Shown here: piece by piece, positions 1 through 44,719 of the stretch
Layout of the letters: every line of letters starts with the position of its first letter
Numbering within the stretch: position 1 is the first letter of the stretch
Source of the DNA: Firmicutes bacterium HGW-Firmicutes-19
Lineage (GTDB): Bacteria; Bacillota_I; Bacilli_A; Erysipelotrichales; Erysipelotrichaceae
Direction: 5' to 3'
DNA length: 44,719 nt
NCBI GenBank assembly: GCA_002841515.1
Contig: PGZW01000001.1
Coordinates: 1-44,719 of the forward strand
The notes under the pieces: generated by a model
What the model saw: the letters and a program-made list of their open reading frames with translations, nothing else
Told to the model about the DNA's origin: nothing
Databases searched by the model: none
Position numbers and translations under genes: made by a program

Positions 1-290
1 ATGAAATGTTGATGTACCATTCCAATTCCTAGTTCAAGCGCTTTCAAAGGATTCGTGATTTGTACTGTTTCTCCCTTGTAAATGATGTGGCCTTCTTCCG
101 GTTGCTCTTGACCAAACAGAACTTTCATTAGGGTGCTTTTTCCGGCGCCGTTCTCTCCTATTAAAGCGTGTATCTCCCCCTTTTTAACTCGGAGATTAAT
201 ATTTTTATTTGCGACAAAACCATTACCATAAATCTTGGTAATTCCATCCATGACAAGTATGTACTCATTGATATTTACATCATCATTCAT
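1..290 (-). CDS. ABC transporter ATP-binding protein, N-terminal fragment (gene continues past the left edge)
   Basis: Open-ended, so absent from the ORF track. The reverse strand from ATG (288-290) reads MNDDVNINEYILVMDGITKIYGNGFVANKNINLRVKKGEIHALIGENGAGKSTLMKVLFG... with Walker A GENGAGKST. AGGAGG lies just upstream (rc of 298-303). It sits downstream of a BMP-family binding protein. Confidence 0.85.
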   Translation of the reverse strand, partial: MNDDVNINEYILVMDGITKIYGNGFVANKNINLRVKKGEIHALIGENGAGKSTLMKVLFGQEQPEEGHIIYKGETVQITNPLKALELGIGMVHQHF

Positions 291-354
291 GTTGCATCCT
301 CCTTTTACCTTTGAATATAGAGGCCGTAAGGCCCCTATATTCGAACTTTAACAA

Positions 355-1458
355 TTATTGTGACGCTTTGTTTTTCCACTCATTTACATCTTCAGTGGAC
401 ATACCGATGGCGGTTGGAACTACGATTGCACCGCTGATGATTTTCTGTTCTGCTTCATCAACTGCCGCACGAATGTCGGCAGGTACGAATTGTTCGTAGA
501 ATTTATTCTTTGCTAAGCCCATACCGTTTAGAGCAATACCTGCAGCCTGATGTTCGCCATATTTGATCGTACCTTCGACGAATTCTTTGATTTTGTTGTA
601 AATCAAAATGTCTAAGTGTTTTACTACAGAAGTAACGATATGATTTGCTTGATCTAAATTACCTTCGGCTTCAAACTGTAATGCACGGTCTTGGTCAACA
701 CCGATGGAATAACGTTTTGCCAATTGAGATGCTTCGTAAACGCCATAACTTGCTGAACCAGCAACCGCGTAAACTATGTCAGCTCCTTGATCATATTGCG
801 CCAATGTCAATTCTTTCGCTTTAGCACTGTCTGTGAAGTTACCGACATAACTGAACAATACTTTAACTTCTGGATCAACAGATTTAGCACCTGCGATGTA
901 GCCAATCAAGAAGTCATTGATTGCTGCGTTCTCGCCGCCGCCAACAAAACCGATAATCTTTTGAGGATTAATCTTATCATTTCCTTGAACTTGTGTTAAT
1001 TTTGCAGCCATTACACCAGCCAAGTATGAACCTTCATTTTGTTTTGACAAAATAGAAACTGCATTAGGATAGCTATACGCACTGAAGTCAAGGGCTGCAT
1101 CATATACAACAAATTTTTGTTCCGGATACTCTCTAGCAGCTGCAGCAGTTGCTTGTAATAAGTTGAAAGTTCCTGAGATAACTAAATCCCATTCGCCACT
1201 TTCACTGACTTCGCTTAATGTTGGTTCCTGGCGAGTTGGATCCCCACCCAATTCAATAGCTCTGATTTCAAGATTGAAATCTTCTGCAGCACGGGTAACT
1301 CCGCCCCAAACTAAATCGGAGAATGCCTTATCGCCTAGGTTTGTGTTAATGATTACTACGACTTTCAGTTTCTCATCATCTGCTGGTTTTTGAGAACAGC
1401 CGGATACAACGAGTAACAGAATTAAGAATAAACTAATGATTATTGCGCTCTTTTTCAT
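355..1458 (-). CDS. BMP-family (PnrA/Med-like) ABC transporter substrate-binding lipoprotein
   Basis: ORF track 355..1470. Hydrophobic signal plus lipobox LLLVVSGCSQ; periplasmic-binding-protein-like body. I prefer ATG 1456-1458 (MKKSAII...) because GGAGG precedes it by ~6 nt. Confidence 0.85.
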   Translation of the reverse strand: MKKSAIIISLFLILLLVVSGCSQKPADDEKLKVVVIINTNLGDKAFSDLVWGGVTRAAEDFNLEIRAIELGGDPTRQEPTLSEVSESGEWDLVISGTFNLLQATAAAAREYPEQKFVVYDAALDFSAYSYPNAVSILSKQNEGSYLAGVMAAKLTQVQGNDKINPQKIIGFVGGGENAAINDFLIGYIAGAKSVDPEVKVLFSYVGNFTDSAKAKELTLAQYDQGADIVYAVAGSASYGVYEASQLAKRYSIGVDQDRALQFEAEGNLDQANHIVTSVVKHLDILIYNKIKEFVEGTIKYGEHQAAGIALNGMGLAKNKFYEQFVPADIRAAVDEAEQKIISGAIVVPTAIGMSTEDVNEWKNKASQ

Positions 1459-1471
1459 TTTTTCCTCCATG

Positions 1472-2089
1472 TTAAGTTAGAACAAGTTTGCTTTTTCTTG
1501 CTAATTCAATGAATAACTGAATAAAAATACCGACTAAAATCACATTTCCTACTGTTCCTAGACCGAACACACCTCCCATCATTATCCCGACAACCAGCAG
1601 CGAGCTGTCAGCAATTATTTTAGCCATCCGATATGAACATTTAAGCTTATCTATGATCACTTCGGTCATCAAGTCATATGGACCGATACCAAAGTCAACC
1701 AACACAACAATTGCTATTCCTAACGACGTAATGATCGTTCCCAACACATTGAACATTAGTTGATACTGTCTAAATGGAACATCTGCCACCAGTAATCCAG
1801 TAAACAGATTGATAAATATTCCCATGGTCAATACCATCAATAACGTCCCGAGATTTATCTTTTCTCTTTTAACAAAGAAAGCTACAACTAGAAATATGAA
1901 GTTAAGCAATAGATTTGCATACCCGTAATTTAGCGGAAGCACTTTTGTAATTCCGTCTGAAGCTGTTGCCATGGGATTGGTTCCGATACCGGTTTTGTAG
2001 GTCATCGCAATCCCAAAGGCGGCAATAACAATGCCAAGGATGATTAACAGAGACTTCTTCAACACACTACTTAGATTCAATTTTCCCAT
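1472..2089 (-). CDS. Polytopic membrane protein, YczE/YitT-like (function unknown)
   Basis: ORF track 1472..2116 (the track start is TTG). About six hydrophobic segments; motifs GIGTNPM and GIGPYD recall the YczE/YitT family. ATG at 2087-2089 is taken as the start, giving a 13-nt overlap with the ribokinase stop. Confidence 0.6.
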   Translation of the reverse strand: MGKLNLSSVLKKSLLIILGIVIAAFGIAMTYKTGIGTNPMATASDGITKVLPLNYGYANLLLNFIFLVVAFFVKREKINLGTLLMVLTMGIFINLFTGLLVADVPFRQYQLMFNVLGTIITSLGIAIVVLVDFGIGPYDLMTEVIIDKLKCSYRMAKIIADSSLLVVGIMMGGVFGLGTVGNVILVGIFIQLFIELARKSKLVLT

Positions 2090-2988
2090 TCTCCACTTCC
2101 CATCCTTTCTAGCCAATCACTGACTTGCTGTAAGGTCGGGATAGAATTTGATGCACCTAGTTGAGTCACAGAGATTGCACTTGCCGCAGAGGCAAATTTC
2201 ATTGAATCTTCAATCGACCAACCGTTGAATCTACCTGCCAAGTAGTATCCTGTATAAGTATCTCCTGCACCCGTAGGATCGACTGCATCAACTTTAAATG
2301 CATTTTGAATGTATTTATGACTGCCATCGTAATAAAGCGACCCTTTTTCTCCCAATGTGAGGATGAAATCTGCATCTGGGAATCGTAAAGTTAATCCTTC
2401 GAGAATAGTTTCCACATCGGTTGCAGATGTCAACCTGCTGCCTTCAACTTCGTTGAGAATGAATGTATCAATGAGTTCGAGTGGATGGCTCAATAGTTCT
2501 TCAGTAATCGGCGATGGATTCAGGAAGATTTTCATTCCTTTTTTGGATGCCGCTTGAATCAGATAGTCCAGATTTGATATTTCATTTTGAATCAAAAGCC
2601 AATCATTCCTATCAAACTTAGAAAGAACTTGATCAATGTCTTCCACTGTGATTTCATGATTTGAACCTCCATGAACAATGATTGCATTTTCGCCATGTTG
2701 ATCGACTTGAATTACGGCGTGTCCACTGACATTGTTTGATTTGAAAACAAACTCCGTGTCAATCCCTTTATTTTTCATAAATGTCTTTAGAAACTCTCCC
2801 TCCGCGCCAATCTTACCGGCATGAAATGGCTTTATACCTGCGCAAGATATGGCAACCGATTGATTTAGTCCTTTTCCACCAATCAGTTCAACATATTCTT
2901 TCGAAGATATTGTTTCCTTTTTTCCGACTACTTCGTTTACTTTATAAACCTTGTCAATATTCACTGATCCAAAATTTAGTATTTTCAT
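2077..2988 (-). CDS. rbsK: Ribokinase (PfkB family)
   Basis: 303 aa. N-terminal FGSVNIDKVYKV, GGKGLNQSVA (ribokinase GGKGANQ-type motif) and C-terminal DPTGAGDTYTGYY (PfkB signature 2). Follows a LacI-family gene and precedes uptake genes. Confidence 0.8.
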   Translation of the reverse strand: MKILNFGSVNIDKVYKVNEVVGKKETISSKEYVELIGGKGLNQSVAISCAGIKPFHAGKIGAEGEFLKTFMKNKGIDTEFVFKSNNVSGHAVIQVDQHGENAIIVHGGSNHEITVEDIDQVLSKFDRNDWLLIQNEISNLDYLIQAASKKGMKIFLNPSPITEELLSHPLELIDTFILNEVEGSRLTSATDVETILEGLTLRFPDADFILTLGEKGSLYYDGSHKYIQNAFKVDAVDPTGAGDTYTGYYLAGRFNGWSIEDSMKFASAASAISVTQLGASNSIPTLQQVSDWLERMGSGEWEN

Positions 2989-2989
2989 C

Positions 2990-4021
2990 TTACTCTCCTT
3001 CCACGATAGAAATAATACTATTTCTTATGACTAATTTAGGTTCCAATTCCTTAACCTCCGCCTCAATTTTCTGATTGCTGTTTTCGATTAATTTCGTAAG
3101 AATTCGCACGCTTTCTTCGCCGATTTGATCGATGGGTTGGTGGATGGTAGTTAACCCGGGATATACGATGTCACACAGATTGATGTTGTCATATCCGATC
3201 ACGGACAATTGCGAGGGAATCTTGATACCCGACTTATTGGCAGCCCGATATATCCCAAAGGCCATAATATCATTTTGACAAAAAACTGCTGTTACCTTTT
3301 TATTCAAGAATACGGACATGGCTTTATCTTCAAATCCCGAGGAGAAGTTCCCTTCTACGACAAGATTTTCATCATACCGAATATTGAATTCTTCAAGCGC
3401 TTTTTTATATCCGTCCAGTCTCTGTTGACTTGTAGTTAGGCCAAGGGGACCCGTGAAACAACCGATTTTTCTATGTCCGCATTCGATTAAGTACTTTGTA
3501 GCCATATATCCGCCGGTCGTGTTATTTACGGTTACCATGTCACTGTGAAATCCTTTGGGTTGTCGGTCGACAACCACAAAAGGTACATTGTTCTTTTGTA
3601 AAAACTCCAGGTTTCTTATGTCTTCTTTTTCTGGAAGATGTGATGATTTTGTAATCACGATACCATCCACCTGATGATCCACAAACAGTTTCAAATATTC
3701 ATAGTCACGGGAATAGACATCGCTGGTATTGCCATAAATCAAACTATATCCTCTTTTTCTAGCCGCAATCTCTACTGATTTTGATAATTCTGAGAAGAAC
3801 ATGTTGCTATTATCCGGAATGACCAACCCTAAAAGTTTGGTTTTCTTTTTAAGCAGACCTACGGCTAATCGATTTGGACGATATCCCAACTCTTCCGCCG
3901 TACTTAGAATCAACTGACGACTACTCTCCGGAATCTTTGTTTCTTTGTTATTTAAAACTAAAGAAACCGAAGTAATCGAGAATCCACTTTTCTTAGCAAC
4001 ATCTTTAATGGTTACACGCAT
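2990..4021 (-). CDS. LacI-family transcriptional regulator (RbsR/CcpA-like)
   Basis: ORF track 2990..4030. N-terminal HTH VTIKDVAKKSGFSITSVSLVLNN plus a periplasmic-binding-protein-like sugar-binding core. ATG 4019-4021 is preferred because GAAGGA lies ~9 nt upstream. Confidence 0.85.
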   Translation of the reverse strand: MRVTIKDVAKKSGFSITSVSLVLNNKETKIPESSRQLILSTAEELGYRPNRLAVGLLKKKTKLLGLVIPDNSNMFFSELSKSVEIAARKRGYSLIYGNTSDVYSRDYEYLKLFVDHQVDGIVITKSSHLPEKEDIRNLEFLQKNNVPFVVVDRQPKGFHSDMVTVNNTTGGYMATKYLIECGHRKIGCFTGPLGLTTSQQRLDGYKKALEEFNIRYDENLVVEGNFSSGFEDKAMSVFLNKKVTAVFCQNDIMAFGIYRAANKSGIKIPSQLSVIGYDNINLCDIVYPGLTTIHQPIDQIGEESVRILTKLIENSNQKIEAEVKELEPKLVIRNSIISIVEGE

Positions 4022-4116
4022 AGAACCCATCCTTCTCGCAAATTTTTGTTCAAAATGCCCAAGTGATTGTCAAATATATAGGCAACACATACAACATGAT
4101 ATTTTAATGTTTTTCA

Positions 4117-4138
4117 TCAAGTAAAACCTTTTACTTGA
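4117..4138. repeat. Perfect 10+10 inverted repeat TCAAGTAAAA-CC-TTTTACTTGA upstream of the LacI-family gene
   Basis: Read directly: the arms are exact reverse complements. It lies ~96-117 nt upstream of the regulator start. No flanking T-run on either strand, so it is not a convincing terminator; it may be an operator or a 5' UTR hairpin. Confidence 0.6.
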
Positions 4139-4185
4139 ACTATAAAAATAATATATCATTACTTTTTTGATTCGTCAATAGATTC

Positions 4186-4199
4186 TGTAAGCGTTTTCT
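4186..4199. promoter_or_regulatory. cre-like / LacI-family operator candidate TGTAAGCGTTTTCT
   Basis: Fits the degenerate catabolite-responsive-element pattern TGNAANCGNWNNCW at every constrained position. Located in the 550-nt intergenic region upstream of the LacI / ribokinase operon. Confidence 0.4.
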
Positions 4200-4349
4200 C
4201 GGTTTTTATTTGCATATTTTATGTTCAACTGGTTAATATTTTTGAATAATATCGATTGAATGTTTACTCGCACCTCAAACAAGCCACTTCCCTTTTGCTT
4301 GACTGTTTTTACACAAACTTTTAGTAAAGTCTCAAGGATGCACTGATTC

Positions 4350-4382
4350 AAAAAAAATAAAAATGGATGGCATTGCCATCCA
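4350..4382 (-). terminator. Rho-independent terminator of the DUF3006/MBL/lipoprotein operon
   Basis: The minus strand reads TGGATGGCAATGCCATCCA followed by TTTTTATTTTTTTT: a GC-containing palindromic stem plus a U-run, ~200 nt downstream of the stop at 4581. Confidence 0.7.
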
Positions 4383-4580
4383 GATAATCAATCATGTTGT
4401 TCATTCAAATTCTATTAAATCTCTATTGATAACAATCCTAAGTGATTATTGCGATTTTTGCTTTTCTCATGAGCTGATTAGGCTATGAGATCGTAATTAT
4501 TCCTAACTCACAAACTATGGGATTTAACTCAGTTACTTATACTCTGATTATTGAGTTCTGGTTGTTAAATTCTGAGGACA

Positions 4581-4778
4581 TTAATCTTTAAATAGCTCTG
4601 ACATTAATCCTTTGATTCGATTCTCTCGAATCTCTGTCTCAGATTTATCGATTGAAATATTTATGACGTCTCCCTCTTTAGCTCCAACAAAAAGTATCTT
4701 CGGAACATCAATAAATGTCATGTCTGGCAATTCTATAATGGCAAATTCTCCTTCGAAACGATCAATTGTAACTTTCAT
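4581..4778 (-). CDS. DUF3006-like small protein
   Basis: 65 aa, MKVTIDRFEGEFAIIELPDMTFIDVPK.... The N-terminal DRFEG...A..E pattern and its position immediately downstream of a ComEC-type MBL hydrolase match my recollection of DUF3006. Confidence 0.65.
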   Translation of the reverse strand: MKVTIDRFEGEFAIIELPDMTFIDVPKILFVGAKEGDVINISIDKSETEIRENRIKGLMSELFKD

Positions 4779-4817
4779 ATTTCCTCCTTTTTCAACTAAA
4801 TAAAATCTAGTTATTCA

Positions 4818-6173
4818 TTATTCTACGAAAATGCTCTTCCCATCACTTGAAATCACAATATTTCCATCAATATCCGTTCTGAAAGTATTCACCCCTAAAT
4901 CAGTCAGTCTATTAATCACTTCTTCCGTAGGATGACCATAGGAGTTTTTCCCTACACTTATAACTGCGTACTTTGGTGCTACAGCAGTGAGAAATGATTG
5001 TGATGTAGATGTGGATGAGCCGTGATGGCCAACCTTTAACACGTCAGCCTTTAAACTGATACCCAGATTTAGAATTTCTTGTTCTGAAGTAAAACCCGCG
5101 TCTCCCATGAAGAGAAATGAGTTATTCTGATAAGTTATCTTAAGAACCACTGAATGTTGGTTCAAATCACTATAAGTACTGGATACCGGTGCAATAATCT
5201 TAACACTCAGCGAACTATCTAAATCGATACTCATCCCCGCTTTTGCGGTATTGATAAGCAGCCCTTTGCTTTTAATCGTCGTTAAGAGTGTTTCGTAGGT
5301 TTTGGTCGTCGTAGTTGCTTTGGGCATATAGATAGAACCTATTTGGAAATTCTCAATGATGTAAGACATTCCCCCAATATGATCGGCATGTGGATGAGTT
5401 GCAATCAGTACATCGATTTTCGTAATACCCCTTGCAATCAAATAATTAGCAACTTTTGTTTGGTATGAACTCGTTCCAGCATCTATCAGAATATTGCTTC
5501 CGTTGGGAGTTTGAATAAGTATGCTATCCCCTTGTCCTACATCAATGTAATTTACTATTAGCAGTTTTCCATTGGACGGTGGCGGATCTGGAGTCGGGGT
5601 AGGTATTGGTGTTACTGGATCAGGTAGCGGTGTTGGAGTGGGATCCGGTTTTGGAGTTGGATGGTCCGTTGGAGGAGTAGGTTTTTGATCGACTGGTTTC
5701 TCAATAGGAGGCTGTTGAGTTTGATCTGTATTATCATTATCTTCCGGATTATCTACATCTAAACTTTTATCTATAATGGTGGCTCGGATACTGTTACTAA
5801 TGACACTACCTGCATAGCAAGTAATATTCGCTACCCCATCAGACAGTCCAAATACTTTATTATTTATGACTGCCGCAATATCTACGTTAGAAGAAATACA
5901 CTTTATTCCAACAGTCTTGTCAGTATTCTTAACATTGGATGAAATCACTAAATCAGCATATTCATTTCTGTTAATCTGTAAATTCCCTGAGTTAATGGAA
6001 AGTATTTCTATAATATCAGTATCACTTATTGGAGCACTGCAACCACTGACAAGTAAACTAAAAATTATGATTATAGCAACAAAGTTCGGTATTCTTTGAT
6101 ATCTTAAAATTTGCTTTATATTTTTCTCAGCCCCTGAAAAAAGCATTCTTAGAGCTTGTTGAATTACGTTCAT
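4818..6173 (-). CDS. Secreted/lipoprotein ComEC-C-terminal-like metallo-beta-lactamase-fold hydrolase with Ig-like domain and Pro/Thr linker
   Basis: ORF track 4818..6212 (TTG). Signal/lipobox LLVSGCSAP, a Big-like segment, and a P/T-rich linker. The MBL motifs are ATHPHADHIGG (HxHxDH) and a later VGHHGS. Start ATG 6171-6173 is tentative. Confidence 0.8.
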   Translation of the reverse strand: MNVIQQALRMLFSGAEKNIKQILRYQRIPNFVAIIIIFSLLVSGCSAPISDTDIIEILSINSGNLQINRNEYADLVISSNVKNTDKTVGIKCISSNVDIAAVINNKVFGLSDGVANITCYAGSVISNSIRATIIDKSLDVDNPEDNDNTDQTQQPPIEKPVDQKPTPPTDHPTPKPDPTPTPLPDPVTPIPTPTPDPPPSNGKLLIVNYIDVGQGDSILIQTPNGSNILIDAGTSSYQTKVANYLIARGITKIDVLIATHPHADHIGGMSYIIENFQIGSIYMPKATTTTKTYETLLTTIKSKGLLINTAKAGMSIDLDSSLSVKIIAPVSSTYSDLNQHSVVLKITYQNNSFLFMGDAGFTSEQEILNLGISLKADVLKVGHHGSSTSTSQSFLTAVAPKYAVISVGKNSYGHPTEEVINRLTDLGVNTFRTDIDGNIVISSDGKSIFVE

Positions 6174-6213
6174 TCGAAATAACACCCCCCTTTTTTTGTC
6201 ATATTTAACCAAA

Positions 6214-7410
6214 TCAATTAACTGTAATGTATGTACTTACGGTTTTTCCGTCACCAGAAACCGTAATTTTCCAACTGCCCGCAGACGTGCGTACGCCAAC
6301 TTTCCACGACCAAGATACTTTGCCATCTGCACCGGCAATTTCTGGTTCCAATCCTGCAGCTGTACTAGGTCCTGATTTGTAGTAAACGACTATTGAATAC
6401 TGTTTCCCTGCTTTACCCTGAACTACGATCGTTGCAATTTCTCCAGGGTTCACTGGAGTTGTTAATGAAATTACCTTCAGTGAATATGTTGTCGGAGGAT
6501 TTGGGGTAGGTGTCGGAGTCGGTGTAGTAGCAGTAACTTTTACGACGGTTACGGATAACGTCTTTACAATCGTACCTAGCTGATAAGTAACCAAATAAGT
6601 TCCCGCAACTTTTGTATCAACTTTATTAGTTATGACTATGTTTGCATTATTTCTGTCTTCCGAAACTAAATAGCTCTTGGGATCAAATGAACTGCCCTGA
6701 TTTATCGAAACTGAGGTCTTTGTTAGAATTGGAGAAACATCCTTCACAGTTACACTTAACGTTTTTGATGCTGTTCCTGCTGAATATACAACTTGGTATG
6801 TTCCAATCTTACTTGTATCTACGTTGTTCTGAATGGAGATTTTGGGACTGTTGGGAAAGTTTCCAGCAAGATATGTTTTCGGACTAAAGGTACTTCCTAA
6901 ATTTATTGTGATTGCACTCTGAGTCAGAACAATGTCAACATTTTTCACAGACACGTTCAAAACTTTTTCAATACCGCTAAAGGAGTAAACAACAATATAC
7001 TCTCCAGCTTTGCTTACATCGACATTGCTAACGATTTTGATGTCATTGTTTTTGTCTTCACTCGAAATATAGTCTTTAGGATTAAATGTACTGCCCGATT
7101 CTATAATGATATTCTGACTGGTCAATGTCACCGGATCACTCAAGACAACCACTTTAAGTATCGCCTCAGATCCTCCGAGTTTGTAAACTATCTGATAATT
7201 TCCAGATAATTTTGTATTCGCAGTGTTTAATATCTCAACTTTTTCATTTGTCCGAAAGGCCTCTCCCAAATAATCCATGGGATTGATCTCTTGCCCCTGA
7301 TACAGTTGAATTTCTTTTTGAGTCAGTTCGATGCTTTCTGAACAACCAAAAAGACCAATCGCCAAAAAGAGAATCAAAATCGACTTAATGAGTAAATGTT
7401 TATTATTCAT
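6214..7410 (-). CDS. Lipoprotein with four tandem ~70-aa Ig-like repeats and a C-terminal ~90-aa domain
   Basis: ORF track 6214..7434. Lipobox LFGCSES. The repeat pattern LTQ..I.I..GS.F.PK.Y......N..I.I.N.VD.SK.G.Y.VVY.......L.V.V occurs four times, followed by a TPTPTPTP linker. ATG 7408-7410 is preferred. Confidence 0.75.
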   Translation of the reverse strand: MNNKHLLIKSILILFLAIGLFGCSESIELTQKEIQLYQGQEINPMDYLGEAFRTNEKVEILNTANTKLSGNYQIVYKLGGSEAILKVVVLSDPVTLTSQNIIIESGSTFNPKDYISSEDKNNDIKIVSNVDVSKAGEYIVVYSFSGIEKVLNVSVKNVDIVLTQSAITINLGSTFSPKTYLAGNFPNSPKISIQNNVDTSKIGTYQVVYSAGTASKTLSVTVKDVSPILTKTSVSINQGSSFDPKSYLVSEDRNNANIVITNKVDTKVAGTYLVTYQLGTIVKTLSVTVVKVTATTPTPTPTPNPPTTYSLKVISLTTPVNPGEIATIVVQGKAGKQYSIVVYYKSGPSTAAGLEPEIAGADGKVSWSWKVGVRTSAGSWKITVSGDGKTVSTYITVN

Positions 7411-7570
7411 GATTTTCCCCACGTGTACTCCCACACACTTTCTGTGAATATTATATATTATTTTACGTATTTTGATAATGCTTGTTAAGATATTATTAAA
7501 GAATTTGTTAACAATTTCTATTACGAACTTATTAAATCAAAATGAATTAATCAACGATTTCTGATCAGCT

Positions 7571-8356
7571 TTATAGGTAAATGATGCTATTTATCCTCAA
7601 ACTGTCGTACATCGTTGATAATCCAAATCTTTCATCAAGATTGACGATGACATAGGCTAAGCGGCTGATATGCAGGATCTGAGGGATAATAATCCCCTTA
7701 AACCACTCAGATGCAGCTTTGTCGGTTTCACTGTACTGAAAGACTTGTATGAGCAGACATCCGGAAACAACCGTGTTGATAAACTTTGTGTCAAAAAGTA
7801 TATCCGAACCAGACGATGAGTGCACACTGATCTGAATGCAGTAATAACCGTCCTGATATCGACCTCTTTTCATATTAAACGCCCGGATATAAGGAAATAT
7901 TCTTTCATTGTTTCCTCCCACCATTAAGCGCGGCTTGCCGTTAAACTGAAAGTCGTCATCAACCGCAAGTACTTTCGTCTTCTCATAGTCACGGACATCA
8001 TAGGGAAATCCTCTGAGTACAAAGAGCGATGACACATCCATGATATGCCGGATATCCGTATAGAACTGCGTAGTCTCTTTTAGATAGTCGATGAAATGAT
8101 TGGCATCGATGGCCGTGAATGTCGGAGTTTGGCGCAGAGGTTTGAGGCGCAGCTGGTAGAACAGTAAGTTCAATTGGTGGTCAAAGCGTGGATATGATCT
8201 CAAATCTCCAACGCAGGCAACCAATAAGTCCAGTGAGTCATGATCGATCATGCAAGGCATGATGAACAACCCATCCTCACTTATGCGCTTATACTCCATA
8301 GGAATGACATCTTCCAACTCAACAAACTCGATTTTAAAATTGCTTCTATAAAACAT
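7571..8356 (-). CDS. Hypothetical protein (261 aa), no family recognised
   Basis: ORF track 7571..8386 (TTG). ATG 8354-8356 has AAGGGG 6 nt upstream and overlaps the stop of the upstream ORF by 11 nt. This stretch is GC-rich: 51 G+C in my hand count of 8101-8200. Confidence 0.6.
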   Translation of the reverse strand: MFYRSNFKIEFVELEDVIPMEYKRISEDGLFIMPCMIDHDSLDLLVACVGDLRSYPRFDHQLNLLFYQLRLKPLRQTPTFTAIDANHFIDYLKETTQFYTDIRHIMDVSSLFVLRGFPYDVRDYEKTKVLAVDDDFQFNGKPRLMVGGNNERIFPYIRAFNMKRGRYQDGYYCIQISVHSSSGSDILFDTKFINTVVSGCLLIQVFQYSETDKAASEWFKGIIIPQILHISRLAYVIVNLDERFGLSTMYDSLRINSIIYL

Positions 8357-8696
8357 GGGATACCCCTTGCTCATCCACGATCTCAAGCAATCGACCTTTT
8401 AGGTTTAGCCAGACCGTTCGAATACTCATGGTTTGAGGTCTGTTATACATGGGGTCATAGTTGATAAACAGGTAATCCGGATGAACCATGACATAGGAGT
8501 CTGAACTTACCTTATGCACATACCCATCCACGATCAACCGTAACATAAGCAGCTGACTGTCAACCGGAACGTCCAAATTGTAAATAACGTTTCTGTACCT
8601 CACTTTTCCATGATAGCGGACATGGCGGCTGTGCATCCAGTCACACCAGTTGTTCTCAACGGCTTTGTAAGGCTTAGGGGTGTAGTTAATCTTCAT
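8346..8696 (-). CDS. Hypothetical protein (116 aa), no family recognised
   Basis: The internal ATG 8694-8696 of track ORF 8346..8852 is preceded by GAGAGGAAAATC (strong SD). The track start at 8852 is a TTG with no SD. Product MKINYTPKPYKAVENNWCDWMHSRHVRYHGK.... Confidence 0.55.
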   Translation of the reverse strand: MKINYTPKPYKAVENNWCDWMHSRHVRYHGKVRYRNVIYNLDVPVDSQLLMLRLIVDGYVHKVSSDSYVMVHPDYLFINYDPMYNRPQTMSIRTVWLNLKGRLLEIVDEQGVSHVL

Positions 8697-8765
8697 GATT
8701 TTCCTCTCTTTCTTAAACACGACACAAAGGAAAAGCATGAAGCCCTCCCTATCTGTCGCGTTAAC

Positions 8766-8827
8766 GCTGGAATTGGCACCGTACATAACGCCGGTTGCCG
8801 AGTGGTCATTGAGCCAGTCTCTCACAC
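8766..8827 (-). repeat. Leader direct repeat, copy A (62 nt)
   Basis: An ungapped hand alignment with 8919-8980 gives 47/62 identities. The invariant core is TCATTGAGCCAGTC (plus strand). Confidence 0.7.
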
Positions 8828-8856
8828 TCTCTTGATAGGAATTTACATTCAATTGT

Positions 8857-8890
8857 CAAAGAACAATAAAGCCCCCTATCCACGATAGGG
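8857..8890 (-). terminator. Hairpin plus U-rich tail between the two leader repeats (terminator/attenuator candidate)
   Basis: The minus strand reads CCCTATC-GTG-GATAGGG (7-bp stem, 8874-8880/8884-8890) followed by GGCTTTATTGTTCTTTG. A TTGACA hexamer (8854-8859, minus strand) follows directly. Confidence 0.4.
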
Positions 8891-8918
8891 AGCATAGTAA
8901 ATAATGCTTGCCTATCGT

Positions 8919-8980
8919 GCTGGTATTAGCACCTTGCCATGGGCAGGTTGCTGTGTGATCATTGAGCCAGTCACTAACAC
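8919..8980 (-). repeat. Leader direct repeat, copy B (62 nt)
   Basis: See copy A. A shorter motif AAGCCC(TC)CCTATC precedes both copies (8739-8753 and 8868-8880), so the duplicated unit may be ~90-113 nt with indels. Confidence 0.7.
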
Positions 8981-9182
8981 AGTCAAAATATAGCGTGGGT
9001 GTTAAACAAAAGAAACATCAATAATCTAGAAAATAATTAAATTCTTAACAAAGCAAATGATTGTGTTGCATTAAGGACAAGTACTTGTTCATTTGGCTTA
9101 AAGAAATTTTCTACTAGCATTCTTGAATACTGTCAATTTTCAAAAAAGTGAATGGAATCATTTACGAAGAAAAATTGATCTA

Positions 9183-10478
9183 TTATACACGTTCAATCAA
9201 TTCTTTTATTTGCTTTAGCTCCTCATGAAAAACATTGTTTATATAACTAAAGCAATCATAATCATTAATTCCCAGCACTTTTTTTATTCTCTTATATGCT
9301 TCGTGGGATTCACATGACTCAACAATCTCTTTTACTTGGTGAATTTTATAAGGTTCTAGACCACAAAAACCACTTAAAAATCCAGAGCTAGAGTGAGACA
9401 AATCAGAACATATGAACTTCTCAATATCTTTAAAAGGCAGTAGATGAGTATATTCATTTTCTGGTAATTCTCTTATTATTGATTCCGCTTGATCACCATC
9501 AAAAACAAATATAAATTTAGAATTGATTTCCTCAAAACATGGTTTTCCTATATCAAGTATAGATTTTAATAGAGACTTCATTTTACCAGAACCACCAACT
9601 TGAAAAACATTTAGTGAAGGCCAAGTAAAGTTTATAAATGATTTGATTAACTCATCTTCGACGAAAATAACATTATGGGATTTATTATATAGGCTATATC
9701 TTTCAGAAAAAAAGTTGTAAAACTCCTCTAAGCTCAGTTCGATGTTTTGCTCTCTATAATTAGTTGAAAGAACAATTTTAAAAGGGCATCTAAAATCTTT
9801 AAGATAATCAATAATTTCAAGTGCATTTGTAGTCATAACTATTTCATTTTTATTTACTGAAGATGAGAAAATCATAAGTTTTGTAATATTTTCAAGTGCT
9901 TTTGTCGAAATGTAATTGAATGGTTCATCAATGAATAGTTTTTGATCTTTTCGCTTAAAAAGCAATAAAAACAGGGAAATTAAGTATTGTTCACCAACAC
10001 CCATCTCTAGAGTTGAGTACTTTTCTCCGTTAACTAATTCCACATCAAAATAGAAGTAATTCGAACCGTAGATGATTTCCAATGAATCTTTGTCGAATAA
10101 TTCACCAAACAAGTTTTTATAGTTTAACTTCTCACCAAAATTATCGCTCAAAAATTCGTTGATATCCAGTACTTTGTATTTTATCGTCTTATATAATTTG
10201 GCAGTCACTAAATTTATGTGATTGATTTCGTTATCTAGAATCTCAGCGGTTTGTAATTGGTCTAAATATTTCTTTCTATGAAAAGCTTTGGCAAAAACAA
10301 ATGAGGCAACAGGATAAGTTGATAAAACTAATGTCTTTTTTTCAGCTGTCTCATGTTTGTACTTTTCCGTTATTTTAATTGTTTTCCCAGAACCATTATT
10401 ACCAAGTATAATCAATGGACAGGAATTCGTATCAATTCTTGATGAATAGTCCAGTACTCTGTTATTACGAAAATTCAT
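9183..10478 (-). CDS. ABC-type (OLD/AriA-like) ATPase fused to a C-terminal Toprim (OLD/DUF4435-like) nuclease domain
   Basis: 431 aa. Walker A ILGNNGSGKT, signature-like MGVGEQYLISL, Walker B KLFIDEPFNYIS. The Toprim Glu lies in VIFVEDELI and the DxD in FVFDGDQAE, ~50 aa later. The ATG overlaps the upstream DUF262 gene by 14 nt. Confidence 0.75.
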   Translation of the reverse strand: MNFRNNRVLDYSSRIDTNSCPLIILGNNGSGKTIKITEKYKHETAEKKTLVLSTYPVASFVFAKAFHRKKYLDQLQTAEILDNEINHINLVTAKLYKTIKYKVLDINEFLSDNFGEKLNYKNLFGELFDKDSLEIIYGSNYFYFDVELVNGEKYSTLEMGVGEQYLISLFLLLFKRKDQKLFIDEPFNYISTKALENITKLMIFSSSVNKNEIVMTTNALEIIDYLKDFRCPFKIVLSTNYREQNIELSLEEFYNFFSERYSLYNKSHNVIFVEDELIKSFINFTWPSLNVFQVGGSGKMKSLLKSILDIGKPCFEEINSKFIFVFDGDQAESIIRELPENEYTHLLPFKDIEKFICSDLSHSSSGFLSGFCGLEPYKIHQVKEIVESCESHEAYKRIKKVLGINDYDCFSYINNVFHEELKQIKELIERV

Positions 10479-11580
10479 CGCTAATGAAATTGTAGTTTTT
10501 ACTGAAACGAGCTACTTGGGCATACGTTTCAGTCTCATATTTCTTAATGATTAATTCGAAATCCTCGGCATTATTACTCAGAATTTTTAGAATTGCTTGT
10601 CTTATAAGTATCGAGGGATAATCAGTTGAAGCATACATTGTATACTCATCAAAAATTGATTTTAAAGATTTTCCTTTGTATTTGCTGTTCTGACTCACAA
10701 ATTTCAAGATTTCAATTAATCTGTTTTCATCAATCTCCACTGCTGTCAAGAAAATAAGAACAGAATAAATTGTAGCTCGAGAATATTTAATTGCTGAATT
10801 TGATTGTAACAAATGACAATTTACTTTAAAGAACAGTTCAATTGCATCCTTAACTTTTTTAATGGTTCCTGATTTAAATTTTGAGTTGTTTCTATAAATC
10901 GAACTCAACATTTCTGATGTAATCTTTTTATCAATGATCTGATATTCAATTGTATAGCACACTTTCAAAAGAATATCTTCATATATCTTTCTAACATTAC
11001 TAAACCCTAAGGTGCCTAAAGAAGCACCACTCTCAATGAAAAATGCATTCAAATCACTTATTTGAGTTCGAGTTTCACCAATATGTGCATTTCTTTTTTC
11101 CGAAGTTGTAAGAGTCATGGGTGAATTAAATCTTTGAAATAATTCTGCAATTTCCTTCTCTGTTGCATCAGAAATCTCGTAAACAGGAATTGGTGTAGCT
11201 AGAACTTTATCATAAATAGCTTGATAAAAATCATCGTCTTTTGCTCTTGATTCTATTTGAAGAAATGTTAGATTGTGTAGTTTTACAATTGCATTATTTT
11301 TAGGTTCAAATCGCGAATTTACCCTCAAAGTTCCATCTATAATAAACTCCTTGATCGCAGTAATCCTCTGTAGACCATCTAGAATATCATACTTATTTTC
11401 ATTATTTAGAAAAATAACTGGTGGTATTGGCCAACCACGGATAATTGTGTCAATCAATTTCCTTTTCTTCTTGTTATCCCAAACTTCACCCCTTTGGAAG
11501 TCGGCATCAAGGGATATATTATTCCTCCTTATGCGGTTTGTTATACTTTCAACATCAAATATTGTCATATTTTGTTTCAT
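10465..11580 (-). CDS. DUF262 (ParB/GmrS-like NTPase) domain protein lacking a recognisable DUF1524 nuclease half
   Basis: ORF track 10465..11688. ATG 11578-11580 is preceded by GGGAGAGAAAG. N-terminus: DADFQRGEVWDNKKKRKLIDTIIRGWPIPPVIFL...YDILDGLQRITAI (DUF262 FQR and DGQQR-type motifs). No His-Me/HNH motif seen in the C-terminal half. Confidence 0.8.
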   Translation of the reverse strand: MKQNMTIFDVESITNRIRRNNISLDADFQRGEVWDNKKKRKLIDTIIRGWPIPPVIFLNNENKYDILDGLQRITAIKEFIIDGTLRVNSRFEPKNNAIVKLHNLTFLQIESRAKDDDFYQAIYDKVLATPIPVYEISDATEKEIAELFQRFNSPMTLTTSEKRNAHIGETRTQISDLNAFFIESGASLGTLGFSNVRKIYEDILLKVCYTIEYQIIDKKITSEMLSSIYRNNSKFKSGTIKKVKDAIELFFKVNCHLLQSNSAIKYSRATIYSVLIFLTAVEIDENRLIEILKFVSQNSKYKGKSLKSIFDEYTMYASTDYPSILIRQAILKILSNNAEDFELIIKKYETETYAQVARFSKNYNFISDEFS

Positions 11581-12031
11581 CTTTCTCTCCCATCTAAATA
11601 GCTTAGTTATAAAGAAACATTTCGACTTCAAAACATAAAACATGTTGCCATTAACTAAAACACAAATTGTTTTAGTAATCATTTTCAAATCTTAACTCAA
11701 CCTCTACTATATCGAGGTGATGATAAGATCAATACTTTGTTTTAGATCATAAACTTTTTTCAATAGTTTGAGCATTGATTGTTGAGCATATAAAGTTGAA
11801 AGTCAATGAACTGCCTAACAATGCACTCATTTATGTTCACATTAGTTAAAGACAGTCTTATAAAGAATAATCCTCAAAACAATGTAGGCATCAAATCTAA
11901 AAATTGCAGATGTAGATTTATACTTCATGTTATGATGATATGTCAAAAAGATCTATTTAGTTTATAATTTTACAGATATCTAATAGAAACAACCCCACTT
12001 TACTTTAAAACACATCAAAATATCATCGTAT

Positions 12032-12328
12032 TTAGAGATTTGAGGAATCTTTATCAATAATCGATATCATTGCTATCCCAAAATATGATGTACTAATTGT
12101 AGTAAATAGTCTTATTGCATCTAAATCAAAATCCTCGTACATAAATCCACTTATCAAAAATCCGATTATAATAGACGTGACAAAGAAACGAAATGCAGTA
12201 TCCAATACACCATTATCAACAGAGAAATTCTTAGCAATGTATTCACTAACTTTTATAAAACTATAAACAAGTATAACCCCAAAAGACCAAAAAATTCCAT
12301 CAATTATTGCAGAAATACTCTCAGACAT
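12032..12328 (-). CDS. Small hydrophobic protein (98 aa, ~3 TM), doubtful gene
   Basis: The ORF translation is strongly hydrophobic, but there is no Shine-Dalgarno before ATG 12326-12328. It is separated from its neighbours by 171 and 343 nt. Confidence 0.35.
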   Translation of the reverse strand: MSESISAIIDGIFWSFGVILVYSFIKVSEYIAKNFSVDNGVLDTAFRFFVTSIIIGFLISGFMYEDFDLDAIRLFTTISTSYFGIAMISIIDKDSSNL

Positions 12329-12499
12329 AGTACAAACTGTATGATCCAGTTTTGGATTATACTTCTCCTTTCAAGAAAACTGACAGTAATAAATTCCTAC
12401 CACTCAAGCATACATTTAATTGCATCAATTTAAATTTCAGAATTATTTCTAATTATCAATACATTGAAGTCCCAATCTTTATAAGTCCTCAAAGTTCAT

Positions 12500-13081
12500 C
12501 TATTTACAAACCAAACAAAAGAAATTAATCCATTCTGTCATTTCCGTGTTTTTTTTTGAATCTTTAGTTATGACGACACTGCTAATTTTCAAAAAATCTC
12601 TCATTGGCTCAAAAAAAGTAAACTCATCTTGGCTAAAGCAAGTAAAATCTCTCCCTCCTTCTGAATAATCATCTCCCACTTTAAATGATGCATATAGTAC
12701 CCCTCCCTTTCTAAGTGCTCTTTCTAACCTTCTAAACACATTCGGTAAATCTTCTCTAGAAACATGCAGCAACGATGCACATGCCCATATCCCATCGAAT
12801 TCATCCACATAATCCAAATCCTCAAATCTCAAAAGTTTCGTCATTTGTCCTGTATATTCAGTACTTAATCGAACCATCTGTATTGATGAGTCAAACGCGT
12901 CGACCTCATATCCCTTTTGTAAAAATACTTTGGTATCACGTCCAACACCGCAACCAGCATCCAATATTCGTGCTCCAGGTTTTAAGTATGCCAAAAATTT
13001 GCTGATCATTTCGGACATATCGGCATCGATCGTGTTTTTAAAGTATTCATCATAATTCTCATCGTAGTAGTTCTTGGTCAT
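12500..13081 (-). CDS. Class I SAM-dependent methyltransferase (small, Methyltransf_11/25-like)
   Basis: 193 aa. Motif I ILDAGCGVGRDT, post-I acidic DAFDSS, then GIWACASLLHV. The ATG overlaps the stop of the upstream helicase (ATGA, 13078-13081). Confidence 0.8.
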   Translation of the reverse strand: MTKNYYDENYDEYFKNTIDADMSEMISKFLAYLKPGARILDAGCGVGRDTKVFLQKGYEVDAFDSSIQMVRLSTEYTGQMTKLLRFEDLDYVDEFDGIWACASLLHVSREDLPNVFRRLERALRKGGVLYASFKVGDDYSEGGRDFTCFSQDEFTFFEPMRDFLKISSVVITKDSKKNTEMTEWINFFCLVCK

Positions 13082-15501
13082 TTAACCTCACAATAAGACT
13101 TCTTATCAAGTCTTAAATCAATAAACTCGTTTCTTCTAAACTGTATGGCGTCTTGAATAAAATAAATGGCTTCACTTCTTTTAATGTCTTCACCTAAATC
13201 TATAATGATTCTCATGCCAGTATCCAAAGCTTCAAATATATCGGAATGACTTAAACTCAAGAAATGGACGGGATTATCCTTGGCCATTTTCCAAACTTCA
13301 TTATCTGAGTAATCATGAAATCTCTTTCGAGACTCAACATTTTGAATGTCTATGAAATTTCTTTGATTTGCATAGAAATTTCTAAACGATTGAATGATAT
13401 CCTCTTTACTTATTATATAGCGGAAATGTCCTTCATTAAAGAACGCTAACAAGATAGGGACTTTATATAAGCGACTAAAACTCGTGGATTCAATCATCTC
13501 AATGAATTTCTTTGTTTCCAGATCTAACTCCAATTTGAAATCAGAATCTGATTTTTTCAAGAACTCATAATAGTTTTTAAACGGATTTTTACTACCGAAA
13601 CTTTTGATGAAAGCATACTCGTCACTAGTAAGTGAGTTATATAGTTCTACTCTGGTTGGCACATATCTTAGGTCTCTCTTACATCGCCAATAGTAATCAA
13701 CGATTGTATCTGATTGTTTTCGTGTCGCTATCCGAGACTTCTCAATGATATCTATTACTTTAGGATCAAAGGATATCTGACAATTCAATGGAAGGTTATC
13801 TTCTTTAGCGACTATGTCCGTAATCCGGCCTGTTGAACCCACACTATATTTATTCAAAAACACTTGAGGAATCATTTCAACCTTTTTATAGTTACCCACA
13901 AAGTCTAAAATTTTCAAGTCCATCTTGCCTTCTGATTTCCTTAATCCACGACCAAGTTGCTGAAGAAAGACGGTGATAGATTCTGTTGGTCTTGCCATCA
14001 AAATCATGTCTACTGCCGGTACATCTAATCCCTCATTAAACATATCAACTGTAAAAAGAATTTCTATACTTCCTTTTTTAAGGTTCTCCACCGCAATCTC
14101 TCGGTCTAGCAGATGCTTGCGACCTGCTTGACTATGAACCGTATGAGCAATCACTCCATGATTTTGAAAGTACTCTGCCATCATTTCCGCATGATCGATT
14201 CCAGAACAAAATGCCAATGTACGTTTTCGGTAATGGCTCTTGTAGTGGGTAAATATTAGGTCTGCTCTTTTACCAATCATCAATGCCTTCTCTAAGTCCT
14301 CAGATACATATTTACCATTCTGATAGCGAATCGTATCATAATCAACTGTGAAGTCATAGATCCCATAGTACTGAAACGGAGAAAGCAAGTCACGATTGAT
14401 TGCAGAAAAGAAATCCAAATCATACGCAACGTTATAATCGCAAATTTCAAATACATTTTTACGGTCCATTCTATGTGGCGTTGCAGTTAATCCAAGAAGG
14501 AATTTTGGTTTAAAGTAATCAACTATCTTCTTATAACTAAACGTCGCAGCATGATGAAACTCATCAATAATAACATATTCGTACTTCAATGGATCTATTT
14601 TTTCAATATGTTCCGTCCGGGATAATGTCTGAACAGACGCAAATAAAACATCCTTGCAATCGTAGATACCATCATAAAACCTGCCAATATCATCAGATTT
14701 GCGTATTGCATGGAATGTTCGGATGGCTTGTTCAAGAATTTCCTCACGATGAGCCACAAACAAAACACTTGAGAAACTTAGAGAATCAAAAGCAGCGAGA
14801 GCAGTCTTCCCTACACCTGTAGCCACAACACACAAAGCTTTATCATTTCCATCTTTTCGCGTTTTCTCAAGTTTTAATAATGCTTCCTTCTGAGCGGTGT
14901 TTGGGACAAATTCGCCTTCAACAAATTCCAATTCTTCATCAATTCGAGCCTTACGTAAGGAGTTGAAATGCTTATTGACCTTTCGATCATATCGCTCATT
15001 GAAAACATATCCAGAAGCATAATCATCAACGATTTCTTCAGTCAAGACAACTGACTCATGATTATAAAGTTTCTCGAATTCATCACACAAGTGCTTATAA
15101 CTCTCAAGGTCATTTTTCTCTTCAATACAGTAATTCCACTCCACACCATCAACCAATGCTGACTTCGATATATTGGAACTCCCTAAATAAACTCTTCCAC
15201 CTTCGTCGCTCTTAAAGAAGTATGCCTTCGGATGAAAACTTGGTGACTTGCCATTATATAAATGAACTGTTCCTTCAGGTAGCATGTAAAGTAGTTTATA
15301 CAATGCCACAGGTTGAGTGATATCTAGGTATGTACTGGTCAAAACTCTTACAGGAATGCCATTCTCTACACAATGAACAATCATTTCCTCAATTAACTTT
15401 AATCCTGAATAACGGACAAAAGATACAATGAAATCAACACCATTTGTATCATTGTAACTTGATAATGATTCAACTAGTTTACTAGTAACTGCTCTTCTCA
15501 T
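13078..15501 (-). CDS. PLD(HKD)-nuclease / SF2 (ResIII-type) helicase / C-terminal DUF3427-like domain fusion protein
   Basis: 807 aa. HKD-like FHPKAYFF...LGSSNISKSAL. Helicase motifs: I VVATGVGKT, II VIIDEFHHA, III LGLTATP, VI QQLGRGLR. The ~250-aa C-terminal domain is assigned to DUF3427 from my memory of this architecture only. Confidence 0.85.
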   Translation of the reverse strand: MRRAVTSKLVESLSSYNDTNGVDFIVSFVRYSGLKLIEEMIVHCVENGIPVRVLTSTYLDITQPVALYKLLYMLPEGTVHLYNGKSPSFHPKAYFFKSDEGGRVYLGSSNISKSALVDGVEWNYCIEEKNDLESYKHLCDEFEKLYNHESVVLTEEIVDDYASGYVFNERYDRKVNKHFNSLRKARIDEELEFVEGEFVPNTAQKEALLKLEKTRKDGNDKALCVVATGVGKTALAAFDSLSFSSVLFVAHREEILEQAIRTFHAIRKSDDIGRFYDGIYDCKDVLFASVQTLSRTEHIEKIDPLKYEYVIIDEFHHAATFSYKKIVDYFKPKFLLGLTATPHRMDRKNVFEICDYNVAYDLDFFSAINRDLLSPFQYYGIYDFTVDYDTIRYQNGKYVSEDLEKALMIGKRADLIFTHYKSHYRKRTLAFCSGIDHAEMMAEYFQNHGVIAHTVHSQAGRKHLLDREIAVENLKKGSIEILFTVDMFNEGLDVPAVDMILMARPTESITVFLQQLGRGLRKSEGKMDLKILDFVGNYKKVEMIPQVFLNKYSVGSTGRITDIVAKEDNLPLNCQISFDPKVIDIIEKSRIATRKQSDTIVDYYWRCKRDLRYVPTRVELYNSLTSDEYAFIKSFGSKNPFKNYYEFLKKSDSDFKLELDLETKKFIEMIESTSFSRLYKVPILLAFFNEGHFRYIISKEDIIQSFRNFYANQRNFIDIQNVESRKRFHDYSDNEVWKMAKDNPVHFLSLSHSDIFEALDTGMRIIIDLGEDIKRSEAIYFIQDAIQFRRNEFIDLRLDKKSYCEVK

Positions 15502-15594
15502 GTTCTTTCCTCATTAACTCCAATTAAAAGTTGTTTTGACTTATGTTTTAGAATGCCTGATTGCTAACCAAAGTAGTAACTTATTTTAAACAAA

Positions 15595-17034
15595 CTATTG
15601 AATATAATAATTTAGCACAGTGATGATTCTTTGATTCATACTCTCACTAATTTTTTTTCGTATATTCCTCTTATTGTTGTCATTTATAAAGATATCTACT
15701 TCGTACTTTTCGTCCATAGAAAGAGAATCATATGATGCCCAAAACATTTCAATTTCATTACTCAATGCTGACTTTGTTCTATTTATAATAAATTTCTCAG
15801 GAAGAATGAGAATTCTTTTAAACTCATCAACATTTCCTCCAAATGCATGTTTGAAATAACTAGACTTTGGTCCAACAACACCATGTGTTGGAATAAGAAT
15901 ACATTGAATTGCTCTTAAGAACTTTTTGTTCCAATTCTTACCAACGTACTTTCTGTCTTTTGAATTTTCACCAAAAATGGGTGTATATTTCATAGGAAAT
16001 GACCAAATTGATGTTTGGATTTTTCTATCAGAAAATTCATTGTTTAAATCAATATTAACTTTTAATCTAGTATATAAGTCTTCCGGAGTATCGTCTAGAT
16101 TAAAGAGAATGTAATTAGAACAACTCTTAATATTCTCATCAGCTGCCATTCTCATCACTTCCGAATAAATTCTTACAAATTCATTATTAGCATGATCAAA
16201 TGCTACTCGAAGAGGATTTATCTCGATCTTTCCTAAAAGAGACATTAAGTTACGATTTGAGTATAGTAACCTTGCATCTAGTCCTTGATTGAAATCAATT
16301 ATTTTTTTTAATTTTCGGGTTCGTCCATTTCTATTCACTAGTAGACTCTTATTATTTCTACCAAATCCGCATTTAATAAGGTCCTCAACAATGTCTGCTA
16401 TGTTTTTTGATGCTAATACATTGTTGTCCATCATCATCATATATCGCTTTTCACCAAATTTTGAATCAATATCCTCTTTAACTTTGACAATATCCAAATA
16501 ATCGCAATAAACGGGTTCAATTTGTGGAACTGCACAAAAAACACACTTTCTTATACAGCCATGGGTGCTTCGCAGAAAATATGCATCAAAACTTGGATAT
16601 ACATAACTGAGATAAGGGTTTTTATCCATTGATATCATGTCATAATCTGGAGTTAAGTTGTCGACTACAATATCGTCTTCTCCCAAAATACCAGGTTTAT
16701 CAATTAACCCTCTAATAATATTAATTTTTTTGAGTTCATCAATTTTCTCAAGCTCTTCAAACATAATTGTCGCCATTGGACCACCAATGTAGATATCACT
16801 TAATGATGAAACGAAACTTTTATAATAAAGAATTGTTTTAATTGTGATTTGAAAGTGAAATGTAAAAACCGTTGATATGTAAATTCTGTCCCAATAGATT
16901 TTTGTTAGCTCTTTATTAATACCTTTCGTAAAAAAAACTTCATCGTTTTTTGATTTGTGATACGTTGAGATTTTCATCAATCCCAAGGGTGGGAGTTTAT
17001 TTTTATAATTAGGTTCAACAAGTAGAATTTTCAT
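15595..17034 (-). CDS. Radical SAM enzyme with N-terminal B12-binding-like domain (COG1032/class-B-like)
   Basis: ORF track 15595..17085 (GTG, forming a GTGA overlap with the upstream stop). ATG 17032-17034 has AGAGGAAAAATC upstream. The N-terminus MKILLVEPNYKNKLPPLGLMKISTYHK is typical of the B12-binding-like Rossmann domain. The CX3CX2C cluster motif GCIRKCVFC is encoded at 16534-16557. Downstream: MMMDNNV and IDFNQGLDARL. Confidence 0.85.
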   Translation of the reverse strand: MKILLVEPNYKNKLPPLGLMKISTYHKSKNDEVFFTKGINKELTKIYWDRIYISTVFTFHFQITIKTILYYKSFVSSLSDIYIGGPMATIMFEELEKIDELKKINIIRGLIDKPGILGEDDIVVDNLTPDYDMISMDKNPYLSYVYPSFDAYFLRSTHGCIRKCVFCAVPQIEPVYCDYLDIVKVKEDIDSKFGEKRYMMMMDNNVLASKNIADIVEDLIKCGFGRNNKSLLVNRNGRTRKLKKIIDFNQGLDARLLYSNRNLMSLLGKIEINPLRVAFDHANNEFVRIYSEVMRMAADENIKSCSNYILFNLDDTPEDLYTRLKVNIDLNNEFSDRKIQTSIWSFPMKYTPIFGENSKDRKYVGKNWNKKFLRAIQCILIPTHGVVGPKSSYFKHAFGGNVDEFKRILILPEKFIINRTKSALSNEIEMFWASYDSLSMDEKYEVDIFINDNNKRNIRKKISESMNQRIITVLNYYIQ

Positions 17035-17081
17035 GATTTTTCCTCTATATCTATCATAATTTAATAAAAGCAAATTGTCGA

Positions 17082-18086
17082 TCACATTCCAAGTTTTTTA
17101 GCCAAATCATCAATGTTTGATTTTATTTTCTTAATCTCATAAATGCATTTATTTTTTTGCTCATTATTCATGCTGGTTATTTCATCGATAATGTCCTTTT
17201 CGGCAGTAAAATCTTTAAACTTGCTTAATCGTTCAATAAGAGTACTTGTTGCTCCTGCCAATTCTGCTTTCTCGAATGCATCATCGATTGTATATGAGCC
17301 TTCAACGAACTTCTCAATTATTTTCTCTTTCTTATTTCCTTTAATTTTAAGAACAGGAACTAGTTTTTGTCTAATATCTATTGCATTAGCTATCTCTCCA
17401 CTTTTAATTTTCTCTACAACTGCATTATCAAGCCCAATATGTAAGCCCCTAGCTTTCTTAATATGAATAGATTTGAAATACTCATCAAAATAGCTCCATT
17501 TTTGGCTATCGCAGATTTTGTTGTCTATCATAAATGAATAGATATCTATTAGTTGCTTAACACGCTGCTCTGACAAACCCATTTCTTTAGCCATATTTAA
17601 AGCGGATATCTCATGCTTTTTGTGTCTTCTATACAAGTAACCGGCTTGTTCAAAAGGTGCCCAATCCTTACGGCTAATTATGTGATACTGCCCAAGTAAC
17701 ATAAATATGTCTTTTTCATCAATATCATGGGGAAGAATCTGGCATCTAATTTTCCCCCATTTAATAGGATCTTTTCTAGCTAGTTTTCTATAGGCAGCTA
17801 ATCTACTGTTTCCTTCGAAGACGACAAAGTCAATATCCCTTACTATGACCGGATCAATTAAACCGCCATTTGCCTTAATTGACTGAACCAATGAGTTTAC
17901 ATGTTCCATTTCTTCAAGTTGTTCTTGTATATCTTGTTGTGATGGCTCAGATTCAGAATTTAATCTAAGTAATGAAAAAATTCTGGGGTTCTCAGGGTAA
18001 AACAATAATTTCTCTTGCTCTAGTTCTGTGTGCTTTACAGTTATCTTCTTGCCAGAAATAACCAATTCTCCATAATATTCACTCAT
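17082..18086 (-). CDS. ParB/Srx N-terminal-domain protein, paralogue B
   Basis: ORF track 17082..18107. ATG 18084-18086 (MSEYYGEL) has GGGGGA upstream and overlaps the SNF2 stop by 8 nt. Motifs: YPENPRI, SIKANGGLIDPVIV, VFEGNSRLAAYRKL (GxxR box), DWAPFEQAGYLY. Confidence 0.75.
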   Translation of the reverse strand: MSEYYGELVISGKKITVKHTELEQEKLLFYPENPRIFSLLRLNSESEPSQQDIQEQLEEMEHVNSLVQSIKANGGLIDPVIVRDIDFVVFEGNSRLAAYRKLARKDPIKWGKIRCQILPHDIDEKDIFMLLGQYHIISRKDWAPFEQAGYLYRRHKKHEISALNMAKEMGLSEQRVKQLIDIYSFMIDNKICDSQKWSYFDEYFKSIHIKKARGLHIGLDNAVVEKIKSGEIANAIDIRQKLVPVLKIKGNKKEKIIEKFVEGSYTIDDAFEKAELAGATSTLIERLSKFKDFTAEKDIIDEITSMNNEQKNKCIYEIKKIKSNIDDLAKKLGM

Positions 18087-19566
18087 TTGCTTCATCCCCC
18101 ATTTCAAGTATTTCGTGAACTATTTTCCCATAATCGTAATTCGAGTTTTGCTGGTATGTTTCTAATGTAATATCACCTTGAGCTAATTGTGCTGCAAGAT
18201 ATTTACTCTTTATAAGTGCGTCAATCCACTCATCAATAGAATCCTTCATAATTAAATTATAGATATGACATGTTTTAGTTTGAGATATTCTATGAATTCT
18301 ATCCTGAGCTTGTAAATAGTCATCTAGACTTAAATTCCGGTCATAAAATATAGCATGGTTTGCGACAGTTAATGTTAATCCTTCTTTAGCAGAGGCTGGT
18401 GTAGCTATTAGTACTTTAGCATCATTGTCAGTTAGAAATCTTTCCACTGATTCATTTCTGTCAGCTATGTTCATTCCTCCGTAAATCTTTACTGCTCCAT
18501 AATCTTTAAACTCACTTGTCAACCACTTAACATTATCAATGAATGTTGTCCACACGATTACCTTTTCACCTTTATTTATTATAGTTTGCACAATATTCTC
18601 AAGGATCCGAAATTTACCAGGTTGGTCGTAGTAACTTGAGTCGATTAATTTGGGATTGGATGTCACTTGAATCAAACGTAGCAGTCTTTTTAAAACCGAT
18701 TCAGAACTATCCTCTTTTAGTTTGCCGTCTTTCTTAATTACAATACGTAGTTCTTTCTTAATTTGCTCATACATATCCTTCTGATAAAACTCCCAATCGC
18801 AAGTAATTACATGATACTCTTTGTTAGGCAATTCAATAATTCCGCTTCCTTTTGTCTCTCTAACTGAAAATCCTGATATTTTCGAGAAAATTATGTTGAT
18901 TGAGTCTTCGAAATCTTTCCTGGTTTCAAGATTATCAATATAACTATTTTTCAGATCCGCACTCTTCCTAAAGTAATCGAAATCATCACCCAAAGATTTG
19001 CCTTTATCAAGAAAATATATTTGAGCCCAAATATCGTATGGTCTGTTTGCTACAGGTGTTCCAGTCATAATAATTCGTTTCTGAAACAAATCTGACAAAG
19101 CAAACAGTGTTTGAGTTATTTTTGACTCGGGGTTTTTCATTTTCGCTGATTCGTCAATAATAATCGCAACATTCCTTGTCTTACAAAACAGTTCCAGTCG
19201 ATCTTTCTCACTTACAAGTACTTCAAAATGTGTTAATACCAGTCGAGCAGGACTATTAAAAACATAAAAATTCCCAGCTAAATTTTGTGATAAGACTCGA
19301 GGTTTCATGAAAGTATGATTTTTAAGTTCTTTTTCCCAATTGGCTATTAAGCTCTTTTTGGTCAGATAAATCACAGTGTCAATGATACCGTTCTTTAACC
19401 AATAAAGCATAATGTCAATTGCTATTTTTGTCTTGCCTAGCCCTTGTTCATGGAAAATTGCTGCATAGGGCAAGTCCTTGACAAACTCAACAGCTTGTTT
19501 CTGGTAAATGAAAGGTTCAAACTTCGACTTAAGATTAGGTTCTCTTTTTAATGATATCTTCTGCAT
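18079..19566 (-). CDS. Minimal SNF2-family ATPase/translocase
   Basis: 495 aa. Motif I HEQGLGKTK, motif II IIIDESAKMKN, motif III MTGTPVANR; C-terminal lobe LTVANHAIFYDRNLSLDDYLQAQDRIHRISQT. No extra domains. Confidence 0.85.
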   Translation of the reverse strand: MQKISLKREPNLKSKFEPFIYQKQAVEFVKDLPYAAIFHEQGLGKTKIAIDIMLYWLKNGIIDTVIYLTKKSLIANWEKELKNHTFMKPRVLSQNLAGNFYVFNSPARLVLTHFEVLVSEKDRLELFCKTRNVAIIIDESAKMKNPESKITQTLFALSDLFQKRIIMTGTPVANRPYDIWAQIYFLDKGKSLGDDFDYFRKSADLKNSYIDNLETRKDFEDSINIIFSKISGFSVRETKGSGIIELPNKEYHVITCDWEFYQKDMYEQIKKELRIVIKKDGKLKEDSSESVLKRLLRLIQVTSNPKLIDSSYYDQPGKFRILENIVQTIINKGEKVIVWTTFIDNVKWLTSEFKDYGAVKIYGGMNIADRNESVERFLTDNDAKVLIATPASAKEGLTLTVANHAIFYDRNLSLDDYLQAQDRIHRISQTKTCHIYNLIMKDSIDEWIDALIKSKYLAAQLAQGDITLETYQQNSNYDYGKIVHEILEMGDEANE

Positions 19567-19567
19567 A

Positions 19568-19975
19568 TCAAAACTCCAAAATTCTAAGTTCGATTTTGCT
19601 ATCGGTTGAATACTTAAGTTTTCTTTTGAAGATATTGTTCACTATAGGTTTGCAAAAATACGGAACAGATAAAACTATCATTGATTTTCCATCGTGAATT
19701 TTACAAGTTGTTAGATAACTCTCATATTGAGAAATACTGTGAGATCTTTCAATATCTTTCGCGCTCTTAGCCTCACCAATCACCAATAAACCATCTAGTG
19801 GACGGTATGCATATAGATCTGGGAAATAACCACCAAAAGTACATTTGGGCTTATTGTATTGCTCATATCCAGGACAATCAGCAAGAATGTAACTTTCGTC
19901 ACCGTGAAAGATATTGAGTACAACCCAATCTTTCATCTCTTTGACCAATTGCATGTGCTCTATAGACTCTGACAT
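19568..19975 (-). CDS. Small PD-(D/E)xK-fold nuclease candidate
   Basis: 135 aa. FPDLYAYRPLDGLLVIGEAKS gives PD...(11 aa)...GEAK, the restriction-endonuclease-fold signature. It abuts ParB-like A (TAA|ATG) and ends 1 nt before the SNF2 ATG. Confidence 0.55.
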   Translation of the reverse strand: MSESIEHMQLVKEMKDWVVLNIFHGDESYILADCPGYEQYNKPKCTFGGYFPDLYAYRPLDGLLVIGEAKSAKDIERSHSISQYESYLTTCKIHDGKSMIVLSVPYFCKPIVNNIFKRKLKYSTDSKIELRILEF

Positions 19976-20998
19976 TTATTCATTACTCAATTCATTATAC
20001 AGAGTCTTAATCTGTTCATGCAGTTCCATAATAATGGTATATCGTTGTGGTTCGTTACCACTTTTTAAAGCAGTAAATTCCTCAAAAGGCAGTGATCTAA
20101 TTTTCCTTATAGCTTCAAGAATTAAGTTTTCAAGTGATGATCTTTCTAGTCCAGGTTCTGATGGCACTACACAGAATTTCCTAGCATCCTTGATACTTTT
20201 GCCATCCTTAAGAAATTCTTGCTTTGCTCTTTGGTTATCTAGAATCACAGGCAACTCACGAATGTCAGCAATAGGTTTAAACTTGTTATCAATTACCCAC
20301 TGAGAAAAATCTTTAAGGGTGAACCCATGTTTCAGAATTGAATGTTGTATAGAATCTCTTAAAACTTCCCTAAATGCAGAAAACTTATTCTTTTCAAACT
20401 CATCATCACTCTCTAGAAGTGGTCTATAGTGTTCTTCCATGAGATTATACGCTCTAATATAATCTTGAACATCAGATTTATTCCCTCCACAAAAATCAAC
20501 AATTTGTGCCATTGTCAAACATTCATCTTTATAAAGAGAATTTAGATATTTAGCTTTACTATATGGATCCCAATCACGTGGTCCAACTAAGTGAGCTTGC
20601 AATCTTATTGCATTTATCATCTGCTGTTCTGTATCAGTATAAACTATTGCTGGAATAGAGGACCAATCACCTTTAATATTATCCTTAAGAAATTCTCGGT
20701 AAATCTGTACCCGCGTATTACCTTCAACTACAGTAAATGTACCACTATTACTATCGTAGTTTACAATAATTGGATGGATTATACCCCCATTTGTTCTAAT
20801 TGACTCCTTCAAACTTGTGTATGTGGTACCTGGGGATGTCCCACTGTTGCTGTTCGATACAAGTGCTAGTTTAATCATTTCTTCACTGATTTCATCGTTA
20901 TACATTTCTAAAATCGATTTGATTCTTGGATTGTCACGATCCAACTGCAGATCTGACACTTGTAGCATTTTAAACTCTGTTTTGACTTGATATGTCAT
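19976..20998 (-). CDS. ParB/Srx N-terminal-domain protein, paralogue A
   Basis: 340 aa. AAGGAGG SD. Motifs: LQLDRDNPRI, SIRTNGGIIHPIIV, VVEGNTRVQIYREF (GxxR box), DWDPYSKAKYL. Collinear motif order with 17082-18086. Confidence 0.75.
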   Translation of the reverse strand: MTYQVKTEFKMLQVSDLQLDRDNPRIKSILEMYNDEISEEMIKLALVSNSNSGTSPGTTYTSLKESIRTNGGIIHPIIVNYDSNSGTFTVVEGNTRVQIYREFLKDNIKGDWSSIPAIVYTDTEQQMINAIRLQAHLVGPRDWDPYSKAKYLNSLYKDECLTMAQIVDFCGGNKSDVQDYIRAYNLMEEHYRPLLESDDEFEKNKFSAFREVLRDSIQHSILKHGFTLKDFSQWVIDNKFKPIADIRELPVILDNQRAKQEFLKDGKSIKDARKFCVVPSEPGLERSSLENLILEAIRKIRSLPFEEFTALKSGNEPQRYTIIMELHEQIKTLYNELSNE

Positions 20999-21016
20999 TT
21001 GTTTTCCTCCTTAAAT

Positions 21017-22180
21017 TTATGTTAGTTTTCTAATCCAATCATATATTTCTTCCCAATTATCGACTGGGATGATATTTTTAGGCATATCCATTTTTTGATT
21101 ATACAATTGTTTCATTAAAAATACGATTCTGCAAGTTTGACTAAGTCTTATTGCATTATCTAGATTATCTTCGACGAAAAATTCGATTTTCTTTTCTGCA
21201 CTCAAAATATACCTGTCCTTTATTAGAGTATTATCTTTTTCAATAGTCAAATCATCATGCTCAAAATCATTGCACTCTAGCCACCTTTTGGTTAACTCAT
21301 CGACGTTGAACGTAGCACTCTTCCAGTCTCTCTTAGTAAATATATGTACTTTATAATTTAGGTTGGTTCTAATCTTTGCTAAGTAGGTCGAAGATTTATT
21401 TTTGACCGGCATCTTAGACCAGTATTCTTTCGTTAAGAAAACACTTTGTTCTATGTTCTTGGTTACCCTTTCAATACACTTGTGTACTGGGATTTCGACT
21501 ATCTCATCGTGCACAATGTTTAGACCTGTGTGATTTTCATTTGCAATATCACAAAAGTGGTATGTGTGTTCATTTAATACACCATCAATATCAACTCCGA
21601 TTATTTTTGAATACATATCACTAGCCTCCTCCGCGCTTTTGCAAATCCCTCTGTATGCATAATAATGACCTAAAATAAGTATTATCCATGCTATAAAATA
21701 CCAATAAAATTCTACTTGTATTACGTTGCCAATTAATCTCATTGCGCCATAGACTAGATAAGACGAATTTGCTGTTCCAGTCGCTAACACAATCCAGATA
21801 AACTGCAAATGATCTACATATGATGGTTTATTTTTTTGAGTAGGTAAAACCGAATAATAAAGTATTTCATCATTACTCAAATCTGATTTGTTATAATGAT
21901 ATGCTCTCATAGAATTCACTACTCGAGCGTACAATATCGCTTCGTTTCGGAGTTGATATAAGTAAAAGCTAGCGAATGTTGCAACTAGCCCAACAAGTAA
22001 TAAAGCATAAGATAAAATTGTTCCTTCATTATCTTTTGATAAAAGAAAGAAAGGTGCAGCATATATTGCCAATAGGTATTGGAAGAAAGTAGTAATTCTT
22101 TGAGAAATGCTAAAATGTGATTGGGCAATCACTTCATACTCCTTTAGGAAGAAATCAGACTCTCGAGCTTTATCTCTCAT
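21017..22180 (-). CDS. Membrane-anchored HAD-superfamily phosphatase, NT5C (5'(3')-deoxyribonucleotidase)-like
   Basis: 387 aa. The N-terminal ~170 aa has 4-5 hydrophobic helices. C-terminal domain: IIGVDIDGVLNE (DxDxV), HIFTKRDW (motif II), LTKRWLECNDF (K..WL), FFVEDNLDNA (motif IV-like). AAGGAG SD. The ATG overlaps the upstream DUF2075 gene by 11 nt, and there is only an 18-nt gap to ParB-like A. Confidence 0.65.
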   Translation of the reverse strand: MRDKARESDFFLKEYEVIAQSHFSISQRITTFFQYLLAIYAAPFFLLSKDNEGTILSYALLLVGLVATFASFYLYQLRNEAILYARVVNSMRAYHYNKSDLSNDEILYYSVLPTQKNKPSYVDHLQFIWIVLATGTANSSYLVYGAMRLIGNVIQVEFYWYFIAWIILILGHYYAYRGICKSAEEASDMYSKIIGVDIDGVLNEHTYHFCDIANENHTGLNIVHDEIVEIPVHKCIERVTKNIEQSVFLTKEYWSKMPVKNKSSTYLAKIRTNLNYKVHIFTKRDWKSATFNVDELTKRWLECNDFEHDDLTIEKDNTLIKDRYILSAEKKIEFFVEDNLDNAIRLSQTCRIVFLMKQLYNQKMDMPKNIIPVDNWEEIYDWIRKLT

Positions 22181-24062
22181 TATTTTGCTCCTTAATAAGA
22201 TTATTCTTAAGTCTAGGATTAATTATATAAACAAAACATCCTTTTTGCCCCCTTGTAAGAAGTGTTCTGTATGTATTCTTAATAATCTCATCCGCAATCT
22301 CTTTTGCTTTATCCGGATTTGTCTTAAGCATTGATTTCAACCCTTTGATAGAAGCATCAGTATTCGCTCTTTTCGTGATGTCCGTGATGATTTTACCATC
22401 CTCATATCTGATATCATCCCCAATGATCACACCCACATAATCGAACTCTAATCCTTGGGAAGTATGAATACATCCCACTTGATTTACGGATTCCGGATCA
22501 ATTGCCCAGGTATCCGTATTTCCTAAGTTCCAAGCCATCTCAAAATCATGTTCCGGAATCTTGATATCAAAGTGATTTGGATTGTTCTTATTCTGACTGT
22601 CCCAGTCCCAGCAGTATCCGGCTAGCAGTCGTGCTCGATTATTAATTTTATTCTTCTCTTTAATCAAATCTCTAAGTTCATTTGGACTGTCTACGATTCT
22701 GAAATCATAGTCGAAGTCCTTATCAAAGGTCGTATTAGCTGTCTCTCGGATTTGTAATATGTGATCGATCCATGCCAGATAGCCATCACTTCCATTACAC
22801 CTGAACTGAGATTGTAATTCACCACCATAGATTTCTGCTTTATGGTATTGTGCCCACTTTTTGATTTCTTTAATCGATCCGATATCTTTAACTGTTATCT
22901 TCTGTCTTTCATCTATAAAGAAAATTGAGAACAGTGCGGCATGTATGATTTCCTTAATCTGATTCTCCCCGAGATTTCCCATGAGTCCGGATTTCTCATT
23001 TAGTCTGTGAGCCTCATCTACCACCAAGACATCAAACTGATTTTTCAAGGTCTGGGTATACTCACCTGAACCACTGAACAGTGCATTGATAAACGGTTTC
23101 TTATACCCACCTTCCTGCAACTTTCTTTTGAAGATGTTTCTCGGAGCTGCATTTTTCGTCACATAGCGACATACTTTACCGCTCTGCGCACTCATAAGTT
23201 CTGCCAGTAAATGTATAGCTAGTACGCTCTTCCCTGTTCCTGGGCCACCTTTGACCACGAAGATGCGTTTCTGACCATCTTTAAACGATAGCTGAGCTAG
23301 TTCTTTGGCTCGTTCATAGATAACCTTCTGTTCATCGATCATAATGAACTCAGGATTGCCTTTAACCATAGCTAATACTGATTCCTGTAACATTTTGGAA
23401 GGAACGATCTTACCTCGTTCAATATCATAGAGAACTTGTTTCTGATCTCCCTTTTTCAAATACTTCTTAATGAAGTCACGAAGCTTTTCATTGTCTCCTT
23501 TGATAAAGACCGGAGCTTGTTCCATGTAGTAGGAATAGTCCTCATCCAACAAAGGATCATCCACTTTTCTCGAATAATTATGTAAAAAAGCGCAAGGAAA
23601 CAATTCAATGTTTTTCTTGCGCACATCTTCGTTATAATCATGTATTAAACTGGCATACGACCAAGCTTGATAAGATGGATGTGTGGTATTAACTTTCGAA
23701 CCACCCAAAACCGTACGCACAATCGCATCTTGTCCGTTAACTTTCTCAACTTCACTCCACTGTTTTAATTCTATAATAACTGCTCTTGGTTTATCGGTTT
23801 CATCATATCCGGATAGTATCAAATCGACTCGCTTCGACGTATTGGGTATCTTATACTCAATCGCAATACCACTGTCATCGGGAATCTCAGGAGTATTGAT
23901 GACATTATTAACGAACGTTAAAGAATTCGCCCAAGAATGTATTTCTTGAATCGATACGTGTATTCCGGCTTTTTCCATAACTAAAGAACGAATCTTATCA
24001 TCGATTCGTTGGTGATACACATCTTGTACAAACTCATGTTTTAAGGCTTCGTACACAATCAT
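22170..24062 (-). CDS. DUF2075 (Schlafen-group-3-like SF1 ATPase) with N-terminal PD-(D/E)xK-like domain
   Basis: 630 aa. N-terminus KRVDLILSGYDE...AVIIELKQW (D...ELK). Walker A VVKGGPGTGKSVLAIHLL, Walker B VLVVDEAHRLNE. C-terminus CIHTSQGLEFDYVGVIIG and TLLTRGQKGCFVY. Confidence 0.8.
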   Translation of the reverse strand: MIVYEALKHEFVQDVYHQRIDDKIRSLVMEKAGIHVSIQEIHSWANSLTFVNNVINTPEIPDDSGIAIEYKIPNTSKRVDLILSGYDETDKPRAVIIELKQWSEVEKVNGQDAIVRTVLGGSKVNTTHPSYQAWSYASLIHDYNEDVRKKNIELFPCAFLHNYSRKVDDPLLDEDYSYYMEQAPVFIKGDNEKLRDFIKKYLKKGDQKQVLYDIERGKIVPSKMLQESVLAMVKGNPEFIMIDEQKVIYERAKELAQLSFKDGQKRIFVVKGGPGTGKSVLAIHLLAELMSAQSGKVCRYVTKNAAPRNIFKRKLQEGGYKKPFINALFSGSGEYTQTLKNQFDVLVVDEAHRLNEKSGLMGNLGENQIKEIIHAALFSIFFIDERQKITVKDIGSIKEIKKWAQYHKAEIYGGELQSQFRCNGSDGYLAWIDHILQIRETANTTFDKDFDYDFRIVDSPNELRDLIKEKNKINNRARLLAGYCWDWDSQNKNNPNHFDIKIPEHDFEMAWNLGNTDTWAIDPESVNQVGCIHTSQGLEFDYVGVIIGDDIRYEDGKIITDITKRANTDASIKGLKSMLKTNPDKAKEIADEIIKNTYRTLLTRGQKGCFVYIINPRLKNNLIKEQNNER

Positions 24063-24136
24063 GCAATTCCCCCACTTATATTGTGAAACATCTAAAATGA
24101 TTATACAACAATATACTTAAATCCTAAACCCTTAGT

Positions 24137-25828
24137 TTACTCATTTGCTCTCTTGATATATTTTTTCAGGTGCTCTCGTAACCCCGGATCACAAACATAA
24201 ACATAGGTTCCTTTGATACCCCGGGTCAACAATGTAGTGTAGATATTTATGATATACTCATGCAATTCAATTTTAGTTGCAGTATTCAGGCCATTAATAT
24301 CATGATAATTTTCTTTATCAACATAAATCTTCTTTGTTTTTTTGTCGTATCTTAATTCATTCCCAATAATTACACCGGTATAATTTAGGTCATATCCTTG
24401 AATGGTATGAATACAACCAATCTCATTGATTGCATTCTTCGAGTTCACCCAATCAACATCTTTTGTATTCCAGATAAAGCCGTAATCTTCAATTAGAATA
24501 TCGATACTGCCATCCAAGAAACCTCCGCTCTCATTGAAATCACGTGGATGATCTTTTGTAATCCATTTCCATGAGTAACCAGCAACATTTCTGCATAACC
24601 CATGAGTTTCATTTAGTTTTTTTATTGAATCCGTCATTTTTTTAACGTCATCAAATAATTTGAAATCGTAAATGCCAAAGTCCGTATTTTTGGTCAATGA
24701 ATTTTCATGAAATAAATCGAAAATATATTGAACATAGTCATTTCCCCCTAAGCACCGAAGTTGTGACTCGAGCCGATAATGATTTACATGGCCATTATAA
24801 TTTTCAAATAATAGTCTGTCCGGTCTAATATCCGTTGGCTTAATTGTTTGATATGAGTCATAAAAAAGTATTTGCTGCTTACTTTTCTTTATAATCCAAT
24901 CAAGTTCTGTACCACTCGCATCTAACCCTAACATAATGTTGTTACGATCAAAAACTTCGTAATTCACCAAATTCTTTCGTCTTCGCAACCGATGTGCTTC
25001 ATCAACTATCAACAGATCATAGTCATCTTTAACACACTCATTTGGACTAATCACCATTGTATCATCAAGACCTTTTACTTTCTTAAACACCTTCTTTATC
25101 GTTTTTCTCAATGACTTCATTGGAATTACCAAACCAACTTTTAGGTTAAGTTTTTCAACTTCTTCTATACCCTCGATGAACATATGTGAATCGTCATCAA
25201 ACTCGGGTTTAACATTTACAAGATCAACAAATAGCTTCATTAAGTATATACCTAAAACCGTTTTACCGGTCCCAGCACCTCCATCGACTATAGATACGCT
25301 TGAAACATTTTGAACCATATTTTGAACGACATCATCTAGAATGCTTTTAGCTACAAAATATTGATCGGTTGTAAGAGCTTTGTATGGTGAGTACTTAAAA
25401 ATATCACTGTTTTCAATATTGATCAATTCGTTCTCTGCTAGATGCAACTCCCTAAGCAAACTCCAAATTATGCTAAACTTTTCCTTATACGTGTCTTTAT
25501 GATAATAGTTGTGTGATTGTATACCCCCATTACCATTCTGTAATTTGAACTTACCGTCTGCAGACATAAATTTAATCAACGAAGATTCAATATCAAGAGT
25601 CGCCGATTTATTGAAATCAGTATCCGCAATGAAATGTATCTTTCTAAAATCTCCACGCCTAACATCCTTAAGGTGCGTGCTCATTCTGATAAAAGCACTG
25701 GTAGTTTCCCCGATGTAAGCTTCGTCTGAATTATGGATTATATATACAACTGGCCAGTTTTCACCATATTGCCATCTCCGGACTTCTTCACATTTAGATT
25801 GCTCAAACCTTTTCGAGATAAGTTTCAT
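24137..25828 (-). CDS. DUF2075 ATPase with N-terminal GIY-YIG nuclease domain
   Basis: 563 aa. GIY-YIG: VVYIIHNSDEAYIGETTSAFIRMSTH...LDIESSLI...LQNGNGG. Walker A IVDGGAGTGKTVLGIYL, Walker B LLIVDEAHRLRR. C-terminus CIHTIQGYDLNYTGVIIG and TLLTRGIKGTYVY. Confidence 0.8.
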   Translation of the reverse strand: MKLISKRFEQSKCEEVRRWQYGENWPVVYIIHNSDEAYIGETTSAFIRMSTHLKDVRRGDFRKIHFIADTDFNKSATLDIESSLIKFMSADGKFKLQNGNGGIQSHNYYHKDTYKEKFSIIWSLLRELHLAENELINIENSDIFKYSPYKALTTDQYFVAKSILDDVVQNMVQNVSSVSIVDGGAGTGKTVLGIYLMKLFVDLVNVKPEFDDDSHMFIEGIEEVEKLNLKVGLVIPMKSLRKTIKKVFKKVKGLDDTMVISPNECVKDDYDLLIVDEAHRLRRRKNLVNYEVFDRNNIMLGLDASGTELDWIIKKSKQQILFYDSYQTIKPTDIRPDRLLFENYNGHVNHYRLESQLRCLGGNDYVQYIFDLFHENSLTKNTDFGIYDFKLFDDVKKMTDSIKKLNETHGLCRNVAGYSWKWITKDHPRDFNESGGFLDGSIDILIEDYGFIWNTKDVDWVNSKNAINEIGCIHTIQGYDLNYTGVIIGNELRYDKKTKKIYVDKENYHDINGLNTATKIELHEYIINIYTTLLTRGIKGTYVYVCDPGLREHLKKYIKRANE

Positions 25829-25932
25829 TGCTTATACCTTTCTTTTTGATAAAAATTTGACTTTCGAAATAAATCAACTGTTCTAATTATTAACAATTTG
25901 ACTGTACTTAACCCATAAAAATCGTATAACTG

Positions 25933-26448
25933 TTATTCCAAGTGTAATAATTTAATCAATGCCTCGAAATTCTCTTTTTTTACTGTCAATATCTCAATGT
26001 TTACACTATCGATCAAAGTAAGTATACATTGACTTATTATCCAACGATATCTGTCAATATCTCCCCTTAACCTTGGTAGCTCCTTGCCTTTGGTTGTTTC
26101 AATTTCATCATCTGATACCTCAAACTCTTCACTCAATTGAATGAACTCCTTGATGACCGTTCTAAACCCTGAGAGTTTGTCTATTAGCTGAGAATTTTTC
26201 GTTGCTCCCAAAGCTTTTGATACCGCTCGGGCATGCTTTTCCAAGTATTTTTGATAGTGAAAAAGATAGGTGAAATTACCGGTATTGCCAATAAGAGCGT
26301 ATTTGGTCTTGTTATTGGGGTTAAACAAGTTCCCTTCATCAAACGTAAGCACCAGATTTTTGACAATTTTCTTTTCATCCTCATTTAAAAGAAGATTTCT
26401 AACCTTACCGATTACCTCAACGATAGAGATGATTTCACTAATTGCCAT
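25933..26448 (-). CDS. Hypothetical protein (171 aa), no family recognised
   Basis: ORF only. It is the first gene at the right edge of the AT-rich island, 104 nt upstream of the GIY-YIG/DUF2075 gene. Confidence 0.5.
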   Translation of the reverse strand: MAISEIISIVEVIGKVRNLLLNEDEKKIVKNLVLTFDEGNLFNPNNKTKYALIGNTGNFTYLFHYQKYLEKHARAVSKALGATKNSQLIDKLSGFRTVIKEFIQLSEEFEVSDDEIETTKGKELPRLRGDIDRYRWIISQCILTLIDSVNIEILTVKKENFEALIKLLHLE

Positions 26449-26602
26449 ATGTTTCCCTCATAAATCATTATCTTCATTCTAACATAAGTATCCATGAGTA
26501 TTTAATAAAAAATAGAAACTCCATTGTATCAAGAGTTCCTATTCAAATCATCGATCCGGATTGCTCCATCAACGAATCCAACACGATTACCCGGCGTTTG
26601 AA

Positions 26603-26788
26603 TCACGAATAGTACGGATTTGGTTTAAAAAATAAGACGATCAAATCAAAAAATATACCTATACCAAAGAGTCCTGCTGTGCAAACATATACTATTCCTA
26701 AAAGTATTCTTTCTTCGTAAAATTTGTGTGCACCCAAAACGCCAAAGAACAGACATAAGAAGAATGAAACCCATTTATTTTTTGCCAT
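26603..26788 (-). CDS. TM2 domain-containing small membrane protein
   Basis: ORF track 26603..26800 (GTG). ATG 26786-26788 has GGGGGTGA upstream. FLCLFFGVLGAHKFY is the TM2-domain motif; two TM helices. Confidence 0.7.
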   Translation of the reverse strand: MAKNKWVSFFLCLFFGVLGAHKFYEERILLGIVYVCTAGLFGIGIFFDLIVLFFKPNPYYS

Positions 26789-27087
26789 TGAAATACTCAC
26801 CCCCTGATTAACATACGGCTGTATATCCTTTTGTATATTATAATAAGCGATAGTACTAAGGTAATCAATATATCAATGTGTCTGTTTATTAGCAATAAAA
26901 AATATAATCCGATTTAGTCGAGAAATTCATTACGAAATATCGTTTGGCTATTAGAGTTTGTTCTGTATTATCTTTTGATTCATCCAAAAATCCCACTCCA
27001 CGTTCCGTAGACCACATCACTTTGACGTAGGTAGTCAATAATTCCATTCAATGTTATGATAATGACATTGAAAAAAGGGGTAATTGT

Positions 27088-27771
27088 ATGAACTATCAAG
27101 ACATCGGAAAACGAATCAAGCAACGGCGCACAGAACTCAATCTCACACAACAGGAACTAGCCGATCAGCTCCAAGTGACAAACAAAGCCATATCCAAATG
27201 GGAAACAGGTGAAGGATATCCGGATATATCGATCTTAAGTGAAATATCATCCGTGTTAATGATCAGCGTCGATGACTTATTGGGATCCACCTTTGCAAAG
27301 CATGAAGTATCAAAGAAATCCGATTTGAACCTGGTATATAAAATGTTATTGTTAGGATCCGTACCACTGATCTACCTTCTTCCCATGATTTCGAGATATG
27401 CGATGTTTGGCTTCGGCGAAAATTGGCCCAGTGCTTCTGGAGGTAATTCTCTTTCCGGATATGCCATCATCTTACAGTCCCCCTTAACAAATTGGGCAAA
27501 ACTGACATTTATCAGCCTGATGCTCATCTATGTGATATCGGTTATGTTGCTGGTTGAATACGGATTGAATCATTTCAAAGAAATCGAGTTGTTTCCCTTT
27601 CTAAAGAAGCACAAAACTAAAAAAAGGATGATAGGGTTGCTTATCCTGTCCCTACCGATTCCCCTCTTTGTAGGTCTACTGACGGGTGTAGAAATCGGAC
27701 TGATTCTGATGCCAATGATCATCACATTGTATGTCTACCTGGAACTTAAGTCACTCAAACATAAATCGTAA
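27088..27771 (+). CDS. XRE-family HTH regulator with C-terminal multi-TM region
   Basis: N-terminus IGKRIKQRRTELNLTQQELADQLQVTNKAISKWETGEGYPDISIL (HTH_3/Cro-C1 type), followed by ~4 hydrophobic segments. AAGGGG SD. Confidence 0.85.
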   Translation: MNYQDIGKRIKQRRTELNLTQQELADQLQVTNKAISKWETGEGYPDISILSEISSVLMISVDDLLGSTFAKHEVSKKSDLNLVYKMLLLGSVPLIYLLPMISRYAMFGFGENWPSASGGNSLSGYAIILQSPLTNWAKLTFISLMLIYVISVMLLVEYGLNHFKEIELFPFLKKHKTKKRMIGLLILSLPIPLFVGLLTGVEIGLILMPMIITLYVYLELKSLKHKS

Positions 27772-27795
27772 AAAAGGCATGCGAATGCCATTTCT
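27770..27795. terminator. Weak bidirectional terminator between convergent genes
   Basis: AAAAAA-GGCAT-GCGA-ATGCC-ATTTCT: a 5-bp stem with an A6 run on one side (a U6 tail for the minus-strand transcript) and a weaker TTTCT on the other. Confidence 0.4.
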
Positions 27796-27917
27796 AATGT
27801 GAGTTGTCAGATATCACTTACGTCATATCGCCAATGTAACCTAAGATTGTTACTCCTTCAAGTAACGCTACCTATATCAGACTTCACTGGATAAGCAATT
27901 GAGTAATCTTTTAACCT

Positions 27918-28232
27918 TTACTTATTCTTAAACGTTTTACCAAAAAACACCCCGGCTAACGATATTACCGAATAACCGACAATATAAACCCAAGCTGTAC
28001 TATTGAAATGAATAAAAATCGCTGGGATAAAGAGAATGCCTACTGCTATTGGAAAAATCAAACTCCATCCGTTTTTAAAGCCGTAGAAACAAGATATCGC
28101 AAAGCAAGTCAGCGGCATGATTACTAGCATAATAACCATGAAATCTCCTGTGGAACTGCCTAGCAACGGTAAAAGATAAAAAGAAACAGCAATCACAAAT
28201 AAGTATGGAATCATTTTTTTAATTTCGTTCAT
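27918..28232 (-). CDS. Small membrane protein (104 aa)
   Basis: ORF track 27918..28250. ATG 28230-28232 follows AGGAGGGGAACA. Three to four hydrophobic helices; no family recognised. Confidence 0.6.
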   Translation of the reverse strand: MNEIKKMIPYLFVIAVSFYLLPLLGSSTGDFMVIMLVIMPLTCFAISCFYGFKNGWSLIFPIAVGILFIPAIFIHFNSTAWVYIVGYSVISLAGVFFGKTFKNK

Positions 28233-28449
28233 TGTTCCCCTCCTGGTCATGAGCCATCAAATCTTTAAACAAGTTCTATCAAATTAAAGCAACCCAATAA
28301 ACCTTGTTAAAGCCATTTGAATTATACTCCATTACTGTCCTATGTGCAATTCTTCGTGAAAGTTTTGACATTATAACTATTCGTCATTATTTATAGGCTG
28401 TACCCTAGAAAAATATATACGACGTTTTTCAATCATGAAAAGATGAACC

Positions 28450-28486
28450 GATAGAAAACCAGGCAATCATTATTGATCGCCTGGTT
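28450..28486 (-). terminator. Rho-independent terminator after the 485-aa gene
   Basis: Stem AACCAGGC (28457-28464) / GCCTGGTT (28479-28486) with a 14-nt loop, T-rich on both sides, starting 6 nt beyond the stop at 28492. Confidence 0.5.
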
Positions 28487-28491
28487 TTGCG

Positions 28492-29949
28492 TTATTTGTC
28501 GCCTTTATTTATCGCTAATTCCACGACTTTATATGCCCCATCATACGTACCAACTTTGTTTGCTTTTACGATGTTATTACACAAACCCGTAAGTAATTCA
28601 TCCTCTTCTAACATCAAATTCAACATCTGTAAAGTCGTTTCCACGGTTTCACATTCAATGGTCCCATCGCCGATCTCCGCCGCACGAATGGCACCCCACG
28701 CCTCATGACCGCCCACCCGCTTGATCATCAGCTTTGGCACCGGATAAAACGCAAGCTCACTGGGCTTAGTCACGAGTACATCCGCACTTCGCATCAGCAG
28801 ATTCGAACTGTACACAGCCGCAAAGATATCTTTATTATAGAACACATGAATGCCCGAAACATCTGTTGTTTGTATTTCCTGCGCAAATGTGCATGTCTTA
28901 CTCCAATCATCAGAGTAAGTCTCTGATAACGTTTTTAACTCCGCTATTTCCTTACACAAACCTTCCCACACATTCAAATGATCTCCTACATTGATCAACA
29001 AAGTCACTTCACCCTTCGCAATTTTGGGCAATAGATTTTTAATGATCTGTGCGAAAATCTCCTTCTGAGCACCGGCTCCTCCTACGGTAAGCAAGATACG
29101 CTTCGCCTTTTTCTGTTGGATCCGGTTCAATCGTCTTTCACAATCCGTATCAATATTGACCACAAGTTCGTGATCGATATAGTGCCCGACATCAAACAAC
29201 TGACCTTTGGGCATAGGATTCAATAATGTCTTACCACCCATCTCCCTCAACGTTTTATATCCGATAAAAGAAGAAGGCGTTTGAACCGTATGAATCGATC
29301 CTTCCGCAAGATGGAGTGCCATGGGCCAATTATCAGGAATCACATTCACAACCCGTTGTACCCCTGCATGACCCGCGGCTTGTGCCGGCCAAACATGGGT
29401 AGCCACAAATGGCATATCTTTGGGCAACTCCCTAAAAACAGGCGTCATCAGTTCCGTCATTTTCTGATCCAACGCATTGTAACTGATTTTTTTGAAACCT
29501 TCCGAATTCAATGGTTCCCAATAGAACTTATTAAACAAAGGATATTTCTGAGACCATCGCGACCCCATCGAGTAAAGCTCATTCAAATGCTTGATGACCT
29601 TACCTCCCGTCGTTTCACTGTATGCATGCAAGTCAAACCAATACGGCGTAATGCCCATGGAATGAGCTGCGGAGGCAATGGCCATTGAAATCCGATAATG
29701 ACCAAATCCCATGCGGATATTACCAATGATGATCCCCTTTTCTTCATTGATCTTCTCCGATGTTTCGCTGGTCACAATGTTTTTGACACCCAACAACGGA
29801 TATAAGACCGCATTATCCTCTATACCCAGCTTATAGTGCTTATCGGAATCATCCCCAAATTTTTTAATGTATTTCTGCTTAGCCTTATTTGCCTTTTTGA
29901 CCACATCTTCACTGATCACATTTCCAAAGATTTTTGATGTTCGATCCAT
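28492..29949 (-). CDS. GT-B-like glycosyltransferase candidate (MGDG-synthase/MurG-like, GT28-type)
   Basis: 485 aa. GNIRMGFGHYRISMAIASA resembles the G-x-GH N-terminal motif of MGDG-synthase-type enzymes. LLTVGGAGAQKE and VLVTKPSELAFYP...GHEAWGAIRAAEIGDG resemble the C-terminal nucleotide-sugar lobe. The assignment is tentative. Confidence 0.45.
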   Translation of the reverse strand: MDRTSKIFGNVISEDVVKKANKAKQKYIKKFGDDSDKHYKLGIEDNAVLYPLLGVKNIVTSETSEKINEEKGIIIGNIRMGFGHYRISMAIASAAHSMGITPYWFDLHAYSETTGGKVIKHLNELYSMGSRWSQKYPLFNKFYWEPLNSEGFKKISYNALDQKMTELMTPVFRELPKDMPFVATHVWPAQAAGHAGVQRVVNVIPDNWPMALHLAEGSIHTVQTPSSFIGYKTLREMGGKTLLNPMPKGQLFDVGHYIDHELVVNIDTDCERRLNRIQQKKAKRILLTVGGAGAQKEIFAQIIKNLLPKIAKGEVTLLINVGDHLNVWEGLCKEIAELKTLSETYSDDWSKTCTFAQEIQTTDVSGIHVFYNKDIFAAVYSSNLLMRSADVLVTKPSELAFYPVPKLMIKRVGGHEAWGAIRAAEIGDGTIECETVETTLQMLNLMLEEDELLTGLCNNIVKANKVGTYDGAYKVVELAINKGDK

Positions 29950-29961
29950 GACCTTACCCCC

Positions 29962-31314
29962 TTATTTATCCGTAATCCCATCAAGAATTTTCTTCTCATC
30001 GTACATTAGCAAGAAAATCAAACCGACGATACAGAACGCTGCGGCCGCAACGGCGGTCAAGCGAATACTCAATTCATTACTGACATCACCCTGAGACAAT
30101 AGCAGACCGCTGAGAATCAACATGGAAAACATTTGCCCGATCTTAGACATAAAGGTACGTGTCCCAAAGAACATCCCTTCCCTGCGAATCCCGGTTTTGC
30201 GTGCATCGTATTCCGCAATATCGGCCACAACGACATTGGGCAAAATCCCAAAGATTGCCATCGGAATTGCTGCCAGCAGTACCATCAGATAGGCCTGAAC
30301 GGTGGTATCCAAGGGCATCAACCCTAAGAAAGCCCCGTAGACATATACGAGCAGAAAGATACAGAAGGCAATAATAAGCAACAGTTTCTTACCGATTTTC
30401 TTCGCAATGATATTAATGGGAACATAGAACAGAAACGATCCGACCCCAAGTCCCATAAACAGAATCCCAAACATCGTATCCGGCAATTCTAACAAGATCG
30501 TAATGTAATACAGCAGCGATGATTGAAAGATGGTAATCGCAATCCAATACACCAAATCAGAGAAAACAAACATACGAAATTCCTTGTTTTTAAAGGTGGC
30601 TTTCATCGAATCCAACATTTTCAACTCCGAAGGAACCGATTCACAATAGCGCTTCTCATCGATCGCTAATACCGGAATCAGCAGGAAGATAAATCCGATC
30701 ACCGCAAGAATACTTAAGGCGATTCGCATCGACACCACCGTGCTGTACCCCATTCCTTGAAACACATTCCAAAGAAGCGGTGCCTGAGAAGCGACGGCAG
30801 CCCCTAAAAACCAAGTGACCGAAATATACGTAGATAAATTCAAACGCTCTTCCGGTGTATGACCCAACTCCGACAATAACGCAAAGAATGGTGTCACATA
30901 CATCGTTAAAAAGAAGTAAAACAACAATAACATCACGGTCAGAAAGATGGCATTCATCGTACTTTCCCCATTGACCGGCGACCAGAAAACCAGGACGGTC
31001 GTCAGTGCGAATGGAAGTGAAGCAAATTGCATAAACGAAATACGTCTGCCCTTCTTCGCTTTACTGCGATCACTTAACGTCGCAATCCAAGGATCGGTAA
31101 CCGCATCAAACAATCGGCCCAACATCGTGATTGCGCCGATGATCGTCACAAATCCGATAAAGACCACTTGCGGAATAAAAATCGATATGCCCGACTCTTT
31201 GGTAGGAATGTAATAGAATATCAAATAAGAACCAATAATCCCAGATAACAATGACCAACCGAATTGGCCCAATGAGTAAGCAATTTGCTTCGATAACGGC
31301 AACTTTTCTTTCAT
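29962..31314 (-). CDS. GPH-family (MelB-like glycoside-pentoside-hexuronide:cation) symporter / MFS
   Basis: 450 aa, ~12 TM. The loop motif DAVTDPWIATLSDRSKAKKGRRISFM is typical of GPH transporters. Confidence 0.8.
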   Translation of the reverse strand: MKEKLPLSKQIAYSLGQFGWSLLSGIIGSYLIFYYIPTKESGISIFIPQVVFIGFVTIIGAITMLGRLFDAVTDPWIATLSDRSKAKKGRRISFMQFASLPFALTTVLVFWSPVNGESTMNAIFLTVMLLLFYFFLTMYVTPFFALLSELGHTPEERLNLSTYISVTWFLGAAVASQAPLLWNVFQGMGYSTVVSMRIALSILAVIGFIFLLIPVLAIDEKRYCESVPSELKMLDSMKATFKNKEFRMFVFSDLVYWIAITIFQSSLLYYITILLELPDTMFGILFMGLGVGSFLFYVPINIIAKKIGKKLLLIIAFCIFLLVYVYGAFLGLMPLDTTVQAYLMVLLAAIPMAIFGILPNVVVADIAEYDARKTGIRREGMFFGTRTFMSKIGQMFSMLILSGLLLSQGDVSNELSIRLTAVAAAAFCIVGLIFLLMYDEKKILDGITDK

Positions 31315-31343
31315 AACTTTTCCCCTCAGTAACTGTTTTTCAG

Positions 31344-32000
31344 TTAATTCTTCCCTTTTAAAGCCTTTAAAAACAACTCCCTTTGCACCGATATGATTTT
31401 GCGCGAATCAATATTTAACTCCTCATTCAAATTCGTCTGTCGAGTTACAACGCGCTGAGCCAAAGCCAAAAATGAATTCGATATGGTTCGAGCCAAGTAG
31501 GCAATCTCCACATCAGTCACAATCGACCCGTCCTTTACCCCTTCAGTTAAAAATTCGAAGAACGGTTCATCCACTTTTTCAATCAGCTGAATAAACTCTT
31601 TCTGACTTTGTGTACTTGGATACTCACCGACAAGATAATAATCAAACATTCCCGTAAAGCGAATCAATTGACTTAACTCATCGATCATTGCATCCAACTT
31701 CTCAAGATATTTCGCTAGCTTTTCATAACCAGTTCCAAAGAGAGTCAAAACATATTCGTCTTGAAGCGATACAAACGTCTTGAATACATCAAGTTCGATT
31801 TCCATAGCAATTTCCTCTTTCGAACTGAAATATCGATAGAGCGTTTTCCGGCTGATTTTCGCCACTTCCGCAATATCTGCCATATTGGTCTGTGAAAACC
31901 CTTTTTCAAGAAACATCTCTTTAGAGACCTCGACGATATGTTTCTTAGTGATTTCTTTGCTCTGCTCTCTCTCCAGATCCCGATAAATTTTCGTGCCCAT
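31344..32000 (-). CDS. TetR/AcrR-family transcriptional regulator
   Basis: ORF track 31344..32021. ATG 31998-32000 follows AAGGAGGGGTTCT. HTH: FLEKGFSQTNMADIAEVAKISRKTLYRYFSSKEE. Confidence 0.85.
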   Translation of the reverse strand: MGTKIYRDLEREQSKEITKKHIVEVSKEMFLEKGFSQTNMADIAEVAKISRKTLYRYFSSKEEIAMEIELDVFKTFVSLQDEYVLTLFGTGYEKLAKYLEKLDAMIDELSQLIRFTGMFDYYLVGEYPSTQSQKEFIQLIEKVDEPFFEFLTEGVKDGSIVTDVEIAYLARTISNSFLALAQRVVTRQTNLNEELNIDSRKIISVQRELFLKALKGKN

Positions 32001-32217
32001 AGAACCCCTCCTTGTGCACACATAACAATAAACTGACTATAACGATATCTCATCTGCCAAACATAGTTACAGTTGTTTACTGATGACACACGTGTTACCT
32101 ATAGAATGCGCTTACATTTTGTTTTTGTCAAGAAGAAAGTGGTATGTAGTCTCAATTTCTGACTAACAAAAAGGTATTCGCAGTTACTTGATAAGCGAGT
32201 ACCTTTTATTGACTTTA

Positions 32218-33642
32218 TCATTCAACTTCCAACTGACCCATCATTCCGGCTTCTTCATGTTCCAAGATATGACAATGATACATGTAAATACCCTTATGCT
32301 TAAACTGAACGATGATCCGCACGGTTTCCCCCGCACCTACAAAAACCGTATCCTTAAATCCTCGCTCCTTCTCACTAGGCTTTTTGCCATTGCGAGACAG
32401 CACTTGAAATTGAGTGCCATGAATATGAAAGGGATGTCCCATGCCACCCATCATCGTTCTCAACGTGGTTATTTCCCAAATCTCAATCGCACCGAGAGAT
32501 ACATTGTCATCGATCCGATGGATATCAAATTGTTTGCCATTCAGGCTGACCATATGACCCATTCCATTCAATTCAATCGTCTTGATTGCCGTCACTTTAC
32601 TTACATCCAAAGTCGCTACCTCAACCAATGTCTCAGGGATTTCTGTCGTATCCACACGTTTTTTACCCACCACAAACGTCATGATACGAATGTTACCACT
32701 GGTAAGAACAATCACATCACCTTCGTTATAAGCCGAGAAATCAACAATGATCTCAGCTCTTTCACCCGGCGAAAGAAATAGTCGCTGACTCTTAACCGGC
32801 TTTTCAAGAAAACCGCCATCCGACGCTATTTGATAAAACTCTCCCCGGTTGCTCAATTCAATATTAAAATTACGGGCATTTGCGCCATTGACGAGTCGAA
32901 ATCGCATGTTGATCTGATCAACTTTTAATGTCGGCGTAATAGCACCATTGACCAATATCGTATCACCCAACACGCCATCCATCATATTCGACGAATAATC
33001 AAACGATCCGTCTCTGTTAAAACTTCGATCCTGAATGATCAAAGGAATATCATTGACTCCATAATCCTTCGGAATGTTCAGTCGATCCGAATGCTCATCT
33101 TCCACGATCAATAACCCCGCCAGACCTTCATACACTTGAATGGCCGTTGAACCGATGACATGCGGATGAAACCAAAGGGTTGCTGCCGGCTGATCAACCA
33201 CAAACGAAGGTTGCCAAACAGTGCCCGGACGTATCACTTGATGAGGTCCTCCATCACTCGTACCACCCACTTCAAGTCCATGCCAGTGAACCGAAGTATC
33301 CTCTGCTAAGTCATTTTGAACATGCATGTTCACAAGTTGGCCACGCCTTACCTTAATGACCGGGCCTAAGAAACTGCCATTATACCCCAACGTCGGCGTT
33401 GAAACGTTGTTAAAAAAACTTGTCTGACCTTGCTGCGCGACGATGTTATAATCCGCAATATTCTCATCCTCATTTTCATCCACCAACAAAACAGGAATAG
33501 GCAACATTCTGCTATCCCCATCGACTACGTTATCCGTATTGCTCCATGGAAAATCATCCATATATACACCAACCAAGCCGACCCCAATCAAAGCGACCCC
33601 CAACACTATCAACAGTGCCAACTTCCATTTTCCACTCATCAT
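32218..33642 (-). CDS. Multicopper oxidase (CueO/laccase-like), membrane-anchored or secreted
   Basis: Copper-ligand motifs HWHG (in SVHWHGLEV), WFHPH, HPFHIHG and HCHILEHEEAGMM. N-terminal hydrophobic anchor. ATG 33640-33642 follows AAAGGA by 7 nt (the track start at 33648 is GTG). Confidence 0.85.
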   Translation of the reverse strand: MMSGKWKLALLIVLGVALIGVGLVGVYMDDFPWSNTDNVVDGDSRMLPIPVLLVDENEDENIADYNIVAQQGQTSFFNNVSTPTLGYNGSFLGPVIKVRRGQLVNMHVQNDLAEDTSVHWHGLEVGGTSDGGPHQVIRPGTVWQPSFVVDQPAATLWFHPHVIGSTAIQVYEGLAGLLIVEDEHSDRLNIPKDYGVNDIPLIIQDRSFNRDGSFDYSSNMMDGVLGDTILVNGAITPTLKVDQINMRFRLVNGANARNFNIELSNRGEFYQIASDGGFLEKPVKSQRLFLSPGERAEIIVDFSAYNEGDVIVLTSGNIRIMTFVVGKKRVDTTEIPETLVEVATLDVSKVTAIKTIELNGMGHMVSLNGKQFDIHRIDDNVSLGAIEIWEITTLRTMMGGMGHPFHIHGTQFQVLSRNGKKPSEKERGFKDTVFVGAGETVRIIVQFKHKGIYMYHCHILEHEEAGMMGQLEVE

Positions 33643-33771
33643 CCTCACATCCTTTCAAACAACGAAACACGAAACGGGCAAACAAAGCACATAGCACCTC
33701 AACTTACCCAATAACTCTCTATATTTATGATAAAACAACAATATGTCACAAATGTGATAGAACGACATATT

Positions 33772-33805
33772 TCATTAAAGAAAGCAGGATCCGGGGATCC
33801 TGCTT
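33772..33805 (-). terminator. Rho-independent terminator after the CPBP gene
   Basis: Perfect palindrome AAGCAGGATCC-GG-GGATCCTGCTT (33782-33805). On the minus strand it is followed by TCTTTAATGA, beginning 3 nt beyond the stop at 33808. Confidence 0.65.
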
Positions 33806-33807
33806 AT

Positions 33808-34554
33808 CTAGAAAATGCTTGCTATTAACAATACAAACAGTGTCATCGTAACATTAGCCACATTGTGAATCCAAATCGAACCCCACAGATTGCGCGTCTT
33901 GATAAATACAAATGCCTGAAAGCTTCCCAGAACAAATGCTGTTAACAATTGATAACTGTCATAAAATATCGTAAAGGGATCAAAGGCGTAGCTGACATGC
34001 GCTATTGCGAAGATCGTGGCGGATAGCAGGATGATTAAGTTTTCGTGTCTTGTGCTAATTGTTTTGTTTGTGTCCCACAGATGTCCCATCAGAAACACGA
34101 TCAGAAACCCTCTGTACAACGGCTCTTCTCCCAGTCCCGGAAAAATGGACTGAAAGAACAGATTAGACAATAATGTGGTTGTTTGTGGCCATGGCTGATT
34201 TGCAATTGCAATCCATGTCGGATGATCAAACAGGTAGACCAAACCGTACGTCAATGAAAGCAACACTGGCCAAATCAATGCAAATCCAAAGACAAATTTC
34301 CACGGGGATCTCCGGTCTTTTCGAAAAAGAACGGAAGCCAGAAATCCTTTTTTGATAAACACTGCCGTCATGATCATCGCAAAGCCCAACATCACTGACT
34401 GAGCAAAGATAGATGCAAGCAACCCGCCCATATCCACCTCGGACAATGAATGATAAATCTGATTAGCTATGTGCTGAAAGCCAATGTCAAAGGTCACTAG
34501 AAGAAGGATTACAGTGATAACGGTGATGCTTCTTTTATTTCCATCGGTCAACAA
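33808..34554 (-). CDS. CPBP-family intramembrane glutamic endopeptidase (CAAX protease-like)
   Basis: ORF track 33808..34608. Motifs GLGEEPLYRGF and FAIAH..Y. I prefer TTG 34552-34554 because GAGGAG lies 7 nt upstream, which reduces the overlap with the nitroreductase gene from 74 to 20 nt. Confidence 0.75.
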   Translation of the reverse strand: MLTDGNKRSITVITVILLLVTFDIGFQHIANQIYHSLSEVDMGGLLASIFAQSVMLGFAMIMTAVFIKKGFLASVLFRKDRRSPWKFVFGFALIWPVLLSLTYGLVYLFDHPTWIAIANQPWPQTTTLLSNLFFQSIFPGLGEEPLYRGFLIVFLMGHLWDTNKTISTRHENLIILLSATIFAIAHVSYAFDPFTIFYDSYQLLTAFVLGSFQAFVFIKTRNLWGSIWIHNVANVTMTLFVLLIASIF

Positions 34555-35140
34555 ATGATATCTCCTCTGCGGATTTACGCTCAATCTCTTTGATCGGCTG
34601 ATCCGCATACCCCACGGGCATCAAATACAAACAAACGACATCATCCGGAAGATTCAATATTTCAGATGCTTTTCGCACATCAAGATAACCGATCCAACAG
34701 GCATTTAACCCATGACATGTCGCAACTAAAAACATATGCTCCCCCGGAATGGCCGGTACACCATTATTCCAAAAAATGTTGGACATCCTCTTATCCGGAT
34801 ATTGATACACATAATCCACAAATTCCTTGCCAAAGCGCGTATGATTGACGATCAGACCAAAGTCATCTTCATCCACGTTGCTTAAATCTTCATTTAAAAC
34901 CGCACAACAAGCAATGACCACCGGCGCACGGGCAATCCACATCTGCTCACCCGCCGCAACAGCCAGCTCATTCTTCAACGTTTCATCGCGAATCACCCCA
35001 AACATCCAACTCTGCCCATTGCCCCCGGAAGGCGCAAGACGGGCAGCCTCAAGCATGTCCGAAATGATTTCGTCACTGACCTTCTGATCGCTAAAACTGC
35101 GAACAGAACGTCTTTTCTTCATACAATCCAATATTTCCAT
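34535..35140 (-). CDS. Nitroreductase-family protein
   Basis: Internal ATG 35138-35140 of track ORF 34535..35377, preceded by GAGAGGAAATTAAAC. MEILDCMKKRRSVRSFSDQKVSDEIISDMLEAARLAPSGGNGQSW is the classic nitroreductase N-terminus. Confidence 0.85.
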   Translation of the reverse strand: MEILDCMKKRRSVRSFSDQKVSDEIISDMLEAARLAPSGGNGQSWMFGVIRDETLKNELAVAAGEQMWIARAPVVIACCAVLNEDLSNVDEDDFGLIVNHTRFGKEFVDYVYQYPDKRMSNIFWNNGVPAIPGEHMFLVATCHGLNACWIGYLDVRKASEILNLPDDVVCLYLMPVGYADQPIKEIERKSAEEISFVDRWK

Positions 35141-35487
35141 GTTTAATTTCCTCTCTTGTACGTCATTCAAGTTATTAACAAAAAAAGCCAATGGAATCCC
35201 AATGGCAAAAAAGAACGCGCCATAAAGAAACCAAAAATCACCGTCATTTGAAATACACAAAAAGAAAGCCTGATATAACATTCTTCTTTGCGATTTCATT
35301 CGATGATTTCTAACGTCTCCATGTTGCACGTATGCTATTGATTGTATAGACATCCCGTGTACCGGAAATGATCCCACCCTTCAAACTTGAATTGACAAAA
35401 TCATTATAAAACGATGTTTCCTTCTATGTCAAAACTTTTCATAATCCTTTATTGAAAGAACTTAAACATTAATCATAGTATAATCAT

Positions 35488-36054
35488 CTACTCGTCCTCA
35501 ATATCATACTCGCCAGACATCCACGGGATATCATTGGTTAATTCAAGCATTGCCCCCTCAATTCCCCAACCCAAATCCATCGTGTTATAAAGCATTTTTT
35601 TAATCCGCTTAGACATTTCACTTTGAATTTCAACATCCTGAATTTTGTCACTTTCATTTACAAAATTACTATACATCCGACACAGAACATCAAAGAAATC
35701 CTCATTTTCCCACCCTACAGTACTTGCGAATTCAAACCCGCACTCAATCGTATACAGCTCTAAATTCAATATCATCTCAATGGATCCAATCATTTTAAAT
35801 TCTTCAATTTTTGCTTTTGCTTTTTTAATTGAAGGCGTTGAATTTAATCGCTTGGGAAAGAAGATGTTGTCTATATGTTCTTTATATCGATCAAACATTT
35901 CTCTTTGATATACCTCGCCAATAAACCTTGATGTAAGGATTTTTTGAACTTTGCCATCATTTTTAAACAAGTCAGCCAGTATTTCCACTAGTTCCGCATG
36001 TTCTAATTTCTTAAGATCTTTCTTCAACTTAGTAATAGTATATTTCGCAACCAT
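35488..36054 (-). CDS. Hypothetical cytoplasmic protein (188 aa)
   Basis: ORF track 35488..36072. ATG 36052-36054 follows GAGGGAG. No family recognised. Confidence 0.55.
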   Translation of the reverse strand: MVAKYTITKLKKDLKKLEHAELVEILADLFKNDGKVQKILTSRFIGEVYQREMFDRYKEHIDNIFFPKRLNSTPSIKKAKAKIEEFKMIGSIEMILNLELYTIECGFEFASTVGWENEDFFDVLCRMYSNFVNESDKIQDVEIQSEMSKRIKKMLYNTMDLGWGIEGAMLELTNDIPWMSGEYDIEDE

Positions 36055-36344
36055 AGGACTCCCTCGCATCACTTAAAACTTTATAGCTATTATACAATTA
36101 ATTACTGCTGCGTCTACACTCATTATAAAAAATATCCTTCAATATCTGTCGCATTGATACGTAGGCAATCAAAATGTTCTGTATATCAATTCTATTTAGC
36201 CAAATATAAGCTTGAATAGAGAATATTCTTTCAGACAATGTAATACCTGCACAACCTGGCAGAGTTGATGGCTTTAGGATTAATTTTATCCTATGGCATG
36301 ATTGATAATGAGAATGCCTGTAACATCGTTAAATTATTTGAAAA

Positions 36345-38153
36345 TCACTGACCAACTTGTCTAGCATTTCCCCCATCCAAATCCATCTCAAACCATTCAA
36401 ACACATTGTTATCAAAGAAGTACAGCTTGTTATTGACGATGTGAAGTTTCGCAAAGTCCCCTTTCGAAGAGAGTTTCGTTATGTTTTCTCCATTGACATC
36501 CATCTTCATGATCGCTTCCTCAACCCCGTCATAGTAAACAATAAAATTCTGATATATATGTGTGTGGGATGCGTAGTTGGTGATCAGTTTCTGATTGCCG
36601 GTACCATCCAGTTTCACTTTGCTTAGCGCTACCCGGGTATTGTCATCCCCATAGTAAATCCAGCCATCCTCTGTCGTCAGAAAAGTGGAGGAAATTGCGG
36701 TAATGACCTGTTCCTCACTGCCATCGATCTTTACCTTTACCATTGTCTGCCCCTGACCATTGGCAAATACCAGCCAATCCCCCTGTAAACTAAAAGCAAA
36801 CAATCCTTCCGATTGACTTACCGGACTCAAATCACTTCCATCGACTTTCGCTTTATAGATACGTGCATTGTCCGCGTGATTAAGAAAGTACATCCAGTTT
36901 CCGTAGATAAGTAAATTGCCAACACTCATATCCAAAACAACTTGTGTGTCACTGCCATCCGCTTTCATCCGATAAATACCGGAGTAATCCGTTTCATTGA
37001 TATAGTATATCCAGTCTTTCCACACATTGAGATTTCTTGCCTGATCGGGAGATATCATGATGGGAGTCTCTTGATTATCCATTTTATAAATTCCCATTGT
37101 TTTATTTTGACTCGCAAAAATCAAGGAATCACCGATTGAAATGAAGAAACCGCCATTACTGCGATTACTGTTGGTAGAGCCCACCTTCATGACCTCCGGC
37201 TCATCCTTGGATAACAACGGGGCCTTGGGCACCGTGATTACCTTTTCCTTATCCTTTCCCTTAATCCGATATTCCCTTCCGCTGTCACTGTGATTAAGAT
37301 AGTACAACCAACCATCCAGAAACAGCAGATCTGAAGACATATCTTCACTGATGACCTTCACGTCCGTACCATCCAACTTCGCACTGCTCAACCGATAGTT
37401 ATGATTCAAATCCGAAAAATAAAGTCTTCCCTGATTTTCATTGAGCGCAAACACCCGCAAGTCATTGACCTTCATCAAATCAGATCCATCCAACTTCACC
37501 CGATACAGCTTCGAGGCATCGGCAGAACTGTTGAAATACACCCAATCGCCCACGACCAACGTCAGATCCGCGGCATCCTGAGCCAACACCTTTAACTCAC
37601 CGCTCTTAAAATCGGATAACATTAATTGTTGGTTATTTTCTTCTATCGAAATAAACACCAAACCTTGTTCAGCCGCATTCAATCGCAACGCCGAAACATC
37701 CAAAAACCGCTCATTAATCGATCCATCCGGTGACATTTTATAAATCCGTTGTTCATCATCGTTATTGACATAGTAAATCCATCCGTTGGCAATCAACATC
37801 CCGCCATACGGATATATGGCATTCGAGGACACTAATTCTTCTTTCGAACCATCCACTTTCACCCGAACCATTTTATAGTCATCGTCCAAACTCATAAAAT
37901 ACACCCAGTCTTCTAACACATTCAAATAAACTCCGGCACGCTCTGTTATGCGAACGACATCCGTTGTATCGCTTTTACTGAAATAAATTCGCAACCGATC
38001 GCGTGAGTTCGCAAATACGATGCCACCCTTTACCTTGACCCGATATCCGAAATTCGCAATGTTACCGTTGGTATTACCCAACGTTTGTGAAGAAGAAAAA
38101 GAACATCCGAAAAGCAATAAAATTCCTCCAAATAGAACGATGACCTTTTTCAT
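36345..38153 (-). CDS. DUF5050-like beta-propeller lipoprotein
   Basis: 602 aa. Lipobox LLFGCSF. About 10 repeats of the pattern W(I/V)Y(Y/F).N..D...(I/L)Y(K/R).K.DGS. Confidence 0.75.
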   Translation of the reverse strand: MKKVIVLFGGILLLFGCSFSSSQTLGNTNGNIANFGYRVKVKGGIVFANSRDRLRIYFSKSDTTDVVRITERAGVYLNVLEDWVYFMSLDDDYKMVRVKVDGSKEELVSSNAIYPYGGMLIANGWIYYVNNDDEQRIYKMSPDGSINERFLDVSALRLNAAEQGLVFISIEENNQQLMLSDFKSGELKVLAQDAADLTLVVGDWVYFNSSADASKLYRVKLDGSDLMKVNDLRVFALNENQGRLYFSDLNHNYRLSSAKLDGTDVKVISEDMSSDLLFLDGWLYYLNHSDSGREYRIKGKDKEKVITVPKAPLLSKDEPEVMKVGSTNSNRSNGGFFISIGDSLIFASQNKTMGIYKMDNQETPIMISPDQARNLNVWKDWIYYINETDYSGIYRMKADGSDTQVVLDMSVGNLLIYGNWMYFLNHADNARIYKAKVDGSDLSPVSQSEGLFAFSLQGDWLVFANGQGQTMVKVKIDGSEEQVITAISSTFLTTEDGWIYYGDDNTRVALSKVKLDGTGNQKLITNYASHTHIYQNFIVYYDGVEEAIMKMDVNGENITKLSSKGDFAKLHIVNNKLYFFDNNVFEWFEMDLDGGNARQVGQ

Positions 38154-38184
38154 CTACGATCTCCCATCGATTAACGCATGAACG

Positions 38185-38673
38185 TTACTTTCTTTTGCCT
38201 TCTTTTAATTTCATCACTGCGACCCACAACATCACGATGCCCAAACCACTCAACACCAAAATTCCAATGATCTGACCGGTGTTTCCGAAATTGCTTCCGG
38301 AAAACATCCACACCAAAATCATCAATGCAAGCAACACACTTCCGACACCCCACGTCCCTATCATGATCCATAACCATCGAATGGAAATTTTAATATCCTT
38401 ACCCTCATCCCCATCAACCTTCTGTGTTTGATCGGCCATCTTTTCCTTCAAACTATCCTCGCCCAGCGCTAAACCGGACGCAGCTCTTCGTACTTTCGCA
38501 CTGGGATCGCTTTGTGCCTGCCTTAAAACTTCCCTAGCCTCCTCTGGATTGATCGCTCGTAACGCCTTCACGGCATGTTCACGAATGGTCTCATCCGCAT
38601 CTTTCGCAGCTTTCATTAATCCTTCAATATCATTCCTCAAGACCATAAGATCGATGTCTTCATATGTTCTCAT
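38185..38673 (-). CDS. HEAT-repeat protein with C-terminal two-TM anchor
   Basis: DETIREHAVKALRAINPEEA...SDPSAKVRRAASGLA (PBS-lyase/HEAT-like repeats), a charged linker, then two hydrophobic helices. Confidence 0.65.
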   Translation of the reverse strand: MRTYEDIDLMVLRNDIEGLMKAAKDADETIREHAVKALRAINPEEAREVLRQAQSDPSAKVRRAASGLALGEDSLKEKMADQTQKVDGDEGKDIKISIRWLWIMIGTWGVGSVLLALMILVWMFSGSNFGNTGQIIGILVLSGLGIVMLWVAVMKLKEGKRK

Positions 38674-38727
38674 TACAGTAACCTCCTTATCACAGATTTG
38701 AAACTGACTGTGATCACTTCGAAATCC

Positions 38728-39750
38728 TTAAATCATCGAAATATACATCCCAACCCATACGACACCCAACGTCGGTATGCGAACCTTGACCTTCGACATC
38801 TGAGCCGCGATTTTCTCAATCAGCGGATCATCGGTTACGACCATTTTCTTAACATCGTCCATACAAAGACGCATCAAATCATCCAAATCCGACCCCGGAT
38901 TATAGTCTTCACTATTAAAAAACTTATAACTGGCCACCCGCTCCATTTTGATCACCGCATGAAATGACAGACGATCATCGATGAATCTATTCTCTTGATG
39001 CAAAGCCAAAACGACTTCACGGGCAATCATCGATGGAGTCATCGAAATGTCCTGAGGCAGTTCACCTTCGTACAAAATACCCATCGCAAAAATATCGCGA
39101 TGATGAAACAAACGAGTAAAATGATTTCTTTCTATCCCTTCACCATCTTCTGCATCGATATCTTCTTTATGATTTGCAACTTCATTATTAATCGTGGATT
39201 TCTTTCTCGCAAAAACAAAAAGAATGATCGCGATCGCACCAAACAAAAGTCCGCCTATAAAATATACAACTCTATAAGCGAAAGGGCTGTCAGCCATAAA
39301 GATCAGTGATACCAAAGCGGAAATTAGGAAGACAATTGCGAGAATTTTCAGTAAACTCTGACGTTCTTTGATTGTCCCTAACATTTTAGTCTCTTGTTGT
39401 AAATGAAAGGTTGTCGCATTTCCATCCTCTTTATCATGTTTCAACGGATTTGTCTTTACTTCCTCAACGATGCTCGATGTCTTTTGAACAAACGGATATA
39501 AAAAATCACTGTCATTATACAACTTCGAAGTATGAAGTACCGGCAGGACCTGTTTTAAAACATCTATGTCCGATTCGGTGATCAGATGATTCTTAACCTT
39601 CTCCACATCACGCATATCTTCGATTTCAATCAAAGCAATCAACGCTGCTTCACGAATCCCGGCATCAGAACTTTGAAGCGCTTCAAACAACGCGATCCGG
39701 TTACGACTGTTTTTAAAATTACTTATATCCTGTAATGATATTGCCATCAA
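38728..39750 (-). CDS. HEAT-like N-terminal domain / two-TM / C-terminal unknown domain protein
   Basis: 340 aa. LFEALQSSDAGIREAALIALIEIED resembles the neighbouring HEAT proteins. The central hydrophobic pair is ILAIVFLISALVSLIF and FIGGLLFGAIAIILFVF. Confidence 0.6.
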   Translation of the reverse strand: MMAISLQDISNFKNSRNRIALFEALQSSDAGIREAALIALIEIEDMRDVEKVKNHLITESDIDVLKQVLPVLHTSKLYNDSDFLYPFVQKTSSIVEEVKTNPLKHDKEDGNATTFHLQQETKMLGTIKERQSLLKILAIVFLISALVSLIFMADSPFAYRVVYFIGGLLFGAIAIILFVFARKKSTINNEVANHKEDIDAEDGEGIERNHFTRLFHHRDIFAMGILYEGELPQDISMTPSMIAREVVLALHQENRFIDDRLSFHAVIKMERVASYKFFNSEDYNPGSDLDDLMRLCMDDVKKMVVTDDPLIEKIAAQMSKVKVRIPTLGVVWVGMYISMI

Positions 39751-39826
39751 AATCCTCCTTTTTTAAACACAAAAACCGTGAAATCCCCCATCACGTTCGA
39801 ATCGACTTAACCCATTTTGAAAAGCA

Positions 39827-40120
39827 TCAACGAGTTTTATGCGTGTTGCGATACGCTTTGTTGAGCAGTGTCTCCATCAGCTCATGATATACCGGATTCG
39901 GCGATTTTCCTAAAACGACGATAAATTCACTGTCATGATGATGATCCGGATCTTCCATGGCATAATCCCAAACATCATCGACGACCGTCGGGTCATCGAG
40001 TTCAACCAAAGCGATTGCTGCTTCTGTTTGTTTTATCCCATGGCCTCGCATCATGATTCGATCTAAACCAGCCACATCGTGCTTTTCCTTCAACATCTGA
40101 ATATCTTTGTTCGCAATCAT
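39827..40120 (-). CDS. Small HEAT-like protein (97 aa)
   Basis: Internal ATG 40118-40120 of track ORF 39827..40171, preceded by AGAGGAGGTTCTTT. GIKQTEAAIALVELDDP resembles the N-termini of the two downstream genes. Confidence 0.55.
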   Translation of the reverse strand: MIANKDIQMLKEKHDVAGLDRIMMRGHGIKQTEAAIALVELDDPTVVDDVWDYAMEDPDHHHDSEFIVVLGKSPNPVYHELMETLLNKAYRNTHKTR

Positions 40121-40342
40121 AAAGAACCTCCTCTTTCGGTTGTTGTTTGTTGATGGATTGCGCATACACACTTCTTATGTATATATTATACACCCGTCCT
40201 CACGATTTGGCACACTTTGTGCATCGTTTATCAATCAAACATGCAATAACCTAAGAATTTCGCGAATTTTACGGCAGTCAACTTTCAATATCTTTGACAC
40301 ACATTGAGAATGCTCTATAATAAAAGAAAAGGTGGCGAGCAT

Positions 40343-41422
40343 ATGAAAAAGTACATATTGACCTCTGCCATCCTCTGGGTCATTCTTCAATATGGCATCG
40401 TCCTCAGGATGCGCGGCTTCTATTTCGGTATTTTTGTTTCCGAAACACTGAATATCATTCTACTGGCACTTTACATCGGCGCACTTTTTACCTTGTTTCG
40501 CAAAAACATCCCCAACGATGCCACTCGGTTCAACGATATTGCCTATCTTGTCTTGTCATCCGCACTCAGCATCTATCTTTTTAGAAGCATCTATTTAAGA
40601 CCTGCCATCTATCTGACATTGGCACTCGTTGCCCTTTTCGTAATGCTTACCTTGACCAAACGTTCAAAACCAATCAAACTCAACGTCGTCGAACGTCGTA
40701 AACTGTTCTTCTTTCGACCGACTTCTCCTGAGGCTTTCCGTAAGGTATTGAAAATCACCTTGATTTTGTTAACATTGACCATTCCCGTCACCCTGACGAT
40801 TCAATATTTTAATCTCGGTGTATTGCCTTCCATTGATGACAATCCCATCGAAAGACAACGAAACCGACCCGATTTTGTCGTTTTGAACTTACAGACTCTC
40901 AAAAAACTGGACAATCGAATATACGAGACATTAAGTATCGATGAACGGATCGAAGTGTTGCAGCTGGTCGAATACATCGAAGCGCATATGGAACGGCGAC
41001 CACCCTATAAAATCACCCATAAATCCATGGCCATCTACCACTATGCTCAACATTATTATTACAGCGGTATCATCATCCTCAATACCTACCATCTGGAAAA
41101 ACCGTATGCAGGTATCATGCTTTACACCGTCTTGCATGAAGGTCGACACATCACCCAGGAATACCTGATTCAAAGCATCGACTGGACCTCACCCTTTGCC
41201 CAGACTTCAAAGAGCCTGGAGCATGCGCGCAAGATAAAGGAAAACATTGAAAACTATTATTCTTATGATTTGTTTAATGACGATATCATCCGCTATCGCA
41301 GTCAGTATGTCGAAGTGGATGCGGATAACTTCGCGAAAGAAACCATCGTTTATTATCAACAGTATATTGAAAACCTTTTTGAAGATACCGATACCGAACC
41401 AACAACAGGAGACAAACCATGA
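40343..41422 (+). CDS. Membrane protein with C-terminal HExxH (putative zinc-metalloprotease-like) domain
   Basis: ORF track 40304..41422. ATG 40343 follows AAGGTGG. Four to five TM helices, then a soluble domain containing LHEGRHITQE (HExxH). The stop overlaps the next ATG (ATGA, 41419-41422). Confidence 0.6.
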   Translation: MKKYILTSAILWVILQYGIVLRMRGFYFGIFVSETLNIILLALYIGALFTLFRKNIPNDATRFNDIAYLVLSSALSIYLFRSIYLRPAIYLTLALVALFVMLTLTKRSKPIKLNVVERRKLFFFRPTSPEAFRKVLKITLILLTLTIPVTLTIQYFNLGVLPSIDDNPIERQRNRPDFVVLNLQTLKKLDNRIYETLSIDERIEVLQLVEYIEAHMERRPPYKITHKSMAIYHYAQHYYYSGIIILNTYHLEKPYAGIMLYTVLHEGRHITQEYLIQSIDWTSPFAQTSKSLEHARKIKENIENYYSYDLFNDDIIRYRSQYVEVDADNFAKETIVYYQQYIENLFEDTDTEPTTGDKP

Positions 41423-42636
41423 TCAACATCCTCACCATTTTCATTATCCTCGCCACCTTCGCCTTCGATTTGTGGCTGTCCATCCTCAACTACAACCACC
41501 GCACCCAGCCCATTCCGGAAAACGTCAAAGACATTTATGACACCGAAAGATATTCGCGTTGGCTGAGTTATACCATGGAGAATTTCCGATTGGGTATGAT
41601 TGCCAAAGTACTGTCGACGGTACTGACCGTGCTGTTTCTGCTTTTCGGATTCTTCCCGCTGCTCAACCGATTTTCACTGTCCATTTTCACCGATCCGATT
41701 TGGAGCACCATGATTTTTGTGGGAAGCTATATGATTCTTACCTCACTGATCGACATTCCTTTTTCTTATATCAAAAACTTCAAAATCGAGGAGAAGTACG
41801 GATTTAATAAAACGACCAAGAAAACATTTGTATTGGACATATTGAAGTCTCTGATCATGATGATTGTACTGGGAGGCGGAGTGTTGTATGTTTTACTCTT
41901 TTTGTATCTCAACAGCGAGAACTTCATCCTCTACACCTGGCTGTTTTTAGTGGCCATCATGGTATTTGTCAATATCCTTTACACCAAAGTGTTCATCAAA
42001 ATCTTCAATAAGCTCACCCCCTTACCGGATGGAGAGCTCAAAGAGAAAATCATGGAATTCGCCAGAAAAACCGGAACATCCATTAAAAGCATTTCTGTGA
42101 TGGATGCCTCCCGCAGAACCAAAAAGCTCAATGCCTTTTTCTCCGGTTTTGGCAAATTCAAGTCCATTGTCCTTTTTGACAATCTGATCGAAAAGATGAA
42201 CAACGACGAAATCGTGGCCGTATTGGCCCATGAAATCGGACATGGCAAACATAAAGATACGTTGCGCAATCTATTAATGGGACTGATTCAGATGGGTGTG
42301 ATGCTGTATTTGCTTCAACTCTTTCTGTCCTGGCAAGACTTGTCGGTATCCTTTGGATTTGAATCCGTAAACATCGGTTTCGGACTGATCTTGTTCTCTG
42401 TATTTCTATCCCCCGTAGACATCTTGCTGGATATCCCCCTATCTGCCATCTCACGTTGGGCGGAATACCGGGCGGATGGATATGCCAAGGAGCATGGCTA
42501 TAAAGATGCCATGATCACCGCGCTGAAGCGATTGGCTCAAGAGAACTTCGCCAATCTGACCCCTCACCCGTTGATGGTAAAGATGACGTATTCTCATCCA
42601 CCCATCAGCCAGCGAATCCAAGCTCTCAACAAATAA
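41419..42636 (+). CDS. M48-family (Ste24/HtpX-like) zinc metallopeptidase
   Basis: 405 aa, multi-TM. Catalytic AHEIGHGKH (HExxH) and the downstream E in AEYRADGYA; C-terminal HPPISQRI is typical of the M48 family. Confidence 0.85.
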   Translation: MINILTIFIILATFAFDLWLSILNYNHRTQPIPENVKDIYDTERYSRWLSYTMENFRLGMIAKVLSTVLTVLFLLFGFFPLLNRFSLSIFTDPIWSTMIFVGSYMILTSLIDIPFSYIKNFKIEEKYGFNKTTKKTFVLDILKSLIMMIVLGGGVLYVLLFLYLNSENFILYTWLFLVAIMVFVNILYTKVFIKIFNKLTPLPDGELKEKIMEFARKTGTSIKSISVMDASRRTKKLNAFFSGFGKFKSIVLFDNLIEKMNNDEIVAVLAHEIGHGKHKDTLRNLLMGLIQMGVMLYLLQLFLSWQDLSVSFGFESVNIGFGLILFSVFLSPVDILLDIPLSAISRWAEYRADGYAKEHGYKDAMITALKRLAQENFANLTPHPLMVKMTYSHPPISQRIQALNK

Positions 42637-42661
42637 CCGCCAGTCAAGGCGGTTTTCTTTT
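42635..42661 (+). terminator. Rho-independent terminator
   Basis: AACCGCC-agtcaa-GGCGGTT (7-bp stem) followed by TTCTTTT, overlapping the M48 stop codon. Confidence 0.7.
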
Positions 42662-42724
42662 GTGCAAACATTGACAAATCAAATCGTTCCGTTTAAAGTA
42701 AAAAAAGAACCATAGGGAGGTCTT

Positions 42725-43639
42725 ATGAAACTCGAAATAAAAAACATTCATAAAAGCTTCTCAGGCAAGAAAATCTTGCATGATGTAAGTTTCACTGTTA
42801 CCACCGGCAAAGCCATGGGCTTTTTAGGTCGCAACGGTGCCGGAAAGACCACGACCATCCGCGCCTTGATGGACGTATTTAAAGCGGATGAAGGTCACTT
42901 TCTCATTGATGGAAAACCCTTCGAACCTAGAAAATTCAATATCGGATACTTACCGGAAGAACGCGGCATGTATGCCAAAGAGAAAATAATGAATCAGCTC
43001 GTCTATTTTGCCCAGCTGCGAGGCATAAAAAAGGCCCAGGCAAAAGCATCGGCCGAGTACTGGCTCAAACGATTTGAACTGGACTATGCTAAAAATCACA
43101 AACTCGAAACCTTGTCCAAAGGAAACCAGCAGAAAGTACAAATCGCCCAGTCACTTATCGGTGATCCCGATATTCTGATTTTCGATGAGCCCTTCAGCGG
43201 ACTTGACCCTGTCAATTCCCAGGTACTGAAAGATGTCATCCGCGAGAAGATCGAGGAAGGCAAGCTGGTCATTTTCTCATCCCACCAAATGACCTACGTC
43301 GAGGAGTTTTGTGATGAAATCACGCTGATCGAAAAAGGCCGGATCATTTTATCCGGAAATCTCGATGAAATCAAAAATTCGATGGGCAAATCAAAAATAC
43401 GCTTGAAATCAGCGAATGTTCAAAATGGTGAGCTGAAAGAAAAAATTCAGAATCTTACGAGTTCTCTCGATATAAGCGAAGATAAGAAAAGTCTGATCAT
43501 ACAATTACCCGACAATAACAACTTAAGCAATTTTCTAAATCAGTGCTTAAAAGCAGGGATCGAAATCGAAATGATATCTCCCTATCAGCCCTCACTGACC
43601 GACATCTTCATTCAGAAAGTAGGTGAAGAACATGCATAA
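42725..43639 (+). CDS. ABC-2-type transporter ATP-binding protein (NatA-like)
   Basis: Walker A GRNGAGKTT, signature LSKGNQQKV, Walker B ILIFDEPFSGLD, H-loop SSHQM. GGGAGG SD. Confidence 0.9.
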   Translation: MKLEIKNIHKSFSGKKILHDVSFTVTTGKAMGFLGRNGAGKTTTIRALMDVFKADEGHFLIDGKPFEPRKFNIGYLPEERGMYAKEKIMNQLVYFAQLRGIKKAQAKASAEYWLKRFELDYAKNHKLETLSKGNQQKVQIAQSLIGDPDILIFDEPFSGLDPVNSQVLKDVIREKIEEGKLVIFSSHQMTYVEEFCDEITLIEKGRIILSGNLDEIKNSMGKSKIRLKSANVQNGELKEKIQNLTSSLDISEDKKSLIIQLPDNNNLSNFLNQCLKAGIEIEMISPYQPSLTDIFIQKVGEEHA

Positions 43640-44719
43640 TATTTCTAAAGTGTTCATGTTTGAACTTAAGAGCATTCTGTCCAAGAAAAGCCTGATCATC
43701 ACCACCGCGATCATCAGTGTCATATTAATCGTTGTTACCACGATCCCAACCATCATAAATTTGTTTGACAATGGCGACAACACCCCTGTTCCTACCGATA
43801 AAATCTCAATGATGGGATCGGGTATCGTCATTTTAAACAATGCCGTTACCATGGATGAACTTAATTTGTTTTTTACGGATGTCGAAATCTTCGATTCTGA
43901 AAGCGATGTACGAAAAGCATTAACGAACGAAAAAATCGTTCAGGCGTTTATCATCACTTCACCGACCTCACTAAACACCATCGTCATCAACCGCGATCTT
44001 TATTCCAATGCCTCCTACCCGCTTCAAAATGCATTGCGACAATTACAGATTCGACGCAATTTGGTTGAAATGAATCTAGACCCTATACAAGTAAGCCAGG
44101 CCTACAATGTAAACATTTCAATCAACGAAGAAGTCATCGGCAAGGATGCCAGTGACAGCTTTCTGATTGCTTATGTGCTTATGTTTGCGGTCTATATGCT
44201 TGTCATCATGTACGGAGCCATGGTATCCACCTCCGTCGCCCGGGAAAAAGACAACCGCACGATGGAACTGCTCATCACCTCAACAAAACCCGATGCATTG
44301 ATCATCGGCAAAGTATTTGCAAATGGCTTGGCCGGAGTTATACAGTTTGGCTTTATTTCAATTGTCGCAATTTTGGGAATTGTGATCAACCGAGCCAACT
44401 ATCCTGCGGAAATTCTATCCATGGTTCTGGGCGGCTTGCGCTGGGATTCCATGATGGTCTTTCTGATTTTCACCTTCTTTGGTTATCTATTGTATTTATT
44501 CATCTACGCTTCCTTGGGATCTCTTGTCAGCAAAATGGAAGATGTCTCCTCTTCGGTTGCGCCAATCACGCTGCTGTTTATAGCATCCTATGTCATCGCT
44601 TCTTTAGGACTGCAAATGCCGGAAATCATGATCGTCAAAATTGGCTCTTATATCCCCTTTACCGCAATCCTGGCCATGCCGGTACGTTACTTTCTAACCT
44701 CTGTCAGCTGGGTTGAGTT
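43632..44719 (+). CDS. ABC-2-type transporter permease (NatB-like), 3' end beyond the window
   Basis: Open-ended, so not in the ORF track. ATG 43632 overlaps the ATPase stop by 8 nt. My hand translation of roughly the first 250 codons has no stop (MHNISKVFMFELKSILSKKSLIITTAII...MVSTSVAREKDNRTMELLITS), and the remainder to 44719 is consistent with the track listing no terminated ORF in this frame. The REKDNRTMELL motif is typical of NatB/YhaP-like permeases. Confidence 0.8.
   Translation, partial: MHNISKVFMFELKSILSKKSLIITTAIISVILIVVTTIPTIINLFDNGDNTPVPTDKISMMGSGIVILNNAVTMDELNLFFTDVEIFDSESDVRKALTNEKIVQAFIITSPTSLNTIVINRDLYSNASYPLQNALRQLQIRRNLVEMNLDPIQVSQAYNVNISINEEVIGKDASDSFLIAYVLMFAVYMLVIMYGAMVSTSVAREKDNRTMELLITSTKPDALIIGKVFANGLAGVIQFGFISIVAILGIVINRANYPAEILSMVLGGLRWDSMMVFLIFTFFGYLLYLFIYASLGSLVSKMEDVSSSVAPITLLFIASYVIASLGLQMPEIMIVKIGSYIPFTAILAMPVRYFLTSVSWVE

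Follow-up and report, generated by a model that had tools for sequence, protein, structure and literature searches.

The locus at positions 9183 to 11580 of the window (the 44,719-nt stretch of DNA that was analysed as a whole) raises the question of whether two overlapping genes, one for a DUF262 protein and one for an ABC-ATPase/Toprim fusion, form a single functional unit and, if so, of which kind. A sequence-only reading had regarded the pair as unusual and as a GmrSD-like enzyme whose nuclease half had been swapped in trans for an OLD-like ATPase-Toprim protein. Our analysis suggests that the locus is probably a self-contained anti-phage module of two genes, related to both Menshen and the OLD family.

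Gene organisation and domains of the two proteins

Both open reading frames in the ORF list lie on the minus strand: the DUF262 gene (gene 1, 10465-11580, 371 aa) and the ATPase/Toprim gene (gene 2, 9183-10478, 431 aa). Gene 1 likely starts with the ATG at 11578-11580, 4 nt 5' of which the Shine-Dalgarno-like GGAGAG can be read from the sequence (11585-11590, minus strand), and stops with TAA at 10465-10467. The two frames share the 14 nt at 10465-10478 (minus strand; ATGAATTTTCGTAA), the length of overlap reported by the sequence-only reading, which is an arrangement suggestive of translational coupling. About 290 nt past the gene 2 stop, a terminator-like hairpin with a T-run (8871-8893, minus strand; found by consensus scan only) is, judged from the sequence, the probable end of the transcription unit, closely followed by the SAM riboswitch with which the next unit begins. 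A promoter scan scored no better than shuffled sequence.

The N-terminal part of the gene 1 protein matched Pfam GmrSD_N (E = 4e-21; residues 13-167, 11080-11544, minus strand), identifying it as a DUF262 domain with the ParB/Srx-fold NTPase motifs QR..W (aa 29-34), DGLQR (aa 68-72) and ELFQRFN (aa 146-152), the residues of which are invariant among the 69 family members described below except L70 (Q in 62 of them). The absence of a DUF1524/His-Me half, claimed earlier, was borne out, with no Pfam match to DUF1524 or HNH at E <= 0.1 and no conserved His in the C-terminal half among family members. In the AF2 model (pLDDT 90), DSSP assigned no strands past residue 137 and only helices at residues 141-362, and this purely helical region therefore has no beta-beta-alpha fold. 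The all-helical C-terminal domain (aa ~169-362, 10495-11076, minus strand) lacks a His-Me finger and resembles the ParBDB domain of NsnA; E161, R163, N164, R197 and R327 are invariant across the family. The best PADLOC match was NsnA of Menshen (7e-27), aligning residues 4-275 with profile positions 47-314 of 385 and so reaching from the DUF262 domain some way into the helical one, followed by PD-T4-2_A (2e-15). Against PDB structures, BrxU was the best match, with Noc/ParB and SspE also among the top ones; by sequence there was no PDB match. We read the gene 1 protein as a sensor and switch, its ParBDB-like helical domain being of a DNA-binding type.

Whole-protein profile matches of gene 2 were weak (AAA_21, 0.0035; AriA, 1e-3), and its C-terminal 185 aa alone matched the PADLOC profile ATPase-Toprim_I-B at 3e-8. 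Pfam OLD-like_TOPRIM and DUF4435 gave nothing at E <= 0.1, and so the Toprim assignment is based on one PADLOC profile together with the fold search and the motifs. The best PDB matches of the AF2 model (pLDDT 87) in Foldseek were Thermus OLD (6p74), the retron-Eco8 effector (9lp9_B) and GajA (8u7i_A), all full-length with E ~1e-6 and probability 1.0, and ABC NBD and SMC heads were also matched; TM-scores were low (0.2-0.26), reflecting domains that are arranged differently or carry inserts. Sequence comparison with the PDB returned ABCE1 only (~0.008). These results agree with the OLD-like ABC-ATPase/Toprim fusion that had been proposed.

The ABC-ATPase domain (aa 1 to ~258, 9705-10478, minus strand) is supported by weak AriA, NsnB, mad3 and PtuA matches and by Foldseek. 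It carries Walker A (GNNGSGKT, aa 26-33, 10380-10403, minus strand; K32 kept in 68/69), a signature-like MGVGE (aa 159-163; G162-E163 in 69/69), Walker B (LFIDEPF, aa 180-186, 9921-9941, minus strand; E185 in 69/69) and, at the H-loop position, TTN (aa 216-218), with Asn instead of His. The Toprim domain and helical tail occupy aa ~266-431 (9186-9683, minus strand), with alternating strands and helices at aa 268-346 in the AF2 model. The alignment of the acidic residues, on which the Toprim call of the sequence-only reading depended, held: E274-D275 within FVEDE (9654-9659, minus strand) is present in 69/69, and of the DxD motif, D327-G-D329 within FDGDQ (9492-9500, minus strand), D327 is present in 69/69 and D329 in 68/69. 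The other motifs quoted in that reading (FQRGEVW and DGLQRITAI in gene 1, GNNGSGKT and FIDEPFNYIS in gene 2) were likewise found.

Relatives of gene 2 are scarce. Exhaustive phmmer against 1.84 billion proteins found only 16 cluster representatives at E <= 1e-3, a word-indexed homologue search returned nothing but the gene 2 protein itself, and a profile search with the ATPase-Toprim family alignment ran into generic ABC-F/transporter ATPases after ~20 matches. NCBIfam supplied no informative name.

Distribution, linkage and surroundings of the pair

Species-representative genomes were searched with the DUF262 alignment, the broad ATPase alignment being without a conserved stretch. There were 238 DUF262-family matches in 185,579 species genomes (~0.1%), and those checked carried the pair. 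In all, 69 non-redundant intact pairs were collected from species-representative genomes of many phyla, metagenomes and 4 viral contigs, the same DUF262-first gene order being repeated in each; the family spans at least ten phyla, plus a few proviruses, and its cultured carriers include Caryophanon latum DSM 14151, Streptococcus mitis OMI669, Pseudomonas migulae HY-2 and Photorhabdus khanii NC19. A downstream ORF with both ATPase and Toprim profile matches was present in 78 of 88 loci (8 from protein databases and 80 from species-representative genomes), most of the remainder being at contig ends or with broken frames. All protein-database DUF262 homologues that were looked up had the downstream partner, in unrelated surroundings. 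In IMG/VR the partner accompanied 4/4 family members and 0/76 generic DUF262 viral loci; plasmid and phage collections yielded only distant DUF262 relatives (<32% identity, partial coverage). The co-occurrence search thus qualifies the earlier description of the pair as unusual, which is apt for the compact, atypical member in the window but not for the pairing, which is widespread.

The frames overlap in about 57 of the 69 pairs, 34 of these by 4 nt (estimated from the nearest start codon). The divergence of the two proteins is matched (Mantel r = 0.89; 0/999 permutations as high), although this co-variation could stem from joint inheritance alone rather than from physical contact. All three sets of catalytic residues are conserved: the Walker A, Walker B and signature motifs of the ABC ATPase, the E and DxD of the Toprim domain, and QR, DGxQR and FxxxN of DUF262 are essentially invariant. 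The H-loop His is found in 63/69 family members and Asn in 6/69, and the 6 pairs with the His to Asn change are precisely those in which DGQQR has become DGLQR. The window copy is a member of this rare clade of compact forms from Bacillota, in which the changes in the two nucleotide sites are linked; with its H-loop Asn, the ATPase of the clade may be more a slow nucleotide-binding switch. Long-form gene 2 proteins are ~475-495 aa in length, compared with 431 aa in the window. More distant ATPase-Toprim relatives (HEC-04/IbfA-like, ~515 aa, e.g. P0077 and P0074) stand alone.

In the window, a low-GC island holds the pair together with genes for a type IV-like PLD-helicase, an SNF2 helicase and Schlafen-type helicases and with ParB-like genes. 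Other copies adjoin type I, type III or type ISP restriction-modification (R-M) genes, Mrr, methylases, transposases or a relaxase, and many adjoin housekeeping genes rather than obvious islands, the Caryophanon latum copy, for example, being situated between rpsI and a ParA/Mrp-like gene. A conserved third gene is absent from the 69 loci: the commonest flanking protein cluster occurred in at most 7 of them, and no Pfam family was represented in over 3 of the 118 immediate neighbours. Large upstream genes at about a dozen loci (type ISP, HsdR, HerA-like, TrwC, DUF3686 and a secreted protein) were considered as a third component and set aside as mutually unrelated. The adjacent SAM-methyltransferase with the PLD-helicase, and a 98-aa membrane protein, were also discarded as parts of the system, each accompanying the pair only in the window and in one near-identical copy.

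Proposed mechanism and competing explanations

In the explanation that we favour, the ParB-fold DUF262 NTPase of gene 1 would be the sensor and switch, and the gene 2 protein would combine transducer (the OLD-type ABC ATPase) and effector (the Toprim metal-dependent nuclease) in one chain. The overlapping frames would supply the two proteins in fixed proportion for assembly into a complex. The DUF262 protein may engage foreign DNA, with NTP binding or hydrolysis at the DGxQR site altering its state; this change would cause ATP-dependent dimerisation or rearrangement of the ABC heads, which in turn would permit nucleic-acid cleavage at the Toprim site (E274, D327, D329). The substrate may be DNA, which GajA, retron-Eco8 and the class 1 OLD of Vibrio cut, or tRNA, the target of P2 Old and AriB. 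The physical interaction, the trigger, the substrate and this order of events are predictions, and the role in defence is one that we infer from homology and context. More tentatively, and with somewhat less than even confidence, we propose that the pair represents an undescribed OLD partner class, a 'two-gene Menshen' in which a ParB-type DNA-sensing switch directly gates the ABC-ATPase/Toprim protein and the two nucleotide sites communicate; a hint of such cross-talk is that, in the compact Bacillota clade, the change from DGQQR to DGLQR is strictly linked to that from His to Asn at the H-loop.

That the two genes are independent and merely side by side, an orphan DUF262 gene and a HEC-04-like standalone nuclease gene, is already very unlikely: HEC-04-like proteins are able to act alone, but in the present family the frames overlap in most pairs, synteny is strict in every intact locus examined, divergence is matched (r = 0.89), substitutions in the two nucleotide sites are linked, and the standalone relatives form a more distant group. 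An improbable reading, though one with precedents, is that a ParB-like NTPase and an SMC/ABC-like ATPase-nuclease serve the host or a mobile element in DNA maintenance, segregation or repair, outside immunity. ParB proteins load and regulate SMC or ParA ATPases (PMC12065111), one OLD-family protein, the archaeal Cran1, is known to have a role outside defence, in the cell cycle (PMC12796447), and some copies of the pair sit among housekeeping genes, as in Caryophanon latum. The sparse and patchy distribution among species genomes speaks against such a role, as do the variable surroundings without a conserved neighbour, the low-GC island around the window copy, the copies near R-M genes, transposases and a relaxase or on (pro)viral contigs, and a nuclease site that is intact and conserved.

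The two remaining alternatives keep the pair within immunity, and we consider each of them rather doubtful. One is direct, non-abortive restriction of a modification-dependent, type IV-like kind, in which DUF262 would read modified bases (glucosyl-hmC, hmC, deazaguanine and the like) and Toprim would replace DUF1524. The DUF262 domains of GmrSD, BrxU, GrwAB and TgvAB sense modified DNA, BrxU heads the structural matches of gene 1, and the PLD-helicase neighbour in the window is itself type IV-like; yet gene 1 is nearest in sequence to NsnA rather than to GmrSD, it bears no sequence sign of a modification-reading pocket, and the Menshen authors suggest that ParB-DUF262 proteins may target non-modified genomes (PMC12065111). 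This reading is a special case of the favoured explanation rather than a true alternative, and a specificity of the pair for modified cytosine is pure conjecture. The other is a guard or toxin-antitoxin-like arrangement, in which the ATPase-Toprim protein would itself sense the phage, in the way that AriA senses Ocr and HEC-04 works by itself, and the DUF262 protein would restrain it or sense the NTP level, silencing the nuclease up to the moment of infection, the outcome being abortive infection by cleavage of tRNA or bulk nucleic acid. The close architectural relatives that work without DUF262 (HEC-04/IbfA and the standalone P0077 and P0074), the abortive-like phenotype of IbfA and the frequency of tRNA cleavage and abortive infection among OLD-family effectors (PMC12445682, PMC12409363) are consistent with this arrangement. 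The invariant NTPase motifs and DNA-binding-type helical domain of the DUF262 protein, however, exceed the needs of a simple inhibitor, and the DUF262-first order and translational coupling are shared with Menshen, for which NsnA has been modelled in the sensor role.

If the favoured explanation is true, the NsnA-type DUF262 sensor is a portable module, usable with the three-gene Menshen or with a fused ATPase-Toprim effector. Consisting of just two proteins in which every catalytic residue can be identified, the pair would be a simple system for studying how a ParB-fold NTPase signals DNA sensing to a nuclease, a question common to Menshen, GmrSD and SspE biology. The loci of the family, matched in ~0.1% of species-representative genomes, are at present unannotated or half-annotated.

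Relationship to known defence systems

Neither PADLOC v2 nor the searchable literature names the pair, which the sequence-only reading had likewise been unable to assign to a named system; an earlier description is possible in Krishnan et al. 2020 (PMC7544218), the ABC-ATPase survey in which such a neighbourhood would most likely have been drawn. Defence finders would at most label a long-form gene 2 as HEC-04 and do not report the pair as a system. Neither protein matched the Dazbog profiles (DzbA/DzbB) in PADLOC at E <= 0.1. PD-T4-2 (Vassallo et al. 2022) also begins with a DUF262-only gene, whose profile is the second-best PADLOC match of gene 1, but its partner, according to a table in PMC10952713, has a HEPN domain, in contrast to the ATPase-Toprim protein of gene 2, which had no PD-T4-2_B or HEPN match in Pfam or PADLOC.

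GmrSD, BrxU and SspE, nucleases of type IV restriction and PT sensing in which the DUF262 NTPase regulates a nuclease (PMC10952713), share with the pair a DUF262 NTPase with QR, DGxQR and FxxxN motifs (Q71 and R72 of gene 1 being invariant) followed by a helical domain, and the idea of an NTPase gating a nuclease. They differ in that the pair has no DUF1524/His-Me domain, whether in cis or in an adjacent gene, the nuclease being instead a Toprim with its own ABC ATPase. Of the proposal that a GmrSD nuclease had been swapped in trans, the nuclease-free DUF262 protein with an OLD-like partner therefore stands, while the nearest relative proves to be NsnA of Menshen and not GmrSD.

HEC-04 is a single-gene ATPase-TOPRIM protein that protects against T4 and T5 and needs the Walker A Lys and the E/D/D residues (Payne et al. 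bioRxiv 2024, 10.1101/2024.01.29.577857; for IbfA, PMC12111858). As in HEC-04/IbfA, ATPase and Toprim share one chain, the long-form proteins are similar in length to the 494-position HEC-04 profile, and HEC-04 is their best or near-best PADLOC match (up to 2.5e-35). The spacing of Walker A Lys, Toprim Glu and DxD is nearly the same (257/56/2 against 257/55/2), and the position of E274 relative to Walker A and DxD fits the residues mutated in HEC-04. HEC-04 and IbfA work alone, without a DUF262 partner, whereas the family described here is always paired genomically; HEC-04 profile scores of relatives (44-130 bits) are far below family level, and the window gene 2 did not match this profile even at E <= 10.

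Gene 2 is like the OLD family in having an ABC ATPase at its N-terminus and, at its C-terminus, a Toprim whose E and DxD are conserved; Ts OLD, the Eco8 effector and GajA are its best matches in structure, and its C-terminal half matches the retron I-B ATPase-Toprim profile. OLD proteins are classed by partner (PMC11464382): none (class 1; P2 Old and Ts OLD), a UvrD/PcrA helicase (class 2; Gabija GajA), a retron RT (class 3; retron I-B effectors such as Eco8) or a split into AriA and AriB (class 4; PARIS). The pair fits none of these, as its partner is a ParB/DUF262 NTPase and its ATPase and Toprim are unsplit, and neither a helicase nor an RT is conserved near it in the 69 loci. The window protein further departs from the OLD family in its much shorter chain, its remodelled N-terminus and the Asn of its H-loop. 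If our explanation is true, the DUF262 protein would be a fifth kind of partner for this ATPase-nuclease family.

In Menshen (Millman et al. 2022; Li et al. 2025, PMC12065111), the predicted sensor NsnA, a DUF262 protein without DUF1524, is paired with the predicted transducer NsnB, an OLD-type ABC ATPase. The likeness to the pair extends to the helical ParBDB-type C-terminal domain of the first protein (long-form members score 116-132 bits against NsnA), to the OLD-type ATPase gene directly downstream, to the Toprim-fold nucleases (DUF4276, RloB) among some Menshen effectors and to the predicted logic of sensor, ATPase and nuclease. Menshen, however, has three genes (NsnA-NsnB-NsnC) and the pair two, with the nuclease fused to the ATPase and with no NsnC, inPIN domain or DUF3696 tail; in the window, the hairpin and SAM riboswitch follow gene 2 in place of an NsnC gene (inPIN plus effector). 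The gene 2 family matched NsnB around the signature and Walker B region only (17-64 bits) and is nearer to the HEC-04 and retron I-B ATPase-Toprim profiles; in the window protein the NsnB match (8.6e-4) fell on the N-terminal half, Pfam DUF3696 was absent and the C-terminus is Toprim. The Menshen survey would have missed such pairs because it required a third gene. Since gene 1 is closest to NsnA, the nearest description of the pair is a two-gene relative of Menshen in which the Toprim nuclease is fused to the ATPase.

The overlapping genes and their domains

On the minus strand of the window, a 371-aa DUF262 protein (gene 1; most likely start ATG at 11578-11580, with GGAGAG four bases before it, end at 10465) is followed by a 431-aa ABC-ATPase/Toprim fusion (gene 2; 10478-9183, minus strand), and the two reading frames share 14 nt, read from the sequence as ATGAATTTTCGTAA. 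Both genes, with the coordinates, overlap and motifs quoted in the sequence-only reading, were all found in the window as ORFs and in its sequence. Residues 13-167 of gene 1 matched Pfam GmrSD_N (DUF262; 4e-21), and no Pfam nuclease family was matched at E <= 0.1. Its AlphaFold2 model (pLDDT 90) showed helices only across residues 141-362, which excludes a beta-beta-alpha His-Me finger, and no histidine of the C-terminal half was conserved across a 29-sequence family alignment; the earlier proposal that the protein has no DUF1524/His-Me half was thus upheld. The closest solved structures were BrxU, Noc/ParB and SspE, and the relatives of gene 1 formed a clear family of ~370-400 aa. In one 632-aa relative (P0034), sigma-70 region 2/3/4 domains are fused to the DUF262 domain.

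Gene 2 is rare in sequence: an exhaustive phmmer run against 1.84 billion cluster representatives returned only 16 matches at E <= 1e-3. At full length its profile matches were weak throughout; the C-terminal 185 aa alone matched the PADLOC retron type I-B ATPase-Toprim effector profile (3e-8), and the N-terminal half reached the ATPase profiles AriA, NsnB, mad3 and PtuA. A confident structure model (pLDDT 87) gave full-length OLD family proteins as the top Foldseek matches (Thermus scotoductus OLD, the retron-Eco8 effector and Gabija GajA), ranked ahead of ABC nucleotide-binding domains and SMC heads; the TM-scores were low (0.2-0.26), consistent with differing domain packing and inserts. The split-domain match, the OLD-family folds and the invariant catalytic residues described below confirm the original assignment of ABC-ATPase and Toprim domains.

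A recurring two-gene cassette

Each gene 1 homologue examined on its contig had a gene 2 homologue directly downstream, in otherwise unrelated surroundings that included an R-M cluster, transposases, type III R-M or Mrr genes and a Micromonospora setting; the Caryophanon latum pair lies between rpsI and a ParA/Mrp-like gene. When 185,579 genomes, each representing one species, were scanned with a DUF262 alignment, 238 matches were confirmed, with hosts in Bacillota, Actinomycetota, Pseudomonadota, Bacteroidota, Planctomycetota, Myxococcota, Verrucomicrobiota, Chloroflexota, Hydrogenedentota and Ignavibacteriales. Among 88 loci, comprising 8 homologue loci and the best 80 of the 238 scan matches, 78 carried an ORF with separate ATPase and Toprim profile matches that starts a few bases from the DUF262 stop, and those lacking it were mostly broken frames or contig ends. 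The suggested pairing of DUF262-only and OLD-like genes therefore recurs, in 69 non-redundant intact pairs. As a specificity control, the partner gene was present on all four IMG/VR contigs with a true gene 1 family member but beside generic DUF262 proteins in 0/76 viral loci.

The frames overlap in 57 of the 69 pairs, by 4 nt in 34 (a nearest-start-codon estimate), and pairwise identities among the gene 1 proteins correlate with those among their gene 2 partners (matrix r = 0.89; 0/999 permutations as high). No flanking protein cluster occurred in more than 7 of these loci, nor any Pfam family in more than 3 of the 118 immediate neighbours; large upstream genes at ~12 copies are mutually unrelated (type ISP enzyme, HsdR, HerA-like, TrwC relaxase, DUF3686). 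With co-varying, overlapping frames and no conserved flanking gene, the cassette consists of exactly two genes that move as a unit. Downstream of the pair on one proviral contig, some hundreds of bases away, lies a second, weaker DUF262-family ORF (L096:7139-8248).

The host of the window is probably a member of Bacillota resembling Erysipelotrichaceae. There, the pair occupies the margin of a low-GC region (28-38% over 9001-27000, vs 39-45% elsewhere), consistent with a horizontally acquired island. Beside it lies a separate minus-strand two-gene unit with a 4-nt overlap (12500-15501), encoding a SAM-methyltransferase of the TehB/Methyltransf_25 type, which also matches PADLOC mad2, and a PLD-nuclease/SF2-helicase protein (PADLOC type IV mREase, 1e-93). 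One co-directional minus-strand block (15595-20998) encodes a radical-SAM-like protein, two ParB_N-like proteins (PDC-M38A-like) and a SNF2 helicase (ZorD/DpdE-like), a ParB-like and Snf2 combination that may recall lactococcal AbiR as described in PMC13064643. Two adjacent minus-strand Schlafen-group-3 helicase-domain proteins follow at 22170-25828 (Pfam SLFN-g3_helicase, 1e-104 and 2e-62; AbiO/Nhi-like PADLOC matches). At other loci the pair occurs without these neighbours, which were therefore treated as separate island cargo. After gene 2, a terminator-like hairpin (8871-8893) precedes a minus-strand SAM riboswitch directly downstream of the pair (RF00162, 8746-8841, 75 bits); behind this riboswitch come minus-strand ORFs without a Pfam or PADLOC match, in the later part of 8346-8852 and at 7571-8386, which are apparently under SAM control.

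Catalytic sites and a predicted mechanism

Across the 69 pairs, the gene 2 family conserves the Walker A lysine (68/69), the signature-like GxGE, the Walker B glutamate and one C-terminal histidine (69/69 each), and the Toprim acidic residues align (Glu-Asp 69/69; DxD aspartates 69/69 and 68/69), as the first assignment anticipated. In the gene 1 family, the QR..W, DGxQR and ELFxRxN motifs and five helical-domain residues are invariant. HEC-04 is inactive once K62 or E319/D375/D377 are mutated (10.1101/2024.01.29.577857); compared by residue spacing, not by alignment to the HEC-04 sequence, these positions are separated by 257, 56 and 2 residues in HEC-04, 257, 55 and 2 in the long-form gene 2 homologue P0064, and 242, 53 and 2 in gene 2.

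Gene 2 homologues are mostly 470-500 aa, with 409-432 aa in six pairs, all from Bacillota (loci L001, the copy of the window, L003, L005, L006, L007 and L010). This compact clade comes from the window (its pair recurs at 99-100% identity on a 192-kb metagenome contig), one MAG, Caryophanon latum, Streptococcus mitis and two metagenome contigs, and its gene 2 homologues lack both the hairpin region at the N-terminus and some of insert 1. Only in these six of the 69 is the ABC H-loop His replaced by Asn, and the same pairs alone carry DGLQR in place of DGQQR in gene 1. The Gln-Arg of this motif is kept; mutation of the matching residues in HEC-06 abolishes defence (10.1101/2024.01.29.577857). 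Communication between the two nucleotide sites would be expected to produce such linked changes, which could also reflect plain shared ancestry inside one clade.

We consider it probable that the two genes form a coupled defence module. In this module, the DUF262/ParBDB protein would act as DNA sensor and NTP-dependent switch controlling the ATP-dependent engagement of the gene 2 ABC heads, which would in turn license the Toprim nuclease. The substrate may be DNA or tRNA, and the outcome direct restriction or abortive infection; among solved and characterised relatives, GajA, the retron-Eco8 complex and a Vibrio class 1 OLD are reported to cut DNA, and P2 Old and AriB to cut tRNA. Less probably, the pair mediates modification-dependent restriction, or it is a guard or TA-like arrangement, with the DUF262 protein restraining a self-sensing nuclease. 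A non-immune role in DNA maintenance is unlikely, and mere adjacency of the two genes is very unlikely given the overlapping frames and matched divergence of the pairs.

Relation to known defence systems

The nearest PADLOC v2 profile to gene 1 was Menshen NsnA (7e-27; 116-132 bits for long forms), with PD-T4-2_A second, and long-form gene 2 homologues lay nearest HEC-04 (44-130 bits) and the retron I-B ATPase-Toprim. All these scores are far under family level, so PADLOC v2 holds no dedicated profile for the pair. No published account of it was found in the Menshen, HEC, PARIS, BREX-diversity, WASA Vibrio, GmrSD-cluster or lactococcal Abi literature; Krishnan et al. 2020, whose ABC-ATPase survey lies outside this scope, may depict the neighbourhood. 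The view that the pair is not assignable to a named system held on both counts. According to a general remark in one review, DUF262 proteins associated with 'a nuclease, TOPRIM or ATPase' may represent related families (PMC10952713).

Menshen comprises three genes: NsnA (DUF262 and ParBDB), NsnB (an OLD-type ABC ATPase with DUF3696) and NsnC (an inactive PIN and an effector, at times Toprim-fold), and its collection rule demanded the third gene (Li et al. 2025, PMC12065111); the pair shares the NsnA-like gene but has only two. In HEC-04 and its homologue IbfA, a single ATPase-TOPRIM gene provides the defence (10.1101/2024.01.29.577857; PMC12111858), whereas the ATPase-Toprim of the pair has a DUF262 partner. 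More distant ATPase-Toprim relatives of ~515 aa had no DUF262 neighbour, nor did one in which an OLD-like TOPRIM domain is recognisable. One of these relatives, a standalone 517-aa HEC-04-like ATPase-Toprim (L089:516-2069), adjoins phage portal and large terminase genes and is thus prophage cargo. Of the four recognised OLD classes, one has no partner and the others are defined by UvrD, by reverse transcriptase and by the AriA/AriB split (PMC11464382); a DUF262 partner, which the pair has, defines none of them. The initial interpretation was largely right, although its GmrSD frame is less apt than that of a two-gene Menshen relative in the OLD family. The domains and their logic are already known; their combination as partners is both conserved and widespread, and carries no name in the sources checked.

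Follow-up and report, generated by a model that had tools for sequence, protein, structure and literature searches.

The window, i.e., the whole analysed stretch of 44,719 nucleotides, contains at 15595-20998 five intact open reading frames, all on the minus strand (Table 1). They form a bipartite unit: module A encodes two ParB-like proteins (ParB1 and ParB2), a small predicted nuclease and an SNF2 ATPase, while the radical SAM (rSAM) module consists here of the rSAM gene alone. The ParB1 and nuclease genes abut (TAA followed by ATG, 19976/19975), the nuclease and SNF2 genes are separated by 1 nt at 19567, and the ParB2 start overlaps the SNF2 stop by 8 nt (ATGAGTGA, 18086-18079). A 47-nt gap lies between the ParB2 stop and the rSAM ATG at 17034; an alternative GTG start at 17085 would give a GTGA overlap. 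Independent gene calls on metagenome contigs with an identical SNF2 protein use the start of the 479-aa version of the rSAM enzyme and give a ParB2 of 334-337 aa. The original prediction had described five abutting minus-strand genes, and its reading frames, junctions and quoted motifs are all present in the sequence.

Table 1. Genes of the five-gene cassette and their coordinates in the window.
Gene	Coordinates	Strand	Remarks
ParB1	20998-19976	-	340 aa; first gene of module A
Small PD-(D/E)xK protein	19975-19568	-	135 aa
SNF2 ATPase	19566-18079	-	495 aa
ParB2	18086-17082	-	334 aa counted from ATG; last gene of module A, directly upstream of the rSAM gene
rSAM (radical SAM) enzyme	17034-15595	-	479 aa from ATG preceded by AGAGGA

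ParB1 has an N-terminal domain of the NTP-binding type with the motifs DNPRI, SIRTNGG..HPIIV and EGNTR, followed by an HTH region; its C-terminus is helical. It matches ParB_N in Pfam (2e-4), and its profile retrieves Noc (7nfu/7ol9, 1e-4) and the ParB-family protein 7bnk from the PDB. ParB2 carries the motifs ENPRI, SIKANGG..DPVIV and EGNSR; it matches TIGR00180 parB of NCBIfam (7.5e-6) over residues 61-191, i.e., the N-domain and HTH, and its profile retrieves ParB/Spo0J (4umk, 4e-5) as well as Noc and 7bnk. Both proteins are paralogues over their full length (hhalign probability 100%, E 4e-54). Invariant residues are D20, N23, P24, R25, G93, N94 and R96 among 16 homologues of ParB1, and N33, P34, R35, E91, G92, N93 and R95 among those of ParB2. 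Whereas canonical ParB has GERR, the window proteins have GN(T/S)R, which makes their NTPase competence uncertain.

The 135-aa protein has no match in Pfam, PADLOC or NCBIfam. Its AlphaFold model (pLDDT 87) contains an α-β-β-β-α-β PD-(D/E)xK core, in which D53 opens β2 and E68 and K70 lie within β3. Foldseek returned no significant match (best E 0.035), and its non-significant list consists mostly of PD-(D/E)xK and XPF-type nucleases (CdiA-CT, McrC, EcoO109I, BamHI, Mus81, Hef). In 20 homologues from distant phyla, H7, D33, P52-D53, I66-G67-E68-A69 and Q83 are invariant and K70 is kept in 95%. We assign the protein as a minimal nuclease of the PD-(D/E)xK (restriction-endonuclease) fold; presumably, it is the DNA-cleaving effector of module A. 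The SNF2 protein is composed of two RecA-like lobes only (Pfam SNF2-rel_dom, 8e-26, residues 21-306; Helicase_C, 6e-17, residues 318-427) and has no accessory domain; a target-recognition domain was not found for the cassette. Across 14 SNF2 orthologues, no variation is seen in Walker A (G42-L43-G44-K45), in motif II (D138-E139) or in motif VI (Q419..D422-R423..H425-R426). As judged from the sequences, all catalytic signatures of the cassette are intact and conserved.

The rSAM enzyme combines a flavodoxin-like N-domain, which is remotely B12-binding-like, with an rSAM core containing CIRKCVFC and a helical C-domain. Its Radical_SAM match in Pfam (1.2e-5) is under the curated cut-off, and its sequence has no match in the PDB. 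It belongs to a large uncharacterised family with more than 4,799 homologous clusters, none of which bears a name more specific than 'cobalamin-binding domain-containing' or 'radical SAM protein'. Family identities go down to about 31%, and about 70 positions, spread over the three domains, show at least 95% conservation. In a Foldseek search with the AlphaFold model (pLDDT 90.6), MtaB, MiaB and RimO were found in the PDB (E 4e-10 to 6e-6, TM about 0.45), and MTTase-like and COG1032-like rSAM enzymes in BFVD. MiaB, MtaB and RimO modify macromolecules, the substrate being tRNA for two of the three. Despite its resemblance to these methylthiotransferases, the window enzyme has one Fe-S cluster motif only: C160, C164 and C167 are the sole conserved cysteines among 67 family members, from which the auxiliary-cluster cysteines of methylthiotransferases are absent. 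Since the similarity is moderate and these cysteines are missing, the chemistry cannot be read from the structure. The 'B12-domain' label originally given to the enzyme is not supported, as PF02310 gave no match even at E<=5 and the nearest structures are methylthiotransferases. One family member does match PF02310 (9e-7, still under cut-off), and the resemblance is one of remote homology only.

The cassette sits in a low-GC defence island, and its context in the window is conflict-related (GmrSD/NsnA-like; a PLD helicase of type-IV-like character; SLFN/AbiO-like helicases, two in number). Elsewhere, its relatives are found in the context of AbiE, integrases, transposases, large conjugative plasmids and IMG/VR contigs. 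With PADLOC v2, only superfamily-level matches were obtained, i.e., ZorD (5.5e-45) and DpdE (2e-35) for the SNF2 protein, with the ATPase cores alone being matched, and the N-termini of PDC-M38A (ParB1, 1.7e-13; ParB2, 6e-11) and, weakly for ParB1, PD-Lambda-5_A. The rSAM enzyme and the nuclease gave nothing in PADLOC v2, NCBIfam 20.0 gave no family-level match for the cassette, and a full-text literature search found no description of it. The claim that the set corresponds to no named system therefore agrees with all three sources. Synteny holds in distant phyla, and the surrounding genes belong to defence and mobile elements rather than to metabolism. On the computable points at which the original prediction was open to refutation, the outcome was thus no named system, synteny elsewhere and non-metabolic surroundings. 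The cassette is best read as a widespread, horizontally mobile and previously unnamed system, probably one of defence against incoming foreign DNA.

It recurs in at least eight bacterial phyla. Among rSAM-seeded loci, the order ParB1-nuclease-SNF2-ParB2-rSAM is repeated in about 20 unrelated genomes, from Bacillota, Planctomycetota, Chloroflexota, Pseudomonadota, Desulfobacterota and Patescibacteria. Seeding with SNF2 in metagenomes, and considering only loci with full flanks, an rSAM gene is present within a few kb in 19 of 20; the single SNF2-module locus without it is L132. The linkage of the five families exceeds chance, is seen from both seeds and withstands rearrangement, as the rSAM gene lies downstream in 27 cases, upstream in 17, convergent in 11 and divergent in 3. 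This varied placement favours selection on co-occurrence over operon inheritance. The predicted five-gene block hence holds as a conserved, recurrently linked set, and fails as an indivisible operon, since there are two separable modules with a movable rSAM gene.

The two modules are not equally autonomous. Module A almost never occurs without rSAM, while the rSAM module often occurs without module A, as does the rSAM-module triad of pNL1. Elsewhere the rSAM module often comprises, in addition, a GHKL ATPase and a protein resembling DGQHR/DpdB; Rhizobium pR132505 carries a seven-gene version. The block in the window is best seen as a minimal form of a two-module system. In every case, rSAM is present in one copy and its translation is coupled to that of an NTPase partner. 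Of 84 loci, about 79% have, directly next to rSAM, a gene for a GHKL ATPase or for a ParB-superfamily protein, the latter being ParB-like, DGQHR/DpdB-like (E 3.6e-35) or PD-λ-5_A-like (E 4e-60). Close rSAM relatives are likewise accompanied by NERD helicases, by PD-λ-5_A-like ParB/HEPN proteins and by a separate GHKL system of four genes. Subclades of rSAM that are nearly identical (at least 50% identity) are found with different effector sets, which fits a portable modification (or effector) gene.

By analogy with known systems, we tentatively favour, at somewhat less than an even chance, an anti-invader system in which the marking of nucleic acid falls to the rSAM enzyme and restriction to module A. 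The roles given in the original prediction, with loading by the ParB proteins, modification by rSAM and execution by the nuclease, are plausible. Module A would be the DNA-targeting or restriction part: ParB1 and ParB2 probably load onto DNA as an NTP-dependent hetero-dimeric clamp, which would bring in the bare translocase, SNF2, together with the small nuclease as the cutting enzyme. The rSAM enzyme would introduce a radical-based covalent modification, most likely in host DNA, and this mark would be the self/non-self signal read by module A. Apart from the rSAM enzyme, the cassette with its translocase and nuclease contains no modifying enzyme. The proposed split parallels DpdB-DpdA in Dpd, DndB-DndC-DndD in Dnd and the methyltransferase of PD-λ-5. 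DNA modification by DpdA requires DpdB, a ParB-like DGQHR protein that hydrolyses ATP, and restriction comes from dpdD-K (PMC10164549). For PD-λ-5, the listed components are 'ParB/HEPN, methyltransferase'; its protection is broad, and its cloning required a host with an mrr deletion (PMC9519451). In two-gene loci, rSAM occupies the position held by this methyltransferase. The displacement argument is not clean, because in six loci the ParB/HEPN and rSAM pair adjoins a complete DpnII-type cassette that retains two methyltransferases. Moreover, helicase-nuclease defence without any modification is common, as in Zorya, Druantia and Gabija, so that a cassette without a methyltransferase is weak evidence for marking by rSAM.

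The unequal autonomy of the modules fits an effector or regulator role of rSAM equally well. A rather unlikely but substantial alternative is that rSAM is the effector: module A or an adjacent ParB/GHKL partner would sense foreign DNA and activate it, and it would damage or chemically block invader nucleic acid or make a toxic or chain-terminating nucleotide, as viperins or Ophion, with the nuclease and SNF2 serving sensing or processing. Anti-phage rSAM effectors do exist, since Ophion (rSAM, PHP and PRTase) has been validated and depends on rSAM residues (bioRxiv 10.1101/2025.09.30.679545). The rSAM gene is also a portable terminal one, common to many different helicase, nuclease and ATPase sets, as exchangeable effectors typically are. 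CTP is a ligand of ParB-family proteins and ATP is hydrolysed by DpdB, and nucleotides are viperin-type substrates. However, one gene of the cassette is already devoted to a nuclease, whose catalytic residues are invariant, and the rSAM enzyme, with its extra N-terminal domain, is unlike viperin-like structures and best matches macromolecule-modifying enzymes. In addition, rSAM modules whose partners are limited to a ParB-superfamily protein or a GHKL ATPase, as on pNL1, resemble orphan modification modules more than unregulated toxins.

It is improbable that rSAM is a regulator or guard, i.e., a SAM- or redox-sensing subunit that licenses ParB, SNF2 and nuclease without modifying nucleic acid, for example by sensing phage SAM-degrading enzymes or Fe-S/oxygen status. 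Conservation of the SAM-binding cluster alone, single copy and translational coupling agree with this role, but the conserved positions in all three domains look like a full enzyme with a defined substrate pocket, and an rSAM protein with a sensory role only is not known to us.

Equally low is the probability of a non-immune function, in which the cassette would be a mobile-element maintenance, addiction, epigenetic-regulation or DNA-repair module lodged in variable islands. Its presence on conjugative plasmids and IMG/VR contigs, the classical role of ParB proteins in partition and the existence of an rSAM enzyme that repairs DNA, spore photoproduct lyase, point in this direction. Against it, neither a ParA partner nor a parS-like site was seen, bona fide defence genes surround the chromosomal copies, and a nuclease with an SNF2 translocase is characteristic of restriction-type systems; besides, one cassette could serve both addiction and defence.

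Finally, it is very improbable that rSAM works independently of the four-gene ParB/nuclease/SNF2 block and that the two are simply neighbours in defence islands, as the divergent or convergent parts in L036, L037 and L045, the lone rSAM module on pNL1 and L132 might suggest, because the SNF2-seeded linkage persists across phyla despite rearrangement, junctions often overlap or nearly abut, and random island neighbours are not kept in this way, those of the window (PLD-helicase, methyltransferase, SLFN, GmrSD) being retained in 0 of 80 metagenome loci, with isolated matches among genome loci.

Five minus-strand genes of the window, coding for ParB1, a small nuclease, an SNF2 protein, ParB2 and a radical SAM (rSAM) enzyme, make up a mobile set of two modules that is conserved, keeps its catalytic motifs intact and is found in conflict-type neighbourhoods. 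There is good support for describing it as a conflict system that is conserved, undescribed and directed at DNA, and the cassette is very probably a conflict or defence system. The five open reading frames lie exactly where the original prediction had placed them, and their junctions are as described there: the TAA of ParB1 directly abuts the ATG of the nuclease gene, a 1-nt gap separates the nuclease and SNF2 genes, the SNF2 and ParB2 genes share an 8-nt ATGAGTGA overlap, and ParB2 is followed by a 47-nt gap and the rSAM gene, of which the ATG at 17034 is preceded by an AGAGGA Shine–Dalgarno sequence. The same rSAM start is called on independent metagenome contigs with an identical SNF2 protein. 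The labels SNF2, rSAM and ParB, also proposed earlier, are borne out by Pfam and NCBIfam domain scans, partly through weak matches. A promoter and terminator scan performed at chance level and gave no information on the ends of the operon.

Cassette genes and neighbouring features of the low-GC stretch, in window coordinates
Feature	Position	Strand	Length	Matches and remarks
ParB1	20998-19976	minus	340 aa	
Small protein (PD-(D/E)xK nuclease)	19975-19568	minus	135 aa	
SNF2	19566-18079	minus	495 aa	
ParB2	18086-17082	minus	334 aa	
rSAM	17034-15595	minus	479 aa	
PLD-nuclease and SF2 helicase, with methyltransferase	12500-15501	minus	807 aa (PLD-helicase)	PADLOC mREase_IV 1e-93
Class-I SAM methyltransferase	12500-13081	minus	193 aa	Methyltransf_25; mad2-like 1e-14
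387-aa protein	21017-22180	minus	387 aa	N-terminal TM segments; C-terminal HAD-like 'DIDGVL' motif
Schlafen-group-3 helicase 1	22170-24062	minus		PF09848; also AbiO, Nhi, PDC-S41 matches
Schlafen-group-3 helicase 2	24137-25828	minus		PF09848; tandem paralogue of helicase 1
GmrSD_N (DUF262) protein and overlapping 431-aa protein	9183-11688	minus		NsnA 1e-26, PD-T4-2_A

The gene-neighbourhood analysis proposed along with the original prediction shows that the five-gene order recurs in conflict-type settings. A scan seeded on the rSAM protein, with one genome per species, gave 79 loci, about 20 of which have the window order ParB1-nuclease-SNF2-ParB2-rSAM. Their hosts are Erysipelotrichaceae, several Clostridia, Candidatus Brocadia, Wunengus, Chloroflexia, Pseudomonadales, Arenicellales, Desulfovibrionaceae, Desulfobacterales and one CPR Daviesbacteria. 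The reverse search in metagenomes was seeded on the SNF2 alignment, the nuclease alignment being too divergent for patterns; it gave at least 495 relatives, from which 80 loci were fetched. Among the 20 loci with full flanks (at least 4.5 kb upstream and at least 5.5 kb downstream), 19 contain the rSAM gene, 18 according to ORF calls and one (L147) according to tblastn, which reveals an intact copy with 65% identity over 525 aa. The position of the rSAM gene relative to the SNF2 module varies: it is downstream on the same strand in 27 cases, upstream on the same strand in 17, convergent in 11 and divergent in three. The other neighbours in the window, a 387-aa gene apart, are kept in none of the 80 metagenome loci and give isolated matches only among the genome loci. 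Since the linkage persists through rearrangement and across phyla, it indicates that the rSAM enzyme is functionally coupled to ParB1, nuclease, SNF2 and ParB2, together called module A. The five genes thus stand as a conserved linked set, as had been predicted, while the view of a single operon is replaced by that of two modules with a portable rSAM enzyme.

The surroundings of the cassette are of the conflict type, with AbiE pairs, integrases, transposases, conjugative plasmids and viral contigs. PADLOC matched 193 models on 119 flanking proteins, with AbiE pairs in two to three loci, and yielded no simple enrichment figure. The flanks otherwise consist of unrelated housekeeping genes; as no flanking gene repeats beyond a few loci, there is no conserved metabolic neighbourhood. 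Two of the loci, L009 from a Bacillota MAG and L010 from a Desulfobacterales MAG, have a near-identical cassette and flanks, with gene lengths and order equal over ~15 kb; either the DNA was transferred horizontally very recently or one of the MAGs contains a binning error. Of the full-flank loci of the SNF2 module, L132 alone has no rSAM gene; there, a DUF6996-DUF6997-DUF7226 protein (10498-11763) begins 12 nt after ParB2. The same architecture occurs in Tissierella sp. Yu-01 (L001:12487-13758), between two DNA methyltransferases and adjoining the rSAM gene, and these proteins may form an uncharacterised restriction enzyme family. In three variants with the rSAM gene upstream of ParB1 (L130:6579-9371, L136:10457-12781 and L120:10335-12140), ParB2 is followed by proteins of 600-930 aa that bear sigma-70 regions 2 and 4, which is odd for a defence-type locus.

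The second module consists of the rSAM gene with or without genes for a DGQHR/DpdB-like protein and a GHKL ATPase. In gammaproteobacterial MAGs, ParB1-nuclease-SNF2-ParB2 is divergent from a DGQHR-rSAM-GHKL trio, and in a Desulfovibrionaceae MAG module A is convergent with a ParB-rSAM pair. Plasmid pR132505 of Rhizobium leguminosarum WSM1325 carries a co-directional seven-gene version (NC_012854.1 13365-21617), annotated as two hypothetical proteins, a DEAD/DEAH helicase, a ParB N-terminal domain protein, a DGQHR domain protein, a radical SAM protein and an ATP-binding protein. On Novosphingobium pNL1, the DGQHR-rSAM-ATPase trio is present and module A is absent. The DGQHR proteins match PF14072 DndB and PADLOC DpdB, down to 3.6e-35 (in locus L031), and the ATPases adjacent to rSAM are GHKL proteins (HATPase_c_3, 1e-10 to 1e-12). 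Across 84 rSAM-containing loci, the gene touching the rSAM gene codes for a GHKL ATPase in 36, a ParB-like protein in 15, a 'ParB/HEPN' protein like PD-λ-5_A, the ParB/HEPN component of PD-λ-5, in 11 (E 4e-60, full length), an NERD-domain helicase in five and a DGQHR protein in four. Several other operons terminate in a gene of the window's rSAM family, such as the Tissierella set with a 1,487-aa helicase. Even within the subclade of the window enzyme (at least 50% identity), the partners are module A, ParB/HEPN or an NERD-helicase; hence, rSAM has moved recently from one effector set to another. Neither a GHKL nor a DGQHR gene is present in the window, of which the cassette is the minimal form.

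The SNF2 protein consists of the two motor lobes only. Both are recognised by Pfam (SNF2-rel_dom PF00176, 8e-26, and Helicase_C PF00271, 6e-17), and motifs I, II and VI are intact and invariant in the orthologues, as is characteristic of the SNF2 family. The small protein has no match in Pfam, PADLOC or NCBIfam. Among 20 homologues, residues H7, D33, P52-D53, I66-G67-E68-A69 and Q83 are invariant, and K70 is present in 95%. Its AlphaFold model (pLDDT 87) has the α-β-β-β-α-β core of restriction endonucleases, with D53 on β2 and E68 and K70 on β3; this core and the D...(D/E)xK residues are those of a PD-(D/E)xK nuclease. The structural support is qualitative, as Foldseek finds nothing significant (best E 0.035), with the weak matches mostly being PD-(D/E)xK and XPF-type nucleases, and the sequence profile gives nothing meaningful against the PDB. 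The model derives from a shallow alignment, because a word-indexed homologue search with the nuclease returned just four proteins.

ParB1 and ParB2 are full-length paralogues with 31% identity (hhalign probability 100%, E 4e-54, 318 columns). Domain matches are weak (ParB_N PF02195, 2e-4, for ParB1; TIGR00180, 7.5e-6, for ParB2), and the PADLOC match to PD-λ-5_A covers model positions ~3-95 only (E 2e-5 to 5e-3). Their profiles match the ParB/Spo0J and Noc structures 4umk, 7nfu, 7ol9 and 7bnk (E 4e-5 to 1e-4) over the N-terminal NTP-binding domain and the HTH. This N-terminal ParB fold and the conserved G-x-x-R place both proteins in the ParB/Srx superfamily. They resemble the chromosomal ParB/Noc clamps in this profile and in the NPR and G..R motifs, but differ in having an invariant GN(T/S)R motif, next to the equally invariant NPR, instead of GERR, in occurring as two diverged paralogues per cassette locus and in having C-terminal halves unrelated at the sequence level to the ParB dimerisation domains. 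Because the canonical GERR is not kept, nucleotide hydrolysis by ParB1 and ParB2 is uncertain. ParB clamps are dimers, which, together with the conservation of two paralogues, suggests that ParB1 and ParB2 form a hetero-dimer. The cassette lacks the marks of a ParABS partition system: no ParA-like gene is found in the cassette or the syntenic loci, and 15400-22300 contains no convincing parS-like palindrome.

The rSAM family is very large: the scoring of 8,000 candidates gave at least 4,799 matching clusters. Its members are only named 'cobalamin-binding domain-containing', 'radical SAM' or 'hypothetical'. The Pfam match of the window enzyme to Radical_SAM (PF04055, 1e-5) is sub-threshold. Its CX3CX2C [4Fe-4S] motif (C160, C164, C167) is invariant in 67 family sequences, in which no other cysteine column exceeds 40% conservation; together with a partial TIM barrel, this motif assigns the protein to the radical SAM superfamily. 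The AlphaFold model is confident (pLDDT 90.6) and matches rSAM enzymes, with the methylthiotransferases MtaB, MiaB and RimO as the only significant structural relatives (Foldseek, E 4e-10 to 6e-6, TM ~0.45); a viral library adds matches to MTTase-like and COG1032-type enzymes. No sequence-level PDB match and no PADLOC match at all was obtained. Like MiaB, MtaB and RimO, of which the substrates are macromolecules (tRNA or ribosomal protein S12), the enzyme has a flavodoxin-like N-domain followed by the rSAM core. The similarity is limited, however, with a TM of ~0.45 and a sequence identity of 11-12%. Since the three N-domain cysteines of the methylthiotransferase auxiliary cluster are not conserved in the family, there is no auxiliary cluster. 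Moreover, residues ~390-479 are all-helical in the model in place of TRAM, for which Pfam gives no match. With only the CX3CX2C cysteines conserved and a helical C-terminal domain, the enzyme is not a methylthiotransferase. The earlier label of a B12-domain enzyme amounts to a remote resemblance: for PF02310, the window protein has no match up to E<=5, and its homologue P0034 has only a sub-threshold one (9e-7, 29.2 bits against a cut-off of 32.1), and solved cobalamin-dependent rSAM enzymes are absent from the significant Foldseek matches.

The original prediction could not map the gene set to a named system, and the cassette is indeed unnamed in the searched libraries: PADLOC v2 and NCBIfam 20.0 contain no model specific for any of the five proteins, and PADLOC, NCBIfam and Pfam give superfamily-level matches only. 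The absence of TGT, DndACDE, PglZ/PglX and DrmA/B (DUF1998) from the gene set, also noted then, is confirmed by scans with these libraries, and no methyltransferase lies within 15595-20998. An earlier published description is unlikely, because specific models are lacking, the RefSeq annotation of the cultured host (pR132505) is generic and the full-text literature searched, subscription-only papers excluded, contains no description of the cassette. With nothing beyond such matches for the five proteins and their neighbours, membership in Dpd, Dnd, PD-λ-5, Zorya, DISARM and BREX is rejected. By analogy, the logic of the architecture appears most like that of Dpd or Dnd, with the ParB-superfamily theme in common with PD-λ-5, but the features that define each of these three are absent.

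In Dpd, the ATPase activity of DpdB is needed for preQ0 insertion by DpdA, and dpdD-K restrict (PMC10164549). A ParB-superfamily (DGQHR) ATPase with a DNA-modifying enzyme is thus combined with a helicase-rich restriction set including the SNF2-like DpdE, which the window SNF2 matches at 2e-35 in PADLOC. However, this match covers only the ATPase core of the ~1,176-position DpdE model, and NCBIfam gives DpdE 27 bits, where the cut-off lies at 500. Furthermore, the cassette lacks the TGT-like DpdA, DpdC and preQ0 pathway genes and has rSAM in the modifier position, its restriction part consists of the 495-aa SNF2 and 135-aa nuclease only, and the window ParBs are ParB/Noc-like and have no DpdB match in PADLOC, DpdB-like proteins being confined to the larger versions. 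DpdA/TGT was found neither among ten island proteins (Pfam, PADLOC, NCBIfam) nor among the cassette genes or sampled neighbours of related loci. In Dnd, DndB accompanies DndC and DndD (PMC10853773); this triad of a DGQHR protein, an Fe-S enzyme and an ATPase that manipulates DNA is paralleled by DGQHR-rSAM-GHKL on pR132505 and pNL1, and both systems have a modular link to separate nuclease modules. In contrast to Dnd/Ssp, the Fe-S enzyme is a radical SAM TIM-barrel instead of the PP-loop DndC, the ATPase is GHKL instead of ABC/SMC, cysteine desulfurase and DndE are missing, and the window version lacks the DGQHR and GHKL genes. Scans with Pfam, PADLOC and NCBIfam find no DndC/SspD, DndA/SspA or DndD/SspC domains in the window, and DndB-like proteins (PF14072) are the only Dnd-related ones in related loci.

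PD-λ-5, described as 'ParB/HEPN, methyltransferase' in an E. coli prophage, is a validated broad anti-phage system, the cloning of which required an mrr deletion host (Vassallo et al. 2022; PMC9519451). The full-length PD-λ-5_A-like proteins partner close homologues of the window rSAM (48-52% identity) in the 11 loci, and ParB1 and ParB2 weakly match the N-terminal ParB part of PD-λ-5_A (2e-5 to 5e-5). On the other hand, the window ParBs have no HEPN half, an rSAM enzyme takes the place of the methyltransferase as partner, and PD-λ-5 itself has no SNF2 or PD-(D/E)xK genes. A phage-database search with the ParB/HEPN partner gave three weak matches only. With Zorya, the cassette shares an SNF2 core, most similar to PADLOC ZorD (5.5e-45), that is combined with a PD-(D/E)xK nuclease; the match extends only over the ATPase core of ZorD (445-878 of 908 model positions), NCBIfam gives ZorD 73 bits where the cut-off is 1500, the 135-aa nuclease is encoded as a protein of its own and ZorABC have no matches. 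With regard to DISARM and BREX, SNF2 gives weak DrmD and BrxH core matches only, the window contains no DUF1998, PglZ or PglX, and a DEAD plus MZB(DUF1998) set accompanies the rSAM family in Clostridium ultunense, not in the window. Enzymes of the viperin type have free nucleotides as substrates and no flavodoxin-like domain at the N-terminus. An rSAM enzyme in a defence locus is also seen in Ophion (rSAM, PHP and PRTase), where rSAM residues are essential for protection (bioRxiv 10.1101/2025.09.30.679545); the partner genes of Ophion and the viperins are unrelated to the cassette, and Ophion is a different system. Papers on Druantia and ARMADA are irrelevant, as ParB is a labelling tool there.

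A specific modification-restriction reading is tentatively put forward, with nearly as much credence as doubt: the rSAM module would modify a nucleic acid, with host DNA as the likeliest target, and unmarked DNA would be restricted by module A. This reading draws on four elements. Firstly, Dpd and Dnd, both characterised, pair a DNA-modifying enzyme with a protein of the ParB superfamily. Secondly, close rSAM homologues hold the position of the methyltransferase beside PD-λ-5_A-like proteins. Thirdly, the nearest folds of rSAM are macromolecule-modifying enzymes. Lastly, the cassette has a nuclease and a translocase and no other modifier. The architecture would then be one of ParB-assisted modification with helicase-nuclease restriction, in which the radical SAM component would be unprecedented. 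A more detailed mechanism is possible, if less likely than not. An rSAM writer, targeted by ParB-superfamily NTPases, would place a radical-generated mark on host DNA, e.g., C-methylation or another C-H functionalisation of base, sugar or backbone; the hetero-dimeric ParB clamp would read this mark and license the SNF2-nuclease to destroy unmarked DNA. The roles assigned in the original prediction, with DNA loading or recognition by the ParB-like proteins, unusual DNA or nucleotide chemistry by rSAM and the small nuclease as effector, are likewise hypotheses.

An rSAM enzyme that serves as effector or regulator also fits. Module A almost never occurs without rSAM, and the rSAM module often occurs without module A, an asymmetry that agrees with such a role as well. 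Many helicase-nuclease systems work without modification, and neither a target-recognition domain nor a parS-like site was found. In six cases, a ParB/HEPN and rSAM pair lies next to a complete DpnII-type cassette that has methyltransferases of its own, which argues against the modification-restriction reading and weakens the idea that rSAM simply replaces the PD-λ-5 methyltransferase.

If rSAM does mark DNA, the cassette would be the first radical-SAM-based self/non-self marking system and a new chemical class of restriction-modification, adding to the short list of DNA modifications in immunity, i.e., methylation, phosphorothioation and 7-deazaguanine. The chance that it embodies a categorically new DNA-marking chemistry is considerable, though below even. 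The rSAM family (at least 4,799 clusters) would then be a portable 'radical epigenetic writer' across several otherwise unrelated defence systems, which would give a role to a very large group of orphan proteins whose annotation stops at 'cobalamin-binding domain' or 'radical SAM'. Similarly, the ParB/Noc-like paralogues would serve in immunity as clamps that bring in a minimal SNF2 motor and a 135-aa nuclease, a compact and tractable model for clamp-guided restriction. The cassette and its relatives would keep their value if rSAM were an effector or regulator, as they are abundant, conserved and unannotated: the DGQHR-rSAM-GHKL triad, the ParB/HEPN and rSAM pairs and the C4-C3-GHKL-rSAM system are all missing from PADLOC v2 and NCBIfam 20.0. 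Cultured hosts are available, for instance, in Rhizobium leguminosarum WSM1325 (pR132505) and Novosphingobium aromaticivorans (pNL1), both with generic annotation.

In the window, the cassette sits in a low-GC stretch of ~9-27 kb (28-36% GC, compared to 39-45% in the flanks) that is full of defence-type genes, namely GmrSD_N/NsnA-like, PLD-nuclease/helicase with methyltransferase, and two SLFN-group-3 helicases (PF09848, 1.6e-104 and 1.9e-62), along with the 387-aa membrane protein gene. Ordinary chromosomal genes (Bmp, PfkB, LacI, MFS transporter, TetR, multicopper oxidase) flank this stretch. The PLD-helicase gene shares 4 nt with the methyltransferase gene, and such a partner is unusual for a type-IV-like enzyme; the two genes lie 93 nt downstream of the rSAM gene and do not travel with the cassette in other genomes. 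The 387-aa gene stops 18 nt before ParB1, and its product matches nothing in Pfam or PADLOC. It may be an accessory gene, as homologues recur near the cassette only occasionally and in varying positions (three of 24 genome loci and five of 80 metagenome loci). The first Schlafen helicase gene, AbiO/Nhi-like, overlaps it by 11 nt. At the edge of the island, the GmrSD_N gene and that for the 431-aa protein, which has no domain match, are probably another two-gene defence unit.

Other gene sets surround the same rSAM family. A four-gene operon for a 373-aa unknown protein, a 557-aa protein, a 528-aa GHKL protein and a 558-aa rSAM enzyme (L070:5608-11677, also L044-L080 and IMG/VR L179-L185) is very common in Lachnospiraceae, Oscillospiraceae, Spirochaetes and Verrucomicrobia. 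The 557-aa protein has weak mad8 and Shedu-DUF4263 matches, three of the four proteins have no PADLOC match, and 4 nt are common to the GHKL and rSAM genes; the operon looks like another undescribed candidate system. On pR132505 (NC_012854.1 6113-25549, L186) and pNL1 (NC_009426.1 110872-130305, L187), the trio is joined by a second 'ATP-binding protein' of ~530 aa, GHKL-like by HMM, and by a PIN-like protein of 638-651 aa. A second GHKL-like gene after the rSAM-GHKL pair also occurs in three metagenome loci (L142, L145 and L164), and pNL1 has an additional 769-aa DGQHR protein on the opposite strand. In C. ultunense (L003/L012, AZSU01000002.1 ~816-827 kb), the rSAM family member is preceded by a UvrD-like protein, a 1,148-aa DEAD/Helicase_C protein, a 632-aa MZB/DUF1998-containing protein and an NERD plus SF1 helicase. 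These genes resemble a helicase set of the DISARM or Druantia type that has been brought together with the same rSAM enzyme. The set directly adjoins a purine biosynthesis operon.

Follow-up and report, generated by a model that had tools for sequence, protein, structure and literature searches.

The radical SAM protein under study, designated R, belongs to a real, large and unstudied enzyme family that resides in several helicase/nuclease phage-defence operons. R is encoded in a 44,719-nt stretch of contig PGZW01000001.1, here called the window, and its link to DNA-acting defence genes is kept across phyla and is no local accident. We consider that R most likely acts on DNA, and we tentatively favour a role as a ParB-guided DNA-modifying enzyme that supplies a self-mark. 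Between this reading and one in which R makes a nucleotide analogue, the context leans to DNA because R commonly has a ParB/DndB-like, DNA-binding partner to which it is once fused, because modification genes appear to be replaced in the DISARM-like and Pbe-like cassettes that carry it, and because phages carry pairs of ParB and enzyme genes.

Gene, fold and relatives of R

R and its neighbours in the window are as follows.

12500..13081, minus strand: small-molecule-type class I SAM methyltransferase, 193 aa; overlaps the end of the PLD-helicase gene with its start
13078..15501, minus strand: PLD nuclease plus SF2 helicase, 807 aa; 93 nt downstream of R
15595..17034, minus strand: R, radical SAM enzyme, 479 aa from the ATG at 17034; the reading frame continues to a GTG at 17085
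16534..16557, minus strand: CIRKCVFC, a CxxxCxxC motif (predicted [4Fe-4S] cluster site), C160/C164/C167 of the 479-aa R
17082..18107, minus strand: ParB/Srx-superfamily protein 2, 341 aa; directly upstream of R, with invariant NPR and EGNxR motifs
18079..19566, minus strand: SNF2-family ATPase/helicase, 495 aa; resembles DpdE and ZorD
19568..19975, minus strand: small PD-(D/E)xK-motif protein, 135 aa; invariant P52-D53 ... G67-E68-A69-K70
19976..20998, minus strand: ParB/Srx-superfamily protein 1, 340 aa; Pfam ParB_N 2e-4, PADLOC PDC-M38A 1.7e-13
21017..22180, minus strand: HAD/NT5C-like protein; C-terminal phosphatase-like domain with a conserved DIDGVLN (DxDGV) motif

The window contains an open reading frame at 15595..17085 on the minus strand, the upstream GTG of which overlaps the stop of ParB protein 2. 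Because all homologues of R begin with MKILL and a GAGGA ribosome-binding site lies 8 nt 5′ of the ATG at 17034, the genuine start is most likely this ATG, which would give a protein of 479 aa with cluster cysteines C160/C164/C167. An earlier sequence-only reading had placed the cluster motif at 16534-16557, which is exact, and CIRKCVFC corresponds to residues 177-184 of the translated frame; its numbering of the cysteines as C177/C181/C184 is correct for the frame read from the GTG, but not for the likely ATG start. All three cysteines are invariant in an alignment of 82 relatives, which rules out that the motif arose by chance.

The protein is laid out as a B12-binding-like Rossmann domain (residues ~1-135), a radical SAM core (~150-350) and an all-helical C-terminal domain (~370-479). 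In the AlphaFold model (pLDDT 95.7) the N-terminal ~135 aa form a five-stranded Rossmann/flavodoxin-like domain, in agreement with the B12-type domain that the earlier reading had suggested there, and the Pfam B12-binding family PF02310 matched 28 of the 82 relatives at E<=0.01 (best 6e-10), although not the window R itself. The radical SAM family PF04055 matched 80 of the 82 at the same threshold (best 1.5e-10), while the window R scored 26 bits against a curated cut-off of 29.5. To our knowledge, no sequence motif is diagnostic of class B cobalamin binding. Judged by sequence and model, R is a predicted radical SAM enzyme of the B12-domain type, with cobalamin binding putative.

Foldseek matched the R model with a probability of 1.0 to MiaB, RimO, MtaB, OxsB and SuiB, and a match to the AerR B12-binding domain was also returned. 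The closest solved folds are the methylthiotransferases and OxsB, with likeness at the level of fold alone (TM about 0.45). MiaB, RimO and MtaB (E 3e-10 to 1e-7, TM 0.41-0.50, identity 12-14%) have in common with R a flavodoxin-like N-terminal domain, a radical SAM core and a C-terminal domain, which is the substrate domain in methylthiotransferases. We rejected a methylthiotransferase identity for R, which has neither the auxiliary-cluster cysteines nor a TRAM domain. In methylthiotransferases, an auxiliary [4Fe-4S] cluster is bound by three conserved N-terminal cysteines; ahead of C160, the 82 relatives have no cysteine that is invariant or nearly so, and R therefore lacks this cluster. The region 370-479, entirely helical in the model, gave no TRAM match in Pfam. 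The near-invariant C378 is the single conserved cysteine of R outside the cluster motif, and the core is lined by many invariant polar and basic residues.

Searches of the PDB by sequence, with R alone and with the 82-sequence profile, gave nothing significant. NCBIfam gave no equivalog match for R, the top hit being RimO (E 0.008, 15 bits); PADLOC gave no family match and no viperin model at E<=0.01; and nothing was found by Pfam in the extra regions of longer R variants (~800-aa forms and insertion-bearing forms). Profile and structure searches of the kind that the sequence-only reading had proposed matched R to no characterised metabolic subfamily: NCBIfam offers no equivalog, the PDB no sequence match, and likeness is at fold level only. 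Database names for the family are generic ('cobalamin-binding domain-containing protein' or 'radical SAM protein'), a description of the family was not found in the full-text literature searched, and surveys of YprA/ARMADA and BREX do not mention a radical SAM enzyme.

Prokaryotic viperins and OpnA are single-domain proteins without a B12-like domain. Like R, they are radical SAM enzymes in defence loci, but they have no ParB or helicase partners, and their models do not match R in PADLOC. OpnA of Ophion, the sole defence radical SAM enzyme found in the literature searched, is viperin-like and unrelated to R. Defence by Ophion needs the radical SAM residues of OpnA, viperins and OpnA are tied to nucleotide-analogue chemistry, and the Ophion partners are PHP and PRTase proteins (10.1101/2025.09.30.679545).

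Defence cassettes around R

The nuclease/helicase operon described by the sequence-only reading is borne out in the window by the SNF2 helicase, the PLD-SF2 helicase and the small PD-(D/E)xK-motif protein. ParB protein 2 matched NCBIfam parB_part (7.5e-6) and PADLOC PDC-M38A (6e-11), its family profile matched Spo0J 4umk at 4e-5, and the two ParB proteins fall into one common cluster. The SNF2 protein carries SNF2-rel_dom (8e-26) and Helicase_C (6e-17) in Pfam and matched ZorD (5.5e-45) and DpdE (2e-35) in PADLOC. The PD-(D/E)xK motif was read from an alignment of 13 orthologues; no profile match and no PDB match was obtained for the 135-aa protein by sequence and profile searches, so its restriction-endonuclease fold is predicted from the motif only. 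Downstream of R, the PLD-SF2 helicase (Pfam ResIII 9e-32, PLDc_2 2e-7) matched mREase_IV, a type IV methyl-directed restriction model, at 1e-93 and more weakly PbeA at 3.6e-31 in PADLOC; it may be part of the R system or a separate type IV enzyme. The 193-aa methyltransferase (Pfam Methyltransf_25/11) is absent from every recurrent neighbour cluster of the R loci. Promoter and terminator counts in the window were no higher than in shuffled controls, so they were not used to define the operon, and tRNA and direct-repeat searches gave no island boundaries.

The HAD/NT5C-like gene had been called an NT5C-like nucleotidase in the earlier reading. It does belong to a small HAD/NT5C-like family, but the window protein has no Pfam match and no significant PDB match by sequence or profile, and its NT5C identity rests on the DxDGV motif and on matches of homologues: PF06941 matched one homologue at E 0.0096 and is precomputed on 7 of 42 homologue clusters, and JGI names several homologues 'uncharacterized HAD superfamily protein'. 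Read by eye, the N-terminal half is hydrophobic and probably membrane-spanning. The family (42 clusters) was met only beside R-family genes, at 7 loci and in 3 of 3 independent look-ups, and accompanies only ~9% of R loci; as an accessory of R modules it is uncommon, yet dedicated to them.

Neighbours were counted around 80 R genes, taken from 82 fetched loci and the window. R stands last or last but one in distinct defence cassettes of at least three types: ParB / PD-(D/E)xK / SNF2 / ParB cassettes (19 loci, including the window), DISARM-like UvrD / DrmA / DrmB / NERD-UvrD cassettes (14 loci) and PbeA / PbeC / PbeD-like cassettes (12 loci), with several rarer types besides. The identities of the cassettes were supported by PADLOC (DrmA 2e-178, DrmB 1e-56, PbeC 2e-175). 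Defence-type synteny is kept in at least 45 of 83 loci and is conserved in Bacillota, Planctomycetota, Desulfobacterota, Chloroflexota, Actinomycetota, Nitrospirota, alphaproteobacterial plasmids and archaea. In 24 of the 80 the gene immediately upstream of R is ParB/DndB-like, and in 34 such a gene is found within three genes; a GHKL ATPase lies at most two genes away in 33, and one or the other is near R in 59. The core on the alphaproteobacterial plasmids is DGQHR(DndB-like)-R-ATPase, and an island in C. ultunense holds a self-contained UvrD-DrmA-DrmB-NERD-R cassette flanked by housekeeping genes.

DISARM modules normally carry a methyltransferase, and Pbe modules normally carry DndACDE. 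Around R, no DNA methyltransferase family was recurrent and none occurred twice among 150 non-recurrent neighbours, and DndA, DndC and DndE were not found among the recurrent neighbours; nor was a peptide or precursor gene seen to be conserved beside R. The DISARM-like R cassettes, with clear DrmA and DrmB homologues, differ from DISARM in having neither a methyltransferase nor the PLD protein DrmC, and instead have UvrD, NERD-UvrD, R and usually a GHKL ATPase; in the window itself, PADLOC found no DrmA or DrmB. Similarly, R loci resemble Dnd/Pbe in their PbeA-, PbeC(DndD)- and PbeD-like genes in one cassette type and in DGQHR/DndB-like proteins that adjoin R or are fused to it. R itself bears no relation to DndC, a PP-loop enzyme. 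In Dpd, the ParB-like DpdB is paired with the DNA-modifying transglycosylase DpdA. The window is like Dpd in combining ParB-superfamily proteins with a DpdE-like SNF2 protein, as a modification module beside a helicase/nuclease restriction module, but DpdA/TGT and preQ0 genes were not found in the window or in related cassettes, and R is a radical SAM protein.

Spread of the family and phage copies

The R family comprises at least 4799 proteins from at least 537 species, in 2632 clusters at 50% identity. Its hosts are gut Bacillota, anammox and sulfate-reducing bacteria, rhizobial plasmids, archaea and phages, and it occurs also in aerobes such as Rhizobium and Novosphingobium. On a tree of R, the ParB/SNF2 context is scattered over at least five places, indicating that the module has been exchanged repeatedly. 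One protein, P0197, is a natural DndB-like::R fusion. In another, P0247, a GHKL N-terminus is followed by the C-terminal half of R; this protein has no cysteine motif, may be a gene-call artefact and was not taken as evidence.

Compact R-like genes were found on at least 502 phage contigs of IMG/VR. Among forms of 345-460 aa, 9 of 15 lie directly 3′ of a ParB_N gene, and other phage R-like genes adjoin genes for PAPS-reductase, Dam or C5-methyltransferase. LoVEphage relatives and Marinitoga MCV1 are examples of phages with both ParB and R-like genes. These neighbours show the pattern of phage-borne protective DNA-modification genes.

Candidate functions of R

ParB/DndB-like proteins are known partners of DNA-modifying enzymes (DpdB with DpdA, DndB with DndACDE). 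We infer from the context of R that it would be the catalytic subunit of a portable module, a ParB/DndB-like protein plus a radical SAM enzyme, that acts on DNA and installs a covalent self-mark on the host genome. The two ParB-like proteins of the window would load onto DNA or clamp it, placing R there, and the SNF2 ATPase with the small PD-(D/E)xK nuclease would form the restriction arm against unmarked incoming DNA, possibly joined by the PLD-helicase downstream of R. Should the B12-type domain bind cobalamin like that of class B enzymes, a C-methyl or another alkyl group would be expected as the mark. The reading of R as a DNA writer is supported by its conserved and modular context, the absence of a conventional modification gene from its cassettes, the ParB/DndB partnership, the phage-borne pairs of ParB and R, and the repeated exchange of the module.

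Several points count against this reading. We know of no radical SAM enzyme that marks DNA for a restriction system. Many helicase/nuclease defence systems operate with no modification at all, so a missing methyltransferase is no compelling reason to make R the writer. Further, the top folds are RNA and protein methylthiotransferases and the nucleotide-acting OxsB, the HAD/NT5C-like phosphatase beside some R modules better fits a free-nucleotide substrate, and the window R lies below the Pfam thresholds for both domains, with its cobalamin binding putative. Marking a whole genome would also be demanding for a slow, oxygen-sensitive enzyme, yet the family is found in aerobes. In its fullest form, this proposal makes R the first radical-SAM/cobalamin DNA 'writer', which with a ParB/DndB-like loader would install a new carbon-alkyl (probably methyl) mark by which at least three restriction machines of differing architecture (ParB-SNF2-nuclease, DISARM-like and Pbe-like) would recognise self, while phage copies of ParB and R would counterfeit that mark; we regard this full form as doubtful.

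An unlikely alternative is that R is an effector that makes an antiviral analogue from a free nucleotide, much as OxsB or viperin would, or that alters the nucleotide pool in another way; the HAD/NT5C-like membrane phosphatase would then process what R makes, while sensing or regulation would fall to the helicases and the ParB-like NTP-binding proteins. OxsB is cobalamin-dependent, acts on 2′-deoxyadenosine phosphates, works with the HD phosphohydrolase OxsA and carries an extra N-terminal domain. Like R, it has a B12-type Rossmann domain ahead of its radical SAM core (PDB 5UL2-5UL4), it is among the top fold matches (Foldseek E 3e-7, probability 1.0, TMq 0.46), and its phosphohydrolase partner recalls the HAD/NT5C-like family, which was met only beside R-family genes; the invariant polar and basic residues along the core of R would also suit a nucleotide substrate. 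However, the likeness is no better than that to the methylthiotransferases, at 14% identity without a sequence-level match, and R (479 aa against 727-731 aa) has no counterpart of the extra domain. The context of OxsB is biosynthetic (oxetanocin-A), whereas that of R is defence, with no HD phosphohydrolase seen among the recurrent neighbours. The low frequency of the HAD accessory and the lack of a match to the PADLOC viperin models also tell against an analogue, and a DNA-bound enzyme would better explain why R is paired tightly with ParB, in phages too, and is once fused to DndB.

It is quite unlikely that R is instead a DNA-damaging or protein-directed effector or maturase, whose 5′-deoxyadenosyl radical would lesion or cross-link invader DNA held by ParB/GHKL clamps, or would modify a partner protein (ParB, the GHKL ATPase or the helicase). 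The terminal or penultimate position of R and its swapping among sensor/helicase cassettes are effector-like, C378 and the dedicated helical C-terminal domain might serve to contact a macromolecule, and the fold relatives RimO and MiaB act on protein or RNA. Nevertheless, the cassettes already contain nucleases (PD-(D/E)xK, NERD, PLD), standalone phage-borne copies would be self-damaging if DNA were lesioned indiscriminately, and the lack of a conserved peptide or precursor gene also counts against this reading. Finally, R might be a metabolic or cofactor radical SAM enzyme of an ordinary kind (BchE/HpnP-like, or tailoring a lipid or RiPP) that is in the island by chance. This would fit the generic database names, but is highly improbable and effectively refuted by the conserved defence context; the missing equivalog and the missing PDB match, even by profile, also count against it.

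The known DNA self-marks of bacterial immunity are made by polar chemistry, namely by SAM methyltransferases, transglycosylases and PP-loop sulfur insertion. If R is a DNA writer, its radical SAM chemistry could reach unactivated carbons and would add DNA modification of a chemically new kind, and possibly a new epigenetic base; if its substrate is a nucleotide instead, R would define a new family of antiviral small-molecule synthases. Several 'orphan' DISARM-like, Pbe-like and ParB-SNF2 cassettes, which have no known modification gene and are unrelated in other respects, appear to have only R in common, and the characterisation of R could therefore explain how these cassettes discriminate self from non-self.

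Gene, fold and distribution of the radical SAM protein

ORF calling placed the gene of the B12-type radical SAM protein (here R) on the minus strand at 15595-17085, and its translation encoded the cluster motif CIRKCVFC at 16534-16557, just where the sequence-only reading had put it. Every R homologue starts with MKILL and a GAGGA ribosome-binding site lies 5′ of the ATG at 17034, so R most likely starts at this codon and has 479 aa. Its cluster cysteines are C160/C164/C167; they are the residues previously named C177/181/184, a numbering that had been counted from an upstream GTG overlapping the stop of the preceding gene and is replaced here. These cysteines and ~45 further positions were invariant in an 82-sequence alignment, all of them in the window protein by construction, and their presence suggests that the gene is intact and under selection.

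Pfam Radical_SAM matched 80 of 82 family members (E<=0.01) and gave 26 bits for window R, under the 29.5 cut-off, while the B12-binding family matched 28/82 (best 6e-10). NCBIfam gave only a 15-bit RimO match, no PADLOC model matched R, and no solved structure was detectable from it by sequence or by profile. In the AlphaFold2 model, which drew on 68 homologues and is very confident (pLDDT 95.7, pTM 0.91), the N-terminal domain is Rossmann-like with five strands, a radical SAM core follows, and the C-terminal domain is wholly helical. Among PDB structures, Foldseek matched the model to OxsB, a cobalamin enzyme (E 3e-7), and to the methylthiotransferases MtaB, MiaB and RimO (E 3e-10 to 1e-7); identity was 12-15% in each case, with TM ~0.4-0.5. 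A match to the B12-binding protein AerR was confined to the N-terminal domain. No conserved cysteine was found in this domain, which excludes an auxiliary cluster of the methylthiotransferase type. R was rejected as a methylthiotransferase, having neither the auxiliary-cluster cysteines nor a TRAM domain, and since both are absent, "class-B-like" is the best structural label for the modelled protein, with cobalamin binding putative. The earlier suggestion to look for the closest characterised radical SAM subfamily by profile and structure was followed, and none was close to R in NCBIfam, PADLOC, PDB sequence and profile searches or Foldseek, the matches being at fold level only.

A word-indexed search yielded at least 4799 R relatives, most of 470-480 aa, and an exhaustive profile search, clustered at 50% identity, gave 2632 clusters, of which 414 reached E<=1e-30. 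R occurs in at least 537 GTDB species genomes, among them Bacillota, Planctomycetota (also anammox Brocadia), Desulfobacterota, Chloroflexota, Actinomycetota, Nitrospirota and a Thorarchaeote; conjugative plasmids of Rhizobium, Mesorhizobium, Bradyrhizobium, Agrobacterium, Roseomonas and Novosphingobium carry it too. The names given to R in the sources are generic, "cobalamin-binding domain-containing protein" or "radical SAM protein". Some variants are longer: those of 616-680 aa (P0124-P0144) have ~150 aa inserted near residue 230, and forms of ~800 aa (P0153/P0160/P0162/P0167/P0169) an extra C-terminal region of ~310 aa, helix-rich in appearance in P0153, the one sequence read; Pfam matched neither addition.

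Cassettes and partners

ORFs were called and clustered in 82 fetched loci and the window, and cluster representatives were compared with Pfam and PADLOC. R was almost always last or second-to-last in a co-directional cassette, and the cassettes differed.

Gene cassettes containing R
Type A (window), 19 loci: ParB-like, 135-aa PD-(D/E)xK-motif protein, SNF2 helicase, ParB-like, R
Type B (DISARM-like), 14 loci: UvrD, unknown, DrmA (2e-178), DrmB (1e-56), NERD-UvrD helicase, R, GHKL ATPase
Type C (Pbe-like), 12 loci: large HhH/sigma-r4 protein, PbeA-like PLD-helicase, PbeC/DndD-like SMC ATPase (2e-175), PbeD-like, R
Rarer: R, DndB-like protein, metallo-beta-lactamase
Rarer: R, two unknown proteins, GHKL ATPase
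Rarer: R with a PglZ-like/large-helicase set
Rarer: R and a ParB-like 490-aa protein (hhalign, 96%), beside a DpnII R-M unit

In a neighbour-joining tree of R, built without bootstrap and read qualitatively only, types B, C, D and E mostly formed clades and type A lay in at least five scattered places, suggesting that the R module moved between cassettes repeatedly. An archaeal (L171) and a bacterial (L172) island share genes for a BglII-like endonuclease, a short R (351-362 aa), a DndB-like protein and an HAD/NT5C-like membrane protein; this set is another cassette type, and the archaeal island additionally has SNF2, SMC/DndD-like and "DNA_S_mod_dnd_assoc_4" genes. Two unrelated loci have a nucleoside phosphorylase/nucleosidase gene of the PNP_UDP_1 family close to R (L168, 23-784; L172, 486-1358), a number small enough for coincidence. 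This Pfam family includes the MTA/SAH/5′-deoxyadenosine nucleosidases that clear radical SAM by-products.

Among 80 R cases, a ParB/DndB-superfamily gene was directly upstream in 24 and no more than three genes away in 34, a GHKL ATPase (HtpG/MutL-like in a PDB profile search, 1e-11) stood within two genes in 33, and one or other partner was near R in 59. The unit of plasmid pNL1 consists of DGQHR(DndB-like)-R-ATPase and nothing more; that of R. leguminosarum joins a type A cassette to DGQHR-R-ATPase. In the metagenomic protein P0197 (791 aa), a full R is naturally fused to a DGQHR/DndB-like domain (residues ~48-277; BLASTP 1e-19 to the pNL1 DGQHR protein), Rosetta-stone evidence for a probable physical ParB/DndB-R partnership. 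Pairs of short R and DndB also occur in cellular islands. R is thus established as part of defence islands, with a functional tie to ParB/DndB-like proteins that bind DNA.

The window island

Features of the window other than R
9183-11688, minus: AAA ATPase (431 aa) overlapping a GmrSD_N/DUF262 protein (407 aa; PADLOC NsnA 1e-26, PD-T4-2_A 2e-15)
12500-13081, minus: TehB/UbiG-like small-molecule-type SAM methyltransferase; PADLOC mad2 1e-14
17082-18107, minus: ParB-like, adjoining R
18079-19566, minus: SNF2
19568-19975, minus: PD-(D/E)xK-motif protein, invariant PD...GEAK
19976-20998, minus: ParB-like
21017-22180, minus: HAD-like, hydrophobic N-terminal half
22170-24062, minus: Schlafen-group-3/DUF2075 helicase, Pfam 1.6e-104
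24137-25828, minus: second such helicase, in tandem, Pfam 1.9e-62
28492-29949, minus: DUF6937 + DUF6938 protein, E 6e-117 and 4e-107, just outside the island
32218-33648, minus: multicopper oxidase

The genes from 21017-22180 through R overlap or have gaps of at most 18 nt. NPR and EGNxR are invariant motifs of the ParB-like family, whose profile matches Spo0J (4umk) at 4e-5. Members of the HAD-like family are rare (42 clusters, of which 7 have a precomputed NT5C match). They occur in ~9% of R loci and, in 3/3 independent contexts examined, stand next to an R-family gene whose partner is GHKL or DndB, which makes the family a dedicated, if infrequent, accessory of R. The first DUF2075 helicase overlaps the HAD-like gene by 11 nt and may therefore be co-transcribed with the operon; the second may have a GIY-YIG-like N-terminus, judging by eye.

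The operon lies in a low-GC block (~9000-27000; GC 0.28-0.36 vs 0.39-0.45 in the flanks) of defence-type genes only, flanked by ordinary chromosomal genes; searches for a tRNA, an integrase or direct repeats on either side of it gave none. The block also holds a PLD-helicase resembling type IV enzymes, to which the methyltransferase is translationally coupled (ATGA overlap); the latter is not conserved near R in other loci. The AAA and GmrSD_N pair, at the low-GC end of the island, appears to be a defence module of two genes in its own right. An XRE-type HTH regulator (27088-27771) lies near the DUF6937 + DUF6938 protein. The window and the Tissierella sp. Yu-01 locus (L001, 17031-18599) each have a multicopper oxidase gene within ~5-15 kb of their R island, which may reflect a shared insertion neighbourhood of related genomes, or chance.

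Phage relatives and the putative role of R

DISARM and Pbe restriction modules are usually accompanied by a DNA methyltransferase or DndACDE; unlike them, the DISARM- and Pbe-like modules of R cassettes have neither. The [Clostridium] ultunense island is a self-contained UvrD-DrmA-DrmB-NERD-R set, with a nucleoside phosphorylase gene on one side and the purine operon on the other. Of the DNA-methyltransferase, cysteine-desulfurase and PAPS-reductase families, none matched more than one protein among 150 non-recurrent neighbours in type A/B/C loci; N6_Mtase matched one. Given that no modification family recurs, R is the only non-helicase, non-nuclease enzyme common to these systems.

Compact R relatives (25-35% identity) were found in at least 502 IMG/VR contigs and in GenBank phages (LoVEphage and relatives, Clostridium phage phiCT453B, Marinitoga MCV1). 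They lack the C-terminal helical domain but share with full-length R its N-terminal domain, cysteine triad and DNN / DFNQG-DAR motifs. Of 79 viral genes, 53 (278-345 aa) stood alone and 15 encoded 345-460 aa, nine of these directly after a ParB_N gene (Pfam 1.2e-8). PAPS-reductase genes neighboured viral R-like genes in 12 loci, and the R-like gene of LoVEphage (L165) lay among C5- and N6-DNA methyltransferase and PAPS-reductase genes. ParB_N and compact R-like pairs, or R-like genes beside PAPS-reductase, Dam or C5-methyltransferase, were seen in the IMG/VR loci L095-L106, L133 and L139-L140 and in L165; such arrangements may be counter-defence or protective modification modules.

We tentatively favour R as a ParB-guided DNA-modifying "writer", with DNA as its putative substrate, which would supply a self-mark to interchangeable restriction modules. 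This reading is favoured because R stands where modification genes are absent from the DISARM- and Pbe-like modules, because of the DndB::R fusion, because the phage ParB and R pairs resemble phage protective-modification genes, and by analogy with DpdB-DpdA and DndB-DndACDE, in which a ParB/DndB-like protein accompanies a DNA-modifying enzyme. The main rival, in which R would make an antiviral nucleotide in the way of OxsB or viperin, appears unlikely; it is supported by the fold match to OxsB and by the HAD/NT5C-like accessory dedicated to R. A DNA-lesioning or protein-modifying effector is less probable still. A chance metabolic neighbour of the island is effectively excluded.

No description of the R family or of the ParB-SNF2-nuclease-radical-SAM system was found in full-text literature searches, the most relevant defence surveys or curated libraries. 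What is new is the enzymatic module that these helicase/nuclease defence islands share; if radical DNA marking by R were demonstrated, the system would be categorically new.
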